From positions 2,571 to 66,570 of the forward strand of contig PBLQ01000043.1 in assembly GCA_002721815.1 (NCBI GenBank): a DNA stretch of 64,000 nt. The letters are read 5' to 3'. How positions within the stretch are numbered: the first letter of the stretch is position 1; each line of letters starts with the position of its first letter. A model generated the notes under the pieces. The model saw only the letters and a program-made list of their open reading frames with translations. It ran no database searches and was not told the origin of the DNA. Of the stretch, positions 1-64,000 are shown one piece after another. This DNA is from Myxococcales bacterium. GTDB taxonomy: Bacteria > Myxococcota > UBA727 > GCA-2721815. A program made the position numbers and the translations under genes.

Positions 1-2135
1 CCCCGGCCATTCAAACAGCCGCGGCCAACTGGCAGTGTGCTGGCGATGTGGGTAACCGACTGCAGCGCACGTATGTTTTCAAGCTGAGAGACATCGCAGA
101 TCTGGCATTGGTAGATACGTCTTACCAAACCATCGCAGACCTACGTGCCGCGATGATGGCGTCAAGCTATTATCCCTCCGTTAATATCGGTTCCACCTTT
201 GAAGAAATTTACGATTCGTTGCTAGAAGCCAATGCTGCAGCGAACATTGGCTCCACGATTATTTACTCCATTTCAGGGCAAGTGGCGCAAGACTGTGTAG
301 ACATTGAATACGGCGACTTTCAATGCCCGATGCCGCAAGCTTGCTGCGTGGATGGCGCCTGCTTAGAGATGAACGCCACCGAATGCGAAAGAATGGGTGG
401 GCAGATCGTCGGAGACGATTGTGATGACCCAGACATTGACTGCGAAGGCGAAGATCCTGGCGCATGTTGCGTGGAAGGGGCCTGTGTTCAAGTGGGCATT
501 GAGATTTGCGAAGAGCGTTACCAGGGCATCTTCTACTCCGATACGGATCAATGTATTGAAGAATGTCGGGTAGATATCGGCGGGTGCTGTCTGCCCAACG
601 GCGATTGCATCGACATGGAAGAGTATAAGTGCCTCACCTCCAGCGGTGTTTGGTTAGGCGCCGGAGAAAGTTGCGAAGATGTAGATGCCGGCCCTGCGGC
701 AGGCGGAAACATTATTTCCACCGGGTGGAACAACTACCTCATCGGTAACCTCGACACTGGCTACAACCCACCGGTGTTGTACCCACTGGGTTCGGTGGTG
801 ACCTCTACCAGCGATTACCTGCAGTGGATCTCGGTGAACGAGCCCAGCACGAATTTCAGAACCTACTATTATCAAAGTACCTCGACGGCGATCCAAACTG
901 CAGCGGCCAACTGGCACTGTGCTGGAGATCAAGGAAACAAATTGACAAAAACCTATATGGTCAAAATCTTTGATGTGCTTGATACCGCTTTGGCGGGAAC
1001 CACCTACTACAATTTTACGGATTTGCGAGATGCCCTCATGGGGTCTGCGTCCTACAACAGCACCATCACCGCAGCCTCTGACTGGACCCAGGTGCACGAG
1101 ACACTTATGGCAGTGGGTGTAGATCCCGACTCGATGAATGCCAGCCCCTACGGCATTTACGGCCAAAACGCCCATGACTGTTTCACGGTCGAAGACACCG
1201 GCTTTCAGTGTCCGATCCCTGAAGCCTGCTGTGTGGATGGCGCCTGTTTCGATTTGACCGCCGAAGAATGTGAAGAACGCGGCGGCCAAATTGTCGGAGA
1301 TGATTGTGACGATACCACATTGATTTGCGAACCTGTCGATGAAGGTGCGTGTTGTTATCAAGGCAGCTGCGTGGCCGCGACACCTTCGCAATGTGAAGAT
1401 CCGATGCAGGGCGTCTATTACACCGACAGTGCTCAGTGTTTGGCCGACTGTGTTGTGCCAACTGGCGTTTGTTGTTTGCCCAATGGAACCTGTAACCCCA
1501 ACTGGGACGAATACCATTGTGAGTTGGCAGGCGGCTCCTGGTTGGCGGACGAAACCTGTGATGCAAATGATGCCGGTTTGTCCCAGTGCCCCCAACCAGA
1601 CACGATCGCCTGTTGTATCGACGGTACGTGCTTTGAAATGACGGTTGAAGAGTGCGAAGAACGCGGTGGTCGAAACGTGGGTGATGATTGTGACGATCCA
1701 GATATTGTCTGTGGAACCCCTGTGGGTGCGTGCTGTACTGAAGACGGTCAATGTCTCGAAATTGACGAGGATAAATGCAAACACATCTTGGGCACCTATC
1801 AAGGTGACGGCACGGAATGCGATGATGTGACGTGTACGCCGTATGATGCAGGCCCCTGTGGCGATCCGGATCCAGTGGTTGTTGACGAACCACGGGGGGC
1901 TTGTTGCAAAGGGGAGAACTGTGAAGAGCTCACTGCGGTAGAATGTGCCGAAAGCAATGGCCTGTGGGGTGGTGCGAACTCAACGTGTGATGAAGAGGAT
2001 ATCTGCGGACGGGTGACCACCTCGAGTTCCGATGACTCCAGTGGTGGCCTCAGTTGCCAATCCAGCGGTACCGGGGCTTTGCCTTTGTGGGGCATGATCT
2101 TCCTCTTGGGGGCATTCCGCCGACGCAGAAGGTAA
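1..2135 (+). CDS. Cys-rich repeat surface protein, 5' end cut by window edge; MYXO-CTERM-like C-terminal sorting tail
   Basis: Frame 3 is open from nt 3 (PAIQTAAANWQCAGD...). The same segment recurs about 285 aa later (AIQTAAANWHCAGD...), so the listed GTG at 48 is internal. Nine copies of a ~38-aa CC-x2-G-x-C-x7-8-C-x3-G...C module. Ends GGLSCQSSGTGALPLWGMIFLLGAFRRRRR* (Cys, Ser/Gly, TM helix, Arg cluster). Confidence 0.8.
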   Translation, partial: PAIQTAAANWQCAGDVGNRLQRTYVFKLRDIADLALVDTSYQTIADLRAAMMASSYYPSVNIGSTFEEIYDSLLEANAAANIGSTIIYSISGQVAQDCVDIEYGDFQCPMPQACCVDGACLEMNATECERMGGQIVGDDCDDPDIDCEGEDPGACCVEGACVQVGIEICEERYQGIFYSDTDQCIEECRVDIGGCCLPNGDCIDMEEYKCLTSSGVWLGAGESCEDVDAGPAAGGNIISTGWNNYLIGNLDTGYNPPVLYPLGSVVTSTSDYLQWISVNEPSTNFRTYYYQSTSTAIQTAAANWHCAGDQGNKLTKTYMVKIFDVLDTALAGTTYYNFTDLRDALMGSASYNSTITAASDWTQVHETLMAVGVDPDSMNASPYGIYGQNAHDCFTVEDTGFQCPIPEACCVDGACFDLTAEECEERGGQIVGDDCDDTTLICEPVDEGACCYQGSCVAATPSQCEDPMQGVYYTDSAQCLADCVVPTGVCCLPNGTCNPNWDEYHCELAGGSWLADETCDANDAGLSQCPQPDTIACCIDGTCFEMTVEECEERGGRNVGDDCDDPDIVCGTPVGACCTEDGQCLEIDEDKCKHILGTYQGDGTECDDVTCTPYDAGPCGDPDPVVVDEPRGACCKGENCEELTAVECAESNGLWGGANSTCDEEDICGRVTTSSSDDSSGGLSCQSSGTGALPLWGMIFLLGAFRRRRR

Positions 2136-2158
2136 AACCCTAAAATAAAAGCCAAAAA

Positions 2159-2196
2159 GCGTCTTCAGCCCCATCAGGCTCGAAGGCGCTTTTTTT
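2159..2196 (+). terminator. Rho-independent terminator after the Cys-rich protein gene
   Basis: GCGTCTTCAGCC / GGCTCGAAGGCGC forms a ~12-bp stem (one bulge, one G-U) with loop CCATCA, followed by T7. It lies 24 nt after the stop codon. Confidence 0.7.
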
Positions 2197-2269
2197 GTTT
2201 TGGCCCGGTGCTTTGGGCTTCAAACTGTGTTAGGAGCCAGAAAACAGCTTTGGTTGCAGAGGTTTTCAC

Positions 2270-3064
2270 ATGAAACAGTACTTGGATTTGATGCGCCACA
2301 TTATGGCCCACGGCACCCCAAAAGAAGATCGAACGGGCACGGGCACCTTGAGTCTTTTTGGCCACCAAATGCGCTTTAATTTAAAAGAAGGTTTCCCTGC
2401 GGTCACCACGAAGAAGCTGCATTTCCGCTCCATCATTCACGAACTGTTGTGGTTTCTGAAGGGGGACACCAACATCAAATACCTCAAAGACAACGGCGTG
2501 AGTATTTGGGACGAATGGGCCGATGAAAATGGTGATTTGGGTCCGGTATATGGCTACCAATGGCGTTCATGGCCCACGCCCGATGGCAAACATATCGATC
2601 AAATTGCGAAATTGGTGGACAGCCTGAAAAACAATCCTGATTCTCGACGACATATCGTGAGTGCGTGGAACGTTTCTCACGTGGATCAGATGAAACTACC
2701 GCCCTGTCATTCGTTGTTCCAGTTTTACGTGGCGAACAACCAGCTGTCTTGTCAGTTGTATCAGCGTTCGGCAGATCTGTTTTTGGGGGTTCCCTTTAAC
2801 ATTACTTCTTATGCCATCTTAACGCACATGCTGGCGCAGGTGTGTGGCTATGAAGTGGGCGATTTTGTTCACACCTTTGGTGACGTGCACATTTACACCA
2901 ACCACATCGAGCAATGCAAAACGCAATTGGGACGAGAACCGAAACCGCTTTCGAAGCTGGTGTTAAACCCTGAGATCAAAAACTTAGAAGACTTCACTTA
3001 CGATGACATTAAGATCGTGGACTACGATTGCCATCCGGGCATCAAGGCCCCCGTCGCGGTATAG
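2270..3064 (+). CDS. thyA: Thymidylate synthase ThyA
   Basis: 264 aa. [26 protein letters not shown] start and catalytic [12 protein letters not shown] motif. GAGG RBS upstream. Confidence 0.97.
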
Positions 3065-3066
3065 AC

Positions 3067-3621
3067 ATGGCAGTGGTTTCCTTTATTGTGGCGGTGGCTG
3101 AGAATGGCGTCATCGGAAAAAATGGTGATCTGCCTTGGCATTTGCCAGCGGATTTAAAGCGCTTTAAAAAGCGAACCATGGGTCAGCCCATCGTCATGGG
3201 CCGAAAAACCCATGAGAGTATCGGCCGGCCTTTGCCGGGCCGTCCCAATTGGGTTTTGACGCGTTACCCAGATAAAATACATCCAGACTGTCAGGTTTTC
3301 CCCAGTATGGAGGCCCTGCAACAAGCATTGGACGAGGCGCCTGAAGTCATGGTGATCGGTGGTGCAGAATTGTACAAGGCGTTGTTGCCCATGGCGAATT
3401 ATTTGTACCTCACCGTCGTGCATGCCGCCCCCCAAGGAGATGCTTTTTTTCCAGGGCTTCACCCTTCGGGTTGGACGGTGATCGAGAAAAATGATTTCCC
3501 ATCGGACGACAAAAACGAATTCGCACAAACCGAACTTGTACTGAAACGCAATGAAGGGACCGAGGCCACCATCTCTCATTTTCAAATCCCATCAGAATGG
3601 CTGACGAACCATGAGAGTTAA
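3067..3621 (+). CDS. folA: Dihydrofolate reductase
   Basis: ATG at 3067, 2 nt after the thyA stop. VAENGVIGKNGDLPWHLPADLKRFKKRTMGQPIVMGRKTHESIG is a classic DHFR N-terminus. The upstream part of ORF 3028.. overlaps thyA and was not used. Confidence 0.93.
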   Translation: MAVVSFIVAVAENGVIGKNGDLPWHLPADLKRFKKRTMGQPIVMGRKTHESIGRPLPGRPNWVLTRYPDKIHPDCQVFPSMEALQQALDEAPEVMVIGGAELYKALLPMANYLYLTVVHAAPQGDAFFPGLHPSGWTVIEKNDFPSDDKNEFAQTELVLKRNEGTEATISHFQIPSEWLTNHES

Positions 3622-4342
3622 AGACCTTTGGGTGCCCGTGGCCGCCTTTCTGACCTTTGTGTTGATCAAAACGCTGTCGTGGACTTGGCGCGTGCGATTT
3701 GTTCCCGAGAATGCCTTAGAGCGCGCCCGAAGCTATAATGAAGGCACCTACCTTTTGGCCTGTTGGCATGAAAACAATTTAGCCGCGATGTTCTGTCATT
3801 TAGACGTAAAGGGCGCGACTTTGGCCTCAAGAAGAAACGCGGGCCAAATCTTATCTTTGACCATCAAGCGGTTTGGATGGGACACCATTCGAGGCTCACG
3901 CAAACGTGGCGGTAAAGAGGCCCGCGAGGCGATGGTCAACTATCTCCAACAGAACAACTTGCCGGTTGCCATCACGGTGGATGGGGCGAGTGGCCCCCGT
4001 CGCAGAACCAAGCCCGGTATTTTGAACATTGCCGTCCGAACTGGGGTGCCCATCGTTCCCGCGGTTGGGCTCGCCAGCCGATATTGGGTCATCAAAAGTT
4101 CTTGGGACCAAATGCGTGTGCCCAAACCGTTCGCCAGACTCACCTGCGCCTACGGAGAGCCGCTTTACCCGCCGACCGATCTGAAAGGTGAAGCTTTTGA
4201 TGCCTATTTGGTTAAAATTAATAAAGAATTGAACGCCATCGAAGCACGCTTGGCCGAGCAAATTGGGCACACCCTGCCGCCCATTTCTCAGGCGCTGTTG
4301 GAGGCCTCCGAATCCGAGGCGCCTCCGCCACAAACAACCTAA
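3611..4342 (+). CDS. DUF374 / lysophospholipid acyltransferase-superfamily protein
   Basis: 243 aa with an N-terminal TM helix. ACWHENNL and ITVDGASGPRRRTKPG motifs are typical of DUF374. Overlaps the folA end by 11 nt (operon thyA-folA-DUF374). Confidence 0.75.
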   Translation: MRVKDLWVPVAAFLTFVLIKTLSWTWRVRFVPENALERARSYNEGTYLLACWHENNLAAMFCHLDVKGATLASRRNAGQILSLTIKRFGWDTIRGSRKRGGKEAREAMVNYLQQNNLPVAITVDGASGPRRRTKPGILNIAVRTGVPIVPAVGLASRYWVIKSSWDQMRVPKPFARLTCAYGEPLYPPTDLKGEAFDAYLVKINKELNAIEARLAEQIGHTLPPISQALLEASESEAPPPQTT

Positions 4343-4376
4343 ATAAAAGACCTTTTTGGCTCTCCTTTGGTGGCTT

Positions 4377-4391
4377 TGGCAGTGGATCTGC
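4377..4391 (+). promoter_or_regulatory. Possible sigma54 (-24/-12) promoter upstream of ORF 4485
   Basis: TGGCAG-TGGAT-CTGC has GG and GC spaced exactly as in the TGGCAC-N5-TTGC consensus. It lies 94 nt upstream of the ATG. There are two mismatches to consensus. Confidence 0.3.
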
Positions 4392-4484
4392 CTTTGAAAA
4401 GGGGATAGCCTTGGCTGAGAAGGTTCGTTCCAAAATGATCCTTGGGAGCGCCCCAGAAAATCATTGTCAGAGAGCACGTAGTTT

Positions 4485-6056
4485 ATGAGTGAGACCACCC
4501 AGGCACAAAAATCCAAGTCGCCCATCATTTTTTTGATGGGAACCTTGATTGTGGTTCAGGCCATCGCCTTGGGTTTTTCGTTGATGCCCTCACCCATGTC
4601 GGAAATCCCAGCCGCCGTTGCAGAAGAAGAAGAGTCGCACTTTAAACCGCGCCCTCAACCGGTGGAAACACCCAAGCCTCTGGACGCAGGTCCCAAGCCC
4701 GAAAGTCCAGCCTCCGTTGAGTTTATTTTGACCGATGCGCCGGTGATGGAACCAGTTCGCATTAAATTGCGGGTGCACGATTACCAATTCTATCGTCCCG
4801 ACGATCGCTACCGTGTGGTGCGGCCTGCGCCCAAAAAGCTGCAACGCTTTCCGGTGAAACGTTTTGGCCAATTTGGTTTTGGACTCATTTTAGAAGGGGA
4901 CAACACAGGTTCAGAATTACTCAATGAGCCCGTGTTGTCGGGTCATTTTATTTTTCACACCGCCTCCGGTCCCTTGGATTGCCCGGTGGAGCCGGTCGCC
5001 AGCCATTTGTCTTTAGATACCAGTCATTCTCGATATCTGTGGGTGGATGAATCTCGCAATGCGGCCGAAAGGGTTTGGCGTCCTGGTGAAACCATTCGGT
5101 GGGTGTTGTACGAAGAATGTTTTGAAACCTTTGCTTTCGAAAAAGGCATCGAGAAAGTGGCGCTTCATTTGAAAGTAGAAATGAAGGTGGGACCACAAGA
5201 TGGGAAGAAAGTGACGAGTTCACCCATCGAAATTAATCTCCCTGGCGGTGTTTTATCTGCTCAGCCCATTCAAAGAGATGATGGGGTGTTGGCGTTTTTG
5301 AGCGGTCAAAGTCTGATCGAATTACACGGGCAACACCACAAAAAGACCACCTTGTTCCAACAACAAAAAATGGCCACGGATTTCACGTTCAAGCCTTTGC
5401 TCAAGACCACGTTGCCCTTGCGTGTGGATGTTGCTGAGGGCTTCAAAGTGGATGTAGATGTGCAGCGTTTGTTGTCATGGCACGAACATCCTCGTGCACG
5501 AAAAGGCATGCGTGTGGTGGAACTGAAAGCCAAACTCAACCTGAACACCGATGCTGAAACTCAAAAAGCCGAAGATGAGATTGCCGCTGCAGAGGCGCAA
5601 ACCAAATCTCTTTACGACGAAATGGTTGCGGCAGACACCCAGTACACCCTGCTTCGGGATCAGGCGTCGCAAGATCGTACGTTGTGGCCTGAAGTGAATG
5701 AAGCCAAGCGAACCTATCAGAAAAAACGATGGTCTTACCGGCGTATGGCCACCGAGGCACAACGCGTCCGTATGAGAAAGAAACGTGAAATGGAGCGCTT
5801 ACGCATGAAGCGCGCGCGACAAGTGCCCTGCGATAAATTTCGTTTGGCCACAGATCGCGGTTGGGTCAAACCCATGGATGCACTCGATGTGAAGAAGCGG
5901 TGCCAATTTTTACGCGTCGAAGATGAGGTAGAGGTCATGCTCACTTATCGCATCAATCGTTACGAGGTGCCCATTGCGTTGGGCTACCAAGTGGGGTCCG
6001 AAAACCGGCTCCACCCGCTGGCCAGCCAACGCTGGTTGTCCTTCGATCCCCGATAA
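4485..6056 (+). CDS. Hypothetical membrane-anchored protein with Arg/Lys-rich coiled-coil C-terminal part
   Basis: 523 aa. N-terminal TM helix (IIFLMGTLIVVQAIALGFSLM), Pro-rich linker, no family recognised. Long clean ORF with only short antisense ORFs. Confidence 0.7.
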   Translation: MSETTQAQKSKSPIIFLMGTLIVVQAIALGFSLMPSPMSEIPAAVAEEEESHFKPRPQPVETPKPLDAGPKPESPASVEFILTDAPVMEPVRIKLRVHDYQFYRPDDRYRVVRPAPKKLQRFPVKRFGQFGFGLILEGDNTGSELLNEPVLSGHFIFHTASGPLDCPVEPVASHLSLDTSHSRYLWVDESRNAAERVWRPGETIRWVLYEECFETFAFEKGIEKVALHLKVEMKVGPQDGKKVTSSPIEINLPGGVLSAQPIQRDDGVLAFLSGQSLIELHGQHHKKTTLFQQQKMATDFTFKPLLKTTLPLRVDVAEGFKVDVDVQRLLSWHEHPRARKGMRVVELKAKLNLNTDAETQKAEDEIAAAEAQTKSLYDEMVAADTQYTLLRDQASQDRTLWPEVNEAKRTYQKKRWSYRRMATEAQRVRMRKKREMERLRMKRARQVPCDKFRLATDRGWVKPMDALDVKKRCQFLRVEDEVEVMLTYRINRYEVPIALGYQVGSENRLHPLASQRWLSFDPR

Positions 6057-6161
6057 AACCAGCCAAAACCCCCTATAAAAGGTGTCAAAACCCACTAAAA
6101 GTGCAAAAAATTTGGAATCTACGGGATCAATGTAGGATGATGGCGCCTAATTGGACCACAT

Positions 6162-7820
6162 GTGTCCACATGGGGCCTGGCATTTGTATCAATGACCGAA
6201 AGGCAAGCCGAGATGCTCAACGGTAGGGCAGAAGAAAGACGTGCGTTTGTTGCGGAAGTGGATGTGCTTCACGCAGGCCGTCCTGCACCCAAAAGGCTCT
6301 GGGGGAAAAACCTCAGCGAAAAAGGCATGTTTTTGCAGGTCGGTCACGGTTTTCGTGTTGGCCAAAGGCTCTCTTTGCGTTTTGATCTCAATGGGACTGA
6401 GGTTCACATCCCTTCTGCAGAGGTGGTTTGGGTCCGCAGCCAAAAAGAAGGGGTGCTCGAAGCTGGAGCGGGTTTACGATTTGAAGACATCAAACCTGCT
6501 GATCGTGAAAAAATGCGAACGTACATTTTAGAAACCGATGTGGACAGTGGTTTGCCCGGGGCCCTGAAAGAAAGTGTCAAGCCCGTTAGTGTTTCTGACA
6601 TCACGGAGGTACCCCAAACCCGTGCGGGCTTTGCGGCTTCATTGTTACCACTCAAGAGCCCGAGGCCAGTGACCATGCGGCCGAGTCACCGTTCTGTGGT
6701 GCCCAATCTCACCCATGCCGTGACTCTGTTGCGCAAAGGGCCCGTACTTTCCACCCCGCCTGTACATCCTTCCATGCATTCTTTTCTCGAGCCCAGAGAA
6801 AGCGAGCTGCGCAACGCCAAAGCAGTTACAACGCCACAGACGGATGTACCAGAGAACAACACCCTGGTGAATAGCGATCAGCTTTTCTCGGACGAATCAC
6901 CCAGTTTGTACGAGCAAGAAACGGCTATTTTAAACAATGGCGTAACGCCGATGGGGTCTTTGGCCTTTGAGGATCAACCACCAGGCTTACGGGCTTTGGA
7001 TGGTCAAGAACACCCCACAAAGAACGAGTCACGTTCTCGCAAAGAACCCGAAGAGCCCGCCTTCTTACATTACGCCAAAGACATAAAAAAAGAGCAACGT
7101 TTCGAAGCGGGCGATTTATCTGCAGTGGATTTACCAAACGCCTCGCCGCGACAGGCCATTTATCGACGGAAAAAGAAAACGTCGCCTTTGATTTCCACCT
7201 TCTTTTTTGTGGTGATGGCGGGTGTGGGTTTCTTTTTGTTGTGGCGGCCTTCCCCCCCTACTGCTTACGAGTTTGACGTCCCGTCCGAAAAGGGTACGCA
7301 AGCAAGGTTGGTCCTCAGTGAGGACGGCGTGGTGACTCAGGATACCCCGGCGGAAAAAAAGACCAGTCCCAAGACAGCACCCGTGGTTGTTCCATCGCCC
7401 ACTGCGTCTACGCCAAAGAAGGTGAAAACCAAAACCGAACAACCGGCGCCCAAAGCGCAAGACAATAATACGGATTTAGCACAGGCTGCCCCGGTCGAGA
7501 TTGAAAAGGTGAGTGGAAAAAAGATCTACACGCCCCAATTGGTCACGGAGTACGGAAGGTTGCACCTCGGCATCACTGGTGGAAAAGTGGTGCGGTCTTT
7601 CGGATTGATTCGCCCCGCCAGAGTGGTGGTGGATCTCGAAGGTGCCAAACACCCGGGCAACATTACGTTTAAGGTGGAAAAGCATGGCATCAAAAAAGTT
7701 CGGATTGGACGGCCCGATGGCCGCTTGGTTCGGGTGGTCATCATCACCGAAGGCGAACGAAGGCCTCAGGCCATTTCCAGCGTGAAGCGAAAATCAAAGC
7801 TGTCGGTGGCTTGGCAATAA
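6162..7820 (+). CDS. PilZ domain - TM helix - AMIN domain protein
   Basis: RAEER (RxxxR) and NLSEKG (D/N-x-S-x-x-G) c-di-GMP motifs at aa 22-55. Disordered linker, then TM helix LISTFFFVVMAGVGFFLLW. C-terminal AMIN-like segment (RPARVVVDLEGA...VRIGRPDGRLVRVVII). The start may be the ATG at 6192. Confidence 0.8.
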   Translation: MSTWGLAFVSMTERQAEMLNGRAEERRAFVAEVDVLHAGRPAPKRLWGKNLSEKGMFLQVGHGFRVGQRLSLRFDLNGTEVHIPSAEVVWVRSQKEGVLEAGAGLRFEDIKPADREKMRTYILETDVDSGLPGALKESVKPVSVSDITEVPQTRAGFAASLLPLKSPRPVTMRPSHRSVVPNLTHAVTLLRKGPVLSTPPVHPSMHSFLEPRESELRNAKAVTTPQTDVPENNTLVNSDQLFSDESPSLYEQETAILNNGVTPMGSLAFEDQPPGLRALDGQEHPTKNESRSRKEPEEPAFLHYAKDIKKEQRFEAGDLSAVDLPNASPRQAIYRRKKKTSPLISTFFFVVMAGVGFFLLWRPSPPTAYEFDVPSEKGTQARLVLSEDGVVTQDTPAEKKTSPKTAPVVVPSPTASTPKKVKTKTEQPAPKAQDNNTDLAQAAPVEIEKVSGKKIYTPQLVTEYGRLHLGITGGKVVRSFGLIRPARVVVDLEGAKHPGNITFKVEKHGIKKVRIGRPDGRLVRVVIITEGERRPQAISSVKRKSKLSVAWQ

Positions 7821-7823
7821 AAA

Positions 7824-7841
7824 GCGGTGGGCTGCCACCGC
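7824..7841. terminator. Hairpin between convergent genes (possible bidirectional terminator)
   Basis: GCGGTGG-GCTG-CCACCGC is a perfect 7-bp stem with a 4-nt loop, in the 38-nt gap between the stops at 7820 (+) and 7859 (-). AAA precedes it; there is no long T-run after it. Confidence 0.45.
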
Positions 7842-7858
7842 CCACATCATCGCATTAA

Positions 7859-8593
7859 TTAAAGCAGGGATGGTTGCCGGGAGTGACCGGTGAGAATGTG
7901 ACGTGTGCCTTGCGGCTGGTGAGCAGTGCTTTGAATGGCGTTAAAAACAGTTTCAAAGTGTGCGCGTTCTCTGGGAAAGTTCAAATCTTCGGTGTCTACG
8001 ATGAGCACGGGACACTCTGTGAGTTGGCCGAAGAAACGATCGTAGGCCTCCATGAGATCTTTGAGGTAGCCCGGGTCGATGTTTTTCTCAAAGGAGCGAC
8101 CGCGTTGCTGAATGCGCTCCAAAATCACATCCAGTGGTGCCCTTAAATAGACCACGAGTTCTGGCGTGCGCACCTGCGACTGAAGGGCTTGAAAGACTTG
8201 GTCGTACAAGGCCAGCTCGGAGCCCGATAAGGTAAGTTCGGCAAAGATTCGGTCTTTGGCGAACAAGTAATCTGCCACCACCCGTTGCTGAAACAGGTCG
8301 GGTTGGTTCAGCTGTTCTTGTTGTTTGAAGCGGGAGAGTAAGAAGAACATTTGCGTTTTAAAGGCATGAGCTTTTGAGTCTTCGTAAAATTCCGGCAGGA
8401 ATGGATTTTCTTCCACCACTTCTAAGATGGTTTTTGCGTCTACCGCATCGGACCACAGTGCTGCGAGGGTGGTTTTGCCAACGCCGATACATCCCTCCAA
8501 AACCACGTAACCAGGGTGATGGGAGGCCTGGTTGGCTGGGGTGGCTTTGTCGGTTTGTCCGTTGCTGTTGGTGTCCGCCGTAACTTGATCCAT
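7859..8593 (-). CDS. Deoxynucleoside kinase
   Basis: P-loop GCIGVGKTT, ENPFLPEFY, DRIFAE, and lid QQRGRSFE. Start taken at the internal ATG 8593 (MDQVTAD...); the ORF extends to 8650. Confidence 0.85.
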   Translation of the reverse strand: MDQVTADTNSNGQTDKATPANQASHHPGYVVLEGCIGVGKTTLAALWSDAVDAKTILEVVEENPFLPEFYEDSKAHAFKTQMFFLLSRFKQQEQLNQPDLFQQRVVADYLFAKDRIFAELTLSGSELALYDQVFQALQSQVRTPELVVYLRAPLDVILERIQQRGRSFEKNIDPGYLKDLMEAYDRFFGQLTECPVLIVDTEDLNFPRERAHFETVFNAIQSTAHQPQGTRHILTGHSRQPSLL

Positions 8594-8676
8594 GGTGATC
8601 CATCTCCTCATCGACCCACCTACTTTGCAGCCACGGCGACCATCTGTCAAAGCGTGCGTTGAGGTTTTTTACGATC

Positions 8677-9273
8677 TCACCGCCGGGTGGGTGGCAGCCA
8701 TTTTTGTTTTTTTGGGGTGGGCTTTGAAGGCAGCAAGGCGGGGGTGCCGGTGTTCGGCGCCCGAGCCGGCGCGGGTGCAACTTTAGGAATCAATGCCCCG
8801 CAAAAATCCATCAATGCCGCTCGAACCAGGGGCTGCAAGTCGTGAAAGGTGCTGGCGTACAAGCGCTTTTTTTCTTTGGGTTTTTGTCCTTTGCCGGGTT
8901 GGGTCTGACAACTCAAATCCACCCAATGCCCTTTTTTGTTTTTGCCAAAACGGGCTTTGACCCAAACTTGCGCCTCTTTCACAAAAGCTTCGAGCCGTTG
9001 AATATCAGCGGCTTGGGTGGGGTGGATTTCGGTGTTGCCCAGCCGGCGGGCCAGGTCTTTTTTGGATTTGAGCAAGCCTTCGTACGCCACATTATCGTGG
9101 CCCACGCGCTTGGCCAGGGCGTTGGAGACCCAATTGGCCAAGGCTTGGGCGTCCGAAATCCGAAACCCCACGTTGCCCATGTCTTCGAGCACCACTTTCG
9201 TGGGACTTTGCGACCATGATATTGAAGTGCTTATTAAAGTAAATGTTACGATGACCAGATGGGGAATGCGCAT
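8677..9273 (-). CDS. Hypothetical secreted protein
   Basis: Start taken at ATG 9273 (MRIPHLVIVTFTLISTSISWSQS, signal-peptide-like). The longer ORF to 9459 would overlap the divergent MoxR gene. Basic Pro/Lys-rich tail. Confidence 0.6.
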   Translation of the reverse strand: MRIPHLVIVTFTLISTSISWSQSPTKVVLEDMGNVGFRISDAQALANWVSNALAKRVGHDNVAYEGLLKSKKDLARRLGNTEIHPTQAADIQRLEAFVKEAQVWVKARFGKNKKGHWVDLSCQTQPGKGQKPKEKKRLYASTFHDLQPLVRAALMDFCGALIPKVAPAPARAPNTGTPALLPSKPTPKKQKWLPPTRR

Positions 9274-9409
9274 GGTGTGTCCTCTGTTAAACAGACGAAA
9301 TGGAACAAGCCTTATTCTACTTTTTTGACGGGTTTTCTGAAAAAAGACAACATCTTGATTCCCATAGAATGAAACGGTTAGAACGGTCCATCGACGAAAA
9401 GGAATCCCC

Positions 9410-10450
9410 ATGAGTGATACAGGTTCTGGCGCACCCGCGCTCACATTAAAAACAGCCACCAGCCAAGAAGCAGACGTGGCTCAAATTCAGACCATGGCGG
9501 CCAAACTGGACCAACTGCGTGCTCAGGTCTCGCGGAAAATCGTGGGCCAAGAAGAAGTGGTGGAACTGCTGCTGCTCACTTTGTTCGCCCGCGGACACGC
9601 TTTGTTGATCGGCGTGCCTGGCTTGGCAAAGACGCTATTGATTCAGACTTTGTCTGAGGCCATGGACTTGTCTTTTTCGCGTATTCAATTCACCCCCGAT
9701 TTGATGCCATCTGACATCACGGGCACCGAGATTTTAAACGAAGACCCAGAAACAAAAAACAGAACCTTTCAGTTTGTGAAGGGGCCCGTGTTCGCCAACG
9801 TATTGCTCGCCGATGAAGTGAACCGAACACCGCCTAAAACTCAGGCTGCTTTATTACAAGCCATGCAAGAACGCGAGGTCACTTCGGCGGGCAAAACATT
9901 CGGACTGCCCGAACCCTTCTTGGTTTTCGCCACCCAAAACCCCATCGAGCAAGAGGGCACCTACGTGTTGCCAGAGGCACAGCTGGATCGTTTCATGTTC
10001 ATGATCAACGTGGGGTACCCCTCTATGGATGAAGAAGTTCGTATTGTGCAAACCACGACATCAGACCACGAACCCCAAATCGAAAATGTCATCAACAGAG
10101 ATGAAATTCAGCAGTTTCAAGAGCTGGTCCGCCGCATGCCGGTGGCCGAGCATGTGGTGCGTTATGCTGTTTCCTTGGTACGGGCCAGCCGACCGGGCGC
10201 CGACAATCCATATGACGCCGCTAAAAAGATTCAGTGGGGCGCTGGTCCGCGTGCCAGCCAAAGTCTGATTTTAGCCGCTAAGGCCAAAGCAGCTTTGTCG
10301 GGACGATACGCAGCCGGTACCGACGACGTAAAAGCGGTGGCTACGGCTGTTTTAGGACATAGGGTGGTGGTTAATTTTGACGCCGCCTCCGAAGGGGTGG
10401 GCGCCATTGCCGTGGTGGAAGAATTGCTTTCTCAGGTGAGTGCCCAATAG
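9410..10450 (+). CDS. MoxR-family AAA+ ATPase
   Basis: Walker A GVPGLAKT, Walker B LLADEVNR, followed by PPKTQAALLQAMQE. 346 aa. Confidence 0.93.
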   Translation: MSDTGSGAPALTLKTATSQEADVAQIQTMAAKLDQLRAQVSRKIVGQEEVVELLLLTLFARGHALLIGVPGLAKTLLIQTLSEAMDLSFSRIQFTPDLMPSDITGTEILNEDPETKNRTFQFVKGPVFANVLLADEVNRTPPKTQAALLQAMQEREVTSAGKTFGLPEPFLVFATQNPIEQEGTYVLPEAQLDRFMFMINVGYPSMDEEVRIVQTTTSDHEPQIENVINRDEIQQFQELVRRMPVAEHVVRYAVSLVRASRPGADNPYDAAKKIQWGAGPRASQSLILAAKAKAALSGRYAAGTDDVKAVATAVLGHRVVVNFDAASEGVGAIAVVEELLSQVSAQ

Positions 10451-10453
10451 GCC

Positions 10454-11395
10454 ATGAATGAACCCGCGCGCGAAACCGAGCAACGCCGTCAACTGCTCAC
10501 CAACGAATCTATTTTTCGGCTGAGTGCTTTAGAGTTACGCGCTCGAGTCATCGCAGAAGAAATATTTGCGGGCCATCACCCTTCTAAGCGTTTTGGGGCC
10601 TCCACCGATTTTGTGGAGCACAAAGAATATACGCCTGGCGATGATTTGCGCCATTTGGATTGGAAAGTGTATGCCCGACAAGATCGTGCGGTCATACGAA
10701 AATACCGCGAGGAAACACGTGCGCCCATGTACGTGCTGTTAGACAGTTCTGCCTCCATGGCATACGGCGGAGACACGCAAGGCAAGCCGGGCGCAGCCAA
10801 AATTGATTATGGTGCCACCGTCGCGGCAGCTTTATCCCTCATCGCGCAAACATCCGGGGACCCCGTGTCCTTATTGGGTTTTTCTAAAAAAGAACGTGTG
10901 TTCCTGCCACCTTTGGCCACCACCGAACATTTACAGCAAGTCTTTGGCACATTGCAGCGCATGACCTGTCATGGTGAGACGGATTTTGAGGGTGCACTCA
11001 ATGTGCTGCAAAGCAAAATGAAAAGAAAATCGGTGGTGGTGGTGATCAGTGATTTTCTTGACGTACCCAGCAGCATGATGGCCAAATTGGGTGTGTTGCG
11101 AAAACGAGGGGCTGAAGTTTTGCTTTTGCACACGTTACATCACGACGAGCTGGAATTCCCGTTCGACGGCGTCATTCGATTTGAAGACATGGAAGGAGAT
11201 CGCCTGGCTCAAGTGAGTGCCCCTGGCGTTCGAAACACCTACTTGAAAGAGTTGGGACATTTCCTTCACGAATGCAGGGAAGAGGCCCATCGGCATCGCT
11301 TACATTATTTTATGGTTTCTACTGAACAGTCATTTTTGAAGACGGTGAATCAGGTTATCAGTGTGAGTCGACGGTTCGAAGGGAGTCCTTCATGA
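10454..11395 (+). CDS. DUF58 (vWA-like) protein, MoxR partner
   Basis: DDLRHLDWKVYARQDRAVIRKYREE signature. Lies 3 nt after the moxR stop. Confidence 0.88.
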   Translation: MNEPARETEQRRQLLTNESIFRLSALELRARVIAEEIFAGHHPSKRFGASTDFVEHKEYTPGDDLRHLDWKVYARQDRAVIRKYREETRAPMYVLLDSSASMAYGGDTQGKPGAAKIDYGATVAAALSLIAQTSGDPVSLLGFSKKERVFLPPLATTEHLQQVFGTLQRMTCHGETDFEGALNVLQSKMKRKSVVVVISDFLDVPSSMMAKLGVLRKRGAEVLLLHTLHHDELEFPFDGVIRFEDMEGDRLAQVSAPGVRNTYLKELGHFLHECREEAHRHRLHYFMVSTEQSFLKTVNQVISVSRRFEGSPS

Positions 11396-13584
11396 ATTGG
11401 GCTTTCTTAGCACCGTGGATGATTGGAGGGCTCTTTTTTATCGCACTGCCCACCATCATTCATTTGATCTCCCGAAAGAAAGCGCGACCGGTTGATTTTG
11501 CGGCCATTGCTTTTGTGCTGCAAAGTCAAAAGAAGACGGCCCGCAGCATGCGACTTAAAGAGTTGTTGTTGTTATTGCTGCGAACTCTGTGGGTGCTGTT
11601 ATTGGCCATGGCCTTTTTGCAGCCAGTGCTGAAAGAAGCGCAGCGTCATACCCAAGAAAGAGCCGAACCGAAAATCATTGTTTTGGTCTTGGATCAAAGC
11701 GCCTCCATGCAAGCAGTGGTTGGCAGCACAAGCCGATTTAATACCGCCATTGAAACGGCGCGCGAAGAGATCGCATCCAGCGATCCAGATGTTCAATGGG
11801 GTTTGGTCGGGTGTGGTATGCCAAGCCGGTTAAGCCGTGTGAAACCCACCTTTGAGCGGGACAAAATTTTGCAGGCCCTCGAAAGTTTGAAGGTGTCTCA
11901 TGGTCGAGGACGATTACCCGTTTGCATCGATGCGGCACAGCAAATCTTAACAGAGAAAAAAGGAAACACCGTCAAAAAAATATGGGTTCTATCGGATATG
12001 GCGAAGCACGCATTTGAAGGGGCGGTGGCGCCTGCGTCAGGGCAGATACAGATCCACTTTGATAAAATTGACGAAGCGCAATTGAGCAATTGGTTCATCG
12101 AGCACGTTGAAGTATCGCGTCATCAAATCGGTGAAAAACCCAAAACGCATATGAAGGTGGAAGTGGCTCAGCATGGTTTAACAAAAGCATCTGATACCGC
12201 TTTGGATGTTTTTCACAATGAAACCAACTTGGCGCGACAAACCGTTCGATTTTTGGCTGATGTGAAGCAGGTGTCTAAAGAATTAAACCTGCCCCACCAA
12301 GAACAGGACCCGCAAGCCGAACTCAAAAATGATACATGGCGGCTCTCCCTTGGCGACGATGCTTTGAAGAGCGACAACTCGGTTTCATTGCCCAGTCAAA
12401 CGTTACGTCCTTTGCGCATTCTACTGGTAGACGGCGCCCCCCAATCCATCCCGTTCCGTGACGAAGTCTATTATTTGGCCAACGCTTTGGAGCAAAAAAA
12501 GCAGCGGGGTGGGCAGTTGGTGGTGCAGGTGGTGTTGCCTGAAGACGTGACTCCAACCCATTTGGCGCAGGCGCAAGTGGTCTATTTATGTAACGTACAA
12601 AAATTGAGTCGTGATGTTTCTCAGGCGTTGTTGCAATTCGTTCAAACGGGAGGGGGTCTTTTTATTTCCATGGGCGATCAAATTGATGTGCAGTGGGCGA
12701 ACCAAGCACTCAAAAACTTATTGCCGGGTCATTTGCGCGGGGTGAAAACCCATCAGCTGTTGGATGATCAAGAAAAATCCATGGGCTTGGGACTGGCCCG
12801 CTTTGATGCCCACCACCCATTGTTCGAGGGCATGGTAGACAGCGTAGAGAAGGAACAAATCGTAGGTTTGACCCGCGTGCAAACCCACACCCTCATGCTG
12901 CTCGAACCCGATGCCAGCGAGCACCGTGACATTTTGGCGCATTTTACCGACGATACACCGGCCATGGTGGAGAAGCAGGTGGGCGAAGGTCGGGTGATTT
13001 TCTGGGCCAGCACCATTGACCGAGATTGGTCGGACATGGCCATTCGTCCGGGTTTTGTGCCGCTGATGAACCAAATTGTTCTTTACCTCACCGGGCAGCT
13101 CGCCAATCCGCGCGCGTGGTTGCACGACGTGGGAGAAGCGCACTTGTTGTTGCCCCCAAGAGGAGTGACCCAACTGAAAATCAAAGGGCCTCAAGGCAAA
13201 ATGTTCATGGCCAAACAAGAAGAGGGCAAATGGGTGGGTGAGCATTTCAGTAGCCGAGTGCAAGCAGGGCAAACTCAGACCCAACTCTTTTTTCATCGCA
13301 CTTTTAATCCCGGATTGTATGAAGTGTCTTTGAAGCGACCGGGGGGTGATTTTCGCATTTATCCCACCGAGGCTTTCTCGGTGAAAGTGCCGGCCGGGGA
13401 GTCCAACCTCACCTTAGTCGATTCGGTCTCTTTGGAAGCGGCGGTTCCTTTGGGGGCTCAGTTCTTCACCGAAATTCAACGAGAAGCCCAAACCCCATTG
13501 TGGCGTTATTTTCTTTTGTTGGCCTGTCTCATTTTTGGTTTGGAGGCATGGGTTCTGAAGAAATGGTTCACCCGCAAGCGTTAA
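11392..13584 (+). CDS. BatA-like N-terminal double-TM / vWA-domain membrane protein
   Basis: Aerotolerance-regulator-type N-terminus (FLAPWMIGGLFFIALPTIIHLISRKK), MIDAS-like VLVLDQSASM, C-terminal TM helix. 4-nt overlap with the DUF58 gene. Confidence 0.82.
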   Translation: MNWAFLAPWMIGGLFFIALPTIIHLISRKKARPVDFAAIAFVLQSQKKTARSMRLKELLLLLLRTLWVLLLAMAFLQPVLKEAQRHTQERAEPKIIVLVLDQSASMQAVVGSTSRFNTAIETAREEIASSDPDVQWGLVGCGMPSRLSRVKPTFERDKILQALESLKVSHGRGRLPVCIDAAQQILTEKKGNTVKKIWVLSDMAKHAFEGAVAPASGQIQIHFDKIDEAQLSNWFIEHVEVSRHQIGEKPKTHMKVEVAQHGLTKASDTALDVFHNETNLARQTVRFLADVKQVSKELNLPHQEQDPQAELKNDTWRLSLGDDALKSDNSVSLPSQTLRPLRILLVDGAPQSIPFRDEVYYLANALEQKKQRGGQLVVQVVLPEDVTPTHLAQAQVVYLCNVQKLSRDVSQALLQFVQTGGGLFISMGDQIDVQWANQALKNLLPGHLRGVKTHQLLDDQEKSMGLGLARFDAHHPLFEGMVDSVEKEQIVGLTRVQTHTLMLLEPDASEHRDILAHFTDDTPAMVEKQVGEGRVIFWASTIDRDWSDMAIRPGFVPLMNQIVLYLTGQLANPRAWLHDVGEAHLLLPPRGVTQLKIKGPQGKMFMAKQEEGKWVGEHFSSRVQAGQTQTQLFFHRTFNPGLYEVSLKRPGGDFRIYPTEAFSVKVPAGESNLTLVDSVSLEAAVPLGAQFFTEIQREAQTPLWRYFLLLACLIFGLEAWVLKKWFTRKR

Positions 13585-13596
13585 GCGTTGAACACC

Positions 13597-14721
13597 TTAT
13601 TGTTGGTCTTCAACGGGGCTCCAGGGCCTGGCCGTTTTGGATGGCTCACTGGGGGCCCAACTTGCCATCCAGTCTAAATGGGGTTGGCATCGAATCACGG
13701 TCTTGATTTCGTCTAAGTTGGGGGGTTCGGGTTGTCCCATGTAACGTTGTTTCCAGCGTGTAATTTTATCGAGGGACCGTTGAATACGCTCGGGGGAAAT
13801 GCGTTTTTGTTCCACGAGCCGCTGGGTGATGTGAATGGCCTCTTCGGTCCACTGGGTTTCTTTGCAAATCAAAAAGATGTCCACGCCAGCCATCAGGCCC
13901 CTAAAGATCATTTCTTCAAGGCTGTGGTGATCGGCCAAAGCTTTCATTTCGAGATCGTCTGAGAAAACCAAGCCGTCAAAAGCCATTTGCTGGATTAGAA
14001 TGTCGTTGAGTATTTTTGGGCTGAGCGTGGCTGGCCATTGATTGTCCAGCTCTGGAAAAAGCACGTGCGCGGTCATGATGCTGGAGACATCAGCTTGGAT
14101 GGCTGCTTCGAAAGGTGGCCATTCCACGGCCTTGAGGCGTTCCAGGCTGTGATTGAGGGTGGGAAGGGCATAGTGAGAGTCCGTGTCGGTATCGCCATGA
14201 CCCGGAAAATGCTTGGCACAAGCACCCACCCCTGCACCCTGCATGCCCCGAATCAAACCCGCACCACAACGGCCGACCCATTCGGGATTGTCATCGAAAG
14301 CGCGTTCACCAATGACCGGGTTATCAGGATTGCTGTTCACATCCACCACCGGGGTAAAATCCAAATGAAACCCCAAAGTCGCCAGCTCGCGACCCATCAG
14401 CGCACCCAGTTTGTAGGGAATGTCTTTATCGTGCCGGGCTGCGGCCCCCACAGTGGCCATGGTGGGCACGGGGGTACAGATATTTTTGAGCCGTTGCACG
14501 CGTCCTCCCTCTTGATCCACGGAGACCAAGGGGAACGAGTCGGCGTGTCGAGCCGAATGTATTTCAGTAATTAGAGAGGTGAGTTGATGTACTTCTTCAA
14601 TATTACGAGAGAAGAGGATGACCCCGCCTGCATTTTTTTGCAGCAGTGAGAGGGCATCTTTGGGCAGGGAAGTCCCTTCAAATCCAAAAACAAAAAGCTG
14701 GGCCAACGCTTGGGAATCCAT
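13597..14721 (-). CDS. nagZ: Beta-N-acetylhexosaminidase (GH3, NagZ-type)
   Basis: KHFPGHGDTDTDSHYALP and VSVDQEGGRVQR motifs. 374 aa. Confidence 0.9.
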   Translation of the reverse strand: MDSQALAQLFVFGFEGTSLPKDALSLLQKNAGGVILFSRNIEEVHQLTSLITEIHSARHADSFPLVSVDQEGGRVQRLKNICTPVPTMATVGAAARHDKDIPYKLGALMGRELATLGFHLDFTPVVDVNSNPDNPVIGERAFDDNPEWVGRCGAGLIRGMQGAGVGACAKHFPGHGDTDTDSHYALPTLNHSLERLKAVEWPPFEAAIQADVSSIMTAHVLFPELDNQWPATLSPKILNDILIQQMAFDGLVFSDDLEMKALADHHSLEEMIFRGLMAGVDIFLICKETQWTEEAIHITQRLVEQKRISPERIQRSLDKITRWKQRYMGQPEPPNLDEIKTVIRCQPHLDWMASWAPSEPSKTARPWSPVEDQQ

Positions 14722-14826
14722 GTTTACCCCATACTCCTTTTGACCTCCCGGTGTAAAATAAAACGGGAATGTTTTTCTTTTGAATTACGGCGTGACTGGA
14801 CAAGATCTCAGGTATAGGCTAGAGCC

Positions 14827-16524
14827 TTGGTTCGAGGAACCTATCCATGGGCTTTTACGACCCTATTTGGGCAACAGGTGGACAGAATTTTCAAAACAAC
14901 ACCATTCAGACGGGCATGTAATCTTCGGGTGCTGACAAACGGTCAAACGCTCTACCGCGTGGCATCTTTTGGTTTGATGGCCTGGCTGGTGGCCGCGTCC
15001 GCTCATGCAGCCAATCCAGCCGCACCCGCCGAAAAGACCAAGGCGGTAAATACCTTAAATTTTCCGGGAGGGCCCAGTCAGGTGCCACCCGACCTTCAGC
15101 GTGCGTTGAGCGAAATCCTATCTGACTCATCCTTGCGGGGGGCCCGGGTCTCTTTCATGGCCCAGATGGTGGACACTGGCCAAGTCTTGGCGTCCTACAA
15201 TCCCGATAAGCTCATCAACCCAGCCTCCAACGTTAAATTGATCACCGCCGCAGCTGCATTGCGAATCCTCAAACCGGAGTATCGCTATCGAACGCGCTAT
15301 TATGCCTGGGGGCCAATCATTGATGGCGTGTTGAAAGGGCATTTGGTGGTGAAAGGATTTGGCGATCCCACCGTGGTGACTGAACGATTGAAAAAAGTCG
15401 CCAGTGGTTTGGCTAACATGGGCATCAAAAAAATCACGGGCCAGGTGGTCATTGACGACTCTTTCTTTGATGGGGTGAGAGAAGCCTCGGGTTGGGAAAC
15501 CGAAGAAGCACCTGAGCGGGCCTATGCGGCACCAGTGGGTGCGTTGTCACTCAACTACAATGCGGTTTCGGTATTGTTACGCCCCGACGACCTGGGCAAG
15601 CCGGCCTTAATGCAAGTGGAGCCCCCTGCCGAGTATGTGACCCTAGAGGGAAAGGTCATGACCAATCGATGGGGGCGACGACTGCAGGTCATGACTCGCG
15701 CGGGCCCTGATACCACCCTCATGCAGGTCGGGGGCACCATTCGTCCACGTTCCAAGCCTTTGCGTATTTTTCGTCGGGTTTACGATCCGGGCCTATATTA
15801 CGGGTCTGCACTCACGGGTTTTTTGCAGATTCATGGGGTAGAAATGCGGCATGATGTGGTTCGCGGTCGTTTACCTGCCAGCGCGCGATTGCTTTATGTG
15901 GATCGCTCTTTGACGCTCGGCGAAGTGATCAACACGCTTAACAAATACTCCAATAACTTTATGGCTGAGACTCTGATCAAAACCATTGGGGCAGACCAAA
16001 GCGGTGCCCCCGGTACCTTTGATAGCGGTCTCGCTGCGGTGCGGTACTTTTTGGAAAATGAAATCGGATACGAGCCAGGCTCGTACAAACTAGGAAATGG
16101 CTCCGGTCTCAACCACGTGAACCTGTTTAGCTCACATCACATGGTGAAATTGCTGTCACATTTGTACAAAGATTTTGAGATCGGTTCCGAATTTGTGACC
16201 TCACTGGGTATTGCAGGAACGCAAGGGACCATCGCTTTTCGTATGCGTCACACCGCGGCAGAGAGACGGCTTCGTGCCAAAACGGGGACGTTGCGCGGGG
16301 TATCTGCACTGTCCGGATATGTGGTCGACCCCAAAGAACGTGTGATTGCTTTTTCCATCATGGCTCAAGGTTTTTCGGGGCGAACATCGAACATGTGGAA
16401 GATTCAAAATGCCATTGGAGAGGCGTTGGCCACAGATGGAGCTTCTTGGATCATGGCGCATGGCGATGAGGAAGGCGTCCAGACCACCAAGAGTGCTGGC
16501 CGTGCACGCGGGAGTGTCCGGTGA
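14827..16524 (+). CDS. dacB: D-alanyl-D-alanine carboxypeptidase/endopeptidase (PBP4, peptidase S13)
   Basis: SxxK (PASNVKLIT), SxN (YSNNF) and KTG (KTGTLRGV) motifs. The start is uncertain: TTG 14827, or GVG 14929 just before the signal peptide LMAWLVAASAHA. Confidence 0.88.
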   Translation: MVRGTYPWAFTTLFGQQVDRIFKTTPFRRACNLRVLTNGQTLYRVASFGLMAWLVAASAHAANPAAPAEKTKAVNTLNFPGGPSQVPPDLQRALSEILSDSSLRGARVSFMAQMVDTGQVLASYNPDKLINPASNVKLITAAAALRILKPEYRYRTRYYAWGPIIDGVLKGHLVVKGFGDPTVVTERLKKVASGLANMGIKKITGQVVIDDSFFDGVREASGWETEEAPERAYAAPVGALSLNYNAVSVLLRPDDLGKPALMQVEPPAEYVTLEGKVMTNRWGRRLQVMTRAGPDTTLMQVGGTIRPRSKPLRIFRRVYDPGLYYGSALTGFLQIHGVEMRHDVVRGRLPASARLLYVDRSLTLGEVINTLNKYSNNFMAETLIKTIGADQSGAPGTFDSGLAAVRYFLENEIGYEPGSYKLGNGSGLNHVNLFSSHHMVKLLSHLYKDFEIGSEFVTSLGIAGTQGTIAFRMRHTAAERRLRAKTGTLRGVSALSGYVVDPKERVIAFSIMAQGFSGRTSNMWKIQNAIGEALATDGASWIMAHGDEEGVQTTKSAGRARGSVR

Positions 16525-18092
16525 CCCATCGCGGGCTGATGGCTCTGGTAGGCATCATGGGCTTCAGTCAAACAGGCTGGGCGGCCCAGCATCCAACTTC
16601 GGTTGATGCTTCCCCAAAAACGCAGATACACGTGACCAGCTTTGCGGAAGAGGTGATTCGAAAAGTCAAAGAACGCGAAGATGGCTGTCCCTGGAATTGC
16701 ACCGATGCGGTCAAACGTTGGCAGGAACGTACCTTGCCCGTACCTGAAAAACTGATTTCCCGGGTCCGATTCTGGCGACGTGTTTACAGTGATTGGAACT
16801 ACACCCAAATGGCCTTTCACGATCGAGATGATCTGAGTATGATCTACGCAGTGGTGGATGTGCCATGGCCCGGACAGCGTCTCAATGGGCTCACCCGTAA
16901 AGAGACCATCATTCAAACGAAAAAGAAACTGTCTCGTGTTCTAGAAGATCTTGAGGCCATGCAGCCCACCTCGACTCAAGGGCTGGAGGGCTTACATCGG
17001 CAAGTGTTTTTGGCATTGATGCACTCCACTCGAGGAGACAAATACCGTCGACAAGAGATTATGAGAGCACAAAACGGTCTTAAAGACACCTTTGCGCAGG
17101 CCATTGAGAATTCGGGCCGGTACCGGCCCATGATGCTCAAAGTACTCAAAAAAAATGACCTGCCTGAAGATCTTGCTGCGGTGGTGTTCGTGGAAAGTCT
17201 TTTTCAAAACCGCGCGAAATCCTATGCGGGGGCAGCAGGTTTGTGGCAGTTTATGCCCCGCACGGGCAAGGAGTACATGTCAATCAATGCACTGGTGGAC
17301 GAACGATACGATCCTGAATTGGCGACGGAGTCTGCAGCTCAGTATCTCAAATCCGCCTTTGCGCGCTTGGGGACTTGGCCCTTAGCTGTCACCTCTTACA
17401 ATGTGGGTGTGGCAGGGATGTTCAACGGGGTGCGCAGTGTGGGTACCCACGATTTTGGAACCATCGTTGAAAACTACTATGGTAACCGGTTTGGATTTGC
17501 TGCCCGCAATTATTATGCTGAAGTTTTGGCGGCCTTAGAGGTCTACCGGCACCGTGCGCGGTTTTTTCCTAATGTTCAACCGTTGCCACCTTGGCGGTTT
17601 GATGTGGTTCGTTTGCCTTTCCCCCTGCTGTTTTCACAGGCAGTTCATTTGGGAGGCGTGTCTCAAAAAGAACTGTTGAGCTTCAATCCAGCGCTTCGCT
17701 CTGGGGTGTTAGAGGACAAAGTGGTGTTGCCCCGGGGCTTTTCCTTGCGACTGCCCATGAACACGGCCAACGCGTTTTTGATGGGTATCGATGATGTGGA
17801 TTTGCGGACCCGTCGCGCCATCGCCAAGCGCGTGGAGCTGAAACACAAAGCAAATGGCCGGGAGTCTATTTCCAATATCGCCGCCCATCACCGTGTTTCT
17901 ACTAAGAATTTGGCCCGCCTCATGGGGATGAAACCCGAGGATTTACCCCCAAAAGGCACCATAATTCCGGTGCCCAAACGGGCCAAAAACCACTCCTTAA
18001 TTCCTCGCGCACGGCATTTGCCCTTACCGGTTTTTGATGATTTAGTCTTCGCCTCAGAGCGAGAAAGGCTTCGTGCCAAGCCGCGATCTTAA
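16521..18092 (+). CDS. Lytic transglycosylase (SLT domain, MltD-like, with LysM-like C-terminal segment)
   Basis: VFVESLFQNRAKSYAGAAGLWQFMPRTG (catalytic Glu-Ser motif). C-terminal ISNIAAHHRVSTKNLARLMGM. GTGA start/stop overlap with dacB. Confidence 0.85.
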   Translation: MTHRGLMALVGIMGFSQTGWAAQHPTSVDASPKTQIHVTSFAEEVIRKVKEREDGCPWNCTDAVKRWQERTLPVPEKLISRVRFWRRVYSDWNYTQMAFHDRDDLSMIYAVVDVPWPGQRLNGLTRKETIIQTKKKLSRVLEDLEAMQPTSTQGLEGLHRQVFLALMHSTRGDKYRRQEIMRAQNGLKDTFAQAIENSGRYRPMMLKVLKKNDLPEDLAAVVFVESLFQNRAKSYAGAAGLWQFMPRTGKEYMSINALVDERYDPELATESAAQYLKSAFARLGTWPLAVTSYNVGVAGMFNGVRSVGTHDFGTIVENYYGNRFGFAARNYYAEVLAALEVYRHRARFFPNVQPLPPWRFDVVRLPFPLLFSQAVHLGGVSQKELLSFNPALRSGVLEDKVVLPRGFSLRLPMNTANAFLMGIDDVDLRTRRAIAKRVELKHKANGRESISNIAAHHRVSTKNLARLMGMKPEDLPPKGTIIPVPKRAKNHSLIPRARHLPLPVFDDLVFASERERLRAKPRS

Positions 18093-18128
18093 TTAAGGCG
18101 CGGCTGGGACCAGTAAAGGAGAGCCCCC

Positions 18129-19178
18129 ATGTCTGCACCTGAAAACACCCTGCGCGTTCCAGATTCCAAACTGGCCCATCTCGATGCCTGTTTAACCGGA
18201 GATGTGGGTTACAAAAAAACCACGGGCTTAGAGTCTTGGGATTTTGAAAATCAAGCCGCAGCCAATATTTCCTTAGATCATATTAACGTCGAGACGACCT
18301 TGGCGGGTAAAAAAATCTCTGCCCCGATTATGATTGCCCCCATGACCGGTGGCGTGGCGCGTGGGCACGAATTAAACCGCATGCTGTTTCGTGCGGCTGA
18401 AAAATGGCAGTTGCCGGTGGGGGTTGGAAGCCAGCGGGTGGCACTCGAAAACGCCCAACGGGCGGCGTATTTTCACATCCGAGAAGACGCACCTTCCACG
18501 ACGGTGTTTGCCAATGTGGGCGCCGGACAATTCTGTAAAGGTTGGGGTGTGGAAGAGGCCAAAAGGGCTGTTGATATGATCGAGGCTGATGCCTTGTACG
18601 TACACCTCAATCCCATCCAAGAAGCCTGTCAGGGAGGTGATGTTGATTTTAGAAACCTCACCAATGCTTTGGCAACTATTTGTAAGGGATTAAAGGCCAT
18701 GGGCATTCCCGTTTTTGCTCGAGAAGTTGGTTTTGGCTTGAGCGAGGCGGCAGCCCGTACGTTGATCGATTGTGGCGTCGCCGGTTTGGATTGTGCAGGC
18801 GCTGGTGGGACTTCATGGGCGAAAGTGGAGGCCCTTTGTGCTGCGGATCCAGCCTACAGAAAATATGGCATGATGTTCGGCGAATGGGGCATCCCTACGG
18901 CAGAAGCCATTCAAAATGTGCGACGCGCTTCCAAGGACATTCCGCTCGTTGCCACCGGTGGCATTCGAAACGGATTGGATGTGGCGAAAGCTTTGGCTTT
19001 GGGTGCAGATGTGGCCTCTTTGGCGCGGCCCATGCTGCAAGCTGCCGATGTGGGGCCCGAGGCCGTGGATCAGTTCATCACGGAATTGGTGGGCGGATTA
19101 AAAATTGCCATGTTTGGCATCGGAGCGGCGGATCTGGACGGTTTGAAGCACACGCCCTTGCTGATAAAAAACAAGTAA
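18129..19178 (+). CDS. fni: Type 2 isopentenyl-diphosphate delta-isomerase (FMN-dependent)
   Basis: PIMIAPMTGG and ATGGIRNGLDVAKALALGA motifs. AGGAG RBS upstream. 349 aa. Confidence 0.9.
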   Translation: MSAPENTLRVPDSKLAHLDACLTGDVGYKKTTGLESWDFENQAAANISLDHINVETTLAGKKISAPIMIAPMTGGVARGHELNRMLFRAAEKWQLPVGVGSQRVALENAQRAAYFHIREDAPSTTVFANVGAGQFCKGWGVEEAKRAVDMIEADALYVHLNPIQEACQGGDVDFRNLTNALATICKGLKAMGIPVFAREVGFGLSEAAARTLIDCGVAGLDCAGAGGTSWAKVEALCAADPAYRKYGMMFGEWGIPTAEAIQNVRRASKDIPLVATGGIRNGLDVAKALALGADVASLARPMLQAADVGPEAVDQFITELVGGLKIAMFGIGAADLDGLKHTPLLIKNK

Positions 19179-19291
19179 AAACAGAACCTTAAGACTTGTC
19201 CAGGGGACCGAACCATTTCTCACGGAAAGATAGCCACAAAAGTTGTCTGAACGGGTGTTTATCGACATACTTTTAGCAGCCCCGATGGGGC

Positions 19292-19825
19292 ATGACGGAG
19301 AGGTTTATGTTCTTGCACCCCAAAACCAGGCGAACCCCATGGCAACACTTTGTTGCGACCAGTGTTTTGCTAATGGGTTTGGGATGTGGGTCCGCCGATA
19401 ATTTGGTGGAAGGCGAATTGGTCGATGAGCCTTTTTCCGTCGAGGATTCGAATCCCGCGTCTCGAATGAGCGAGCACGAAAACCATCTGATGGTGAGCTT
19501 GTCTCAAGAGTCTAGCGAGCAGGTGCACATGGTCCTCATTCAAATTCCTGAGATCAGCGACCGTACACTGCATCGGCCCATGCCGGTGGGAAGTGGCTTG
19601 CGCCCCGAGGAAAACAAACCCTGGATCGAGGTGAGTCGGGGCCTCAAGGACATCTCCTACCGCTCTGATGGGGCCCGCATGTTGGCCATGGAAGTGACCG
19701 ATTTTGCCCGTTCTAGCACTGGTTTTATCGAGCTTTTTGAAAATGAAGGTTCATACGCTGGCTTTGTAGATATTACCCTCGATGAAGGCGGCTACCTCCA
19801 AGGCATTTTCTCGGTGGAACCTTAA
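19292..19825 (+). CDS. Hypothetical lipoprotein
   Basis: Lipobox LLMGLGC after a basic n-region. 177 aa. No family recognised. Confidence 0.65.
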   Translation: MTERFMFLHPKTRRTPWQHFVATSVLLMGLGCGSADNLVEGELVDEPFSVEDSNPASRMSEHENHLMVSLSQESSEQVHMVLIQIPEISDRTLHRPMPVGSGLRPEENKPWIEVSRGLKDISYRSDGARMLAMEVTDFARSSTGFIELFENEGSYAGFVDITLDEGGYLQGIFSVEP

Positions 19826-19844
19826 TCACCAAAACCCCAAACGT

Positions 19845-19873
19845 TTGACATAGAAGCGGTTTTCTCACACACT
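19845..19873 (+). promoter_or_regulatory. Candidate sigma70-type promoter for the deoC operon
   Basis: Perfect -35 TTGACA (19845-19850), 17-nt spacer, weak -10 CACACT (19868-19873). Confidence 0.3.
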
Positions 19874-19895
19874 ACGACTAATTAGCGGTGGTTAA

Positions 19896-20840
19896 ATGCC
19901 CGTGAAAGAGGAGTGCGCACCTATGGCGTCCATAAGCTCTTCAGGCGATGGCCTGGATAATTTAGTCGATTTGATTACCCAGAAGGTTCAAGCACGCCTT
20001 ACTGGAGAGTCCCAATCCACGGATCCGGGTTACGATCCCAATACCCCTTGCGATGTTTCACTCGATAATTGCAACGAATGCGGGTTTTGTGTGACGCGTA
20101 AAAAAGAAGCGGTGGATAATCTCATCGGTATCGGAGCAGCACGCATTGGAGCGGGCCCCGGTGGTGCCAAGCCCAGTGATAACCTGGCGCAATACATCGA
20201 CCACACTTTATTAAAGCCAGAAACCACACGAGACGATTTGAAGCGTGTCACCGACGAGGCTCGTCAATGGGGCTTTGCAACGGTATGCGTGAACGCCTCG
20301 AACATTCCCTATGTGGCGCGTGCGTTGCGGGGAACCAATACCAAACCCATCGCGGTGGTCGGTTTTCCCTTAGGGGCCATGACACCCACGGCGAAAGCTT
20401 ATGAAGCCAAAGAGGCCATTCGAAACGGCGCCCGCGAAATTGACATGGTGATCAACATAGGCGCCCTTAAATCAAAAAATTACCAGTTGGTTTGTGAAGA
20501 CATTTGTCGTGTGGTGGAAGCTTCTAAACCTTACCCCGTGAAGGTCATTATCGAAGCATCGGCACTGAACCGAGATGAGAAAATTATTGCCTGCGCGTTG
20601 TCCAAGGCTTCCAATGCCCATTTCGTGAAGACCTCTACTGGTTTTGGTAAAGGGGGCGCCACCGTAGAAGACGTTGCCCTCATGCGTGAAGTGGTAGGAG
20701 ACAACATGCTGGTGAAAGCTTCCGGTGGGGTACGTGACGAAAAAGATTTACGCAACATGATTGGTGCAGGTGCGGATCGCATTGGTGCATCAGCTTCGGT
20801 GGCAATATTGAGCGGCCAGAAATCAACGTCGAGTTATTAA
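19896..20840 (+). CDS. deoC: Deoxyribose-phosphate aldolase with ~95-aa N-terminal extension
   Basis: Core IDHTLLKPE...VCV...VVGFPLG...EIDMVINIG...FVKTSTGF (Schiff-base Lys). The ATG at 19923 has a better RBS (GAGGAG 9 nt upstream) than the ATG at 19896. Confidence 0.9.
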   Translation: MPVKEECAPMASISSSGDGLDNLVDLITQKVQARLTGESQSTDPGYDPNTPCDVSLDNCNECGFCVTRKKEAVDNLIGIGAARIGAGPGGAKPSDNLAQYIDHTLLKPETTRDDLKRVTDEARQWGFATVCVNASNIPYVARALRGTNTKPIAVVGFPLGAMTPTAKAYEAKEAIRNGAREIDMVINIGALKSKNYQLVCEDICRVVEASKPYPVKVIIEASALNRDEKIIACALSKASNAHFVKTSTGFGKGGATVEDVALMREVVGDNMLVKASGGVRDEKDLRNMIGAGADRIGASASVAILSGQKSTSSY

Positions 20841-20847
20841 GAGGACG

Positions 20848-22635
20848 GTGGTGCGCATCGATTTTCTCCACAGGACCTTTGGGGTTTTCGCCGCCCTCAG
20901 TTGCGTGGTGATATTGGGCGCGTGTTCCAGTTTCTTAGGTGCCACCTTACCCCCTGGGGCCGCGGGCGGGGCTTTTTCAAAAAATCCCAAAGGTTTGCCC
21001 AAAATGTCTCGGGTGATGTACGGGCACCAACTGGATTTGAATTCGGCCGCCACCCAAAAACTTCAAATGCAGTATCGCGTGTTACGACTGCTCGACATCA
21101 CCTCCCGGGATTTTCGAAAACAATTTTCACGGCAGGCGACGACCTGGAAAAGCAAATTTACCGATTTTTCCCGAATCAAAACCAACGACATTGATCTGGT
21201 CATGGAAGGGGCGCATTGGGCAGTAGAGCTGGACGCGTTGCTTTTTTCGGTTTGGAAAGATTACAGAAATTATCTTCCCTATGGCTCTGAGCCCGATATT
21301 TACGCCCCTTCTAGCGGCGCAAATCTATTGGACAAAGCCACGAGAATGAAGGGGGGGGTTTTGGTTTTGGCAGCGGAATTGCTGCGAATGGACAACACAC
21401 GAGTCTTGATCGAAACCTCTCAGAGCGTGCCTTTGGTGGCCTATCTCATGAACCGCGGTGATGATAAATTTGGGGTGCCTGGCGAAAGCTTTGATCGCAT
21501 GATTGGCCAATATTTTGAGCCTGACAGGCGTCTCATTCTTCGAAAATTTTTGTTGGACGTTGAATTTTCACGACATGAACTCAATTCAATTGCGGCAAAA
21601 GACACTGAGCTTGCCTTTGCTTTATCGATCATTCAACAAAGCCAAGCTGGGAGTTTACTCAAGAAAGAGAACGCCTTTGCCCGGCAACGCAACTACTCCA
21701 TTGTGGTGATGCAACGCACATGGGCCAGCTTTTTGACCCCAACTTACAACTGGCAATTGCGAGCCGCGCTCTCGAAAAAGAAAAAGAAGAAAAAAGAAAA
21801 AATGAAAACTGTGGCTGAGATTAAAGGGGCCGCCGAATCATTTTACGATCATTTGAAACCCATGGACGTGATTTTAATTGGCGAAGAAAAACGAGTCACA
21901 AAGGGGGAGAAAGAGCGATTTGATCATGCCGTAATTTATCTGGGTTCGTTTCGTGATGTGGCTCGAATGGGATTTGCCGAACATAAAGCCATGAGCCTGT
22001 ATGGGGGTGATCTCCGTCGCGGTCATACCTTTTTAGAGTTGGCCGGAAGTGGCATTAAATTGTGGGAAATCGACGATATGTTGCAAGTCAATGAGTTGGT
22101 GGTTTTACGATACGCCAAAAACCGTTTGGTAGAGGCGACTTTGCCCATTAACGAAAATGAAGACAACGAAGAGGGCCCGGATGCTGAAGCGGCAGAACAG
22201 CTTACCATTGAAAACGAAGAAACATCAGGTTTTAACCGCCCATCCATCGAATTGGTCCAAGATGTGAATATTGGTAACTTGGGCCAAGTGGCATCGGAAG
22301 AAGCTTCATGGCGGGACTATGCGCAACGAGATGTGCAAGTGAAAAGCTTGACGCAACGAACACTCGACCTCATGATTAAGCCGGAGTTTGTGAGTCCCCC
22401 ATCCCTCAATGATTTAGAACGATCGTCTCTACTGTTATCCTCGGTTTTCGGCATGAAGGGTTTGGGGGTTTCATTGAGAGCCGGTCAAAATGTGGCCTCG
22501 TTAAAGCAAATGCTCACCGCAGCAGTGGTCATTAGCGATGTGGCAGAAATACCTTTCACTGTTTTAAAAGGTGACTTTAGAGCTGAAGGTGCGGCGAAAG
22601 GCATGCTGATAAAAAGCATGGCAGAGATGAACTAG
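20848..22635 (+). CDS. Hypothetical lipoprotein with internal poly-Lys tract
   Basis: Lipobox VILGAC. SKKKKKKKEKMK at mid-protein. The C-terminal half has a weak YiiX/permuted-papain-like look (LKPMDVILIG...FDHAVIYLG...HTFLEL), not verified. 595 aa. Confidence 0.7.
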   Translation: MVRIDFLHRTFGVFAALSCVVILGACSSFLGATLPPGAAGGAFSKNPKGLPKMSRVMYGHQLDLNSAATQKLQMQYRVLRLLDITSRDFRKQFSRQATTWKSKFTDFSRIKTNDIDLVMEGAHWAVELDALLFSVWKDYRNYLPYGSEPDIYAPSSGANLLDKATRMKGGVLVLAAELLRMDNTRVLIETSQSVPLVAYLMNRGDDKFGVPGESFDRMIGQYFEPDRRLILRKFLLDVEFSRHELNSIAAKDTELAFALSIIQQSQAGSLLKKENAFARQRNYSIVVMQRTWASFLTPTYNWQLRAALSKKKKKKKEKMKTVAEIKGAAESFYDHLKPMDVILIGEEKRVTKGEKERFDHAVIYLGSFRDVARMGFAEHKAMSLYGGDLRRGHTFLELAGSGIKLWEIDDMLQVNELVVLRYAKNRLVEATLPINENEDNEEGPDAEAAEQLTIENEETSGFNRPSIELVQDVNIGNLGQVASEEASWRDYAQRDVQVKSLTQRTLDLMIKPEFVSPPSLNDLERSSLLLSSVFGMKGLGVSLRAGQNVASLKQMLTAAVVISDVAEIPFTVLKGDFRAEGAAKGMLIKSMAEMN

Positions 22636-22644
22636 GAGTCCAGT

Positions 22645-23958
22645 TTGCGGGCATACGACTTAATTCTAAAAAAACGTAATGGCCTGGTGTTGACCAGCGA
22701 TGAGATCGAATTTTTAATCGCGGGTTACACCGACGGTCGAATCACTGAATACCAAATGGCGGCCTTTGCCATGGCGGTTTATTTTAAAGGCATGACATCG
22801 CCCGAATTGGCACAGTTCACCTCATGCATGTTGCATTCCGGTTCGGTGATCGATTTGTCGCATCTCAATGTCCTCAAAGTAGACAAGCATTCTACAGGGG
22901 GAGTAGGTGACAAGATTTCATTGCCCTTGGCACCAGCTGTTGCGGCCTGTGGGGTACCTGTCCCCATGGTGTCAGGGCGTGGTTTGGGACACACGGGTGG
23001 GACGTTGGATAAGCTCGAGAGCATTCCTGGGTTTAGAGTGGATCTAGACATCCCCACCTACAAACGTTTGGTGGAAGATATCGGTTGTTGTTTGATAGGT
23101 CAGACGGGTGAGGTGGCACCGGCGGACAAGAAGCTGTACGCCCTTCGTGATGTCACGGCCACTGTGGACTGCATTCCATTGATCGCATCCTCCATCATGT
23201 CCAAAAAATTAGCTGAGGGCATAGATGCTCTGGTTTTAGATGTGAAAGTGGGCTCCGGGGCCTTTATGAAAAAAGAAGAGGATGCACGTTTACTTGCAAA
23301 AACGATGGTGGGCATTGGCACCCACATGAACAAAAAGGTAGTGGCCCGTCTCACCAGCATGGAGCAGCCCCTGGGCGTCAAGGTTGGAAACAGTTTGGAG
23401 GTCCTTGAGTCCTTAGATGTTTTATCAGGAGGAGGCCCCGAAGACGTCGTGCAACTCACCGTGGAGCTGGGGGCAGAAATGTTACTGGCTGGCGATAAGG
23501 CGTCCAATATGGACGAAGCACGTGAAAAACTTTCCGAGGTTTTACAAAACGGCAAGGCACTGGCCAAATTTGCTCAAATTATTGAAGCGCAACACGGAGA
23601 CCCCAAAGTGATCGATGACCGTGGATTACTGCCTTTGTCTTCCAAAACAACCGTTTTTACAGCGTCGCAAACCGGTTATCTTTCGGCAGTCAATACTGAA
23701 AAAGTAGGCGTCGCCTCCATGCTTTTGGGAGGAGGGCGGCAAAAAGCCAGCGATGCGGTGGATCCTTCTGTGGGTTTAGAAATTCATGCGCGCTTGGGAG
23801 ACGCCATTACAGCGGGTCAGCCCATTGCCACGGTCTATCATCAAGAAAAAGGATTAGATGAATGTCTTGAAGTCTTGAAGAGCGCCTTCACCATCGATGA
23901 ACAACCTATTTCGGCGCCACCTTTGTTTATCGATCGCGTGGATGAGAACAGTCTATGA
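22645..23958 (+). CDS. deoA: Thymidine/pyrimidine-nucleoside phosphorylase
   Basis: TTG start. MRAYDLILKKRNG..., KHSTGGVGDK, SGRGLGHTGGTLDKLE. 437 aa. Confidence 0.93.
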   Translation: MRAYDLILKKRNGLVLTSDEIEFLIAGYTDGRITEYQMAAFAMAVYFKGMTSPELAQFTSCMLHSGSVIDLSHLNVLKVDKHSTGGVGDKISLPLAPAVAACGVPVPMVSGRGLGHTGGTLDKLESIPGFRVDLDIPTYKRLVEDIGCCLIGQTGEVAPADKKLYALRDVTATVDCIPLIASSIMSKKLAEGIDALVLDVKVGSGAFMKKEEDARLLAKTMVGIGTHMNKKVVARLTSMEQPLGVKVGNSLEVLESLDVLSGGGPEDVVQLTVELGAEMLLAGDKASNMDEAREKLSEVLQNGKALAKFAQIIEAQHGDPKVIDDRGLLPLSSKTTVFTASQTGYLSAVNTEKVGVASMLLGGGRQKASDAVDPSVGLEIHARLGDAITAGQPIATVYHQEKGLDECLEVLKSAFTIDEQPISAPPLFIDRVDENSL

Positions 23959-25478
23959 TGAAGGTATGGCTATTACTGACCTTATGCATGTGGACACCAG
24001 CAGGTGTTTGGGCGTCCGATGGCGGTGTGACCGCTCAAAATATGGCCGTTGAGACCGCAGCGCCTGTTGTGACACCACCTGCAGCTGTACCTGAAGTGCC
24101 CGCAGAGCCACCAACTGCCACGACACAAAAACTGTCTCAAGTTTCAAATAAAACCCTCGACCAAGATTTCGGTGGGCGCATGATGGGTTTGGTGGGGTGC
24201 TTATTTATTTTATTTTTGGGTTGGGCCCTCTCTTTAAACCGTCACAAGATTCCCTGGCGTTTGGTGGGGATGGGCACTGCTTTACAACTGTTTTTTGCAT
24301 TTGTTGTCCTTAAAACAGAGATTGGGCTTTCTTTTTTTGAAGTGGCCAACGACGTCGTTCGAAAGCTTCTGTCTTTTTCAGACGAGGGCGCTCGATTTAT
24401 TTTTGGCAACCTAATTCAAAACAACGTGGAAGTGGGGCAACCGCTGTTTGCCCCCGAAACCATGTCGCCCTTACAGCCTGATGGTTCTTTTGCGGCAGTG
24501 GGTGCCATGTTTGCCTTTGGTGTGTTGCCCACCATCATTTTCTTTAGCGCCATGACCGCGGTTTTATACCATCTCAATATTTTACCTCGGTTGGTGCGGG
24601 TGATGGCATGGCTCATGCAAAAAACCATGAAGACGTCTGGTGCCGAAAGTCTGTCCGCTTCGGCGAATATTTTTGTGGGTCAAACTGAAGCGCCATTGAT
24701 GATTCGCCCATTTCTGAAGGAGATGACATCTTCTGAGCTCATGGCCGTGATGACCGGCGGTTTTGCCACGGTGGCCGGCGGGGTGATGGCGGCTTATGTG
24801 GGGATGCTCAGTGGTATTTTTCCTGACATCGCTGGGCACCTCATTGCTGCCAGTGTGATGTCTGCACCTGCCAGTTTGGTCTTGGCGAAAATGATGGTGC
24901 CTGAAACTGAGACACCCACCACCATGACGGCAGAAGACGTGGTGGTTGAAAAGCAAGACGCCAACGTCTTAGCGGCGGCAAGTCGAGGAACCACCGAAGG
25001 TCTCACACTCGCTTTAAATGTTGGGGCCATGCTGGTGGCGTTTATCGCTATCGTGGCCATGCTCAATTGGATGCTGGGTGCTTTGGGCGCGCTTTTGGGT
25101 TTCGATGGGTTAACGCTCCAGGTGATTTTGGGGTGGATTTTAGGACCTTTGGCCTGGATGTTGGGCGTCCCATGGGATGACGCCAACCTCATCGGAAGCA
25201 TGCTGGGCACCAAGACGGTGGTGAACGAATTTGTGGCCTACATGGAATTGGCCGACGGCCTGAAAAATGGAAGTATTCAGCATGCCAAAAGTGTGGTGAT
25301 TGCCACCTATGCCCTTTGTGGGTTCGCGAATTTTTCATCCATCGGGATTCAGATAGGTGGGTTAAGCGCCATCGAACCGTCGCGCCGCGGTGATTTGGGC
25401 CGACTCGGCTTGCGCGCCATGATTGCCGCCACCTTGGCTTGTTTTCAAACAGCTGCCATTGCTGGCATGTTGCTATAA
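23955..25478 (+). CDS. nupC: NupC/CNT-family nucleoside transporter with N-terminal signal/extension
   Basis: Multi-TM CNT-like core (FIFGNL..., GFATVAGGVMAAYV, ALCGFANFSSIGIQIGG). ATGA overlap with the deoA stop. Confidence 0.88.
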   Translation: MMKVWLLLTLCMWTPAGVWASDGGVTAQNMAVETAAPVVTPPAAVPEVPAEPPTATTQKLSQVSNKTLDQDFGGRMMGLVGCLFILFLGWALSLNRHKIPWRLVGMGTALQLFFAFVVLKTEIGLSFFEVANDVVRKLLSFSDEGARFIFGNLIQNNVEVGQPLFAPETMSPLQPDGSFAAVGAMFAFGVLPTIIFFSAMTAVLYHLNILPRLVRVMAWLMQKTMKTSGAESLSASANIFVGQTEAPLMIRPFLKEMTSSELMAVMTGGFATVAGGVMAAYVGMLSGIFPDIAGHLIAASVMSAPASLVLAKMMVPETETPTTMTAEDVVVEKQDANVLAAASRGTTEGLTLALNVGAMLVAFIAIVAMLNWMLGALGALLGFDGLTLQVILGWILGPLAWMLGVPWDDANLIGSMLGTKTVVNEFVAYMELADGLKNGSIQHAKSVVIATYALCGFANFSSIGIQIGGLSAIEPSRRGDLGRLGLRAMIAATLACFQTAAIAGMLL

Positions 25479-25499
25479 GATTAACGAAGGGACACACGC

Positions 25500-26360
25500 A
25501 TGAGTACGACATTAGGTCAAACGGTCACGGGTTACGAAGCCATTCAAGCCGCCGCCGCATTTATTCGGGATCGTCTGGGGGTTCATGAAAACGTCGCCAG
25601 CGTGGGTGTGGTGCTGGGATCCGGCTTGGGATCGGTGGCAGATGAGGTATTGGCAGGAGAGGGCGGCCAAGCCATTCCTTACGGTGAAATTCCGCATTTC
25701 CCCACCTCGTCCGTGGCCGGTCATAAGGGCAGATTGGTGTTTGGCCAGTCCAATGGGCAACCCGTTCTTTTGATGCAGGGCCGTGTGCACGCATACGAAG
25801 GGTACACACCGGCTGCAGTGGTTTTTCCCATTCGCGTGTTAATGGCATTGGGTATTCAAACAGTTATTTTGACCAACGCGGCGGGTGGCATCACCGCGGG
25901 CATGCAACCGGGCACGTTGATGCTCATCACTGACCATTTGAATCTGACCGGTGATAACCCGCTCATCGGTAAAAATGATGATCGTCTTGGGCCCAGGTTT
26001 CCCGATATGTCATTTACCTACCATCCCGATTTGCAAACAAAAGCCAAAGCAGTGGCCCAAGAGGTTGGATGTGATTTGGCGCAGGGGGTTTATGCCGGTT
26101 TGTTAGGCCCCAGCTATGAAACACCCGCTGAGATAAAAATGTTACAAACTTTGGGGGCTAACGCGGTGGGCATGAGCACGGTCTACGAGGCCATTGCCGC
26201 ATCCCATCAGGGGGTCAAGGTATTGGGAATTTCCTGCATTACCAATCTTGCTGCAGGTATCTCGGAGCAAGAACTGTCCCACGAGGAGGTGGCTGAAACC
26301 GCCAAAAAAGTGGAGCGGGTTTTTGCCAATATGATTCTCAAGCTGGTTCAACAAATATAG
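25500..26360 (+). CDS. punA: Purine nucleoside phosphorylase (trimeric PNP/PunA type)
   Basis: VLGSGLG, FPTSSVAGHKGRLVFG, LMQGRVHAYEGY, NAAGG, GMSTV motifs. 286 aa. Confidence 0.92.
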   Translation: MSTTLGQTVTGYEAIQAAAAFIRDRLGVHENVASVGVVLGSGLGSVADEVLAGEGGQAIPYGEIPHFPTSSVAGHKGRLVFGQSNGQPVLLMQGRVHAYEGYTPAAVVFPIRVLMALGIQTVILTNAAGGITAGMQPGTLMLITDHLNLTGDNPLIGKNDDRLGPRFPDMSFTYHPDLQTKAKAVAQEVGCDLAQGVYAGLLGPSYETPAEIKMLQTLGANAVGMSTVYEAIAASHQGVKVLGISCITNLAAGISEQELSHEEVAETAKKVERVFANMILKLVQQI

Positions 26361-26366
26361 GCGGAT

Positions 26367-27686
26367 TTACAACTCTTGTGTGGCCAACAAATCGATGCCT
26401 TTTTGATTGCCACCCACCCAAAAGAGGATCCCACCGGGGCCCCTAAAAAGACGCGATTGAGCTCTGCTTCTTTCGGGGGAGATGTCTTTGATACGCTCAT
26501 TTTCTATCAGCCGAATTTGATCACCGGCTGCGTTGACAAAAACCCAGTGGTTTGGTCGGGCCTCGTTAAAAATGATGGGTTCAAAGCCCCCTTGGAAAAC
26601 AGTCTCTTCGTCAATGAGCTCTTGAGGTTCTAGCTGTGTGTCCAGACTGTACAGACCTTTGGGGGTCAGGCATACCATCAAACTTTGGTGGTTTGCGGTA
26701 CAATTCACCACTTCATCTTCAAAGAAGGATCGTTCTTCGGTGATTTCCCCATTTTCGTAGGACAAGAGGTAAAGTTTTCCATAGGACGAATTTTGTTTTT
26801 CAACGAGCCACATTTCCTGATCGTCTGGCTGGGTGTGTATAAAATGAAGAATTGGGTTGGGACTGTCGGTACTCCATTCGGCGCGTGGCGTTCCATCACG
26901 CTCCCTGACTTCGACCTTGTTTCCTTCGCTAAGCCAAAGAAGGGCGTTTCCTGCCCATATATCACTGTTGCAACTGGTTCGAGTGGGTTGCTGTTCGAGT
27001 GTTTGAATCACAGCTTCGTCGTTCAGTGGGGCTTTTTGCAGCGCACCCGCAGGGTTTCCTGTTTCATCACATCCCCCATACACCCACAGATTATTCTTGA
27101 TGTCGATGGTGCAGGCGCCGTTGGTGGGTGTGTCTGTAAAGCTGGGACCGTTGGCAATTGATTTTTTAGCGTAATCCAGGAAGTGAATATCAGTGGAAAG
27201 TTCTTGCCAGTCGCCCAGCGAGGAGCCCATCACCAGTTGGTTTTCTGCGTCTAGGCAGGCCATGATATCGCCGTCATGGGGATAAATGGTAGAGATAGGG
27301 GCCACTTCATTGGCTGGGCCCATAAAGACCAATGCGGGCTCCTGTTGCACGCTGGTATCATCTTCTGGCCAATTCAAAGGCAACCAATCAGAAGCGCCCA
27401 CGTAATCGACCCCCACATTGGTGAGTGCTAAATCAATTTGAATGGCGGTATCTGCCAGTTGTAAGTCAGATAATTCCACGGCAAAGTTTTCTGCGGGGCC
27501 ATCGAATTGTTGTTGGTATCCGGTGTTGGTTTGAAGACGGGCTGTGAGCAAGGCGCTTGCATCAAAGTAGGCCGCACCCGTGGGTTGCCAAATGTTCAAC
27601 CGCAACGTGTTTAGGTTCGTGGGGGCATCACATGCAAGGGCCAGTGCGCCAAACACTGATAATAAAAAACAAACCCCAAATTTCAT
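26367..27686 (-). CDS. Hypothetical lipoprotein
   Basis: Start taken at ATG 27686 (MKFGVCFLLSVFGALALAC, lipobox), which forms an ATGA overlap with the stop of the upstream gene. The ORF extension to 27797 was rejected. Confidence 0.7.
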   Translation of the reverse strand: MKFGVCFLLSVFGALALACDAPTNLNTLRLNIWQPTGAAYFDASALLTARLQTNTGYQQQFDGPAENFAVELSDLQLADTAIQIDLALTNVGVDYVGASDWLPLNWPEDDTSVQQEPALVFMGPANEVAPISTIYPHDGDIMACLDAENQLVMGSSLGDWQELSTDIHFLDYAKKSIANGPSFTDTPTNGACTIDIKNNLWVYGGCDETGNPAGALQKAPLNDEAVIQTLEQQPTRTSCNSDIWAGNALLWLSEGNKVEVRERDGTPRAEWSTDSPNPILHFIHTQPDDQEMWLVEKQNSSYGKLYLLSYENGEITEERSFFEDEVVNCTANHQSLMVCLTPKGLYSLDTQLEPQELIDEETVFQGGFEPIIFNEARPNHWVFVNAAGDQIRLIENERIKDISPERSRAQSRLFRGPGGILFWVGGNQKGIDLLATQEL

Positions 27687-28996
27687 GGTACCACCTCTAC
27701 CCGAAGAGTGCCCTGTGGTTCTTGGGTGGGCCACAACAAAAACCCTGCGGTCACCGCACCAAGAACGATCACCGAAGATGTGCCAATTAACGCCCAAGAA
27801 GCCCCGCTGATGGCGGGTTTTGTTTCCCCAATACTGATCGCTTTTGTGTTGGGGGTGTCTATTGGATTGTTCGGGGTGAGGGCTTGCGGGGTACCTTTAA
27901 AAAGCGTGTTGAGTGACTGTCGCAGTGCCCCATCGCGTTGCTGCGGATGCTCGAAGTGGGTGAGGGCAAAATGCACCGCTTCTTTTTGTCTGGCATCAAT
28001 GTATATGGCCATCACCGATTTTTGCTGCTGGCCAATTTCACCTACCATAAGCAACGGTGTCTCGCCTGCGGCGACGGACAAACCATGACAAAACGAAAAA
28101 AGATTGGAGTCTTTGGGTGGCAGAACAAAGGTGTTTGTTTGCTTTATAAATCGAAATTGAGCGTCGAAATCTAATTCGAGCTCTACTTTTTGGTGGTGAA
28201 CTTGAATGGTGCGTGTGGGCGAACGTACACCGTCTTTTTCTGCCCAAATGCGATAAGTTCCTGAATGCAGCGCATCTAACAACTGCAAAGGGGCGAGCCC
28301 TACTTTTCGCCCTTCCACAAATACCACCGCATTGGTGGGGTTGGTCTTGATAAATAACGGCACCCTTTGGTTTTCCGCCAGGTGCGCTCGGGCTCGAGCA
28401 AAACGTTTGCGCAACACCGGTGGGTATTTGCTGGGGAGTAATTCCATTCGTGGGTTTGCTCTCAAAGCATCATTCAATAGGGTGGCGATCACTTTTTGTT
28501 GGTCATCGGTGAGGCTCTCGCCCAGCGCGAGTAAACGACTGGCTGTTTGCAAACGCAGTTTTTGCAAGGACTCGATTTGTGTTTCGGTGGGCCGTTGAAG
28601 CTGGGTTAAGGCTCGAATGAGTTCTTGATACACCAACACGGCTTGGTCCAGCTCGCCGCGTTGATAAAAGGCATCCGCACGCAGCCGGAGGTCATTGATG
28701 TGTTTTTCAACCTTGGTTGAGGTGCCGTCTTCAGAAGGCAGAAGGATTTGTTGCAATCGTGAATTAGGCAGAGACCTTAGTGAATTTTTCTGGAGCCACG
28801 CTTGGGTTTCTTTTTGAAGGTCTTGAGTTGCCTGATTTCCCACGTCCGGTTGGAGCTGACGGACCCCTACCACCATGAAGGCCTCGTTCGCCAGTACAGA
28901 GATCGGGATGATATTGGCCCCTAAAACCAAGGCCAAAAGCAAAAACGACCCTTGGTTTTTGAAGATCTCTAGACCCTTTTGTGCACGGTAAATCAT
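27683..28996 (-). CDS. PEGA-domain membrane protein
   Basis: N-terminal signal/anchor, helical TPR-like region, PEGA-like FIKTNPTNAVVFVEGRKVGLAPL...SGTYRIWAEKDG, and C-terminal TM helix WALIGTSSVIVLGAVTAGFLLW. Confidence 0.72.
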   Translation of the reverse strand: MIYRAQKGLEIFKNQGSFLLLALVLGANIIPISVLANEAFMVVGVRQLQPDVGNQATQDLQKETQAWLQKNSLRSLPNSRLQQILLPSEDGTSTKVEKHINDLRLRADAFYQRGELDQAVLVYQELIRALTQLQRPTETQIESLQKLRLQTASRLLALGESLTDDQQKVIATLLNDALRANPRMELLPSKYPPVLRKRFARARAHLAENQRVPLFIKTNPTNAVVFVEGRKVGLAPLQLLDALHSGTYRIWAEKDGVRSPTRTIQVHHQKVELELDFDAQFRFIKQTNTFVLPPKDSNLFSFCHGLSVAAGETPLLMVGEIGQQQKSVMAIYIDARQKEAVHFALTHFEHPQQRDGALRQSLNTLFKGTPQALTPNNPIDTPNTKAISIGETKPAISGASWALIGTSSVIVLGAVTAGFLLWPTQEPQGTLRVEVVP

Positions 28997-29232
28997 GGGA
29001 GTGGGGATAGCTTATTGTCATTAAGCCCACAACATCCCGTATTGCCATTGGGACATGGAATGCCCTTCTGAAACAGGTCCCAGAAAAGGCCATTAAAAAC
29101 AGTGCCTTGGCGGCTCGCCTCTTTTGGTGAGGTGCGTTAAATCTTTGGCCGGCCACACTTGTAAACTGGTAAAAACGCGCTAAAACGGGGCGGGACAGGG
29201 TTTGTTTTTTGAGACAATAAAGCGAGTGAACA

Positions 29233-32200
29233 GTGGTGAATAAAGAAACCAACGGATTTGGTGTGAACGCCAGCTATGTGGCTATTTTGCGGGCCCAATG
29301 GGTTTTGGATCCTGCATCCGTCCCTGTGGAGTGGGCGCAATATTTCGCGGCGTCACCCGATGACGAGACACCGGTGACGGCCGTACCCGAAACAAAATTC
29401 GTTGCGAAAAAAGAGGCCCAAAAGCCAGCGCCTCAAACACCAGTCAAAAATGACTCTGAAGAAGAAGTGCCACTCTTAGGCATCAGTAAAAAGATTGCTG
29501 AAAACATGGAGGCGTCATTAGGGCTCCCCACGGCCATGTCCACCCGGGAAATCCCGGTGAAAGTGTTGGAGGAAAACCGACGCATCATCAACAGTTATCT
29601 GACGGATACAGCAAATGCCCGCTGCTCATTCACCCACCTCATCGCGTTTGCCATGGTGAAGGCGGCCACTGAAGTTCCGGCCATGAATCTTGGTTACCGA
29701 AACGGGGCGAAAGGCCCCGTCAAATTGGTGCGAGAAAACATGAATTTAGGATTGGCCATTGATTTACCAGGCCGTGGCGGATCCCGAACTTTGGTGGTAC
29801 CCAACATTAAATCCTGCCAAGACATGGATTTTTGGGCTTTCTTTTCGGCCTACAATGACCTGATCAAAAAAGCGCGAAGCGGTAAGCTCAGCCCAGCCGA
29901 CTTTGCTGGTACCACTATCACACTGACCAATCCAGGTGGCTTGGGCACTGTGTCATCGAACCCTCGGTTGATGTTGGAGCAAGGGACCATCGTGGCCACG
30001 GGGAGAATCGGTTACCCCGCTGAATATGAAGCCACGGCGCCGGAAACATTGCGCGCCCTAGGCATTGGCAAGGTGATGTCCATGACCTCCACCTATGATC
30101 ACCGGGTGATTCAAGGGGCTGAATCGGGGGCATATCTCAAATACATTCATGAACTGCTCAATGGGGAACACGGTTTTTACGACGAGGTTTTTCGCGCCTT
30201 AAAAATCCCTCACTTTCCCTATCGGTTGGTTCAAGATCGCTCGGTGGCTTTCGCACAGGGTGGCACGTTAACCGAAACCGAGCGCGCGATGCGTGTGTCT
30301 CAGTTGATTCATGCTTTTCGCGTCCGCGGTTACTTGTTGGCCAACACCGACCCGCTCGATTTACAACCTCGAGAGCACCCAGAGTTAAATCTAGACGCTT
30401 ATGGACTTACCCTTTGGGATTTAGATCGAGAGTTCTTAACCTTGGGGGTCTTGCCTGAACGCACTGCACCTTTCCGGCAAATTTTGGGCCGTCTGCGTGA
30501 TACCTATTGCCGACGTATGGGTGTGGAATACATGCACATCCACGAACCAGAAGAACGTCGGTGGTGGCAGCAAAACTTGGAGCGCGAACCGCTCACTTTT
30601 AGTGTGGATGAAAAAAGACGTATTTTGTCCAAAGTCACCGAGGCAGAAACCTTTGAACGATTTTTACACAAACGGTTCATGGGTCACAAACGGTTTAGTA
30701 TCGAAGGCGGGGAATGTCTCATTCCAATTTTGTCCGCTTCGCTCACTTCTGCGGCAACCTACGGCGTGAACGACCTTCATATCGGTATGGCGCATCGCGG
30801 TCGACTCAATGTTTTGGCCAATGTGGTGGGTAAGCCTGTGGAGGCCATTTTTGCGGAGTTTGAAGACATTGAGACAAAAAGCCAGCATGGCTCTGGGGAT
30901 GTGAAGTACCATTTGGGCGCCAAAGGTGAATACCTTTGGAGTGGCATCACCAATGACACGGATGCCTACGATGAGCGTTCCGTCCGTGTTGAATTGGCTT
31001 GTAACCCTTCACATCTCGAAGCCGTAAGCCCGGTGGTGTTGGGGTCCACCCGTGCGCGACAAGATTTGGTGGGCGATAAAGTTCGCAACCGTGTGGTGCC
31101 AGTCTTAATCCACGGTGACGCTGCATTTGCTGGCCAGGGCGTGGTGTATGAAACCTTGCAAATGAGTGGTCTCAAAGGATACAGCGTGGGCGGCACGGTG
31201 CACGTGATCGTGAACAACCAAATCGGCTACACCACCTCTCCGGACAAAGCGCGAACATCGGTGAGTGCTTCAGACGTGGCGCGTGCCATCTTTTGCCCTG
31301 TTTTACGGGTCAATGGCGACGACCCCGAAGACTGCGTGAGAGCTGCCTTATTGGCATTTCGTTACCGGATGGAATTCAACAAAGATGTGATCATCGATAT
31401 GGTTTGTTATCGAAAATACGGTCATAATGAAGGCGACGAGCCTGGCTTCACGCAGCCCGTTTTGTACCGGGCCATCAACGAGCACCCGTCCGTGCGAACC
31501 TTGTACGCCGATTTGCTCGTTCGCCGTAAAGATTTTACACGCGAAGAAGTGGATGAGATTCAAGAAACCTACTACGCGAGCCTCGATGCGTCTTTGGCCG
31601 CCATTCGTGAAAAGGGTGACGACGCCATCCCTGAAGAAGCAGGTGTGCTTCCCGGTGCCATCGATCGCGATGCGGAAGAAGAGCCTGTGACTGCGGTCGA
31701 TGAGGCCCTGCTCAAGCAAATCACCGAAAAGGTGACCTACGATCCCAAAGTGGTGGATATCCACCCACGTGTGATCAAAACCGTTTTGGAACGTCGGCGA
31801 AAGATGGTCCTTGAAGAGGGCAAAGGTATTGATTTCGGCATGGCTGAAACATTGGCTTACGGGTCTTTGTTACTTGAAGGCATCCCTGTCCGTTTGAGTG
31901 GGCAGGACGTGGGTCGTGGCACATTCGCCCACCGTCACGCCATTTTATATGACAACAAAGACGGTCGCCCTTACATCCCATTGCAATACCTGTACCGCTC
32001 TAAAGACGATGAGGCCGAAAGCATGTCCGCCTCACATTTTCGGGTGTATGACTCTTTGTTGAGCGAAGAAGGAGTGCTGGGTTTTGAGTACGGCTATTCC
32101 GTAACGCATCCAGATGCGCTGGTTATTTGGGAAGCCCAATTCGGAGATTTCTATAATGGTGCGCAGATCCAGGTGGACCAATTTATTGCGTCGGGCGAAG

Positions 32201-32886
32201 TGAAATGGGGCCAACGGTCTCGAGTGGCTCTGCTGTTGCCCCACGGTTATGATGGACAAGGGCCCGAGCACTCCTCGGCGCGTATTGAACGGTTTTTGCA
32301 GCTGTGCGCAGAGGACAACATGCGCGTGGCGAACTGCTCTACGCCTGTGCAGCTCTTTCACTTGCTGCGTTTGCAAGCCAAACAGCCTAAAAAACCATTG
32401 GTCATCTTTTCTCACAAAAGTTTGTTGCGCGCTGACTTCGCGGCTTCTGCCCTCGAAGATTTTACTCAGGGTGGTTTTCAAACCATTATCGAAGATGATG
32501 ATGCGCCCCAAACAACCCAGAAAACAATTTTATGTTCCGGAAAAATTTATTGGGACTTACAAAAAGAGCGGAAAGCATCTCACCCAGATGCACCTATTCG
32601 CATTTTGCGCTTAGAACAACTTTATCCTTTTCCAGCGGCTGAGCTTACGAAAATGCTCGGCACGAAGACCAAAGATGTAACTTGGGTACAAGAAGAACCT
32701 GCCAACGGTGGGGCTTATTTGTTCGTGAAACAAATGTTGGAAGAATTAAATATCAAAACCCATTACGTTGGGCGCGCGGCGGCCGCCAGTCCCGCCACGG
32801 GTTCCATGAAAAAACACAAGGCCCAGCAAGAAACGATTATCAAGGCAGCTCTCACAGAGATGTCAACGAAAGAGTACCATGTTTAA
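29233..32886 (+). CDS. sucA: OdhA/Kgd-type multifunctional 2-oxoglutarate dehydrogenase (E2-like acyltransferase core fused to E1o)
   Basis: 1217 aa. N-terminal third has an E2 catalytic core with TSTYDHRVIQGAESG. The rest is SucA-like (RFSIEGGE, HRGRLNVL, NQIGYTT, WEAQFGDF). No lipoyl domain is visible. GTG start. Confidence 0.9.
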   Translation: MVNKETNGFGVNASYVAILRAQWVLDPASVPVEWAQYFAASPDDETPVTAVPETKFVAKKEAQKPAPQTPVKNDSEEEVPLLGISKKIAENMEASLGLPTAMSTREIPVKVLEENRRIINSYLTDTANARCSFTHLIAFAMVKAATEVPAMNLGYRNGAKGPVKLVRENMNLGLAIDLPGRGGSRTLVVPNIKSCQDMDFWAFFSAYNDLIKKARSGKLSPADFAGTTITLTNPGGLGTVSSNPRLMLEQGTIVATGRIGYPAEYEATAPETLRALGIGKVMSMTSTYDHRVIQGAESGAYLKYIHELLNGEHGFYDEVFRALKIPHFPYRLVQDRSVAFAQGGTLTETERAMRVSQLIHAFRVRGYLLANTDPLDLQPREHPELNLDAYGLTLWDLDREFLTLGVLPERTAPFRQILGRLRDTYCRRMGVEYMHIHEPEERRWWQQNLEREPLTFSVDEKRRILSKVTEAETFERFLHKRFMGHKRFSIEGGECLIPILSASLTSAATYGVNDLHIGMAHRGRLNVLANVVGKPVEAIFAEFEDIETKSQHGSGDVKYHLGAKGEYLWSGITNDTDAYDERSVRVELACNPSHLEAVSPVVLGSTRARQDLVGDKVRNRVVPVLIHGDAAFAGQGVVYETLQMSGLKGYSVGGTVHVIVNNQIGYTTSPDKARTSVSASDVARAIFCPVLRVNGDDPEDCVRAALLAFRYRMEFNKDVIIDMVCYRKYGHNEGDEPGFTQPVLYRAINEHPSVRTLYADLLVRRKDFTREEVDEIQETYYASLDASLAAIREKGDDAIPEEAGVLPGAIDRDAEEEPVTAVDEALLKQITEKVTYDPKVVDIHPRVIKTVLERRRKMVLEEGKGIDFGMAETLAYGSLLLEGIPVRLSGQDVGRGTFAHRHAILYDNKDGRPYIPLQYLYRSKDDEAESMSASHFRVYDSLLSEEGVLGFEYGYSVTHPDALVIWEAQFGDFYNGAQIQVDQFIASGEVKWGQRSRVALLLPHGYDGQGPEHSSARIERFLQLCAEDNMRVANCSTPVQLFHLLRLQAKQPKKPLVIFSHKSLLRADFAASALEDFTQGGFQTIIEDDDAPQTTQKTILCSGKIYWDLQKERKASHPDAPIRILRLEQLYPFPAAELTKMLGTKTKDVTWVQEEPANGGAYLFVKQMLEELNIKTHYVGRAAAASPATGSMKKHKAQQETIIKAALTEMSTKEYHV

Positions 32887-32898
32887 GGAGATGTTTGT

Positions 32899-35031
32899 AT
32901 GACCACCTCAGAGCAAACCCAGGAACAAGTGCAAGAAAAGCCCTTGCCGGTAAAACGAAAACGAAATGGTGTGGTGACACCCATTTGGGATATGCCCAAA
33001 GGTTTAAGCCCCGAGCGCATGTTGGAAGCTTATCGTTTGATGCTCACCTCCAGACATCTGGACAAAAAGATGCTGGTACTTCTCAAGCAAGGAAAAAGTT
33101 TCTTTCACATCGGTGCTGCAGGTCACGAGGCGGTACAGATGGCTGCCGCATTCGCATTGAGCGCCAAGCGTGATTGGGCCTACCCTTACTACCGTGATCA
33201 AGCGCTGGCTGTGGGTTTGGGCATGACGGCCAAAGAAATCTTCTTGGCATTTTTGGCCAAAGGCGATGACCCCAACTCTGGGGGGCGACAAATGCCCCAG
33301 CACTACGGTCACAAAGACCTCAACATTCCATCACAGTCTTCTTCAACGGGCATGCAATACTTGCAGTCGGTGGGCTGTGCATTTGCCTCTAAGCGACGGT
33401 TCCATGAGGAGAATGGTCAAACGGCCAAGCCCGACTACGAAGTAACAGTTGTGGGATCCGGCGAGGGGACCACCAGCCAAGGTGATTTTCACGAAGCACT
33501 CAACTGGGCTGCCCGTGAAAAAGCACCGGTGATCTTTTTGGTGGAAAACAATGGGTATGCCATCAGTGTGCCCATTCGGGAGCAAACCGCCGGTGGCAAA
33601 GTGTCCAATTTAGGGCAAGGCTACGAAGGCTTGGATGTCATTGAGGTAGACGGCTGTAACTTTGCAGAGAGCTACAAAGCATTTCAAAAAGCCATTGCAC
33701 GCGCCCGTGGCGGGGATGGTCCAACTTTGATCGAAGCCAACGTGGTGCGCTTACTGCCCCACAGTTCTTCAGATGATCAACGTAAATACCGTCCAGCGGA
33801 CGAGCTGGCAGAAGATTTGGCGCGCGACCCCATTCCAGCACTTAAAAGTTGGTTGGTAGAGCGCAACTTGGCTACCGATGAAGAACTCGAGGCCATGGAC
33901 GTTCAAGTCAAACAAGACGTGGATGACGCTGCCGTTTGGGCAGAAGCACAAGCCATGCCGGCACGTGACACGGCAGAAAAATGGGTACTGTCCGAAGAGC
34001 CCGAACCCGAACTGGTAGAACCCACCATCGATGAAGCTGGCACGGGAACGGTTTTGGTGGACGCCATCAATCGCGCCTTAGATGAAGAGCTTTCACACAA
34101 CCCGAAAATGCTCGTGTTTGGTGAAGATGTTGCCGGCGGTAAGGGCGGTGTGTTTACAGCGACTCGACACCTCACAGAAAAGCACGGTAAAGATCGTGTT
34201 TATAACTCTCCTTTGGCAGAGTCGAGCATTGTTGGGGTCTCCATTGGCTTGGCAACTCGAGGCTATAAGCCAGTTCCTGAAATTCAATTTGGTGATTATA
34301 TTTGGACCGCCATGATGCAAATCCGTAACGAGATGTCCACCTTGCGTTACCGCTCCAACAATGCGTTCAGTTGTCCCATTGTGTTGCGGGTGCCGGTAGG
34401 GGGTTACATCCACGGTGCATTGTGTCACTCCCAAAATATCGAGGCATTTTTTGCACATATCCCCGGGATTAAGATCGCACTGCCTTCTAATGCATTGGAT
34501 GCTTATGGTTTGCTCAAATCAGCCATTCGTTGCAACGATCCGGTCTTGTTCTTAGAGCACAAAAACTTGTACCGACAAAACTTTGCCAAACGCGTGCTGC
34601 CCAGCGATACCGATTGGGTTTTGCCTTTTGGTAAAGGCCGGGTATGTCGTGAGGGTGAAGATTTAACCATCATCACTTATGGCGCTATGGTGAACCGCGC
34701 CATGCAGACCGCTTCTAAGCTCGCAGATGAAGACATCGACATTGAAGTCATCGATTTGCGAACCATTAATCCGGTGGATTGGGACCTTATCATGTCTAGC
34801 GCGAAGAAAACGGGCAAGGTTTTGGTCTTACACGAAGACACACGCTTTATGGGGTACGGTGCAGAACTCGCGGCAGAAATTTCTGAGCGTTGCTTTGAGC
34901 ACCTCGACGGTCCCGTCACACGCTTGGCGGGCAAAGACACACCCGTTCCCTTTAACTGGGATTTGGAAGAAGAGATCTTGCCGCAAGGCGACGATGTGGT
35001 GAATGCAGCGAGGAAGCTCGCGGCCTACTAA
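32899..35031 (+). CDS. Fused E1 alpha/beta subunit of a 2-oxoacid dehydrogenase (TPP-dependent)
   Basis: The N-terminal half is E1-alpha-like (GEGTTSQGDFHEALNWAA...VENNGYAISVP). The C-terminal half is E1-beta-like (VFGEDVAGGKGGVF...NSPLAESSIVG...EIQFGDY). 710 aa. Confidence 0.88.
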   Translation: MTTSEQTQEQVQEKPLPVKRKRNGVVTPIWDMPKGLSPERMLEAYRLMLTSRHLDKKMLVLLKQGKSFFHIGAAGHEAVQMAAAFALSAKRDWAYPYYRDQALAVGLGMTAKEIFLAFLAKGDDPNSGGRQMPQHYGHKDLNIPSQSSSTGMQYLQSVGCAFASKRRFHEENGQTAKPDYEVTVVGSGEGTTSQGDFHEALNWAAREKAPVIFLVENNGYAISVPIREQTAGGKVSNLGQGYEGLDVIEVDGCNFAESYKAFQKAIARARGGDGPTLIEANVVRLLPHSSSDDQRKYRPADELAEDLARDPIPALKSWLVERNLATDEELEAMDVQVKQDVDDAAVWAEAQAMPARDTAEKWVLSEEPEPELVEPTIDEAGTGTVLVDAINRALDEELSHNPKMLVFGEDVAGGKGGVFTATRHLTEKHGKDRVYNSPLAESSIVGVSIGLATRGYKPVPEIQFGDYIWTAMMQIRNEMSTLRYRSNNAFSCPIVLRVPVGGYIHGALCHSQNIEAFFAHIPGIKIALPSNALDAYGLLKSAIRCNDPVLFLEHKNLYRQNFAKRVLPSDTDWVLPFGKGRVCREGEDLTIITYGAMVNRAMQTASKLADEDIDIEVIDLRTINPVDWDLIMSSAKKTGKVLVLHEDTRFMGYGAELAAEISERCFEHLDGPVTRLAGKDTPVPFNWDLEEEILPQGDDVVNAARKLAAY

Positions 35032-35045
35032 TCATTTTCGTTCAA

Positions 35046-38000
35046 TTGAGAATGAATAACGCCAGCGAGTCTGGCGTTTTTTGTTGGCTTGGGTTAATGT
35101 TTGGAAGCTACGAACAATATGTGGGGGTGAGTGGTTTGCACTTTAAATGGTTGTTTTTGTTTTTGTTTTTGTTTTTTCTTTTCGCTGCCGGCTGTCCTAA
35201 TCCACCGCCAGCAGCTGACCCTTTGCCTCCCGATGGCCCACCCTCTCAAAACGCCACCGATGCAGGTGAAGTCATCGCTCCGGCACCACCGCTAGATGCC
35301 GGCATGGACCCTTCCGATCCGCCACCTATCGCTGATGCTGGTTCCGATCCTTCCGAACCAATCCTTGTCACTGATGCAGGCACAGAAATACCGGTGCCCG
35401 CAATAGATGCTGGAGTCGATGATGTTGTATCGGTGCCCGACGCGGGGGTAGATGTTCCTGTTGCTGATTTTGATGCAGGGATGATTTTGGTCGCAGATTC
35501 GGGGCCTGTTGCATCCCAAGATGCCGGGCTTGTTTGCGCGACTTGCCCAGAGGGAACGGTTGCGGGCACCGAAGGCTGCACTTGTGTGGATGTAGATGAG
35601 TGCGCCACGGCTAACGGCGGCTGCCATGCCAACGCCCTTTGCAGCAATGGGGCGGTGTCGGGCGCAGTTCCGGGATGCACCTGCAACGATGGTTTTTTTG
35701 GCGATGGTGCTGCTTGCAGCCCTTGGACCGTCTGCGGCGACAATGAATACGAACAAGAGGCGCCCACCGCAACCACAGACCGTGTTTGTGCTTCCATCAG
35801 CGTTTGTGATTTGGGTCATGGTGTGACTTCACCGGCCACCGGACAAAGCGACACGGTTTGCGAACCTTGCGAAACGGGCATCTCCTTTAGTGATGTGGTC
35901 GATGCCACCAGTGCATGTGAGCTGATCTCCCTTTGCGAAGCTGGGCAAGGTGTGGCCACTGCAGCATCGTCGCAAAGCGACACCCTTTGTGAGGCTTGTG
36001 TGTTGGGCACGAACTACAGCGACGTTGTCGATGGCACAAGCATTTGCCAAGCCGTGTCCGCCTGTCCTTTGGGTGAAGGCGTTACGGCCGCCGCCACCAC
36101 TATCAGCGATACCCAGTGCGCGTCTTGCGTGGCCGGTACCACCTTTAGCGATGTTGAAGACACCAGTGGGGAATGCAGACCGGTGGGCACTTGTGATTTG
36201 GGCCAAGGTGTGACTCAAGCGCCTACCACTGAAAGCGATACCCTCTGTGAGCCTTGTGCTCAGGGGAGCACCTTTAGCGCGGTGAATGACAGTATGAGTG
36301 GGTGTGAAGGGGTGACGGTTTGCGGTTTGGGTGAAGGCGCCACCTCTGCACCCACCGTGTCCAGCAATACGGTTTGCGAGCCTTGCGAAGCGGGCATCTC
36401 CTTTAGTGATGTGGTCGACGCCACCGGTGCATGTGAGCTGATCTCCCTTTGCGATGTTGGGCAAGGTGTGGCCACTGCAGCATCGTTGCAAAGCGACACC
36501 CTTTGTGAGGCCTGCGTGTTGGGCACGAACTACAGTGATGTTGTGGACGGCACAAGCATTTGCCAAGCCGTGTCCACTTGTGGACTGGGTGAAGGTGTTA
36601 CTGAAGTGGCCACAGTGCAAAGCGATACCGCGTGTGAACCTTGTGTAGAAGGCACCACCTATAGCGATGTGATCGATGACACCAGCGCGTGTGAGGCCGT
36701 TGCGTTTTGTGGGCCGGGAGAGGGTTTTGTGGCTGCGGCGACTTCAGAAAAAGACGTGATTTGTGAAGCCTGTGAGATGGGCGTCACCTTCAACAATGTT
36801 TCTGACGTACAAACACCCTGCCTCCAAGTGGCCACCTGCGCGGCGGGTTTTGGTTTAAGTCAATCGCCCACCTTTACCACAGATACGGTTTGTGAGCCCT
36901 GCGTGGCGGGCGAAACTTTTAATAGTGTTGATGATTCGACCACCACCTGCACCGTCATTGCCACCTGCGAAGAGGGTCAGGGGGTGACTCAAGTGGCCAC
37001 CGCGAGCACCAATACGATTTGCAGCGATTGCGAAGAAGGCGTTTCATTTAACAACACCAACGATGCCACGAGTACTTGCCAAGCTGCCAGCACTTGCCCG
37101 GTAGGTCAGGGCGTGGCGGTGGCGTCCACCGATACCGAAGATACGATTTGTGAAGCTTGCATCGCCGGGCAAAATTACAGTGACAGTGATGATCTCACCG
37201 CTTGTTTGACGGTGTCCTCTTGCGAAGCCGGTTTCGGGGTTGCCACAGAGGCCACGGCCGCCGCCGATACCCAATGCGAAGCCTGTGTGATGGGAGAGAC
37301 CTTCAGCAATGTGAACGATGCAACCTCTGTTTGTGAAGCCATCGCCCTTTGTCCTGTGGGTGAGGGGGTTTCGGTCTTTGCCACTGCAAGCGGTGATACC
37401 TATTGCGAAGCTTGTGAAGAAGGCATCACATTTAGTGATGTCGCCGATACGCAAGGTGAGTGTACACCCATTTCATCCTGCGATTTAGGCCAAGGCTTTG
37501 TGGCCGATGCCACGGTGACCAGCGACACTGTCTGCGAGGCCTGTGTGTGGGGTCAAACCTTTAGTGATGTGGATGATTTGCAGAGTGCCTGCGAAAGCAT
37601 CAACACCTGTCCCACCGGGCAAGGCGTTGTGGCGGAGGCCACGTTGAGTGCCGATACGTCCTGTGAAGATTGCCAATCAGGGGAGACTTATAGCGATGTG
37701 GATGACGCAGTATCACCTTGTGCTGCCATCACCACTTGCGATTTGGGTTTTGGGGTTTATGCCGGAAGCACGTCTTCTTTGGATACCATCTGTGTTGAGT
37801 GTGTGGCGGGCACCAATTATAGCGATGTGAACAATGCTGTGAACTATTGTGAAGACGTTGTACCCTGTCCTTTAGGTGAAGGCGTGGCCGAGGGCCCCTC
37901 AACACAGAGTGATGCGGTTTGCACCCCTTGCGTGGACGGCGAAACCTATAATGATGTGCTCGACGCAACCACCGCTTGTTTGGCGGTGATGGTTTGTGGT

Positions 38001-40367
38001 GAAGATGAGTTTGAAACCGTCGCCCCCAGTGTTGCGCTGGATCGCCAATGCGAAACGGTGTCTCCCTGTGGCCTCAATCAGGTGGAAACAGCGCCGCCTA
38101 CCGACACCACCGATCGCCAATGCGCTTGTATGGATTACTACGAATACGATGAATCGGATAATTGCATTCCGTCCGATTCCGATTCTGATGGCGTGCCCGA
38201 TATCTCTGACGCTTGCCGCGAAGGCGAGACCGGTTGGCTTTCAGACAGCAGTACCGATTATGACGGCGATGGTTGCCAAGATGCCACCGAAGACACGGAT
38301 GACGACAATGACAGCTTGAACGATGACTTGGATTGTGCGCCTTTAGATGCCAGCAAAAACATCCACCAAGATTACGATACCGATTGTGACGGGGCCGGGG
38401 AAGGGCTTGCCCACACCTTCAAAAGCGTTACCGTCGGACACCACCTGGTTTGCGGCATTCGAATCGACGATACGCCCGAGTGTTGGGCCGACAATGGTGC
38501 CTACGCTCCAACCTCCGCGGCACAAGCAGAGTTTGTTGTTGCGGGGTACGGCGAGTCAAACTTTGGTGAATATCACGATGTGTGCGCTCTGGAGAAAGAT
38601 ACTGGCGATCTGCGTTGCAGCGGCACCTCTTCTCTGGGTAGCAATATGCCTTCAGGGTTTTGCTGTGATAACCCTTGGCTTCAAGTGGACGTTTTCGGCA
38701 TTACCAGTGGCATTTGCGGAGTGACCCAAGATAATCGACTCACGTGTTGGCAAGGGAGTAATTCTTATTACGACCAAATTCCTACCGATGCTGACAACGG
38801 TGACGCGCCCTATACTGATTGGATCCAAGTGACGGCGGGCGATGGCCATTATTGCGGTTTGCACAGCGATGGTGTTTTAGATTGTTGGGGATGGAATTAC
38901 TTTGGGCAGTCCGATATTCCCACCGATACCGATGGGAGCGCTTACACCGATTGGGTTGCGGTGAGTGCGGCCGAAACTCACACGTGCGGCATTCGCAATA
39001 CCAACGAAGCGGTTTGTTGGGGAGGAAGTGATGGGTTTGCCGCAGGGGTTGTGCCCACCCAACTCGATGGCGACCCTTATGCTTTCACGAAGATTTCAGC
39101 TGATGTAGATCACACCTGTGGGATGCTCGAGGACAATTCAATCCTGTGTTGGGGCGACAACACCCACGGCCAAATTGACGTGCCTTTAAACAACGGGGTT
39201 GCAGTGACGGATTGGATCGATTTTGACACCGGTCCTTATCGCACGTGTGGTTTGCATGCCAATGGCATCATCGAATGTTGGGGGCGATATACCACCGATG
39301 CCTATGCCGTGCCTCAGACCACCGCGCCGTACACCGACTGGAGAAGCGTAGATACCAGTTATGGTTTTTGCGGCATTCACGCTGACAATCAATTGGACTG
39401 TTGGGGTTTTAATTCGGCATCAATTACGCCAACGGCAGTGAACAGTGCTGAATCTTACGGTCCGGCTTGGCAAGAAGTCGCTTCGAGCCGTTATTTGATT
39501 GCTGGAATCGATACCTCTGGAGACATCAAGAGCTTTGGAAATGGTGCTTTTTATGGAGTTAACGTACCTGTGGATGGTCTCGGAGAGACGTTAACAGAGT
39601 GGCAATCCTTGGCGGTAGGGGGCTATCAAAACGGGCATGTTAATGTGTGCGGAATTCAAGGTGATGGGTATCTTTATTGTTGGGGCGGTGACAGCGATTA
39701 CTTCCCTGAGCAAAATGAGATCCCCACCGATGCAGGGGAGCCTTATAGCGATTGGGTGCAAGTGGGGGTGGGTTACCGCAACGCTTGTGGCTTGCGGGCG
39801 TCAGGAGAGATTTATTGCTGGGGCGATAATACCTACAACCAACTGGAGGTGCCCGACCACGATGATTGGGTAAGCCTTTCGGTTGCAAATACCTATAACA
39901 AAAGTGATTACAACAGCCCGCATTTCAGTTGCGGTTTGCGTGAAACGGGCGAGGCGTTCTGTTGGGGCAGCACGCAAAGTGACGTTTCTACCGTGCCTTC
40001 CATTGCATCGGACCTCTCATGGACCAAAATCCAAGCTGGGCATAAAAGAGGTTTTGGAGAGTTAAGCGATGGTTCTTTGATCGTATGGGGTCACAACACC
40101 AGTAGTACGATGGAAGCAGCCATTGCACTGCCGGCAGGGCAACGCTATAAAGCATGGGATGCGCGATCTGTCTTTTGTGGGATATTGCCCTCGGGTTTGA
40201 TGCAATGTTTCAACTGGTCAGGCGAGGATATTTCTGATGAGGTCCCCAGACGCTCATACGCTGTGGATAATTGCATGGGCCTCGCCAATGCCGACCAAAC
40301 CGACTCGGATGACGATGGTTACGGCGATGCCTGTGACAGTGCACCGAACGATTCCGGTGTGCATTAA
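35046..40367 (+). CDS. Giant mosaic lipoprotein: DAG-rich linker, EGF-Ca module, 17 TNFR-type Cys-rich repeats, TSP3 repeats, ~14 RCC1-like blades, C-terminal TSP3
   Basis: 1773 aa. Lipobox LFAAGC at aa 45-50. CVDVDECATANGGCHANALC (EGF-Ca). Tandem 43-aa Cys repeats. DSDSDGVPDISDAC / DYDGDGCQD (TSP3). Repeated hCG...G.l.CWG.N..GQ blades. The start is uncertain (TTG 35046, ATG 35052, or ATG at M18). Confidence 0.88.
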   Translation: MRMNNASESGVFCWLGLMFGSYEQYVGVSGLHFKWLFLFLFLFFLFAAGCPNPPPAADPLPPDGPPSQNATDAGEVIAPAPPLDAGMDPSDPPPIADAGSDPSEPILVTDAGTEIPVPAIDAGVDDVVSVPDAGVDVPVADFDAGMILVADSGPVASQDAGLVCATCPEGTVAGTEGCTCVDVDECATANGGCHANALCSNGAVSGAVPGCTCNDGFFGDGAACSPWTVCGDNEYEQEAPTATTDRVCASISVCDLGHGVTSPATGQSDTVCEPCETGISFSDVVDATSACELISLCEAGQGVATAASSQSDTLCEACVLGTNYSDVVDGTSICQAVSACPLGEGVTAAATTISDTQCASCVAGTTFSDVEDTSGECRPVGTCDLGQGVTQAPTTESDTLCEPCAQGSTFSAVNDSMSGCEGVTVCGLGEGATSAPTVSSNTVCEPCEAGISFSDVVDATGACELISLCDVGQGVATAASLQSDTLCEACVLGTNYSDVVDGTSICQAVSTCGLGEGVTEVATVQSDTACEPCVEGTTYSDVIDDTSACEAVAFCGPGEGFVAAATSEKDVICEACEMGVTFNNVSDVQTPCLQVATCAAGFGLSQSPTFTTDTVCEPCVAGETFNSVDDSTTTCTVIATCEEGQGVTQVATASTNTICSDCEEGVSFNNTNDATSTCQAASTCPVGQGVAVASTDTEDTICEACIAGQNYSDSDDLTACLTVSSCEAGFGVATEATAAADTQCEACVMGETFSNVNDATSVCEAIALCPVGEGVSVFATASGDTYCEACEEGITFSDVADTQGECTPISSCDLGQGFVADATVTSDTVCEACVWGQTFSDVDDLQSACESINTCPTGQGVVAEATLSADTSCEDCQSGETYSDVDDAVSPCAAITTCDLGFGVYAGSTSSLDTICVECVAGTNYSDVNNAVNYCEDVVPCPLGEGVAEGPSTQSDAVCTPCVDGETYNDVLDATTACLAVMVCGEDEFETVAPSVALDRQCETVSPCGLNQVETAPPTDTTDRQCACMDYYEYDESDNCIPSDSDSDGVPDISDACREGETGWLSDSSTDYDGDGCQDATEDTDDDNDSLNDDLDCAPLDASKNIHQDYDTDCDGAGEGLAHTFKSVTVGHHLVCGIRIDDTPECWADNGAYAPTSAAQAEFVVAGYGESNFGEYHDVCALEKDTGDLRCSGTSSLGSNMPSGFCCDNPWLQVDVFGITSGICGVTQDNRLTCWQGSNSYYDQIPTDADNGDAPYTDWIQVTAGDGHYCGLHSDGVLDCWGWNYFGQSDIPTDTDGSAYTDWVAVSAAETHTCGIRNTNEAVCWGGSDGFAAGVVPTQLDGDPYAFTKISADVDHTCGMLEDNSILCWGDNTHGQIDVPLNNGVAVTDWIDFDTGPYRTCGLHANGIIECWGRYTTDAYAVPQTTAPYTDWRSVDTSYGFCGIHADNQLDCWGFNSASITPTAVNSAESYGPAWQEVASSRYLIAGIDTSGDIKSFGNGAFYGVNVPVDGLGETLTEWQSLAVGGYQNGHVNVCGIQGDGYLYCWGGDSDYFPEQNEIPTDAGEPYSDWVQVGVGYRNACGLRASGEIYCWGDNTYNQLEVPDHDDWVSLSVANTYNKSDYNSPHFSCGLRETGEAFCWGSTQSDVSTVPSIASDLSWTKIQAGHKRGFGELSDGSLIVWGHNTSSTMEAAIALPAGQRYKAWDARSVFCGILPSGLMQCFNWSGEDISDEVPRRSYAVDNCMGLANADQTDSDDDGYGDACDSAPNDSGVH
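35854..36059 (+). repeat. Copy A of a near-identical ~206-bp intragenic duplication
   Basis: Aligns base for base with 36370-36575 (offset 516 nt = 4 repeat units), with roughly a dozen mismatches by eye. Confidence 0.85.
36370..36575 (+). repeat. Copy B of a near-identical ~206-bp intragenic duplication
   Basis: See copy A. It encodes CEPCEAGISFSDVVDATGACELISLCDVGQGVATAASLQSDTLCEACVLGTNYSDVVDGTSICQAVS, against the almost identical peptide in copy A. Confidence 0.85.
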
Positions 40368-40370
40368 AAG

Positions 40371-41564
40371 CTATGAATCATAACCGGCGTGACGTACCGC
40401 TATATTTTTTTCGTCATGGTCATCACGCTGGTTTTCCAAAAAAGCCCAGACCGCATCGGTACTGTCGCCCCCTTCAAGCATTTTGCGGGGCGTGTCGTGT
40501 CCAAAGAGCAAATCCATAGCCAACCTATCGGAGACAAATTCGTATTCGTCGCGCCGCCAATCAAAACCCTTAAATGCCATGGCTGCACGAATGACCGAGA
40601 TGCCAGTTTTCAGTGGTAAGAAAGTCTTTTCATCGGTGACGTGTAATTGAATACCGCCACACATTGCGTTGGCATGTTTTTGAAACATGGGCTTAAAGAA
40701 AGTGGGTCGGGCCGTCACGCCGGGCAGGTTATCGCCATTAATGCTGGCAGCCATTTGAGCGACATCATCAATATAAGGTGCGCCGATGAGTTCAAAGGGG
40801 CGGGTTGTACCGCGGCCTTCTGAAAGATTGGTACCTTCGTACAAACAGCCGCCGGGATAGACCAAAGCGGTGTCGATGGTGGGCATGTTGGGCGAGGGCA
40901 AGACCCAAGGCAAACCGGTCTCGGCGAAGGTCATGTGTCGCCTGTAGCCTTCACACCACACAATCTCCATGGAGGCTTTGGGCATGCCAGCAGCGGCGTC
41001 TTCGTTTTGAAAGAAGTGGCACAGCTCGCCCAACGTAAGACCGTGGCGATTGCACAAAGGGTATTCGCCCACGAAAGAGTCCCATCCTTTTTGAACCACA
41101 TTGCCTTCGAGTACGCCACCCACAATGGGGTTGGGTCTATCGAGAATCATGCAATGCACCCCCGCTTGGGCGCAGGCTCTTAAAGCAAAAGCGGTGGTAT
41201 AACAAAAGGTGTAATAGCGGCTGCCAATGTCTTGTAAATCACACAAGAGGACATCCACACCTTCGAGGTCTTGGGGCTTTAAAAAGAGGGAGTCTTTGGT
41301 GGTGCCGTACAGGCTGATAACGGGAATCTTGAGTTTCGGGTCGACGACTTCTTCATCTACGGATTCCATATCTTGGGCAGCGCCTAAAATACCGTGTTCC
41401 GGCCCGAAAAGACGGACCAGATTGATATCGGCCTGGATACAGCGATCCACCATGTGAATGAGCTGGCTGTCCACCGAGGCAGGGTGGGCGAGAAGGGCGA
41501 CGCGCTTGCCTTTGAGCGCGGTCATCTGATTATCTACGAGTATGTCTAATCCGAGTTTCACCAT
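40371..41564 (-). CDS. namZ: DUF1343 family protein (exo-beta-N-acetylmuramidase NamZ-like)
   Basis: MVKLGLDILVDN...LKGKRVALLAHPASVD...RLFGPEHG is the typical DUF1343 N-terminus. 397 aa. Confidence 0.8.
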   Translation of the reverse strand: MVKLGLDILVDNQMTALKGKRVALLAHPASVDSQLIHMVDRCIQADINLVRLFGPEHGILGAAQDMESVDEEVVDPKLKIPVISLYGTTKDSLFLKPQDLEGVDVLLCDLQDIGSRYYTFCYTTAFALRACAQAGVHCMILDRPNPIVGGVLEGNVVQKGWDSFVGEYPLCNRHGLTLGELCHFFQNEDAAAGMPKASMEIVWCEGYRRHMTFAETGLPWVLPSPNMPTIDTALVYPGGCLYEGTNLSEGRGTTRPFELIGAPYIDDVAQMAASINGDNLPGVTARPTFFKPMFQKHANAMCGGIQLHVTDEKTFLPLKTGISVIRAAMAFKGFDWRRDEYEFVSDRLAMDLLFGHDTPRKMLEGGDSTDAVWAFLENQRDDHDEKNIAVRHAGYDS

Positions 41565-41677
41565 GATTGGGTTTTTACATCAAAAACCAGAGCATGTATA
41601 GGTATCGTATGAAGGAATTTGAGTGAAGAGTGGCGTAAGCGTCGCCCTGCGAAAATCAAATTGTCTTTGGGCATATT

Positions 41678-43960
41678 TTAAATGGCGTGAGGCTCTAAAC
41701 TGCATACGATCCACTTAGACGTCGGTGTGTTTGACTTTTCGGCCGTAGAGTTGAGCGGGACCAGCACGTTCGCTTCTGGAAAATAAGTGGCGATATTTCC
41801 TCTGGGAATCGTGTAAGCGACCAATTGCCATTTTTCTGCGCGTCTTTCTTCGTTTTTATAGTAGCTCACAATATCGACGTATTCCTGGGCCTGCCAACCG
41901 CGCGCTTTGATATCGTCTGGGTTCATGAGTACGATACGTCGATTGCCATGCAAGCCGCGATAGCGGTCGTGAAGATCATAAATCGTTGTGTTGTACTGAT
42001 CGTGCGACCGGATGGTGATCATGACGTACCTGTCTTCTGGAATTTTCAGATCGGGTAACGGATGCGTAATAAAATGCGCTTTGCCATCTGCAGTGGCGAA
42101 AGAGCGGGAGTCTCGGGGTGGGTTAGGCAGACAAAATCCATTGGGGGCACGGACACGTTCGTTATAATTGTCGAACCCATGAAGCGCGCGGCTCATGAGT
42201 TCACGGATGTGATCATAGTTAGACGCCAGGTGGGGCCAATCACGTCCGTCATTAAGTACGACATGTGCGAGTTGCGATACAATCCAAGGTTCACTTTTTA
42301 AATGTTCAGATGCGGGTTTAAGGCTCCCTTGGGACGTATGGACAACGCCCATGGAGTTCTCCACTGTCACGAATTGCGGCCCTGATTCCTGCAGGTCTGT
42401 TTCGGTGCGGCCCAAGCAGGGAAGAATCAATGCTGTTTGTCCAGTGACCAAGTGACTGCGGTTTAGTTTCGTAGACACCTGCACTGTGAGTTTGACTTTT
42501 CGAAGACCCTCCGCGGTGGCCTCTGTATCGGGTGTCGCAGAAATGAAGTTTCCGCCCATACAAAAGAACAGGTCCACCTCACCCCGCTGCATTTTTTTAA
42601 TGGCTTCGACCACATCTACGCCATGTTCTCTTGGCGATGTAATCCCCGTTGCTTCGTCTAACTTTTTAAGAAATTTTTCGGTAGGCCTCTCCCAAATTCC
42701 AACGGTACGGTCCCCTTGTACATTCGAATGCCCACGAACCGGACATAGGCCCGCTCCTTTTTTACCAATATGCCCACCCATCAGTAACAGGTTGGTCACC
42801 TCTTGTATGACCGCCACACCGTTTCTGTGCTGGGTTAACCCCATGGCCCAACATGCAATCGTTCCCTTTGATGCGACGCACATTTGCCCTGCGGCATCGA
42901 TTTGTGCTCTAGAGAGTCCAGTGTCTTCTTCGATTTGTGCCCATGGCGTTTGTGCGATGTTGGCTTTCACTTTTTCAAAGTCTGTTGTTTGCTGCTGGAT
43001 AAAATCCATATCGAGTGCACCGTTTTCGATGACGATTTTCATGAGGCCATGCATTAGGGCAGCGTCACTGCCAACTTTCACCTGTAGGAAGAGATCTGAT
43101 AAGGTGTCGCTCCCAAAGGAAAGTTTCATGTAGTCTTGGGGGTGTTTGAAGCCGATCAGACCTGTTTCAGGGAGCGGATTGATGTGGATAATTTTAGCGC
43201 CGTTTCGTTTTGCATCTCGTAGTGCTGTGAGCATCCGTGGATGGTTGGTGCCCGGGTTTTGACCGATGACCAATATAAGATCCGCAGCGTCGAAATCTTC
43301 TAAAGTCACCGTTCCTTTTCCTATGCCTATCGCTTCACCGAGACCTCGCCCGCTGGATTCATGACACATGTTGGAGCAGTCGGGCATGTTGTTGGTTCCC
43401 AGGGTTCGTGCGAAGAGCTGGTAGAGAAATGCTGCCTCGTTGGAGGTACGGCCGGATGTGTAAAAGACAGACCGGTCTGGATCATCGGCTTCCTTGATCA
43501 CTTGATCGATGAGTTGAAAAGCATCGTCCCAACTTAATGGTTCGTAATTATTTTTTCCTGGTTTTAAAACCATAGGCTCGGTGATTCTGCCGCGTGCATT
43601 GATCCAATAATCGCTGTTATCAGCCAACGCCTGCACCGTATTTGCTGCCAGGAACTGAGGGGTGACCCTTTGATTGGTGGCTTCATCCGCTACGGCTTTT
43701 GCACCATTTTCACAAAACTCGAACATGGAAGCGTGGGCAGGATCAGGCCAGGCACAACCCGGACAATCGAATCCTTTTTTTTGATTAACAGTTGCGAGCG
43801 TTTTCAGGGTTTTCCCAACGCCCATCCGAGTAATTCCATGGATGAGTGAGTTGTTGGCCGCAGGGATGCCGGCAGCAACCGTTTTGTGTTTTGACAGTTT
43901 GAGAGGCGTTAGGTCTATGGGTGTGCTCGCCCTTGCATTCTCCCTTTTCGCCATCCTCAC
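41678..43960 (-). CDS. ydeP: FdhF/YdeP-family molybdopterin oxidoreductase
   Basis: 760 aa. GFDCPGCAWPDP Cys motif near the N-terminus and molybdopterin-oxidoreductase-like core (GQNPGTNHPRM). Confidence 0.88.
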   Translation of the reverse strand: MRMAKRENARASTPIDLTPLKLSKHKTVAAGIPAANNSLIHGITRMGVGKTLKTLATVNQKKGFDCPGCAWPDPAHASMFEFCENGAKAVADEATNQRVTPQFLAANTVQALADNSDYWINARGRITEPMVLKPGKNNYEPLSWDDAFQLIDQVIKEADDPDRSVFYTSGRTSNEAAFLYQLFARTLGTNNMPDCSNMCHESSGRGLGEAIGIGKGTVTLEDFDAADLILVIGQNPGTNHPRMLTALRDAKRNGAKIIHINPLPETGLIGFKHPQDYMKLSFGSDTLSDLFLQVKVGSDAALMHGLMKIVIENGALDMDFIQQQTTDFEKVKANIAQTPWAQIEEDTGLSRAQIDAAGQMCVASKGTIACWAMGLTQHRNGVAVIQEVTNLLLMGGHIGKKGAGLCPVRGHSNVQGDRTVGIWERPTEKFLKKLDEATGITSPREHGVDVVEAIKKMQRGEVDLFFCMGGNFISATPDTEATAEGLRKVKLTVQVSTKLNRSHLVTGQTALILPCLGRTETDLQESGPQFVTVENSMGVVHTSQGSLKPASEHLKSEPWIVSQLAHVVLNDGRDWPHLASNYDHIRELMSRALHGFDNYNERVRAPNGFCLPNPPRDSRSFATADGKAHFITHPLPDLKIPEDRYVMITIRSHDQYNTTIYDLHDRYRGLHGNRRIVLMNPDDIKARGWQAQEYVDIVSYYKNEERRAEKWQLVAYTIPRGNIATYFPEANVLVPLNSTAEKSNTPTSKWIVCSLEPHAI

Positions 43961-44003
43961 TCCTGTAAGCTGCTCACCTTACTTTTTTACCACAAGGCAT
44001 GTG

Positions 44004-44058
44004 GATGAACAAAGGGTTAAGGTTCACCGGTATACAAGCAGCAGATGAACAAAGTTAA
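44004..44058. promoter_or_regulatory. Direct repeat GATGAACAAAG(n)TTAA x2, 40 bp apart, in the ydeP / ORF44329 divergent region
   Basis: The 11-nt perfect repeat lies at 44004-44014 and 44044-44054, each followed by (GG)TTAA. These sit 44-98 nt upstream of the ydeP start codon. Confidence 0.35.
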
Positions 44059-44328
44059 AAAGCCATAAATAGCTGGGTTATAGGCTTTATGCGGCGAGTC
44101 TGTCGATATCTTGTATGGTGCTGTTATGCTGTGGTTGCTGCTTGAATTTCGGGATATTCAGGTGCGAATTCAAAGATGGGATGTCAGCTGTATCATGCTT
44201 CCATTCGCACAACCTTTGGTTTGGGATGTTAAAATATTGTGTTTCTCCGGCTAATTTTACACCGAACTTGACCCCTTAAATCTTTTGTCATCAAATAAGT
44301 TGGTGAGACACCTTTTGCAGGAAATGTT

Positions 44329-45141
44329 GTGCTCCCTTTTGAACATGCTGTACGACAAGTGGTTTTAAAGGCCTCCGAGCAACCGGTTTTGTTGTCCGTT
44401 CCTGTTTGTGAAACCGGTCAGCGGATCCCAGAGCAAGCGTTGACCTTGTCCCCATCGGATTCTCAAAAGGTCATTCCCATCCTCGATCATGCCGGTGCTG
44501 AAGCTTCGGTGTGGTGCAAAGAACGGGCATTGAGTGCTTCATCTCGCCCCTCTTTATTGACGGGCCGCGAGCCCAAAGAGCTTCAAGCCGAGGACTGGCA
44601 TGCCATGGAATTGCTGTACCGGAACAAAGCGAAAGACTTGGTTGCGCAAGGGTTTGAGCATTTGATTTTTGGGGCAGATGCAGACGGGTTGATCGCCGCC
44701 GCCACACAGCGTCATTTGCCCCATGCAGAGGCGCTGCAAGAGCATGTTTTATCTCTATTCGCTGCCGTGAAAGCTCAGGCACCACAAGTGGGGGTGGCCC
44801 TCTGCGTGGAAGACTGCGCGCCGGGTGGAAACGATGCCATCGACGGCATTCATTGGGCCAAGGCGTTTGAAAAGGCCGGGGCCTCTTGCTTGATCGCCAG
44901 TGGCGGGTCTTGGGCTTTTCCACCCTTGAAAGAACGCAAAGCCACTCGGGCCAAGGGAGATATCCCCGTGGCCCACAATCAGGCTTGGATGGCATCACCG
45001 GCATGGTTGCTGGGGCAGGTAGGCATACCGGTTTACGCCTGCGGCCCTGCTCGTGATGTGACCGCCGCGCAGCAAGCCGCTGTTGAGGCGGGCTTTGCTG
45101 GCTTGGTGCTGTGGCACGATCGTGCGCTGTTTAACGCTTAA
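44329..45141 (+). CDS. Hypothetical protein, degenerate Old-Yellow-Enzyme-like TIM-barrel fragment (weak call)
   Basis: GTG start, 270 aa. AQGFEHLIFGADADGLIAAA and VGVALCVEDCAPGGNDAIDGIHWAKAFEKAGASCLIASGG resemble OYE strands, but the His/Tyr catalytic positions are not recognisable. Confidence 0.5.
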   Translation: MLPFEHAVRQVVLKASEQPVLLSVPVCETGQRIPEQALTLSPSDSQKVIPILDHAGAEASVWCKERALSASSRPSLLTGREPKELQAEDWHAMELLYRNKAKDLVAQGFEHLIFGADADGLIAAATQRHLPHAEALQEHVLSLFAAVKAQAPQVGVALCVEDCAPGGNDAIDGIHWAKAFEKAGASCLIASGGSWAFPPLKERKATRAKGDIPVAHNQAWMASPAWLLGQVGIPVYACGPARDVTAAQQAAVEAGFAGLVLWHDRALFNA

Positions 45142-45874
45142 GCGCGTTAGCCAACGCTTCTTTGACTTGCGGTGTTTCCATGATTTCTCGCACGCGAACC
45201 ATTTCACCTAAGTTGGGCGCATCGAAATGACGGGACGCTTTTTGTCGCATTTGTTGTTTGGTGTGCTTGAACGTTTCGCTGGGAAACGCGCTCACGGTTG
45301 TGAGCCAACCCCGGGCTGCTTCTTCAGGGTTTTGGGTGAGTACGTCGCCCACACCCATCTCGTAAGCGGAGGGAAAGTCCATCAGGGCGGCCCCATAAAT
45401 GAGTTTACGCAGCGTTCGTGGTGGAACGGCGGTGTACATGGCATCCCATGCCACCTGTGGAAAAGGGACGCCCACGGCCAACTCGGTGGTACCAAACTGC
45501 GCGGGGCCATCCACAAGAGCGCAAAAGTCCGCCATGAGGGCCAATACAGCACCCCCGGCAATGGCGTGACCATGAACGGCTGCGGCAATGGGTTTTTCAC
45601 AGAAATAAAAGGCGGAGTAAGCTTCGTCGAATGCCGTTAAAAATGCTTTTTGTCCCGCCTCATCCAAGGAGAGAACTTCCACCAAGTCCAAACCTGCCGA
45701 AAAACATTTGCCTTCGGCGCGTAGCAAAACCCCACGAACGTTGTCGTCTTGGTTGGCTTGGGTAAAAGCCTGAGTCAGTTGCGCCATGAATTCAGAATTT
45801 TGGGCGTTGACCTTGGGGCGGTTCAGGGTGACCACCATTAGCTTGTTGTCATCTTCGAATGCGATTTCGATCAT
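45131..45874 (-). CDS. Enoyl-CoA hydratase/isomerase (crotonase) family protein
   Basis: VVTLNRPKVNAQN, GKCFSAGLDL, VHGHAIAGGAVLALMADF. 247 aa. Confidence 0.88.
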   Translation of the reverse strand: MIEIAFEDDNKLMVVTLNRPKVNAQNSEFMAQLTQAFTQANQDDNVRGVLLRAEGKCFSAGLDLVEVLSLDEAGQKAFLTAFDEAYSAFYFCEKPIAAAVHGHAIAGGAVLALMADFCALVDGPAQFGTTELAVGVPFPQVAWDAMYTAVPPRTLRKLIYGAALMDFPSAYEMGVGDVLTQNPEEAARGWLTTVSAFPSETFKHTKQQMRQKASRHFDAPNLGEMVRVREIMETPQVKEALANALKR

Positions 45875-45890
45875 GGATTCTCCTTGGGGG

Positions 45891-46088
45891 TTAGCCCTTC
45901 ATAAGCATCATGCCCGCTCCAATGGCCACGAGCCAAAAGCCCAGACTTTTGTAAAAGAAGGCTTTCCCATCTTGGGCGGGGCTGAGGGTTGCGCCGTGGC
46001 GCTTTTTCATCCACCATCGGGAAGGCAATAGAAGCAATCCAACGGCGGCCATGGCTGGGGCCAAATAGGCTGAAAGCAAACTGAGCAT
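45891..46088 (-). CDS. Small two-TM membrane protein (65 aa)
   Basis: MLSLLSAYLAPAMAAVGLLLL...FWLVAIGAGMMLMKG. The stop is 17 nt upstream of the crotonase start. Start taken at ATG 46088; the ORF extends to 46142. Confidence 0.45.
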   Translation of the reverse strand: MLSLLSAYLAPAMAAVGLLLLPSRWWMKKRHGATLSPAQDGKAFFYKSLGFWLVAIGAGMMLMKG

Positions 46089-46135
46089 GGTTGGAGCATA
46101 TAACAGGTGGCCCCCACAACCAAGGAGTAGGCGCG

Positions 46136-46864
46136 ATGGCATCTGCTGAAATTAATTTCGAGGCACCCGTCGTGATCGGTCGGCTGGTACGGCGATACAA
46201 ACGTTTTTTCATGGACGTTCATCTGGAAGATAAGGATGAGGTGGTGGTGGCCCATACGCCCAACACGGGCAGCATGAAAGGCCTGTTGGATGAGGGCAAC
46301 CGGGTCATGATGACCTACAATCCCTCACCAAAACGAAAATTAGATTATTCTGTTCAAGCCATTGAAGTGGGTGACACCTGGGTGGGCTGCAACACCCATC
46401 TGCCAAACCGATTCGTGGCTGCAGTCATTGCGGCCCAAAAGATTCCAGAATTAACGGGTTATGACACCATTCGCAAAGAGGTTAAATATGGCCTGGAGAA
46501 CCGGTCGCGCATCGATCTGTTGCTTGAAGACCATCAAGGGGGAGCACCGTCTTGTTATGTGGAGGTGAAAAATGTGACCCTGAAAGAGGGGGCAGGCGCG
46601 CTTTTTCCGGACGCGGTCACCACTCGGGGGCAAAAACACATTGAAGAACTCCTGGGGGTGATGGCCCAAGGTCACCGGGCAGCTTTGGTTTTTTTGGTGC
46701 AGCGCATGGACTGTGAGCATTTTGCGCCGGCGGATGCCATTGATGCCAAATACGGAGAGTTGCTCAGAAAAGCAGAGAAATCAGGACTTTGTATTATCCC
46801 GGTGGTGGCGCAAGTGGGGCAAAACGGGGTGGGTTTTGCTGGAATGCTCCCTTTTGAGCTGTGA
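46136..46864 (+). CDS. sfsA: Sugar fermentation stimulation protein SfsA
   Basis: GRLVRRYKRFFMDVHL...VAHTPNTGSM. Start taken at ATG 46136 (MASAEINF); the ORF begins at 46091. Confidence 0.88.
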   Translation: MASAEINFEAPVVIGRLVRRYKRFFMDVHLEDKDEVVVAHTPNTGSMKGLLDEGNRVMMTYNPSPKRKLDYSVQAIEVGDTWVGCNTHLPNRFVAAVIAAQKIPELTGYDTIRKEVKYGLENRSRIDLLLEDHQGGAPSCYVEVKNVTLKEGAGALFPDAVTTRGQKHIEELLGVMAQGHRAALVFLVQRMDCEHFAPADAIDAKYGELLRKAEKSGLCIIPVVAQVGQNGVGFAGMLPFEL

Positions 46865-46933
46865 GCGAATGGGGTTTGATTCCAGGGAGACTCAAGGTAA
46901 AGTCGGGGCCTTGTAACCAATGAGGAACTTTTC

Positions 46934-47440
46934 ATGCGAATGTTGAGCCCTATTATTTGTTGTGTGCTCGGATTGATGGCCTGTGCGGCGCCCAGTGGGC
47001 TGAACCAGGGCGTGTATGAGGATGCGCAGGTGCGTTATCGCGTGGTGGGGCCTGGGGCTGCTTGGAAGCCAGTCCGGCTACAAAATGCAGACTTGTCTTG
47101 GTTTCAACCCACCACGGGCAGCACCTTGTTAATCAATTCGAACTGTAAGGGTGTGAAGGATGTCCCTTTACATTCATTGACCCAACACTTGCTCATCGGA
47201 ATGACCGACAAAAAAATCGTTCATCAGGAAGCCATTCCATTTTCAAACCGAGAAGCGCTCGAAACAGAAGCCGTGACCAAAATCGACGGTGTACCCCATC
47301 AAATGAAAATGCTCGTTTTAAAAAAAGATGGATGTGTCTACGACTTGGTCTACGCAGCCAGTCCCCAGTTTTATGAAGAGGACATGAAAGCCTATGTCCA
47401 AACCAAAGGTTCGTTCACCGGACACGCTCGCCGGCGTTAG
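46934..47440 (+). CDS. Hypothetical lipoprotein
   Basis: Lipobox LGLMAC. 168 aa. No family recognised. Confidence 0.65.
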   Translation: MRMLSPIICCVLGLMACAAPSGLNQGVYEDAQVRYRVVGPGAAWKPVRLQNADLSWFQPTTGSTLLINSNCKGVKDVPLHSLTQHLLIGMTDKKIVHQEAIPFSNREALETEAVTKIDGVPHQMKMLVLKKDGCVYDLVYAASPQFYEEDMKAYVQTKGSFTGHARRR

Positions 47441-47458
47441 GCCTTAAGGAAAGTACAC

Positions 47459-48241
47459 TTGCGGTTTTTCTCTGCCATAGGTCACGCGCTCATTGAATTT
47501 TTCGCCTACACCGGCGCGATCATGCGCATGTCTTTGCGCTTTTTTAAGGTTTTGTTCAAAACCCGATTGTCTTGGCCTGAGTTTATTTCCCAATGTGAAA
47601 TTATCGGTTTGCGCTCAGTTCCCATTGCAACTTTGATTTTATTTTTTGTGGGTTTGGTCTTTGCGTTTCAGTTCGGCCTGTCCATGAAAACCATGGGCGC
47701 CATTCCTTATTTAGGGAAAATCACCTCGCTGTCCATCGCAAGAGAGTTAGGGCCAGTGTTCACTGCTTTGGTGGTGGGGGGCCGCGTGGGTGCGGGCATG
47801 GCGGCGGAATTGGGCTCCATGAAAGTGACTGAGCAAATCGATGCGATTCGCTCCCTCGGGGCTGACCCAGACAACAAATTGCTGGTGCCACGTGTACTGG
47901 CCGCAACCCTGATGTTGCCCATCATCACTCTCATTGCAGACATCGCTGGATTTTTTGGCGGCATGCTCATTGGCTGGTCGGAGTTTGGACTCTCACCTTT
48001 GGCCTATTACGCATCATCCATTTCCACCGTGTACTTGTCGGACTTTTTATCAGGCTTTTTCAAACCCTTTTTCTTTGGGTTTTTCATTGCCATCATCGGT
48101 TGCTACCAGGGCTTTCAAACCCGTGGTGGCACGGCGGGGGTGGGTGACTCCACCACCCGGACCGTTGTGATCGTGTCCATGATGGTGGTGTTCGTCGACT
48201 TTTTTCTCACCCGAATTTTTGCGTTGATGCCTTCTTTTTAA
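47459..48241 (+). CDS. mlaE: MlaE-family ABC transporter permease
   Basis: ARELGPVFTALVVGGRVGAGMAAELGSMKVTEQIDAIRSLGADP signature. TTG start. 260 aa. Confidence 0.9.
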   Translation: MRFFSAIGHALIEFFAYTGAIMRMSLRFFKVLFKTRLSWPEFISQCEIIGLRSVPIATLILFFVGLVFAFQFGLSMKTMGAIPYLGKITSLSIARELGPVFTALVVGGRVGAGMAAELGSMKVTEQIDAIRSLGADPDNKLLVPRVLAATLMLPIITLIADIAGFFGGMLIGWSEFGLSPLAYYASSISTVYLSDFLSGFFKPFFFGFFIAIIGCYQGFQTRGGTAGVGDSTTRTVVIVSMMVVFVDFFLTRIFALMPSF

Positions 48242-50910
48242 GGCGTCACCAAGTCTTCAGCGTTACGTGGTACGATTTTGTAATTTCCGTAGGCGTAATG
48301 CAAAATGCCGGTAATAGATGAGAAGGTGGTACCCACGGGGTAGGTGTTGTCCATCTCTTCCCAGATGAAATCATCAATGCGTAAGCCGCCGGTGATTGCA
48401 AATTCATCATAGTCACTGTCACCGTCCGCATTTTCTTCGGTGACGGTGACATTTTCAACGCGGACGAACATGCCTTCGTATTTTTCGCCATCCACATCGC
48501 CATCCACCACGTTAGCAGGGTCGACCACCAATGGTTCAATGAGTGCCCCGCTGGCGTTGGTGACAGTGAGGGTCGCATCGGTGATTTCGGCCAAACCATA
48601 GTATTCAACGTAGGTGCCTTGGACTTCTACATCGTTGCCCAAGGCCACGGTGCCGGGCTCGAATTGATCGTAAATGTAAATACCGGAATAAGCGCCCCCT
48701 TGCCGGGTTTGACACCAAAAGCTGTCGTTGCCACTGTTGGAGCTGGTCTTGATGGCGGTGACCGCACAGTTAATGGCCACCGAAGTGCCTTCCTGTGGAT
48801 GGTTCACGCTGCAAGTCTCTTGAATGTCGTAAATGGAGTAAGGGCCGGCGTAAGTGCTCGGTGGTACCTCGGGGCATTCATCACACTCATCGCCAATGCC
48901 ATCGTTATCAGCGTCGATTTGATCCACATTGGGGGTCTCCAAACAATTGTCGGTGTTATCGCCCACGCCATCGCCATCGGTGTCTTGGGTTTCGGCGCCG
49001 TTGTTGGGGAGTGCGTCACAGGCATCACCGGTGCCATCATCGTCCGCATCGGCTTGATCAGGGTTGCTTAGGCCCGGGCAGTTGTCCACATCATCGGACA
49101 CGCCATCACGGTCGAGATCGTTGGGGTCGAAGGTTTCGCAGTCGTTGGTGTTGGCGTCAAGCGGGCAGACGTCACACGCATCGCCAGTTCCGTCTGCATC
49201 GAGGTCGGATTGTTTGCCGCTGTCTAAAGGACGGGTTGGGTTAAAAATGTTGGGACAGTTATCATCGCCATCGGCAATGCCATCACCGTCCGCATCGCCA
49301 CTTCCAGGACCTTGGGTGTAAGCGGTGGAGCCTTCTACGATTTCCGCATCGCCACGGTAGGGGATACAAGTAGGCTCGTTGTCGGGTGCACCACAAAAGA
49401 AGAGTGGATAAATGCCTGGCACTTCAGCTTCGATTTCAGCCAAATCCATGCCGGTTTCAGTTTGGGTACAAATCAATTTGTCGATGCCACACACATTCAA
49501 AGCGTCGCATTCATTGTTGAGTGCGCCCGCTAAATTTTCATCTCCACTGAGAACATCGCCACCACGAAGGACCAGTGCCACGTCTTCAGGGTTGCCTTTG
49601 ACCACCGCTTCGTAGGGGCCCAAGCCATTGCGCATAAAAATGGCAATGTCCGCTACTTTTCCAGTACCCAAAATACCAATGTGAGCATCCATGTTCATGG
49701 CTTTGGCCCCGTTGATGGTGGCCATGGCCCAGAGGTCTTGGTAGCTAAAGAAACCGCCGAAATAGTTGGCATTGAGGAACTCTGCGCACGCCAGTTCGCG
49801 ATTGGTGTTCATGGAACCCGAAAGAACCCAGTCTGTTCCGATGGCGATAGGCACGCCCAAACGGTGGTAAAGGGTGACGGGGGCTGTATCGCCATACAAC
49901 GAGATGTTGGAGCGGGGAGACCAGATCAGTTTCATGCCATCGGCGGCCATGAGTTGGACGTCTGATGCATCCACGCCCACGCCGTGAATGATGGCTTTGT
50001 TCGCGTTAAGGGCGTACACGCCTCCGTTGGCTTCGGTTGACAAACACAAAAATTCGTTGCGTGCTTCGATGTCAATGCCCTCGGAGACATGAGGGGTAAA
50101 GGCTGATTCGGCGGATAATTCACTGGCATTGGGAAGCGAGTAGTCGCAGCCGTCCGATCGCAATGTACCGCTGGAATCTCCCAATGGAAAAGTTTCGTAT
50201 TCCACGGCGTCTGCGTTGAGCCCCTCTAAAGCGTTGCTGCGATCCAGGTTTCGCAAGAAGCCATCCACGCTTCCTGAGCCGTTGATGCTGGTGGTCCCGC
50301 CCAGGGCAAAACGCATTTCACCCCAACGTTGGCTTTTGGCACCTTGGTGCTCACCTTTGCTTTGCGAGATTTTAGGGTGACCGCGTTTGCCTTTGCGCCA
50401 GTCGTGTCGGTGCTCGTATCGCAGCAAAGGATCTTCGCCCGCCTCTGTGGCCACGTAGGGATCGCCGCCCATCCAACCCATGTGATCGTGGGTGTTGATG
50501 AGGCCGGGGGAAATGGAAGCCCCATTACAGGTGATTCGTGGGGCGTCATCGTACTCGGTCAAACACGCGCAACCCACGCATTGGATGATACCGCCGTTGT
50601 CCACATAGACGCCGCCGTTTTCCCAAACTTTGTTAGGCCCTAACACTGAGCCCACCAACAAAAGGCCGTCACCACTGCCAGAAGTGTGGAAGCAGGTGCC
50701 TTCATCGGGGGGCAGAATGGAGCCGAGATTGCAGGTCTCTACTTCGAACGTTCCGGTGTTGTTCATGTTGGAATTGTTGTTGTTGTTGCCCGGACCAGCG
50801 TCAGGTGTATCTGGGGCCACGGGATCTGGCTCTCCATCGGGACCCATGGGGCAGGCGGTGAGGCAAGTGAGTGCGATGGGCAATACGAGGCTTAAATATC
50901 TAATTTTCAT
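48238..50910 (-). CDS. Secreted lipoprotein: amidohydrolase domain + TSP3 calcium-binding repeats + C-terminal OB-like beta domain
   Basis: Start taken at ATG 50910 (MKIRYLSLVLPIALTCLTAC, lipobox). SPGLINTHDHMGW (HxH metal site) and IAIGTDW. About 8 DxDxDGxxDxxDxC units (nt ~48865-49310). The tail YSIYDIQE...VEVQGTYVEYYGLAEI... resembles the OB-like module of ExeM/NucH-type extracellular nucleases (recognition only). Confidence 0.82.
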   Translation of the reverse strand: MKIRYLSLVLPIALTCLTACPMGPDGEPDPVAPDTPDAGPGNNNNNSNMNNTGTFEVETCNLGSILPPDEGTCFHTSGSGDGLLLVGSVLGPNKVWENGGVYVDNGGIIQCVGCACLTEYDDAPRITCNGASISPGLINTHDHMGWMGGDPYVATEAGEDPLLRYEHRHDWRKGKRGHPKISQSKGEHQGAKSQRWGEMRFALGGTTSINGSGSVDGFLRNLDRSNALEGLNADAVEYETFPLGDSSGTLRSDGCDYSLPNASELSAESAFTPHVSEGIDIEARNEFLCLSTEANGGVYALNANKAIIHGVGVDASDVQLMAADGMKLIWSPRSNISLYGDTAPVTLYHRLGVPIAIGTDWVLSGSMNTNRELACAEFLNANYFGGFFSYQDLWAMATINGAKAMNMDAHIGILGTGKVADIAIFMRNGLGPYEAVVKGNPEDVALVLRGGDVLSGDENLAGALNNECDALNVCGIDKLICTQTETGMDLAEIEAEVPGIYPLFFCGAPDNEPTCIPYRGDAEIVEGSTAYTQGPGSGDADGDGIADGDDNCPNIFNPTRPLDSGKQSDLDADGTGDACDVCPLDANTNDCETFDPNDLDRDGVSDDVDNCPGLSNPDQADADDDGTGDACDALPNNGAETQDTDGDGVGDNTDNCLETPNVDQIDADNDGIGDECDECPEVPPSTYAGPYSIYDIQETCSVNHPQEGTSVAINCAVTAIKTSSNSGNDSFWCQTRQGGAYSGIYIYDQFEPGTVALGNDVEVQGTYVEYYGLAEITDATLTVTNASGALIEPLVVDPANVVDGDVDGEKYEGMFVRVENVTVTEENADGDSDYDEFAITGGLRIDDFIWEEMDNTYPVGTTFSSITGILHYAYGNYKIVPRNAEDLVTP

Positions 50911-50921
50911 TGGTTTTAATC

Positions 50922-50989
50922 CATGGTGACGAAAGAAAGGCAAACTTCTCCCTATTGGGATTCTCTCCCATATATATGGCGTCACCATG
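50922..50989 (-). promoter_or_regulatory. 10-bp perfect inverted repeat in the OMP-amidohydrolase intergenic leader
   Basis: CATGGTGACG (50922-50931) and CGTCACCATG (50980-50989) enclose 48 nt. The enclosed stretch contains the palindrome CCATATATATGG (50968-50979). Confidence 0.35.
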
Positions 50990-51027
50990 TTTTGGCGGGA
51001 AACCAGTGAGGATTTGGGCAGATCTGA

Positions 51028-53187
51028 CTAGAAAGCCACCCCAAAGAACAGCTGAAAGGTTTGTGCAGGCTGCGCTTTTGCAAATTGTTCACGAACTTGA
51101 GCTTCGCCATTTTCGTCCACCGCATGATTCAAACCTGCCAGTGGGAACAAATACCCGTATTGCATCATGAAATGAAAACCATCGAGGCTTTGGTAAAAAG
51201 CGGTGGCATCCACTTCAACGCCTAAGGGAGAAGCATTACCAGGGGTGGAGGTGGCGTAGTGGGCGAAGGATGAAATGATGTCCGCACGGAAACCAGTGTT
51301 TGGGTTAATGAAGTAAGTAACATGCGGTTTCACATAGATGGCATCGGTGACCGTTCCCAAAATCTCGCGGAAGAGAATCAAGTCCACTTGGTAATCTGGG
51401 TCAAATCTGAAGTTGGAAATGTTGTCATCGATGAGAATACAATCGCCATCATCGTTGGTTTCGATGCAACGGCCGTATTGTTTGGCATCGGCATCGCCAG
51501 GGTTGGCGTTTTGGTTAATCACTGGTCGCAAGCCAAAACCGGGCGCATCATCGCCGGAGGCCCAACCGGTATTTAAACCAATCTGCAAAGAGTCGTTGAG
51601 CAACTTATAAGAACTTTCCAGGGCGGCCCCCCCTTGGAAGACATTCAAGGGGATGGGGTTTGCGTCGGCGTCCACGCCCAAGCCTTCATCGTATGCATCC
51701 AGGCCGTTGGAAGAGGTGCTGGTGCCATTAATGGTCGCGTAAATACCTGCCACTTCGAGTTCGAGTTTGAGTTTTTGCCATTGGTACATGGCCCAACCAG
51801 AAACGGCGAACGCGTTGGCGTCGCGACGTACGTAGTCGGAGGATGATGCGCCCACCATGGGGTTTTGCTCTGTGTAGTAAGAAGGAATGTCATAGGCTTG
51901 TTGGCGGTAAACGGCAAAGACGCCGTAATTAAAGACTGAAGCTCCGTCGATGAGGAGTTGATCGATGGTGGCCGCGTTATCACGTTTTTGCACACTCAAG
52001 ATAAAAGAATGAACGTCATCGCGGGGGTCGAGATTGTAACGCTGTCCGTTTTCGTTGAGGTAATACCGTTGTCCGAAGTCACCCAATGCACCTAAGCCGC
52101 CACCACGGCCATAGTCACCGGAGGCCGATAGAGAGTAAGCGGGGATAATGTAGTGACCGAAAGCTTTGGTGGCGAATAAAATTTGATCCGCATTGTCGCC
52201 GTAATCTTGGTCCAGACCGTCGCCGCTGTTGGCCAAGAGCCCCAAACCAAAGTTGTTGGGTTGGCGGCCAAAGCGAAGTTGGCCAAAGGGGGTGAGAACT
52301 TCCGCCCAAAGACGTTTCACACGAATGGCGTCGTAGCGTGCATTCAGTCCTTCTTGCGGTGCGTTTTGGTTGGCCGAAAACAAAGGCAAGGGAAGGGTTG
52401 GGTTTTGGGCGAAGCCAGGTTTGGCTTCAGGGGTGGAGCCGTAAACCAAGTTATCAAACACATCCACCATGGAACGAACGCGAATGTCTTCGGAAACATT
52501 TAAGGTCGGGTCTAAGCGCAAGCGCATGTTGATGGAAGAAATACTGTTGGTGTCTTTGCCTTCAGTATTGCAGACGGTGCCTTCAATGCCTTCGGCTTCG
52601 CAGGTTTCTACATCAAAAGGTCGGTACAGGGTTGGGGTGGGAAAGTTAGACGTGCCGCGCCCAAGACCATTGTCAGCCAACGGGTCAAAAGTGCCCAAAT
52701 CGAGTCGGTGAAATAAGTCTGCACGGGTGCGGAAATAACCATCGATTTGCAGGAAGTTGAGCTGAGGTGCCAGCTCGCTCACCCAGGTTTCTGGGGTTTG
52801 GGTTTTGTTTTTATCGGCTTGGGTTTGTTTGGCACCTTTCTCGGCCAGGCTTTCGAGAATTTCGGCTTTGAGCTGGGCTTTGAGTGCCTCAATATCAGCG
52901 GTCGCGGCAGGGGCGGTGCTGGGGGCAGGGTTAGGTGCGCTCTGCGTGGTGCCCTCGGTCTTTTCTCCGCTTTCATCAGCGTTGGGCTCCAATTCATCAT
53001 CCGCAGCCATGGGTGGGGGTAATTTGCCCTCTGATTCTGTTGCTTTTTCAGTAGAAGCCTCCGGCGCCTTTTCTTCGCTTGCTGCGTCGTTTTCTGCCGC
53101 GGTGAGCGGGCTAGCTGCCAGCAGAAGGCCGAAAATAGGCGTAAATACCTGAAATCCAGGCGTAAACACGGTTTGAAGCTTCTTCAT
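51028..53187 (-). CDS. Putative outer-membrane beta-barrel protein
   Basis: Signal peptide (...LLLAASPLTAAEND), acidic/Ala-Pro-rich N-terminal region, alternating beta-strand-like sequence, C-terminal aromatic residue (FFGVAF*). 719 aa. Confidence 0.7.
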   Translation of the reverse strand: MKKLQTVFTPGFQVFTPIFGLLLAASPLTAAENDAASEEKAPEASTEKATESEGKLPPPMAADDELEPNADESGEKTEGTTQSAPNPAPSTAPAATADIEALKAQLKAEILESLAEKGAKQTQADKNKTQTPETWVSELAPQLNFLQIDGYFRTRADLFHRLDLGTFDPLADNGLGRGTSNFPTPTLYRPFDVETCEAEGIEGTVCNTEGKDTNSISSINMRLRLDPTLNVSEDIRVRSMVDVFDNLVYGSTPEAKPGFAQNPTLPLPLFSANQNAPQEGLNARYDAIRVKRLWAEVLTPFGQLRFGRQPNNFGLGLLANSGDGLDQDYGDNADQILFATKAFGHYIIPAYSLSASGDYGRGGGLGALGDFGQRYYLNENGQRYNLDPRDDVHSFILSVQKRDNAATIDQLLIDGASVFNYGVFAVYRQQAYDIPSYYTEQNPMVGASSSDYVRRDANAFAVSGWAMYQWQKLKLELEVAGIYATINGTSTSSNGLDAYDEGLGVDADANPIPLNVFQGGAALESSYKLLNDSLQIGLNTGWASGDDAPGFGLRPVINQNANPGDADAKQYGRCIETNDDGDCILIDDNISNFRFDPDYQVDLILFREILGTVTDAIYVKPHVTYFINPNTGFRADIISSFAHYATSTPGNASPLGVEVDATAFYQSLDGFHFMMQYGYLFPLAGLNHAVDENGEAQVREQFAKAQPAQTFQLFFGVAF

Positions 53188-53306
53188 AATTATCCCCTAA
53201 CGTTTAATTGGGTCGTATTAACGAAATGCCCTGCAAACTAACCCACAAAAGCAGCAAAAAACAAAGGGTGTTGGGTTGGTTTTTTGGATCTGGGGTATTT
53301 TTAGTT

Positions 53307-53325
53307 CGGATCTGCGTCAGATCCG
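53307..53325. promoter_or_regulatory. Perfect inverted repeat CGGATCTG-CGT-CAGATCCG
   Basis: 8-bp arms with a 3-nt spacer. A third GGATCTG half-site lies at 53286-53292. Located between the divergent OMP and sigma-factor genes. Confidence 0.4.
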
Positions 53326-53369
53326 GTTATTTCTAACCACCTAAATTAAAAGGAAATTCATCGCCCCCC

Positions 53370-53385
53370 GTCCTACATGTAGGAC
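53370..53385. promoter_or_regulatory. Perfect 16-bp palindrome GTCCTACATGTAGGAC
   Basis: Read directly from the sequence, 107 nt upstream of the sigma-factor ATG. Confidence 0.4.
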
Positions 53386-53491
53386 AAAAACCTTCAATTA
53401 ACTACTTTTCATCAGATCGTGCGCAACTTCCGCACCTAAAGGGCGAAAACTATAACATCACACACACACCACGTTTTAGAAGAGGTTCCAA

Positions 53492-54172
53492 ATGCTACAT
53501 ACAGACAAAAAGCTCCTCAAAAGTTTTCGAAAAGGCGAAACCGACGCATTCGAGCAAGTTTATCACCTTTATTCCGACCTGGTTCGCAAGTTTCTCTACG
53601 GTGGATTCAGTTTCTCTAGCCAAGGTCGTGCCTGCCGTTTTCACGGCGCAGATGCCTCCATTGATGTAGAGGCCGTGGTTCAAGAAACCTTTTTACGCGC
53701 TTACGGTGAAACCACCCGAAAAAGTTACGATGGTGAGCGCCCTTTCCAGAACTATCTTTTTTCCATTGCCCGTAACTTGGTGCTCAAAGAAATGAACCAC
53801 CGCGGTCGCGTTTTACATGTGGACCAAAGCGAAGAAGGCACCCAAGTTCTGTTGCACCACGCCCAAGCGGACGCATTCAAAACCACCCCGGTCAGTGCCG
53901 AAAAGCAATTGGTGCACAACGAACTGCATCACCTGACCAGTGAATTTGTGAACGGACTCAATGATGAAGAGCAGCAGTTCTTCGCCCTTCGCTTCGCCCA
54001 AGGCTTAACCCAGCAGGGCACCGCTGACGCCATGAACACCACCCGTGCTCGTATTAAAGTGTTGGAGCGCCGCTTGCGAGATCTCTTCATGCAAGACTTG
54101 CGTAAGAATGGTTACTTGACCGATTACACCCCATCTCCACGATGGAGCCGCAAGGTGGCCAACGCTTCATAG
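53492..54172 (+). CDS. RNA polymerase sigma factor (sigma70 family, ECF-like)
   Basis: Region 2 (FEQVYHLYSDLVRKFL...VQETFLRAY...YLFSIARNLVLKEM) and region 4 (EEQQFFALRFAQGLTQQGTADAMNTTRARIKVLERRL). No anti-sigma gene is adjacent. Confidence 0.85.
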   Translation: MLHTDKKLLKSFRKGETDAFEQVYHLYSDLVRKFLYGGFSFSSQGRACRFHGADASIDVEAVVQETFLRAYGETTRKSYDGERPFQNYLFSIARNLVLKEMNHRGRVLHVDQSEEGTQVLLHHAQADAFKTTPVSAEKQLVHNELHHLTSEFVNGLNDEEQQFFALRFAQGLTQQGTADAMNTTRARIKVLERRLRDLFMQDLRKNGYLTDYTPSPRWSRKVANAS

Positions 54173-55252
54173 AATTTTCTCTCTAAAACTGTGTGTGAGG
54201 TACGTCGTCGCTTCCTGGTGGAACCGGCGGCGTATTTTTTTGAACTCCGCCAACGTATCTTCGTAATAGATTCGGTTGGTGAGCAAAACATAAAGGGCGG
54301 CGGGATGTGTGTTGTCGCCCAGGTCCAACCACAAAGAGGTACCCGTGAATCCCAAATGACCGATGGCGTTTGGGCTGAGCGATTCTCCAGTGCTGCCGCC
54401 TTCGGTGGGGCGATCGAAAGCCAAGGCTCGCTCATAGGGGGCTTGGCACATATCTTTTAAAACAAGCGCCAATGGAGAAGACGTTTGTAAGGTTTCAAAC
54501 AACCAACGACCAAAAGCAACCACATCTTGGAGGCGGCCAAATAAGCCTGCGTGACCTGACACGCCGCCCATGACAAAGCAATTGTCATCGTGCACTTGCC
54601 CATGCATCCGTCGTCCACGCCATTCGCATTTAGCGGTGGGGGCGACGTCATTTAGTTGCGGGTGAAAGCCTTGCTCAGCCAACGGTACGAAATGGGCTTG
54701 GCATTGAGGAATATTTTCGCGCAACCAATCATGATACACCTTCTCCAAAGGCGCTTGGTAGCACGTCTCGAGATGATGCCCTAAGGCGATAAAACCCAAA
54801 TCCGAATAGCACGTTTGTTCTTCTATTTTTGCCTCGGGCGGGGTTGTTAGAACTTCTTCCACTAAAAGGGTTTTACCCTCGCGAATCCCCGTTTTCTCCG
54901 GTGGCACCCTTTCGTAAAAAGGTTTCCAGTCGGGCAAACCACTGTTGTGTGCCAAAAGGTGCTGTATCTGGATGCCAGGCCATGAAGGAAACGGGCAATC
55001 ATCAAAAGACAAAAGGCCATCCACTTTGGCTTGGGCCACCAAAACACCGGTGCACATGATCTTGGTGAGAGAGGCCAAATCATAGACGGTCTGTTTGGCC
55101 ACCGGCGATAATGCCTCTTCGGTGCGCAACCCCTCTAAAACCAAAACGTCTTCTTGGGAAGATGCAAAGGGCACCACTGCGGCGGCACAGCCGGGGAAAA
55201 TTTTATCAGAAATGGCGCCTTTGAGCACGTCTTGTACGGCACTTGAAGTCAA
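54167..55252 (-). CDS. Beta-lactamase-fold serine hydrolase
   Basis: SxxK motif (DLASLTKIM). Start ambiguous: TTG 55252 has a GAGGG RBS and lies directly after the ldcA stop; ATG 55294/55297 would overlap ldcA by ~40 nt. The ORF is open to 55378. Confidence 0.78.
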   Translation of the reverse strand: MTSSAVQDVLKGAISDKIFPGCAAAVVPFASSQEDVLVLEGLRTEEALSPVAKQTVYDLASLTKIMCTGVLVAQAKVDGLLSFDDCPFPSWPGIQIQHLLAHNSGLPDWKPFYERVPPEKTGIREGKTLLVEEVLTTPPEAKIEEQTCYSDLGFIALGHHLETCYQAPLEKVYHDWLRENIPQCQAHFVPLAEQGFHPQLNDVAPTAKCEWRGRRMHGQVHDDNCFVMGGVSGHAGLFGRLQDVVAFGRWLFETLQTSSPLALVLKDMCQAPYERALAFDRPTEGGSTGESLSPNAIGHLGFTGTSLWLDLGDNTHPAALYVLLTNRIYYEDTLAEFKKIRRRFHQEATTYLTHSFREKIL

Positions 55253-55253
55253 A

Positions 55254-56186
55254 TCAGCCCTCGTGGCGTTCGAGAGAAATGTGCAGGCTGGCATCATTGC
55301 CTTGTTTGGCGATGCTCGCTTGACCGCCCACTGGAAAAACGTGATTGGGGTTCTGGTGGCCACAAGGGATATCGCCAAAAACGGGGATGTCTAAATCTGA
55401 AAAGTGTTGGGCGATGGTTTCTTGAGCGGTTGGAACGTGTCCCAGCTTTTTTTGACCTTGTTCTGATTCTTCGCACCCCGTGAAATGGCCCAGTAATACA
55501 GCCCGGACTTTTTGGAATGCACCTGCCTGGGTCATTTGGGTTAAAATGCGATCGAGGCGATAAGGCCGTTCGCCCACTTCTTCCAAGAACAGGATGCTTG
55601 GCTTTTGCCATAAGCATTGGGTTCCCACGAGGTGTCCTAAGACTGTAAGATTACCCCCCCACAAGGTTCCGCGTAATTCACCATCTGAAAACCCATCATT
55701 CAGTGGTTTGAGATTGAGGTAGGCCATTTCAGTACAATCGCCCGTGAGCCAATCCAGAGTGGCATCAATATCGACGTCATCTTCGTCTGCGAGGGTGGTG
55801 GCCAAAGGGCCGTGAAAAGTAACGGTGTTTTTTTGACTGAGAAACCAGGTGTTCAAGGCACTGACATCTGAAAACCCGATAATTTTTGGACAGCGTTCTA
55901 AATCTTTAAAGGCGTCATCAAACAAAGGCAGCAGACGGGTGAGCCCGTATCCGCCACGAGCGATCCAGACCACATCGTTATGAGGGTTTAAAATGGCATC
56001 ACGTAACTGATTGAGGCGGAACGTGTCATCTCCATTGAGGTACCCGTGATTCCAATCAGTGGGAAGGTTCGGCAGAACCACTTCATGGCCGCGGCTTTGG
56101 AGGGCGCTTACGCCTCTGTGTAACCGTTCAGGCAGGTACGGTGAGCAAGGTGCCACCACCTGAATTTTAAGACTTTTAGCTGCCAT
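55254..56186 (-). CDS. ldcA: LD-carboxypeptidase (peptidase S66)
   Basis: GFSDVSAL (Ser nucleophile), LEEVGERPYRLDR (Glu), IPCGH (His). 310 aa. Confidence 0.88.
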   Translation of the reverse strand: MAAKSLKIQVVAPCSPYLPERLHRGVSALQSRGHEVVLPNLPTDWNHGYLNGDDTFRLNQLRDAILNPHNDVVWIARGGYGLTRLLPLFDDAFKDLERCPKIIGFSDVSALNTWFLSQKNTVTFHGPLATTLADEDDVDIDATLDWLTGDCTEMAYLNLKPLNDGFSDGELRGTLWGGNLTVLGHLVGTQCLWQKPSILFLEEVGERPYRLDRILTQMTQAGAFQKVRAVLLGHFTGCEESEQGQKKLGHVPTAQETIAQHFSDLDIPVFGDIPCGHQNPNHVFPVGGQASIAKQGNDASLHISLERHEG

Positions 56187-56239
56187 GCCTCATTTCTAAC
56201 GAAAATGGGCGGGTCAGCGCAAACAATTGCCCCTTGGGA

Positions 56240-56419
56240 CTAGGATGCTTTTTTCAAATCCACATGTTTGACATTGGCGGAACGCTGAAGGGCTTCCATG
56301 AGCATCTGAGATGCCACACGCTGGGCCAATCTTTTGTCTCCAAGCTCTGCCAAAGCTTCTTCATATAGGGCTGCTGCTAACTCACCTAAAGTGGTGTTGA
56401 CTTTTTGCTTCTCTTTCAT
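56240..56419 (-). CDS. Small helical protein, 59 aa, unknown function
   Basis: ATG 56419 is preceded by AGGAG (8-nt spacing) and a consensus sigma54 promoter. MKEKQKVNTTLGELAAALYEEALAELGDKRLAQRVASQMLMEALQRSANVKHVDLKKAS. The ORF extension to 56554 was rejected. Confidence 0.55.
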   Translation of the reverse strand: MKEKQKVNTTLGELAAALYEEALAELGDKRLAQRVASQMLMEALQRSANVKHVDLKKAS

Positions 56420-56454
56420 TGCCGACTCCTTTTTCGAGGGTTCGCTATTTAAGA

Positions 56455-56470
56455 AGCAAGAGCGGTGCCA
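56455..56470 (-). promoter_or_regulatory. Sigma54 (-24/-12) promoter
   Basis: The minus strand reads T-TGGCAC-CGCTC-TTGCT-T, a full match to TGGCAC-N5-TTGCW. It lies 35 nt upstream of the ATG at 56419, with AGGAG in between. Confidence 0.65.
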
Positions 56471-56675
56471 ACTTATTCCAAGGAAAAGCAGAATTTGTAA
56501 GGTGCTGTAATACAAACGCTTTTTATGGGGTGGGAAAATGCGAATTTCGGCCACTGCCAGATTTTCGACACCTTATGTCCCATATTGGGTCAGATACGTG
56601 GCGCTTTTGTCGCGACCTGCGATCTGCAGTCTCATGATCGTCAGGCCGCCCAAAAACCTTAATGGTTCTTTTGGT

Positions 56676-57575
56676 TTATTTTTTCAAAATAGATTGAACG
56701 TGCCGGGCCAAGCGCATGCCCGCTTGAGGGTCGTGTCGCATGAACAGAGATGGTTCGATGAGTTCCAGCTCGCCCACCACATATTGGCCGTCAGAGGCCT
56801 TCATCAGATCCACGCGCGCGTAATGAAAAAACGGGACTTCTCCAAAACGTTTCTGAATGCAGGATTTGGCCGTTTCCAAAATGGTTTCACTGAGTTGGTG
56901 AAGTTCTTCCGGTGCTTCCACCGGAAAATCTTTCGCATCAAAGTCATCTTGAACCCGGTAATCGCCTGGAACGGGGATTTTCTGAACCGCATGTGAGAAT
57001 TCACCACCCATGTACAAGAGCGAAATTTCACCCTCGGTTTCAACGGATTTGAGGTAGGGCTGAATCATCATGTCTTCATTGGCAAGCCATTGGTCCAGGT
57101 GGACTTGTGCTTCGTCCACAGTGGAGAGACCATCTCCAAAACGACAGGTACCACGGGCGGTGGCCCCAAAGACGGGCTTGATAAAACCTTGGGTCCAGTC
57201 ATTCTTTTGAAGAACCTGTTTCACATTGACGGCATCCCCTTTTTGCAACCAAATGGTAGGGGCCAGAGGGGCGCCTGCTTCGTGTAAATCTCGCAAGTAG
57301 GTTTTTTTGGCGTTCCAGGTCACCACTGAAGGGCCATTGAGCAAAGGCACCCGTTTGGCGGTGTCTTGGGCCCACTTCATGTAGGCTTCTGGTTTTTCTT
57401 GGTAATCCCAAGTGGTTCGGATCAATACCGCCTTGGTATCCTCATTGAGAAAAGAGGGCTCGTCCCAGGCTTTAATTTCGAAGGGAATGCCCAGTTCTTC
57501 GAGCGCAGCGTGAAAGGGGCGGTCATCTTTTTCCCAATGCGGGACATTTTGACAGGTGGCAATGATGAGAGACAT
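56676..57575 (-). CDS. ATP-grasp family ligase (RimK/GshB-like)
   Basis: 299 aa. Pre-ATP-grasp N-terminus (LIIATCQNVP...), central KPVFGATARG, C-terminal ARVDLM...YVVGELELIEPSL typical of the ATP-grasp Mg/ATP site. The start is 5 nt after the ELWxxDGT gene stop. Confidence 0.75.
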   Translation of the reverse strand: MSLIIATCQNVPHWEKDDRPFHAALEELGIPFEIKAWDEPSFLNEDTKAVLIRTTWDYQEKPEAYMKWAQDTAKRVPLLNGPSVVTWNAKKTYLRDLHEAGAPLAPTIWLQKGDAVNVKQVLQKNDWTQGFIKPVFGATARGTCRFGDGLSTVDEAQVHLDQWLANEDMMIQPYLKSVETEGEISLLYMGGEFSHAVQKIPVPGDYRVQDDFDAKDFPVEAPEELHQLSETILETAKSCIQKRFGEVPFFHYARVDLMKASDGQYVVGELELIEPSLFMRHDPQAGMRLARHVQSILKK

Positions 57576-57580
57576 GGTGA

Positions 57581-60500
57581 TTACTCCGTGAAATTATAAC
57601 GCCAAATTTCGAACCCAGCGTCCTTATGGAACGCCTTAAAAAACAAATAGTCCCCCATGTTCACCATGCTGATGGGGTAGCTGCTAGAGAGTCCAGGAAA
57701 CAAGTCTGCAAACAAATAGGTACCCTGCTCGGTTCCATCGGTGCGCCAAAGCTCGATGCCTTCATCACTGGAGGCCGCCGCAAAATAGTAAAAGCCATCC
57801 CTGCCTTTCACAAAGGATCTTTCGCCCCAGGTATCTGCCATCAACATCCCGCTGCCTGCGCCTGGTTGAATGTCTTTGACCAGCTCGTGGGTCAAAGCGT
57901 CCATGTCCAGGACATATAACTCTCGCCCCAGCTCCGCGGACGTGGCAGCAAAATACAATTTTTCATTTTCGATAGCCACAGGCCATGGAATGGCGTCCTC
58001 AGGGCCAGCGTGGATGTCCGATAGCATATAAGTTGTTGCTTCGGTGCCTTCGCTCACCCATAACTCGAAGCCGGTCTCTTCTGTTGAAGTAGAAAAGAAT
58101 AGGGTGTCACCGTAGGTGGCGATAACATAGGGCTCTGCGCCGGTGTCATTCACATCGGTTAAGCGGTTTAGCTCGGTGCCGTTAAAGCACCACAGTTCTC
58201 GATCGTGGTCTGCCGTCCGTGCTCCAAAATACATATAATTGGAGGTGGGGGTGAGCGCATATGGGTACGAGCTGGAATAACCTTCATTGATATCGCGCAA
58301 CAGTTGGGTTCCCGCTTGTGTGCCATCGCTTTCCCACAGCTCGTACCCGATGTCTTCTCCTCGGGCACTGAAGTAGAGTTTTCCTTGAAAGCTGGCCAGG
58401 TTTCTGGGGTAAGAACTTTGCGCGGAATCACCCGAGGACGCACCAGGATAGATGTCTTTCACTCGAGAGGTACCTTGGAAGGTTCCATTGGTTTTCCATA
58501 ATTCTTTACCTTCATCGTCATTACCAGAGAAGAAAACGTATCCTTCGTGGACGTGCCCATAAGCCAGCCAGGAGCTCTCCTCATTGCCAGGGAAAATCTC
58601 GGCCACTTGGGTGGTGCCATCTGCAGTGCCGTCGGTTTTCCAGAGTTCACGACCACTCACCTCATCATAGGCAGAGAAAATAAGCGTGTCATCGATGATA
58701 CCCATATACCAAGGGAAAGAGCTGCCCCCACCAGTGTTAATGTCTTTCAGACGGAAAGTGCCTTCGGAGGTGCCATTGCTGACGAATAACTCTTCACCAA
58801 GATTGTCGCCCTCTGCCGTGAAGAGGATCAGATCACCGAGCTGGATTGATTTTGCGGGTGGTAGGTTTGAGTTGGAGGCGAGGTTGATATCAGCGGTGAG
58901 GACCGTGCCCTCAGGCGTTCCGTCGGTTTGGAATACCTCAAACCCGGTTTCCCCGTTGTCACCCATGAAATAGATGAGCCCGTCGTATTGCGCCCAGTTT
59001 TGGGTGTATACGTAAGATCGGGTTGTTACACTTGAGAGGTTGGTGGTGAGCTCGGTGGTGCCCTGGCTTTGATAAATGGAGTATTTGCCTTCTTCATTTG
59101 CTTTTGCGTTGAACACCACGCGGTCGCCCAAAGCCATCATGGTATATTCAAAATCTTCGGTTTCGACGATGTCAGGGTGATCCGTATAAACTTGAACGGT
59201 CCCTGCAGGGGTGCCATCGCTTTGCCACAAATGAAAAACATAGTCTGTATCGCGCGCGAAGAAATAGATGTGGTCTTCTGTGGCCACCAGGGCATCAGGC
59301 CTGCTGTCTCGGTAGCCTTCCGAAATGTCATGGAGCAAGACGGTTTCAAGGGTTTCGGTGTCGGTGCAGTGAACTTCTTCACCGTGGTCGTCATCTTCGG
59401 CGGAATAACAAACCAGAGAATCCAACGTCACAAAGTCTACCGGGTAGGAGGATCCATTTGCGCGCACGTTGCTCAGCATTTGAATGGTCTCTCCATCAAA
59501 CCAGTGGGGCTCATAGCCCGCCGTTTCGCTTCGGGCTTGAAAAAAGAGGCCCAAAGGGGTCGCGGTCAGCGATGAGATCGAACCGTTTTCGCCTTCGTAA
59601 ATCTCATCGAGCATTTCGGTGCCATCTTCAGTACCGTCCGTACGCCATAACTCTTCGCCGGTGGCGGCTGTTTCAGCAATAAAGTACACGGCGTCTTCGT
59701 ACGGGGTGAGGCTTTCAATATCGGTGGGCCGAATGGAGGTGCTAGTGTTGCCAAAAACGGGCTGTGTGCCCATGGCGGTGCCGTCCGAAACCCACAGGCC
59801 ATAACCGAAAGTGGCATCGTATCCGGTGAAGACAATTTGAGGCTGTGCTTGTGGGGGAACGAGGGGGAGAACCACGCCCGCATCTCCGAAGCAGACTTTG
59901 GAGTTGCTGTTACAGTCTGCATTGAAAGATTGAACCGATAAGGTCCCTTCGGGGGTCCCATCGGTTTTCCACAAGGTGCCCGTCTCGTAAAGCTCGGTGA
60001 ATAAGTACAAATGCTCGTCGGTATTTAAATTCGCACCGAAACGAATGGAACCATAATCGTAGGGTTCGCTGGTCCCAAGATTCACTAAAAGTGTCGTTTT
60101 GCCGGTGTCCGCATCCACCGAAAAGAGCTGCACTTGGTAAGAGCTGGCTGAAGCCAATACGATCAAAAGATTGTTGATTTTGCCAATGACAAACCCATCA
60201 CTGGAGGAGGTTGCCACCGTATTGATGTCTTTGAGTAAAAAAGGTTGTTCCTGACAAGCATCACTGCAGTGGCCATCACCATTGTCGCTGCCTTCGTCGC
60301 ACTGTTCATTGTGGTCGACGACCCCATCGCCGCAAGAAATAGACACGCAATCATCGCGGCAGTCCGAGGAGGGCAGCCCATTGGCCTCGCCATCATCACA
60401 TGCCTCTTCTGCTGGATCAACGACGTTGTCGCCGCAAAATGATGTGATGCCAGCAACGCTTTGACACGCGCTGTTGCACACATCGCAGCTTTCTTCACCA

Positions 60501-61060
60501 TAGGCGCAGAGTTCGGTGATTGCATTGCCATCGTCACATGTTTCTCCGGTGCTCATAATGCCGTCGCCACACACAGGGGAGGTACAATCGTTTTTACACG
60601 TATCATCGTTGATGTTGTTGCCATCGTCGCATTCTTCACCATCGTCTAGGGTGCCATTGCCACAGGTTTTCGGTTGGCATACGTTATTACAGTCATCGTT
60701 ATCGATTCGATTGCCGTCATCGCAGACTTCACCGTTATCTGCATCGGTGATGCCGTCGCCACAAAAAGAAGTGGTGCCCGTGGTGATGCGGCAGGTGCCA
60801 TCACAGACCTCGCAGGCGGTTTCTCCGTAGGCGCAGACTTCTGTGCTGGTGTTGCCATCGTCACAGGTTTCGCCTTCTTCAACGAGGCCATTGCCACATG
60901 CGGGCAAGTCTTCTTCACAAGGCGCTTCTGCGGTGCATTCGGGCTCTTGCGCAGGTTGTTGGGTTCTTTCTGGAAGTTTACAACCAGCGTTCACCATGAG
61001 TAAAAAGAAAGTTGCCAGGAGGCAATGGAGGCGGAATGAAAAAACAGATGTGATACGCAT
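57581..61060 (-). CDS. Lipoprotein with Myxococcus-type cysteine-rich repeats and ~15 ELWxxDGT repeats
   Basis: Start taken at ATG 61060 (MRITSVFSFRLHCLLATFFLLMVNAGC, lipobox). 5-6 x CG[ND]G...GE.CDDGN...C..C units (nt ~60205-60900). Then repeated ELWKTDGT..GT / ELWRTDGT / ELWESDGT motifs. The ORF extension to 61327 overlaps trhO and was rejected. Confidence 0.85.
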   Translation of the reverse strand: MRITSVFSFRLHCLLATFFLLMVNAGCKLPERTQQPAQEPECTAEAPCEEDLPACGNGLVEEGETCDDGNTSTEVCAYGETACEVCDGTCRITTGTTSFCGDGITDADNGEVCDDGNRIDNDDCNNVCQPKTCGNGTLDDGEECDDGNNINDDTCKNDCTSPVCGDGIMSTGETCDDGNAITELCAYGEESCDVCNSACQSVAGITSFCGDNVVDPAEEACDDGEANGLPSSDCRDDCVSISCGDGVVDHNEQCDEGSDNGDGHCSDACQEQPFLLKDINTVATSSSDGFVIGKINNLLIVLASASSYQVQLFSVDADTGKTTLLVNLGTSEPYDYGSIRFGANLNTDEHLYLFTELYETGTLWKTDGTPEGTLSVQSFNADCNSNSKVCFGDAGVVLPLVPPQAQPQIVFTGYDATFGYGLWVSDGTAMGTQPVFGNTSTSIRPTDIESLTPYEDAVYFIAETAATGEELWRTDGTEDGTEMLDEIYEGENGSISSLTATPLGLFFQARSETAGYEPHWFDGETIQMLSNVRANGSSYPVDFVTLDSLVCYSAEDDDHGEEVHCTDTETLETVLLHDISEGYRDSRPDALVATEDHIYFFARDTDYVFHLWQSDGTPAGTVQVYTDHPDIVETEDFEYTMMALGDRVVFNAKANEEGKYSIYQSQGTTELTTNLSSVTTRSYVYTQNWAQYDGLIYFMGDNGETGFEVFQTDGTPEGTVLTADINLASNSNLPPAKSIQLGDLILFTAEGDNLGEELFVSNGTSEGTFRLKDINTGGGSSFPWYMGIIDDTLIFSAYDEVSGRELWKTDGTADGTTQVAEIFPGNEESSWLAYGHVHEGYVFFSGNDDEGKELWKTNGTFQGTSRVKDIYPGASSGDSAQSSYPRNLASFQGKLYFSARGEDIGYELWESDGTQAGTQLLRDINEGYSSSYPYALTPTSNYMYFGARTADHDRELWCFNGTELNRLTDVNDTGAEPYVIATYGDTLFFSTSTEETGFELWVSEGTEATTYMLSDIHAGPEDAIPWPVAIENEKLYFAATSAELGRELYVLDMDALTHELVKDIQPGAGSGMLMADTWGERSFVKGRDGFYYFAAASSDEGIELWRTDGTEQGTYLFADLFPGLSSSYPISMVNMGDYLFFKAFHKDAGFEIWRYNFTE

Positions 61061-61061
61061 A

Positions 61062-62015
61062 TTATATACTGGATGAGGAGGGGTTAGGAGTGGAACCGAT
61101 GTGTTGCGTGCCGCGTTCTTTGGCCAGTCGCATTTGCCTTTGTCGCATACGAAAACGCGCCTTTTGTTCATCGGTAAGTGTATCGGTACAATGGGGGCAA
61201 CAGACCCCTTCTTCAAAATGAGGGTGTGCTTTGTCGTCTGCGTTAATGGGACAACGACATCCATAGCACAGGTCGTACGAACCTTCCTTGAGACCATGTT
61301 TAATGGCGACGCGTTGGTCGAACACAAAGCATTCGCCGTCCCAAAGGCTGTCTTGCTCTGGAATGTCTTCGAGGTATTTCAGAATACCACCCTTGAGATG
61401 GAATACATTTTCGAACCCTTCCTGCAAAAGATAGGATGTGGCTTTTTCGCAGCGAATTCCACCCGTGCAAAACATAGCGACTTTCTTATCCTTGTTCGGT
61501 TGCAGGTTATTTTTGACCCATTCCGGAAATTCCCGAAAAGATTCTGTATTCGGATTGATGGCGCCCTCAAAAGTACCAATGGCCACTTCATAATCGTTTC
61601 GGGTATCCACGAGCACCACATCTGGATCTTGAATCAGGTCGTTCCATTCATTGGGTGTGACGTACGCCCCCACTTTTTTCAGGGGGTCGATGTTGGGTTG
61701 GCCCATGGTCACGATTTCATCTTTGATGCGTACTTTGAGTCGTAAAAATGGCATTTCTGCGGCTTGGGAGAGTTTGTATTCTAGCCCTTGGAAGGCATCA
61801 AAGGATTCGAGGAAAGCCAAAAGTCCTTGAATGGCCTCTGGCGTACCAGCCACGGTGCCATTAATGCCCTCTCGGGCCAGCAGCAGTGTGCCTTTGATTT
61901 GCAGGGATTCGGCTTTTTGGGAGATAGCCACCTGCTTTTGCGACACATCATCCAGCACGCAAAAGTGGTACAATGCCACGACTTGGTAAAACTTGGGGGC
62001 CATCTCACTGCTCAT
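61062..62015 (-). CDS. trhO: tRNA uridine(34) hydroxylase TrhO (rhodanese-domain, YceA/UPF0176)
   Basis: ALYHF...GTLLLAREGINGTVAG, rhodanese loop FCTGGIRCEKA, C-terminal CYGCRCPI...CPHC. Start taken at ATG 62015 (alternative 62003). Confidence 0.85.
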   Translation of the reverse strand: MSSEMAPKFYQVVALYHFCVLDDVSQKQVAISQKAESLQIKGTLLLAREGINGTVAGTPEAIQGLLAFLESFDAFQGLEYKLSQAAEMPFLRLKVRIKDEIVTMGQPNIDPLKKVGAYVTPNEWNDLIQDPDVVLVDTRNDYEVAIGTFEGAINPNTESFREFPEWVKNNLQPNKDKKVAMFCTGGIRCEKATSYLLQEGFENVFHLKGGILKYLEDIPEQDSLWDGECFVFDQRVAIKHGLKEGSYDLCYGCRCPINADDKAHPHFEEGVCCPHCTDTLTDEQKARFRMRQRQMRLAKERGTQHIGSTPNPSSSSI

Positions 62016-62021
62016 AGAATG

Positions 62022-62049
62022 ATTGTAGCGCAAATCAGCGCCTGCACAA
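62022..62049 (-). promoter_or_regulatory. Candidate sigma70-type promoter for trhO (possibly leaderless)
   Basis: The minus strand reads TTGTGC-16 nt-TACAAT. The -10 ends 6 nt before the ATG at 62015. Confidence 0.35.
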
Positions 62050-62106
62050 GGGGGCGTCTTTTTTCTAAGCTGTTGAAATATAGCAGTTTTTTGATACGGC
62101 GATCGT

Positions 62107-62973
62107 TCAACGAGCAGGCAGATACTCACATGCGGTGACTTGGCCCAATGCTTGTAGAAAGGCCTGTGGCATTTCTTCGGGTGGGGAATGTCCCGTGCCG
62201 GCCAACACCGTGTAGCTTTTGGCCTTGGTGGCTTTGCGCATGGCCTCACCGCAACGCGCGGGTGGGAAAATGCCATCTTCTTCGCCCCAAATGAGATGTG
62301 TTTCTACATCGATCTTTTGGAGGTCTTGTTCATGTGCTTGAACGTGATCGGGGTGTACCGTGTTTTGCAAGGTGGCGTAAGCACTGGCTTTGCCTTCTGG
62401 GGTGGATAAGGGGCGCCACATGTCATCCACCAATGCTTCAGTGCACGCTTCTTTGCGATAAAAAACGTCACCCAAGAGGTATTGTTTGAGCATGAAACGG
62501 TTGTAGGCCTTCATAAAGATGGCTTTCCCTAAAATGGGGTTCATGACAATTTTACCCAAAAAGGGTGGTGGAATATTCACGCCCATGGCGTCGAGCAAAA
62601 TGAGTTTTTCGATGCGATCTTTTTGCATGAGCGTCATTTGGGTGACCACGGCGCCGCCCATGCTGTGCCCGAGTAAATGGATTTTTTCGGTGATGTTTAA
62701 TTCGTCCAACAATCCCCAAACGTGGGTTGCAAAAAAAGCGCGGTTGTATTGCGCTTGTGAGGGACTGGTTTTATCACTGTCTCCAAACCCCGGGAGATCC
62801 ATGGCGATGACCCGATGGTGCTTTTCAAGGGCGGCAAAGACGTCGCGAAAAACAAAGGCGCTGGCCAAGTAACCGTGAACCAAAACCAACGTGGAGTCAG
62901 GACGGTCGCCTTCAGGGTGGCTGTCCACGTATGCCATGTTGATCCCATTCACGTTAATGTTACTTTTTTTCAT
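62107..62973 (-). CDS. Alpha/beta-fold hydrolase
   Basis: LVLVHGY..., nucleophile elbow LLGHSMGG, C-terminal GHSPPEE. Start taken at ATG 62973 (MKKSNINVNG), 10 nt after the elp3 stop. Confidence 0.85.
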   Translation of the reverse strand: MKKSNINVNGINMAYVDSHPEGDRPDSTLVLVHGYLASAFVFRDVFAALEKHHRVIAMDLPGFGDSDKTSPSQAQYNRAFFATHVWGLLDELNITEKIHLLGHSMGGAVVTQMTLMQKDRIEKLILLDAMGVNIPPPFLGKIVMNPILGKAIFMKAYNRFMLKQYLLGDVFYRKEACTEALVDDMWRPLSTPEGKASAYATLQNTVHPDHVQAHEQDLQKIDVETHLIWGEEDGIFPPARCGEAMRKATKAKSYTVLAGTGHSPPEEMPQAFLQALGQVTACEYLPAR

Positions 62974-62983
62974 GCGATCCCCT

Positions 62984-64000
62984 TTAAAGCGCGCGATGTT
63001 GGTAGAGTGTCCCGTCTGCAAACCCTTTTTTACGGTAATAACCGCGGGTGCCCACCCCAGATATCACACTTAACTTAGAAAATCCTGCTGCGCGTGCAAT
63101 TTTTGCTGCTTCTTCCAAAAGCCGTTCCCCATAACCTTGATGCTGGCTCCCCCCTTCAGTGGGTCCATGCAGGGGCAGGCTTTTACCGTAGACATGAACC
63201 TCTCGAACCAGGGCCGCATCTACAATCTCTTGAAAAGGAGCCTCTATGCGCGGCAGTCCCAAGCGCAAATAAGCCAATATCTTATCGTCATTGGTGGTGA
63301 ACTGTAGAAAAGCTTCTTCGCCCGCCCCCGTTTCGTATTGGATGACGCTAAATATCGCATTGGGTTCATGGGAACTCTTCGAGCGAATTTCACGACTCCG
63401 TATTTCAACCGGTATTTGCTCTTGGTCCGACAACTGGTGTTGGATGATTTGTCGCAGGTTGGCTTTCTTATTTCCGACCACGATATCGTCGGCCGAGAAA
63501 TCTCGAATCATGCGCGATACCCGACAGTAAAGCGGGACGGACAATAAAATGTTTTTGAGCAGTGATTCCAGTTCCTGGGGCGCGTAAGGTGCCCAATCGC
63601 CTTTCTCATAGGCCCCATAGAGTTCAGTGTCTTCCACCAAGGCGCATGGGTAAATTTTGAGTTCGTCCGGGCGCAATCGGTGATCGGTGAAAAAGGATTT
63701 AAAGTCTTCTAAATCACTTTCAACGGAAGCCCCCAACAAATTCACCATCACATGACCGTGAATTTTAAAACCCATACGTCGCAATAATTCACAGGCGTTT
63801 TTGTTGTCTTCTGTGAGGTGTCCTCGTTTGTTTCGCTTCAAAATTTCATCGCGGTTGCTTTGCAGGCCTACCTGAATCTTGGTGCAACCCAGGCGACGTA
63901 AAAAATAGCCTTGGGCTTCGGTGATTTCTTCGGGACGTGTTTCTACCACCAAGCCAACGCAGCGGTTGGCACTGCCTTCGTTCTTTTGGTGTGCTTGGGT
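62984..64000 (-). CDS. elp3: Elp3-type radical-SAM/GNAT tRNA U34 modification enzyme, N-terminus beyond window
   Basis: The frame stays open to nt 64000 (TQAHQKNEGSANRCVGLVVETRPEE...). TKIQVGLQS and HGHVMVNL. C-terminal GNAT QHQGYGERLLEEAAKIARAAGFSKLSVISGVGTRGYYRKKGF. Confidence 0.85.
   Translation of the reverse strand, partial: TQAHQKNEGSANRCVGLVVETRPEEITEAQGYFLRRLGCTKIQVGLQSNRDEILKRNKRGHLTEDNKNACELLRRMGFKIHGHVMVNLLGASVESDLEDFKSFFTDHRLRPDELKIYPCALVEDTELYGAYEKGDWAPYAPQELESLLKNILLSVPLYCRVSRMIRDFSADDIVVGNKKANLRQIIQHQLSDQEQIPVEIRSREIRSKSSHEPNAIFSVIQYETGAGEEAFLQFTTNDDKILAYLRLGLPRIEAPFQEIVDAALVREVHVYGKSLPLHGPTEGGSQHQGYGERLLEEAAKIARAAGFSKLSVISGVGTRGYYRKKGFADGTLYQHRAL

Follow-up and report, generated by a model that had tools for sequence, protein, structure and literature searches.

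TNF-receptor-type cysteine-rich repeats and a propeller head in a predicted lipoprotein of an uncultured Myxococcota bacterium

Layout of the gene and the encoded protein

The gene described here lies in a 64,000-nucleotide stretch of DNA (the window) from an uncultured Myxococcota bacterium of a predatory group of soil/freshwater type. It is a single unbroken 5.3-kb open reading frame (ORF) at 35046-40367 on the forward strand, with housekeeping bacterial genes on both sides in the same contig. A first-pass annotation of this DNA had singled out positions 35805-37997 as 17 consecutive units of ~43 amino acids, and this count holds: there are 17 in-frame units with four invariant Cys each, corresponding to aa 254-984 of the translated ORF. 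That annotation overlooked the rest of the protein: the array takes up only the middle of its 1773 aa, and the C-terminal half is a CRINKLY4-like pair of disulfide-stapled RCC1_2 propellers. The features of the gene, all on the forward strand, are:

35046..40367 (+): whole gene, 1773-aa ORF, stop codon counted in
35097..35195 (+): signal peptide with a lipobox-like end (..HFKWLFLFLFLFFLFAAG followed by Cys), as read from the sequence
35151..35176 (+): (TTGTTT)x4.3 microsatellite encoding the LFLFLFLF core of the signal peptide (Tandem Repeats Finder)
35196..35534 (+): Pro/Asp/Ala-rich low-complexity linker with recurrent 'DAG' motifs, aa 51-163 of the translation
35535..35717 (+): Cys-rich segment including an EGF-like domain (aa 186-224; Pfam EGF_3)
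35733..35804 (+): leading B1-type half-module (C230-x17-C248, aa 230-248) and 5-residue connector
35805..37997 (+): seventeen tandem 43-aa TNFR-type units, each B1 (C-x17-C) then A1 (C-x15-C)
37995..38129 (+): two trailing B1-only modules (C984-x17-C1002-x5-C1008-x17-C1026, aa 984-1026)
38130..38375 (+): acidic thrombospondin type-3-like repeats, presumed Ca-binding (DSDSDGVPD.., DYDGDGC.., DTDCDG in the translation)
38376..40220 (+): ~14 RCC1_2 or 'crinkly'-type propeller blades (Pfam RCC1_2, E=1.1e-32)
40254..40364 (+): C-terminal thrombospondin type-3-like repeat, DNCMGLANADQTDSDDDGYGDACD (matches COMP T3 repeats in 3fby, E=1.8e-4)

From its N-terminus, the protein thus appears to run through a lipoprotein signal, a Pro/Asp linker, an EGF-like domain, ~20 TNFR modules, thrombospondin type-3 (TSP3)-like repeats and RCC1_2 blades to a TSP3-like end. 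Its Pfam matches are confined to TNFR_c6, RCC1-type and EGF_3 families. The EGF_3 match (E=4.5e-6, 27.2 bits) falls just below the 28.5-bit cut-off and the linker (aa 51-163) has no Pfam match. The acidic segment at 38130..38375 aligns weakly with COMP T3 repeats, and a related protein (P0192) has a Pfam TSP_3 match at the equivalent place. Pfam finds no death domain or other signalling module in the 1773 residues, and neither a kinase nor a transmembrane domain is seen among the Pfam matches or in the translation.

The start codon is uncertain, the candidates being TTG 35046, ATG 35097 and GTG 35121/35127. The N-terminus reads K-W-LFLFLFLFFLF-A-A-G-C50, with Ala at position -3, and would fit the permissive PROSITE-style lipobox rule. 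Cys50 (35193-35195) is on this basis the presumed lipidated residue, and comparable lipoprotein-style N-termini are present in 27 related proteins. The GC content, GC3 and codon usage of the gene resemble those of the neighboring genes (codon usage r=0.92).

Identity and fold of the repeat array

TNFR cysteine-rich domains (CRDs) are usually seen as modules of animal receptors, to which CRINKLY4 offers a weak plant counterpart. The proposal that the bacterial units belong to this family is borne out by Pfam, where TNFR_c6 (PF00020) matches 15 stretches of the protein with 190 bits against a cut-off of 29.4 bits (E=7e-57), placing the array far beyond chance. The best of these stretches spans profile positions 1-39 of 39. 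TNFR_c6 is the sole Cys-repeat family in Pfam to match the protein, the alternative PF07699 (Ephrin_rec_like/GCC2_GCC3) giving no match at E<=1. Nor is there a named bacterial Cys-repeat family that covers the units, since NCBIfam returns 0 families at E<=1 and the database relatives carry the name 'hypothetical protein'. Among named sequences the nearest relatives are vertebrate p75NTR and TNFR2, joined by CD40 among solved structures; solved CD40 and p75NTR are matched at E~1e-11, with Cys aligned to Cys. The human CD40 segment that the first-pass annotation had quoted is correct and can be read letter for letter in the HMMER alignment with CD40 chains 8yx1/3qd6. Each unit shares 14-21 of 44 positions with this segment (33-48% identity per unit).

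Splitting the array by regular expression yields 17 units in succession, with starts at aa 254, 297, ... 941; 16 of them have a length of 43 aa and one of 42 aa. The framework of the unit is C-x17-C-x2-C-x15(14)-C-x5-, and its four Cys are invariant in 17/17 units. The first half is a B1 module (C-x17-C, ending DT-x-C) and the second an A1 module (C-x15-C with G-x-[FY], then x5), so that in the Pfam register the units at 35805..37997 are A1-B1 CRDs. The C3/C5 Cys pair of the six-Cys form is missing from the window units, making the B module B1 rather than B2. The A- and B-module Cys framework of the ~40-aa TNFR module is present, in the A1+B1 and not the A1+B2 form. As A1+B1 is a natural TNFR variant that is present in the aligned CD40 segment, this topology does not speak against TNFR identity. 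CD40 CRD3-CRD4 has, in the nomenclature of Naismith & Sprang, the same A1+B1 composition.

The likeness to CD40 extends to the C-x17-C-x2-C-x14/15-C-x5-C spacing and to the G-x-G-V, [ST]DT-x-C-E-x-C and [FY]S[DN]V motifs. An AlphaFold model of three units, built with a 68-row alignment, has a pLDDT of 97.6 and a pTM of 0.80; this model was used in place of one built from 5 alignment rows, which gave a pLDDT of 52. All 12 Cys are invariant in the 68 aligned three-unit segments. When the three-unit model is compared with the PDB by Foldseek, the best 50 matches are all TNFR ectodomains, with TM scores of 0.62-0.63 for CD40, 0.56 for p75NTR and 0.54-0.56 for TNFR2. In structure as in sequence the array thus resembles human CD40 (TNFRSF5) CRD3-CRD4, p75NTR and TNFR2, sharing with them the TNFR_c6 family and an elongated fold. 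The window units are confirmed as true TNFR-type CRDs, A1+B1 with two predicted disulfides each, like CD40 CRD3/4, and the three checks proposed with the first-pass annotation all speak for this identification. The CD40 alignment and the invariance of the Cys suggest that these disulfides pair 1-2 (A1) and 4-6 (B1).

The surroundings of this shared module differ. The bacterial protein has 17-20 modules, all of one type and with no six-Cys A1-B2 CRD, whereas CD40 has 4; it has a predicted N-terminal lipid anchor where CD40 has a C-terminal transmembrane helix; its host is a bacterium; and it has neither a cytoplasmic TRAF or death-domain part for signalling nor a known TNF-like ligand. As read from the translation, without a type I topology or a signalling tail, it would lie outside the TNF receptor superfamily of signalling and decoy receptors.

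Together with the half-module before it and the two B1-only modules behind, the array is a little longer than first described, with 17-20 modules in all. The units are solvent-exposed and Ser/Thr/Asp-rich, and are 31-90% identical to one another (mean 47% over the 17 units). Conservation falls on Cys, Gly and structural motifs, and the exposed loops are variable. The DNA repeats with a period of 129 nt, and a stretch of 296 nt occurs a second time, offset by 516 nt and 85% identical, which is a segmental duplication of 4 units. The array appears to have grown by duplication in situ. A DNA pattern for the unit, with corrected spacing, matches 14/17 units; an earlier, mis-spaced version of the pattern, the only one for which a shuffle control was run, had 0 matches in 100 dinucleotide shuffles.

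Relatives and the origin of the gene

The array is not the singular case that the first-pass annotation implied. Reference genomes gave at least 119 pattern matches, and an HMM confirmed 106 of these loci, almost all in Myxococcota. In Sorangium cellulosum So ce56, for example, a lipoprotein (NC_010162, locus L192, 2140-4383) has TNFR-like CRDs followed by SBBP repeats. TNFR_c6 matches all 27 lipoprotein-type relatives (PF07699 matches 11 of the 27 as well), and in these the array stands N-terminal to unrelated heads: SBBP, RCC1_2, FG-GAP, PD40, phosphatase, GH115_C, CBM96, Laminin_G_3 and Fibrinogen_C. The window protein resembles the Myxococcota lipoproteins with 41-aa TNFR_c6 units (such as MFT3926082.1 from a Myxococcales MAG) in its succession of lipoprotein N-terminus, array and beta-propeller or other head, and P0148 and P0192 join TNFR_c6 to RCC1_2 as it does. 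These 41-aa-array lipoproteins are all annotated 'hypothetical protein', and a literature search on bacterial TNFR-type CRDs (TNFR_c6, PF00020, myxobacteria, prokaryotes) found no relevant paper. Use of the TNFR module is thus common in Myxococcota and essentially undescribed: lipoproteins of this phylum routinely contain canonical TNFR modules, with per-unit identities to the human CD40 segment of up to 48%.

In detail, the units of the Myxococcota lipoproteins differ from those studied here. Their A1 loop is x13 in 195/221 units, giving a 41-aa period, and they have DR-x-C and C-x2-W-x2-C motifs, whereas in the window protein the loop is x15, for a unit of 43 aa, and the motifs are DT-x-C-E-x-C and G-x-G-V; the x15 form occurs in 1/221 units of the recognised Myxococcota lipoproteins. 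Identity to these proteins is ~31-32%, lower than the 34-35% to vertebrate p75NTR. Many protist-like contigs, and some that are classed as viral, also contain related arrays (P0003, P0014, P0015, L264). The highest unit identity of any relative, 42% over 209 aa, is to P0003, which also has x15 spacing and, like the window protein, an EGF-like domain and TSP3 repeats. L264 shares motifs with the window units in the full six-Cys A1-B2 form. These protist-like and virus-classed relatives lack a lipobox, and P0003, P0001 and P0004 have a signal peptide and a C-terminal transmembrane topology instead. They lie on low-GC or single-gene contigs, or are 100% matches on IMG/VR contigs; P0015 is viral by IMG/VR classification only, and its neighbors have no Pfam matches. 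A strict DNA pattern for the 43-aa unit had no match in viral contigs, and an alignment-based search for homologous proteins retrieved only 4 fragments.

These relationships bear on whether the gene is truly bacterial, or stems instead from a chimeric assembly, from contaminating eukaryotic DNA or, by very recent transfer, from a eukaryote. The closest unit-level relatives, P0003 and the low-GC loci L262-L267, are on eukaryote-like contigs, where the x15 spacing is common, and a search of 185,579 reference prokaryote genomes with the strict x15 pattern brought up no genuine array, the two matches being chance ones with in-frame stops. Against this stand the unbroken ORF between housekeeping bacterial genes, the agreement in GC, GC3 and codon usage with the neighboring genes, the bacterial lipobox-type signal motif, and an RCC1_2/TSP3 half that is typical of bacterial proteins. 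We consider a non-bacterial source very improbable, and reject contamination or chimera on the genomic context and codon usage; the housekeeping neighbors and matching codon usage indicate that the gene is native to the Myxococcota chromosome. At an earlier date the repeat type may have been acquired from microbial eukaryotes or passed to them, which concerns origin rather than identity. Relatives with a 58-71% identical E1 dehydrogenase have no homolog of the gene nearby and differ in the downstream genes, so that no insertion site can be defined.

The propeller head and the role of the array

The ~14 blades of the head would be enough for two seven-bladed propellers. Twelve blades have a Cys pair 9-10 residues apart, and ten fit the strict form C-x10-C-[WF]-[GNQ], mostly as C-x10-CWG. 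This is the crinkly blade motif (C-x~10-CWG) with one disulfide per blade (PMC4617170). The best PDB match of the head is the ACR4 ectodomain (7a0j, E=1.4e-11), with RCC1 and UVR8 at >=1e-3. Nevertheless, a special orthology with plant CR4 can be rejected: the 120 proteins closest to the head in sequence are ordinary bacterial RCC1_2 proteins and include no plant CR4 protein. A whole-protein query for related loci likewise retrieved relatives of the RCC1 part only.

Both the window protein and CRINKLY4/ACR4 combine an RCC1_2 propeller that has a disulfide in each blade with a TNFR-related Cys-rich part, the latter membrane-proximal (in the window protein, by its predicted anchor) and the propeller distal. 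Such a combination is therefore found outside plants, which contradicts the published claim that only CR4 has these disulfides in its blades. ACR4 has one propeller and the window protein two, with no detected kinase or transmembrane domain. The CRD of CR4 is a compact ~90-aa beta-sandwich with six disulfides that packs on the propeller and precedes a transmembrane helix and kinase (bioRxiv 10.1101/2020.08.10.245050), whereas the Cys-rich part here is a long canonical TNFR array with TSP3-like repeats between it and the propeller. Cited genetic data on ACR4 indicate that the propeller is needed for function and that the CRD can be deleted (bioRxiv 10.1101/2020.08.10.245050).

We consider it probable that the protein is a lipid-anchored and most likely cell-surface rod, ordered as anchor, linker, stalk and head, that presents a binding head. 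Following Sec export and probable lipidation at Cys50, ~59 disulfides would form in the oxidising envelope. The ~20 A1+B1 modules, with two disulfides per 43 aa, would fold as a CD40/TNFR-like hairpin ladder and stack head to tail into a stiff rod of roughly 35-45 nm, a length based on the dimensions of TNFR crystal structures. The rod would keep two disulfide-stapled RCC1_2 propellers, flanked by Ca-repeats, off the membrane, and these would be the likely ligand-binding part, for example for a surface component of prey or matrix. The role as a stalk is indicated by the position of the array before unrelated heads in the 27 lipoprotein-type relatives, and homogeneous units growing by duplication in situ are as expected of a spacer. 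The analogy with the Myxococcota lipoproteins is imperfect because the x15 loop is so rare there.

Homogeneous repeats could also suit a CRD array that itself binds multivalently. Long arrays of repeats are a typical feature of adhesins, and seventeen similar, solvent-exposed, Ser/Thr/Asp-rich units expanded by duplication might bind polysaccharide, mineral or cell-wall material with low affinity, leaving the propellers as accessories. We think this unlikely, as it is the Cys, Gly and structural motifs that are conserved while the exposed loops vary, and the heads of the relatives are recognisable binding or enzymatic modules. Still less likely is the ligand trap suggested by the first-pass annotation, in which the array would bind TNF-homology or C1q-fold trimers or another protein ligand along its length in the manner of animal TNFRs or viral decoys. 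The identity of the units to the CD40 segment across CRD3/4 and a fold like that of ligand-binding TNFR ectodomains fit such a role. However, the units are all of the simplified A1+B1 type and near-uniform, Pfam detects neither a signalling tail nor a death domain in the protein, no TNF or C1q domain was found by Pfam in nine neighboring genes, and the arrays of relatives precede many unrelated heads. In plant CR4, moreover, where the two-module layout is similar, TNF homologs do not exist and the CRD is dispensable (bioRxiv 10.1101/2020.08.10.245050). The stalk model thus implies that bacteria use TNFR modules as a modular disulfide-braced support and not as a cytokine receptor.

More speculatively, and in our estimation doubtful, the TNFR CRD and the stapled RCC1_2 propeller might be an old 'stalk + head' cassette of Myxococcota, marine protists and giant viruses, ancestral to the ectodomains of animal TNFRs and plant CRINKLY4 through transfer between Myxococcota-like bacteria and early eukaryotes. 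If so, the TNFR module would not have arisen in metazoans, nor would the blade disulfides of CR4 be specific to plants. The arrays provide a data set for asking about the origin of TNFR ectodomains, and the protein itself a repetitive, bacterially encoded TNFR scaffold that is usable in structural or engineering work.

The cysteine-rich array and its identity

The array lies in a single long frame of 1773 aa on the + strand (window 35046-40367). Translated in frame, the stretch 35805-37997 (aa 254-984) divides cleanly into 17 units in a row, 16 of 43 aa and one of 42 aa, so the extent and unit count given by the first-pass annotation are correct. Each unit follows the framework C-x17-C-x2-C-x15-C-x5-, with the four cysteines invariant in all 17, and identity between units averages 47% (range 31-90%). 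At the DNA level the array has a period of 129 nt, and a 296-nt stretch over units 1-2 is repeated 516 nt further downstream with 85% identity, implying that at least one four-unit block was duplicated during growth of the array. Three B1-type half-modules flank the units, and the cysteine-repeat region is thus slightly longer than first claimed. The antisense ORFs over the repeats are most likely by-products of repetitive, stop-poor sequence and not genes.

Whole protein, N- to C-terminus: lipoprotein-type signal, linker, EGF-like domain, TNFR modules, acidic segment, propellers, type-3-like repeat
35151-35176, + strand: perfect hexanucleotide repeat (TTGTTT)x4.3, coding for the LFLFLFLF core of the signal peptide
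C230-x17-C248, + strand: extra B1-type half-module before the array, from translation
C984...C1026, + strand: two extra B1-type half-modules after the array, from translation
35829-36620, 37044-37454 and 35246-35819, - strand: long antisense ORFs over the repeat region, 136-263 aa

As read from the sequence, the N-terminus carries a lipoprotein-type signal that closes with ...HFKWLFLFLFLFFLFAAG|C at Cys50; the start codon is ambiguous. Slippage by 6 nt at 35151-35176 would lengthen or shorten the signal-peptide h-region while keeping the frame. The linker that follows is rich in Pro, Asp and Ala and carries 'DAG' motifs, and the EGF-like domain scores 27.2 bits with Pfam EGF_3, slightly below the cut-off of that family. 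The acidic segment C-terminal to the array is thrombospondin-type-3-like, and the C-terminal type-3-like repeat is alignable to COMP in a PDB sequence search.

The proposed TNFR/CD40-type identity of the units is borne out by both sequence and predicted structure. TNFR_c6 (PF00020) is matched over 15 stretches at E=7e-57 (190 bits against a 29.4-bit cut-off), the best stretch spanning the entire Pfam profile. Ephrin_rec_like/GCC2_GCC3 (PF07699), the other family suggested for the units, had no match in the protein even at E≤1, and no NCBIfam family was matched. When all PDB chains were searched by sequence, only TNF-receptor-superfamily ectodomains came back, led by CD40 (1.3e-11) and p75NTR (3.2e-11) and followed by TNFR2, RANK, OPG, DR6, HVEM, DcR3, Fas, DR5 and OX40. 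The printed alignment confirms the human CD40 segment quoted in the first-pass annotation, Cys-for-Cys with the bacterial unit; every unit agrees with it at 14-21 of 44 positions. An initial AlphaFold model of three units, built from a 5-row alignment, was poor (pLDDT 52). The final model, from an alignment of 68 rows of three-unit segments (A3), reached pLDDT 97.6 and pTM 0.80, and all 50 of its best Foldseek matches in the PDB are TNFR ectodomains, with CD40 best (TM 0.62-0.63, 30% identity), then p75NTR (0.56) and TNFR2 (~0.55).

In the Pfam register each CRD comprises an A1 module (C-x2-G-x-[FY]...C) and then a B module (C-x2-G-x-G-V...DT-x-C) that retains only the C4-C6 pair. The aligned CD40 segment has the same A1+B1 arrangement, and from this alignment we infer A1+B1 disulfide pairing in the array units. 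The TNFR CRD is a known domain type, detectable by a routine Pfam scan, and our literature search found no paper on bacterial TNFR-type CRDs. What is new here is a bacterial, probably lipid-anchored, non-signalling TNFR array, all A1+B1, of 17-20 modules.

Genomic setting

The gene is resident in a Myxococcota chromosome. Housekeeping genes lie on both sides, among them NamZ, a molybdopterin oxidoreductase and the two genes immediately upstream:

29233-32886, + strand: 2-oxoglutarate dehydrogenase E1, 1217 aa, with a 2-oxoacid acyltransferase (E2 catalytic) domain fused at the N-terminus, as in the OdhA/Kgd type
32899-35031, downstream of the preceding gene: fused E1 alpha/beta dehydrogenase, 710 aa

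Genes in Myxococcota MAGs from freshwater and groundwater share 67-71% identity with the neighbouring E1 gene; among relatives having this syntenic gene, no homologue of the array gene was found near it. GC content is flat (50-54%), the GC3 of the array gene is 0.53 (0.51-0.60 in 15 other ORFs) and its codon usage correlates with that of the pooled neighbours (r=0.92). Together with the housekeeping neighbours, these values mark a native gene rather than contamination or a recent import.

Relatives in Myxococcota and beyond

A word-indexed protein search returned only five environmental proteins together with vertebrate p75NTR and TNFR2. When 1.84 billion representatives were searched exhaustively with a profile, 1471 proteins passed E≤1e-3, of which 439 also passed ≤1e-10 and 70 passed ≤1e-30. 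Among the 150 best of these and the proteins found earlier, at least 27 have a Myxococcota-style lipoprotein N-terminus. TNFR_c6 is matched in all 27 (best E 5.6e-79), and their C-terminal heads include SBBP propellers (5), RCC1_2 (4), FG-GAP, PD40, purple-acid phosphatase, GH115_C, CBM96, Laminin_G_3 and Fibrinogen_C. The typical unit in this set has 41 aa, with a 13-residue A1 loop (x13) in 195 of 221 units. Scanning 185,579 reference genomes with a DNA pattern for the 41-aa unit gave at least 119 matching stretches; of the 119 listed, 106 are recovered by an HMM derived from the window protein at E≤1e-5. Nearly all of the matches listed are in Myxococcota, including Sorangium cellulosum So ce56 and So ce726, Haliangium, Archangium, Labilithrix, Sandaracinaceae, Kofleriaceae, Polyangiaceae, Bradymonadales and Microvenator. 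Related genes in public genomes, the model myxobacterium included, are annotated merely as 'hypothetical protein', as is MFT3926082.1, one of the 27 (TNFR_c6 + RCC1_2), on a 9.5-Mb contig of a Myxococcales MAG. TNFR modules as a probable stalk element of Myxococcota are under-described, and So ce56, a cultured model organism, offers a tractable experimental stand-in:

So ce56 locus L192, 2140-4383 (NC_010162.1): lipoprotein-type protein, 747 aa, TNFR-like CRDs followed by SBBP beta-propeller repeats

The window array is of an unusual type. Its 15-residue A1 loop (x15, the 43-aa unit), present in 16 of 17 units, occurs in one unit of the lipoprotein set versus 144 of the remaining, eukaryote-like set. 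A strict x15 DNA pattern had no match in viral contigs, and its two matches in reference genomes both contain in-frame stops and so are not genuine arrays. In metagenomes it matched ten contigs, mostly low-GC, microsatellite-bearing or single-gene, and eukaryotic in look. By identity to the array, P0003 (42% over 209 aa) exceeds vertebrate p75NTR (34-35%) and the best lipoprotein-type relative (32%). P0003, from a 2.7-kb single-gene contig, combines a signal peptide and a C-terminal transmembrane helix with an EGF-like domain and TSP3 repeats. L264, a 1424-nt contig and one of the ten matched, encodes along its whole minus strand six-Cys A1-B2 CRDs (C-x15-C-x2-C-x2-C-x9-C-x7-C) with the SDT-x-C-E-x-C and YSDVDD motifs of the four-Cys units of the array, scoring 442 bits with the window-derived HMM. 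The bacterial-looking contig L261 (Ga0315319_10008313; 4185 nt, 53% GC) encodes a protein whose signal peptide is of non-lipoprotein kind and which combines a myxo-type Cys repeat (C..G...E.CDDGN...DGC) and an EGF-like DVDEC motif with x15-type TNFR units and GCC2/GCC3-like repeats; among bacterial proteins, it may be the closest relative of the window protein's N-terminal half.

P0006 (L134 1374-2924) combines TNFR_c6 with RCC1_2 on an 11-kb contig of 40% GC, whose other fragmentary genes match UCH, ankyrin and IFT122/THOC3-type WD40. The eukaryotic or giant-viral look of this contig extends the pairing beyond bacteria and plants. P0015 (2447 aa, 17 TNFR-type stretches) is 100% identical on three IMG/VR contigs of 52-164 kb (L256, L257 and L258, each 3001-10344) and is also present on 120-200-kb contigs from several samples. 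Flanking ORFs had no match in a Pfam scan, and P0015 may be a giant-virus surface protein. From the x15 set, P0003, P0006 and P0015, the TNFR module appears common to Myxococcota, probable protists and probable giant viruses.

The propeller head and the role of the array

The C-terminal half matches Pfam RCC1_2 at E=1.1e-32 over ~14 blades. In 12 of these a Cys pair lies 9-10 residues apart, and 10 fit a strict C-x10-C-[WF]-[GNQ], mostly C-x10-CWG. Among solved structures, the Arabidopsis receptor kinase ACR4 (CRINKLY4) provides the closest relative, its ectodomain (PDB 7a0j) matching at E=1.4e-11; RCC1 and UVR8 reach only ~1e-3. The 'crinkly' repeat has been defined as C(x~10)CWG (PMC4617170), and the per-blade disulfides were called unique to CR4 in its crystal-structure paper (bioRxiv 10.1101/2020.08.10.245050); the C-x10-CWG motif is nevertheless also present in the window protein (window 38451-40220). 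In sequence, the head is closest to ordinary bacterial RCC1_2 proteins, which make up its 120 best relatives to the exclusion of plant CR4. The likeness to CR4 therefore lies in the types of module and their layout rather than in a special orthology. Such a CR4-like pairing of TNFR modules with disulfide-stapled propellers is under-described outside plants.

The recurring layout of putative lipid anchor, TNFR array and then variable head, the uniform duplicated units and the extended ladder in the model argue that the array would act as a stiff, disulfide-braced spacer. CRDs in the TNFR1 and CD40 crystal structures rise by roughly 2-2.5 nm each, so ~18.5 CRD equivalents would span ~35-45 nm. 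Since this exceeds the width of the periplasm, the protein is likely exposed at the surface or in the matrix. The ligand-trapping role first suggested for the array is not supported if the ligand is TNF-like: the array is without a B2 module, and Pfam scans show neither a signalling tail in the protein nor a TNF- or C1q-like gene in the nine neighbouring genes covered. The array itself may still bind a ligand. With a spacer array, the two propellers, flanked on either side by Ca-binding-type repeats, would be the probable binding part, in parallel with ACR4, for which genetic evidence points to a propeller needed for function and a deletable CRD (bioRxiv 10.1101/2020.08.10.245050).

Follow-up and report, generated by a model that had tools for sequence, protein, structure and literature searches.

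The cysteine-rich domains (CRDs) of TNFR proteins are usually regarded as an animal, at most a holozoan, invention, and ectodomains that carry four of them are ~10 nm long. The largest CRD repertoires known are those of choanoflagellates, and occurrences of TNFR domains in bacteria have been mentioned in passing only (PMC4979521); when we searched the literature for bacterial TNFR-domain proteins, we found no descriptive study. A related system is that of the plant CRINKLY4 (CR4) kinases, whose propeller blades carry a C-x~10-CWG motif with one disulfide each (PMC4617170; 10.1101/2020.08.10.245050). These blade disulfides had been called unique.

Here we describe a gene, lying in a window of 64,000 nucleotides (the whole stretch of DNA analyzed), that joins a bacterial lipoprotein leader to a long TNFR-type array and a double-propeller head. 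As far as literature searches show, this design of a lipoprotein with a TNFR stalk and a propeller head is so far undescribed, and smaller versions of it occur in other bacteria. The observations as a whole are best explained, with a probability of roughly 0.6, by a gene that is intact and belongs to the accessory genome of an uncultured marine Myxococcota or 'Deltaproteobacteria'-type bacterium, and the product of which most likely functions as a lipid-anchored stalk-and-head binding protein, a function that we infer from its architecture. The gene and its parts are as follows, with amino-acid numbering based on the 1771-aa form:

35036–40376, no strand: segment inserted in comparison with related species; its ends are the exact points at which synteny with L059 and L060 is lost
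35052–40367, + strand: whole gene as in public assemblies, from ATG 35052, 1771 aa
35058–35084, + strand: terminator-like hairpin AACGCCAG-cgagt-CTGGCGTT plus T-run, 27 nt past the E1 alpha/beta stop codon
35127–35195, + strand: lipoprotein signal peptide (..HFKWLFLFLFLFFLFAAG, then C), identified by inspection, TRF and its homologue in P0009, LLGSALGGC
35196–35531, + strand: acidic Pro/Ala/Asp tether, aa 49–160, with 8 DAG motifs and 1 DSG motif
35535–35717, + strand: small Cys knot and six-Cys EGF-like module (CVDVDECATANGGCHANALCSN...CTCNDGFFGDGAAC), aa 162–222
35715–35789, + strand: N-terminal A1-only TNFR module (C-x5-C-GDNEYEQEAPTATTDRV-C), aa 222–246
35787–37976, + strand: 17 TNFR-type units with a 129-nt (43-aa) period and 4 Cys each, aa 246–975
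37977–38129, + strand: two C-terminal A1-only TNFR modules (CGEDEFETVAPSVALDRQC, CGLNQVETAPPTDTTDRQCAC), aa 976–1026
38130–38387, + strand: very acidic hinge, in which TSP3-like DxDxDG motifs occur in degenerate form (DNCIPSDSDSDGVPDISDAC; DYDGDGC..; DYDTDCDG), aa 1027–1112
38406–39323 (approximate), + strand: RCC1_2 or 'crinkly' propeller 1, blades 1–7, aa 1119–1424, with C-x9(10)-C in every blade
39324–40271 (approximate), + strand: RCC1_2 or 'crinkly' propeller 2, blades 8–14, aa 1425–1740, with no Cys pair in blades 9 and 13
40272–40346, + strand: C-terminal TSP type-3-like repeat DNCMGLANADQTDSDDDGYGDACD, aa 1741–1765, followed by a 6-aa tail

The reading frame that an earlier note had placed at 35046–40367 on the + strand is present, and it runs without interruption for 5.3 kb to a stop codon at 40365–40367. 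The same note had the gene start 14 nt after the E1 gene with no terminator between them, as in an operon. This part is contradicted by the hairpin and T-run at 35058–35084: the 8-bp GC-rich stem falls within the 5' end of the mechanically called frame and is contained in the minimum-free-energy fold of 35032–35100 (−21.3 kcal/mol, z −2.9), and the true start is therefore probably a later in-frame codon, ATG 35097, GTG 35127 or TTG 35136. The alignment with a paralogue from the same genome (P0009) begins at W33, which favors 35127 or 35136. All of these candidates, like 35052, are in frame and give an identical mature protein, and almost no space is left for a promoter between the hairpin and the gene. 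Cleavage by signal peptidase II is predicted to yield a lipoprotein of ~1,720 residues. The protein is strongly acidic (277 Asp+Glu vs 32 Lys+Arg) and contains 120 Cys, and it could therefore fold only in an oxidizing compartment. Neither its 1756-aa nor its 1771-aa form was on record in an exact-sequence look-up, although the DNA is in six assemblies, and the whole protein has zero family matches in NCBIfam.

Because its domain types are best known from eukaryotes, a repetitive array might mis-assemble and contigs end inside the gene in five of the six public assemblies, the gene could in principle be an assembly chimera or eukaryotic contamination in a bacterial contig. We regard this as extremely improbable. 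All six assemblies carry the gene gap-free in the same collinear order (at least 99.9%), and one contig (L052), which also includes the two flanks, spans it at full length with a single mismatch over 5322 nt. The uninterrupted frame, the bacterial lipobox and a leader held in common with P0009 also argue against a chimera, as does the array itself, in which the units (apart from one pair, units 2 and 6, discussed below) are 60–86% identical in DNA and thus easy to assemble. Short-read contigs end at 37.3 and 38.7 kb; exact DNA repeats were considered as a cause of the ends at 38.68–38.71 kb, and none occurs there. Codon usage is host-like, with a GC3 of 0.53 and an RSCU distance of 0.248, against 0.18–0.35 in 18 neighboring genes, and there is therefore no sign of recent eukaryotic import. 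We also considered the slightly raised GC content as a mark of foreign origin and rejected it, as it comes from GC2 only, that is, from amino-acid composition.

The surroundings of the gene are bacterial as well. Its flanking genes are housekeeping genes, and the closest named relatives of the neighboring E1 protein are Deltaproteobacteria and Myxococcaceae MAGs at ~65–71% identity; the source is open-ocean plankton metagenomes. In contigs of two related species (L059 and L060), the slot is empty and E1 and NamZ converge directly, and in another contig (L058) two unrelated genes occupy it, with exact breakpoints. Because sister species differ in what the slot contains, selection on the gene is probably niche-specific. 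The window gave no match in Rfam or tRNA scans, and hence neither an RNA marker for taxonomy nor an integration-site tRNA.

By inspection, the signal peptide is of the SPII type (..HFK-WLFLFLFLFFLF-AAG-C), with n-region, h-region and lipobox all in place. The lipobox, first read as LFAAGC, is present as FLFAAGC, and its Cys48 (codon 35193–35195) is the putative lipidated residue; lipobox and signal peptide both align with those of P0009. A (TTGTTT)4.3 repeat at 35151–35176 encodes the h-region and is all that TRF found in the gene, the 129-nt array being too diverged to be detected. The flexible tether of ~110 aa that follows has zero basic residues and a net charge of ~−23, and its DAG linker repeats are real, their exact count being 8 plus one DSG where about 10 had been proposed. 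P0009 has a tether of the same kind, and DAG motifs also occur in P0183, P0216 and P0313.

Next in order comes a module that had been called a calcium-binding EGF domain at ~35583–35717. Its EGF-like character holds, in that EGF_3 scores 30.8–35.3 bits for the module taken as an isolated fragment and 27.2 bits within the full-length protein (Pfam cutoff 28.5 bits), whereas the calcium-binding type is seen at the motif level only, EGF_CA (PF07645) reaching 14–16 bits against a cutoff of 27 bits. The DVDEC and C-S-N motifs are present, and the aromatic residue before Cys4 is absent (..VPGC). Among PDB sequences, an EGF module of NELL1 matches at 7e-4; identity to the EGF modules of P0009 is 51%, and the AF2 model of the region is poor (pLDDT < 55).

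The TNFR-type array comprises 20 modules, namely the 17 four-Cys units and three of the A1-only kind, which together would make a rigid rod stapled by disulfides. The units are spaced C-x5-C-x17-C-x2-C-x15, measure 43 aa in all cases but one (42 aa) and share the consensus C.....C..G.Gv...aT..sDT.Ce.Cv.G.tfsdV.D.ts.; they have four Cys per 43 aa rather than the canonical six (three disulfides) per ~40-aa CRD, a form which we take to be an A1+B1-type CRD variant. Profile, sequence and fold searches agree on the TNFR-like nature of this Cys-repeat array, as the earlier note had proposed. TNFR_c6 (PF00020) scores 190.3 bits over 15 stretches (E 5.6e-57; Pfam cutoff 29.4 bits). Against PDB sequences, CD40, p75NTR, RANK and TNFR2 match at 1e-11 to 1e-8, and the 30 matches (best E 1.5e-11) are all TNFRSF ectodomains or the TNFR-type receptor ELR1, NELL1 excepted. 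AF2 models the array with pLDDT > 90, and the best 42 Foldseek matches to this model are all TNFRSF ectodomains. Units 2 and 6 are 93% identical with a dN/dS of 0.14, marking a block duplication at a 516-nt offset (4 units); for this reason we suggest that tandem duplication enlarged the array in situ, with purifying selection acting on the units. A face conserved across the 17 units (FSDVxD, SDT) could equally be a series of repeated binding sites instead of a passive stalk.

Such homology raises the question of whether the protein might be a eukaryote-directed mimic or decoy, with an array that binds TNF- or C1q-type trimeric ligands or other host or prey cues and that was acquired horizontally from a choanoflagellate-like unicellular eukaryote. 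The homology to animal TNFRSF ectodomains is true homology, in register over ~3.5 CRDs; the [6,18,3,15] Cys spacing recurs in EukProt proteins with SH2 or Tyr-kinase domains, and the choanoflagellate CRD repertoires cited above would offer a source. We nevertheless consider this origin and role unlikely. Among 1.84 billion representatives there is no relative of any origin at 50% identity or more (best 38%), the codons are fully ameliorated and the array seems to have expanded inside a bacterial gene. The units have four Cys, not six, and are monotonously regular, as a spacer would be, and the same stalk bears several unrelated bacterial heads. The plankton metagenomes that contain the organism indicate no host.

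The label of a double RCC1-like propeller is likewise supported by profile, sequence and fold searches. RCC1_2 (PF13540) matches the whole protein at E 1e-32 and, taken by halves, scores 89.8 bits over 6 stretches in propeller 1 and 64.8 bits over 4 stretches in propeller 2 (Pfam cutoff 22 bits). Motifs and the secondary structure of the AF2 model both give 14 blades, of three strands each, which presumably divide 7+7 and would close into two propellers; the core of the model has pLDDT > 90, with a mean pLDDT of 64.6 and a pTM of 0.54. Each blade had been said to have a Cys pair. The count of about 14 blades stands, and the pair (C-x9-CWG type) is found in 12 of them, being absent from blades 9 and 13; these Cys align with those of ACR4 and would form disulfides. 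Among solved structures, the ACR4 ectodomain (7a0j) comes closest to the head in sequence (2.3e-11). Foldseek retrieves UVR8, BLIP-II, CR4 and RCC1 at 1e-13 to 1e-15, and CR4 is the most sequence-identical of these best matches (19–24%).

The match to BLIP-II, a secreted bacterial RCC1-like propeller that acts by tight protein binding, suggests another possible role: the head might neutralize a secreted enzyme or toxin of competitors as an inhibitor or scavenger, the stalk being secondary. The BLIP-II structure 3qhy_B is among the best structural matches (2.3e-14, TMt 0.52), but a match at the sequence level is absent, the blades of BLIP-II are without disulfides (10.1101/2020.08.10.245050) and an inhibitor needs no 5-kb membrane-tethered stalk. 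We think this role improbable and prefer that of a stalk-and-head binding protein.

On either side of the propellers lie the motifs that had been read as thrombospondin type-3-like (DxDxDGxxDxxDxC). This assignment survives at the motif level but not in the TSP_3 profile (PF02412; Pfam cutoff 25 bits), against which the hinge reaches 13.4 bits and the C-terminal repeat 18.6 bits. COMP (3fby in the PDB) matches the C-terminal copy only, at 2.4e-4, and AF2 renders the hinge as disordered or with low confidence. The acidic hinge is probably cation-binding. Canonical TSP3 repeats occur in another gene of the same window, and in a marine contig (L068) they flank RCC1_2 propellers.

Several relatives place the gene in a modular bacterial family. 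P0009 lies ~27 kb away and starts ~3.8 kb past the window end; it has the signal peptide, DAG tether and EGF leader in common with the lipoprotein (34% identity, 1e-22), and its heads differ (Laminin_G_3, Lcl_C and Big_7). In each of P0334, P0324 and P0328, a Cys-pair RCC1_2 propeller occurs together with a lipobox and a TNFR_c6 array, and the gene neighborhoods of the first two proteins are bacterial; judged by sequence, at least three other bacterial lipoproteins thus join a TNFR array with a Cys-stapled propeller. Elsewhere, TNFR_c6 stalks carry SBBP (P0216, P0238 and P0183), Laminin_G_3 (P0203) or TIG (P0181) heads. A further candidate for a small bacterial TNFR_c6 and RCC1_2 homologue, P0174, was set aside: its contig looks eukaryotic (Ank, UCH and WD40 fragments) and has broken short open reading frames and a GC of 0.41. 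The scan of GTDB representative genome contigs gave neither a self-match nor an orthologue, only distant RCC1 propellers, and a scan of metagenome contigs also gave no orthologue and hence no repeat-number variants for comparison.

The mosaic architecture claimed at the outset (TNFR-like, EGF-like and double RCC1-like propeller) is therefore upheld by profile, sequence and fold searches, and its eukaryote-like or metazoan framing was overstated. To call every module typical of metazoan extracellular matrix or receptor proteins is too narrow, as plant CR4 has the Cys-stapled RCC1_2 blade as its 'crinkly' repeat. This blade is common in bacteria, the window has its own canonical TSP3 repeats, the union of lipobox, TNFR array and beta-propeller recurs in other bacteria and the codons are those of the host.

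In the mechanism that we envision, the TNFR array would be a stalk that provides spacing and would not act as a cytokine receptor. If four-CRD TNFR ectodomains are a guide, its length would be on the order of tens of nanometers. The stalk would keep the double-propeller head at a distance from the membrane, and there the head may bind a partner such as a protein or a molecule on the surface of prey, particles or a host. The lipoprotein would then be one of a modular bacterial set in which leader and stalk are common and heads are swapped (RCC1_2, SBBP, Laminin_G_3 and TIG). It might instead be a structural spacer that faces or spans the periplasm, as an inner-leaflet outer-membrane or an inner-membrane lipoprotein, rather than a surface-exposed binder, considering that bacterial lipoproteins mostly face the periplasm and that its sequence has no recognizable surface-export or C-terminal sorting tag. 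We find this placement rather doubtful, as a rod of tens of nanometers with two propellers would exceed the usual periplasmic width, and the heads of the relatives (Laminin_G_3, Lcl_C, TIG and SBBP) are typical of extracellular binding proteins.

A bacterium thus uses bona fide TNFR modules as a repeated building block, apparently as a stalk, and these modules are nearer in sequence to CD40 and p75NTR than is the 'TNFR-like' domain of CR4. The per-blade disulfide of 'crinkly' propellers would also not be restricted to plants. If the stalk-and-head reading is true, such proteins are candidate means by which uncultured marine myxobacteria-like cells make contact with prey, particles or hosts, and TNFR-array lipoproteins could provide well-behaved repeat scaffolds for structural work. 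A more speculative extension, which we hold to be doubtful when all its parts are taken jointly, is that the crinkly propeller and the TNFR-type stalk are an ancient extracellular module pair circulating among bacteria, hitherto known only from plant CRINKLY4 kinases. Bacterial lipoproteins would then be a reservoir or sister lineage of the CR4 ectodomain, and possibly of protist TNFR-array receptors, and would be used as long-reach sensors or adhesins toward eukaryotic or prey cells.

Compared with plant CRINKLY4/ACR4 (7a0j and 7a0k), the lipoprotein shares the C-x~10-CWG blade motif, the pairing of a Cys-stapled RCC1-like propeller with a TNFR-like Cys-rich domain, and the placement of the Cys-rich part near the membrane with the propeller distal. 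CR4 has one propeller and one ~90-aa, weakly TNFR-like CRD in the order propeller, CRD, TM helix and kinase, whereas the lipoprotein runs from a lipid anchor through 20 TNFR modules to two propellers, with TM helix and kinase absent. CR4 also has an N-terminal strand that fills its pore. To animal TNFRSF members (CD40, p75NTR, TNFR2, RANK, DR6 and DcR3), it is alike in fold and 25–32% identical over 150–180 residues, and with p75NTR it has the FSDV..D...C motif and the ..SDT.CE.C signature in common. It differs from them in having four Cys (two disulfides) per unit rather than six, 17 near-regular copies rather than 1–6, and no TM helix, death domain or TRAF motif; a scan of the protein found no hydrophobic segment past the signal peptide and no Death-domain match. 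Among ~29 open reading frames scanned in the window, none encodes a TNF or C1q domain. Receptor kinases of unicellular eukaryotes in EukProt (P0003, P0006 and P0008) have long arrays of C-x5-C-x17-C-x2-C-x14/15 units in their extracellular parts, and EukProt matches to the lipoprotein range from E 7.5e-87 to 1e-34, but these kinases are transmembrane proteins with SH2 or Tyr-kinase domains and without the RCC1_2 head. As for thrombospondins and COMP, the C-terminal DNCxxxxNxDQxDxDxDGxGDxCD fits the type-3 repeat consensus, whereas the lipoprotein has a single good copy, besides a few that are degenerate, in place of a many-repeat 'wire', both regions being below the profile cutoff. Also similar in design is the bacterial set (P0334, P0324, P0328, P0216, P0238, P0183, P0203, P0181 and P0009), with which it has in common a lipobox, a TNFR A1/B1 array and a binding head, often with a DAG-type acidic tether and often with an EGF module. 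Within this set, it is at most 38% identical to the others, has TSP3-like motifs in addition, is larger than any RCC1_2-headed member and is the only one with two propellers.

The gene under study (a giant lipoprotein with a TNFR-like stalk and a double RCC1-like propeller head) corresponds to the mechanical ORF claimed by an earlier note, which is present, and the module coordinates proposed with it are accurate. Public gene calls start at ATG 35052, giving a 1771-aa product whose numbering we use throughout.

Modules of the lipoprotein
35046-40367, + strand: mechanical ORF
aa 178-222 (nt 35583-35717, + strand): EGF-like module
aa 222-1026: Cys-repeat (TNFR_c6) array
aa ~1040-1100 and aa 1741-1765: thrombospondin type-3 (TSP3)-like motifs
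aa ~1119-1740: RCC1-like blades

The protein contains 120 Cys and 277 Asp+Glu versus 32 Lys+Arg. Cys48 is followed by a 112-aa Pro/Ala/Asp tether that contains eight DAG motifs, one DSG motif and no basic residue. The EGF-like module has six Cys, with a DVDEC start and a C-S-N as in calcium-binding EGFs, and lacks an aromatic residue before Cys4. In Pfam scans, EGF_3 reached 27.2 bits (cutoff 28.5) across the whole protein and 30.8-35.3 bits, above cutoff, when fragments were scanned. The EGF part of the proposed calcium-binding EGF assignment thus holds for the fragments, but EGF_CA scored only 14-16 bits against a cutoff of 27 in the same fragment scans.

Where the earlier note saw no terminator after E1, the dehydrogenase E1 alpha/beta gene directly upstream, we found an 8-bp GC-rich hairpin followed by TTTTTTGTT (35058-35084). 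This hairpin stands 27 nt past the E1 stop codon, within the 5′ end of the ORF, and forms part of the intergenic stretch's minimum-energy fold. A start at ATG 35052 would also imply an unusually long signal peptide (47 residues), and the alignment with P0009, a paralogue in the same genome, starts at W33, three residues past the P0009 Met. On these grounds, the true start is probably GTG 35127 or TTG 35136, with ATG 35097 as the alternative. Each of these codons is in frame, and the choice among them leaves the mature protein, from lipobox Cys48 (FLFAAG↓C) onward, unchanged. The hairpin leaves almost no promoter space, and read-through and a promoter within E1 are both candidate routes to transcription of the gene. 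Within the signal-peptide core, LFLFLFLF is encoded by a perfect hexanucleotide repeat, (TTGTTT)4.3 at 35151-35176, where slippage would alter h-region length in frame.

In a whole-protein Pfam scan, the stalk matched TNFR_c6 in 15 stretches (190 bits, E 5.6e-57). In the array, 17 units are framed by one A1-only module before them and two after; units are 43 aa long (one is 42 aa), with an invariant C-x5-C-x17-C-x2-C-x15 spacing, conserved G10, G12, T18, D22-T23, G31, [FY]34, V37 and D39, and a mean unit-unit identity of 46% (range 28-93%). A PDB sequence search with aa 157-1029 returned 30 matches, nearly all TNFRSF ectodomains, led by CD40 (1.5e-11) and p75NTR (1.8e-11) and including RANK, TNFR2, OPG, DR6, DcR3 and HVEM, with alignments in register across ~3.5 CRDs (Cys-rich domains). 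An AlphaFold2 model of aa 160-560, built on a 26-row alignment of fragments of matches and the protein's own later units, had a mean pLDDT of 82.5 and exceeded 90 across the whole array; its top 42 Foldseek matches in the PDB were all TNFRSF ectodomains (22-32% identity), and rank 43 was a Chlamydomonas mastigoneme rod protein. Taken together, these sequence and fold matches make the TNFR label proposed earlier solid at the domain level. In contrast to TNF receptors, there are two disulfides per unit in place of three, and a transmembrane helix, death domain and ligand are all missing here.

At the DNA level, a 129-nt period is detectable at 60-86% identity; TRF, run on the gene, did not detect this array, which is too diverged. 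The first eight units are connected by a block duplication whose copies are offset by 516 nt (four units), and dN/dS is 0.14 for units 2 and 6 (93% identity), 0.40 for units 1 and 5 (67%) and 0.24 for units 3 and 7 (63%). From these small counts, the array appears to have expanded within this gene and to have been held under purifying selection.

The head comprises 14 blades. RCC1_2 matched at E 1e-32 in the whole-protein Pfam scan and at 89.8 and 64.8 bits in the first and second halves scanned as fragments; WD40_RLD (64.7 bits, whole protein) fell under its cutoff of 150, and an NCBIfam scan of the protein returned no family. The earlier estimate of about 14 RCC1-like blades therefore stands, but a Cys pair in every one does not: 12 of the 14 carry it, 10-11 residues apart (C-x9/10-C, nearly always h-CG-x8-CWG), and blades 9 and 13 lack it. 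Among solved structures, the Arabidopsis ACR4 (CRINKLY4) ectodomain is closest in sequence (7a0j, 2.3e-11), with yeast RCC1 and UVR8 far behind at ~3e-3. An AlphaFold2 model of aa 1030-1771 (mean pLDDT 64.6; central blades >90, TSP3-like parts <50) contains 14 three-strand sets, and Foldseek matched it to UVR8 (8e-15), BLIP-II (2.3e-14), Physcomitrella CR4 (2.8e-13) and RCC1, CR4 having the top identity among the best matches (19-24%). As for the TSP3-like motifs, the C-terminal copy, DNCMGLANADQTDSDDDGYGDACD, matches COMP (2.4e-4), but TSP_3 scored 13.4 and 18.6 bits in fragment scans, under the cutoff of 25. Elsewhere in the window, a lipoprotein (48238-50988, - strand; ..LTCLTAC, PDAG-type linker) joins an amidohydrolase domain to canonical TSP type-3 repeats, with a bona fide TSP_3 match (68.5 bits).

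Is such a mosaic an assembly chimera, which the earlier note named as a refuting outcome? The evidence points to a real gene. The E1 protein was found on 11 contigs, and in the six loci retrieved (from ENA Tara assemblies, NCBI MAG GCA_002298025.1, a JGI Tara assembly and a Logan assembly) the gene is collinear and gap-free at 99.91-99.98% identity; one locus, L052, covers all 5322 nt with a single mismatch. At least two of these six loci, L055 and L056, end at the same base and so probably share one underlying assembly. Contigs also end inside the gene, three assemblies at 38684-38712 and two others at 37324-37402; neither interval contains exact repeats that would cause this, and strains may differ in the distal part or head.

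In codon usage the gene cannot be told apart from 18 other window genes (GC3 0.53; mean absolute dRSCU 0.248 versus a range of 0.18-0.35), and only GC2 is raised, reflecting amino-acid composition. Flanking genes are all ordinary bacterial ones: an OdhA-like E2-E1o fusion, E1 alpha/beta, NamZ (on the other side of the gene), a molybdopterin oxidoreductase, enoyl-CoA hydratase and SfsA. The nearest named E1 relatives come from 'Deltaproteobacteria bacterium' and Myxococcaceae MAGs (roughly 65-71% identity), and genes for PEGA, PilZ-AMIN and DUF4215 ('Myxococcus cysteine-rich repeat') proteins occur in the window too. These indirect markers suggest that the host is an uncultured marine Myxococcota-type bacterium.

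The OdhA-like fusion (1217 aa; 29233-32886, +) couples the catalytic domain of a 2-oxoacid acyltransferase (E2) to a 2-oxoglutarate dehydrogenase E1; such OdhA/Kgd-type fusions are best known from Actinobacteria, and this one lies in a Myxococcota-like genome. A 1248-aa acidic Cys-rich ORF (57581-61327, -; 41 Cys) matches DUF4215 and has a probable lipobox start (..LLMVNAGC) well within the mechanical ORF. A 695-aa acidic ORF of uncertain start (48-2135, +; 60 Cys) has no Pfam match, and the protein at 6162-7820 (+) has an N-terminal PilZ and a C-terminal AMIN domain.

Three related loci (75-89% DNA identity to the window where aligned; E1 at least 90% identical in amino acids) indicate how the gene is placed. 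In L059 and L060, E1 and NamZ are convergent with overlapping stop codons and the slot is empty; in L058 it is filled by an HXXSHH/DUF1552 gene and a PSD/PSCyt gene (12393-17833, versus window 35036-40376). Synteny breaks exactly between 35035 and 40377, so the insert is this single gene with its hairpin, a species-specific insertion. No orthologue was found in GTDB representative genomes, JGI metagenomes, a 5.8-billion-cluster word-indexed search or, with the array as query, an exhaustive phmmer search of 1.84 billion representatives (best match 38% identity). The HXXSHH and PSD/PSCyt pair also adjoins P0334, an array relative, in an unrelated contig (L121 5844-9487), which may be coincidence or linked variable-region cargo. 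The molybdopterin oxidoreductase by NamZ (41678-43960, -) is absent from that position in L058 and shifted behind an 836-aa MopE-like gene in L060, a second rearrangement within the same 10 kb.

The same phmmer search matched 1483 proteins at E<=1e-3, of which 443 reach <=1e-10 and 80 reach <=1e-30, so arrays of this unit type are rare but not unique; other proteins have 14-25 such units. Some of the relatives come from eukaryotes: in EukProt, proteins that carry SH2 or Tyr-kinase domains have the identical [6,18,3,15] Cys spacing, which fits the large CRD repertoires found in choanoflagellates (PMC4979521). Others are clearly lipoproteins of bacteria, and a strict lipobox is present in at least 10 of the 150 best array relatives. 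Three (P0334, 754 aa; P0324, 1110 aa; P0328, 1089 aa) combine lipobox, TNFR_c6 array and Cys-pair RCC1_2 propeller; P0334 has SerRS and the HXXSHH and PSD pair as bacterial neighbours, and P0324 has Amt and P-II. On the same TNFR stalk, P0216, P0238 and P0183 carry SBBP propellers, P0203 Laminin_G_3 and P0181 TIG domains. The paralogous lipoprotein P0009 (2978 aa; L061 10001-18937) is encoded ~27 kb downstream of the gene and ~3.8 kb beyond the window's right end, given that L061 and window 57841-64000 overlap at 99.9% identity. P0009 has its signal peptide, DAG tether and first Cys knot in common with the protein studied here (34% identity, 1e-22), with EGF modules 51% identical; its leader includes TNFR-A1, and Laminin_G_3, Lcl_C and Big_7 follow. 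On a marine contig (L068), canonical TSP3 repeats stand on either side of RCC1_2 propellers. The picture these architectures suggest is a toolkit of lipid anchor, acidic tether, EGF module and TNFR stalk on which various binding heads are mounted. A low-coverage, AT-richer contig (L064 1374-4197, GC 0.41) with Ank, UCH and WD40 fragments holds a broken gene in which TNFR_c6 and further Cys-rich modules occur together with RCC1_2 blades; this gene, which shows the same domain pairing, probably comes from a protist.

From this anatomy and family context we infer how the protein might work. With up to 59 disulfides, it would fold in an oxidising compartment and be anchored by its lipid. Four-CRD TNF receptors are ~10 nm long, and by analogy the array would form a stiff rod tens of nm in length. 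Flexibility would come from the acidic DAG tether and TSP3-like hinge, which would probably bind Ca2+ or Mg2+ in seawater, and the double propeller would be the binding end; its ligand may be a prey or particle surface, a glycan or, as for BLIP-II, a protein partner.

None of the domain families involved is new, and finding eukaryote-like extracellular modules in a Myxococcota-type genome is unsurprising per se. A literature search for bacterial proteins of this TNFR-stalk design found no describing paper. What is new or under-appreciated is, first, that bona fide TNFR modules apparently serve as long regular stalks of bacterial lipoproteins; second, that the pairing of TNFR stalk and Cys-stapled 'crinkly' propeller recurs in bacteria; and, third, the present protein itself, which exceeds the other examples found here in size and elaboration and alone among the RCC1_2-headed ones has two propellers. 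Plant CRINKLY4 has the same layout relative to the membrane (Cys-rich part proximal, propeller distal), although its chain runs in the opposite direction. Its blade disulfides have been described as unique to CRINKLY4, and its CRD is only weakly TNFR-like (10.1101/2020.08.10.245050), whereas the TNFR modules of the bacterial stalks are much nearer to animal receptors.
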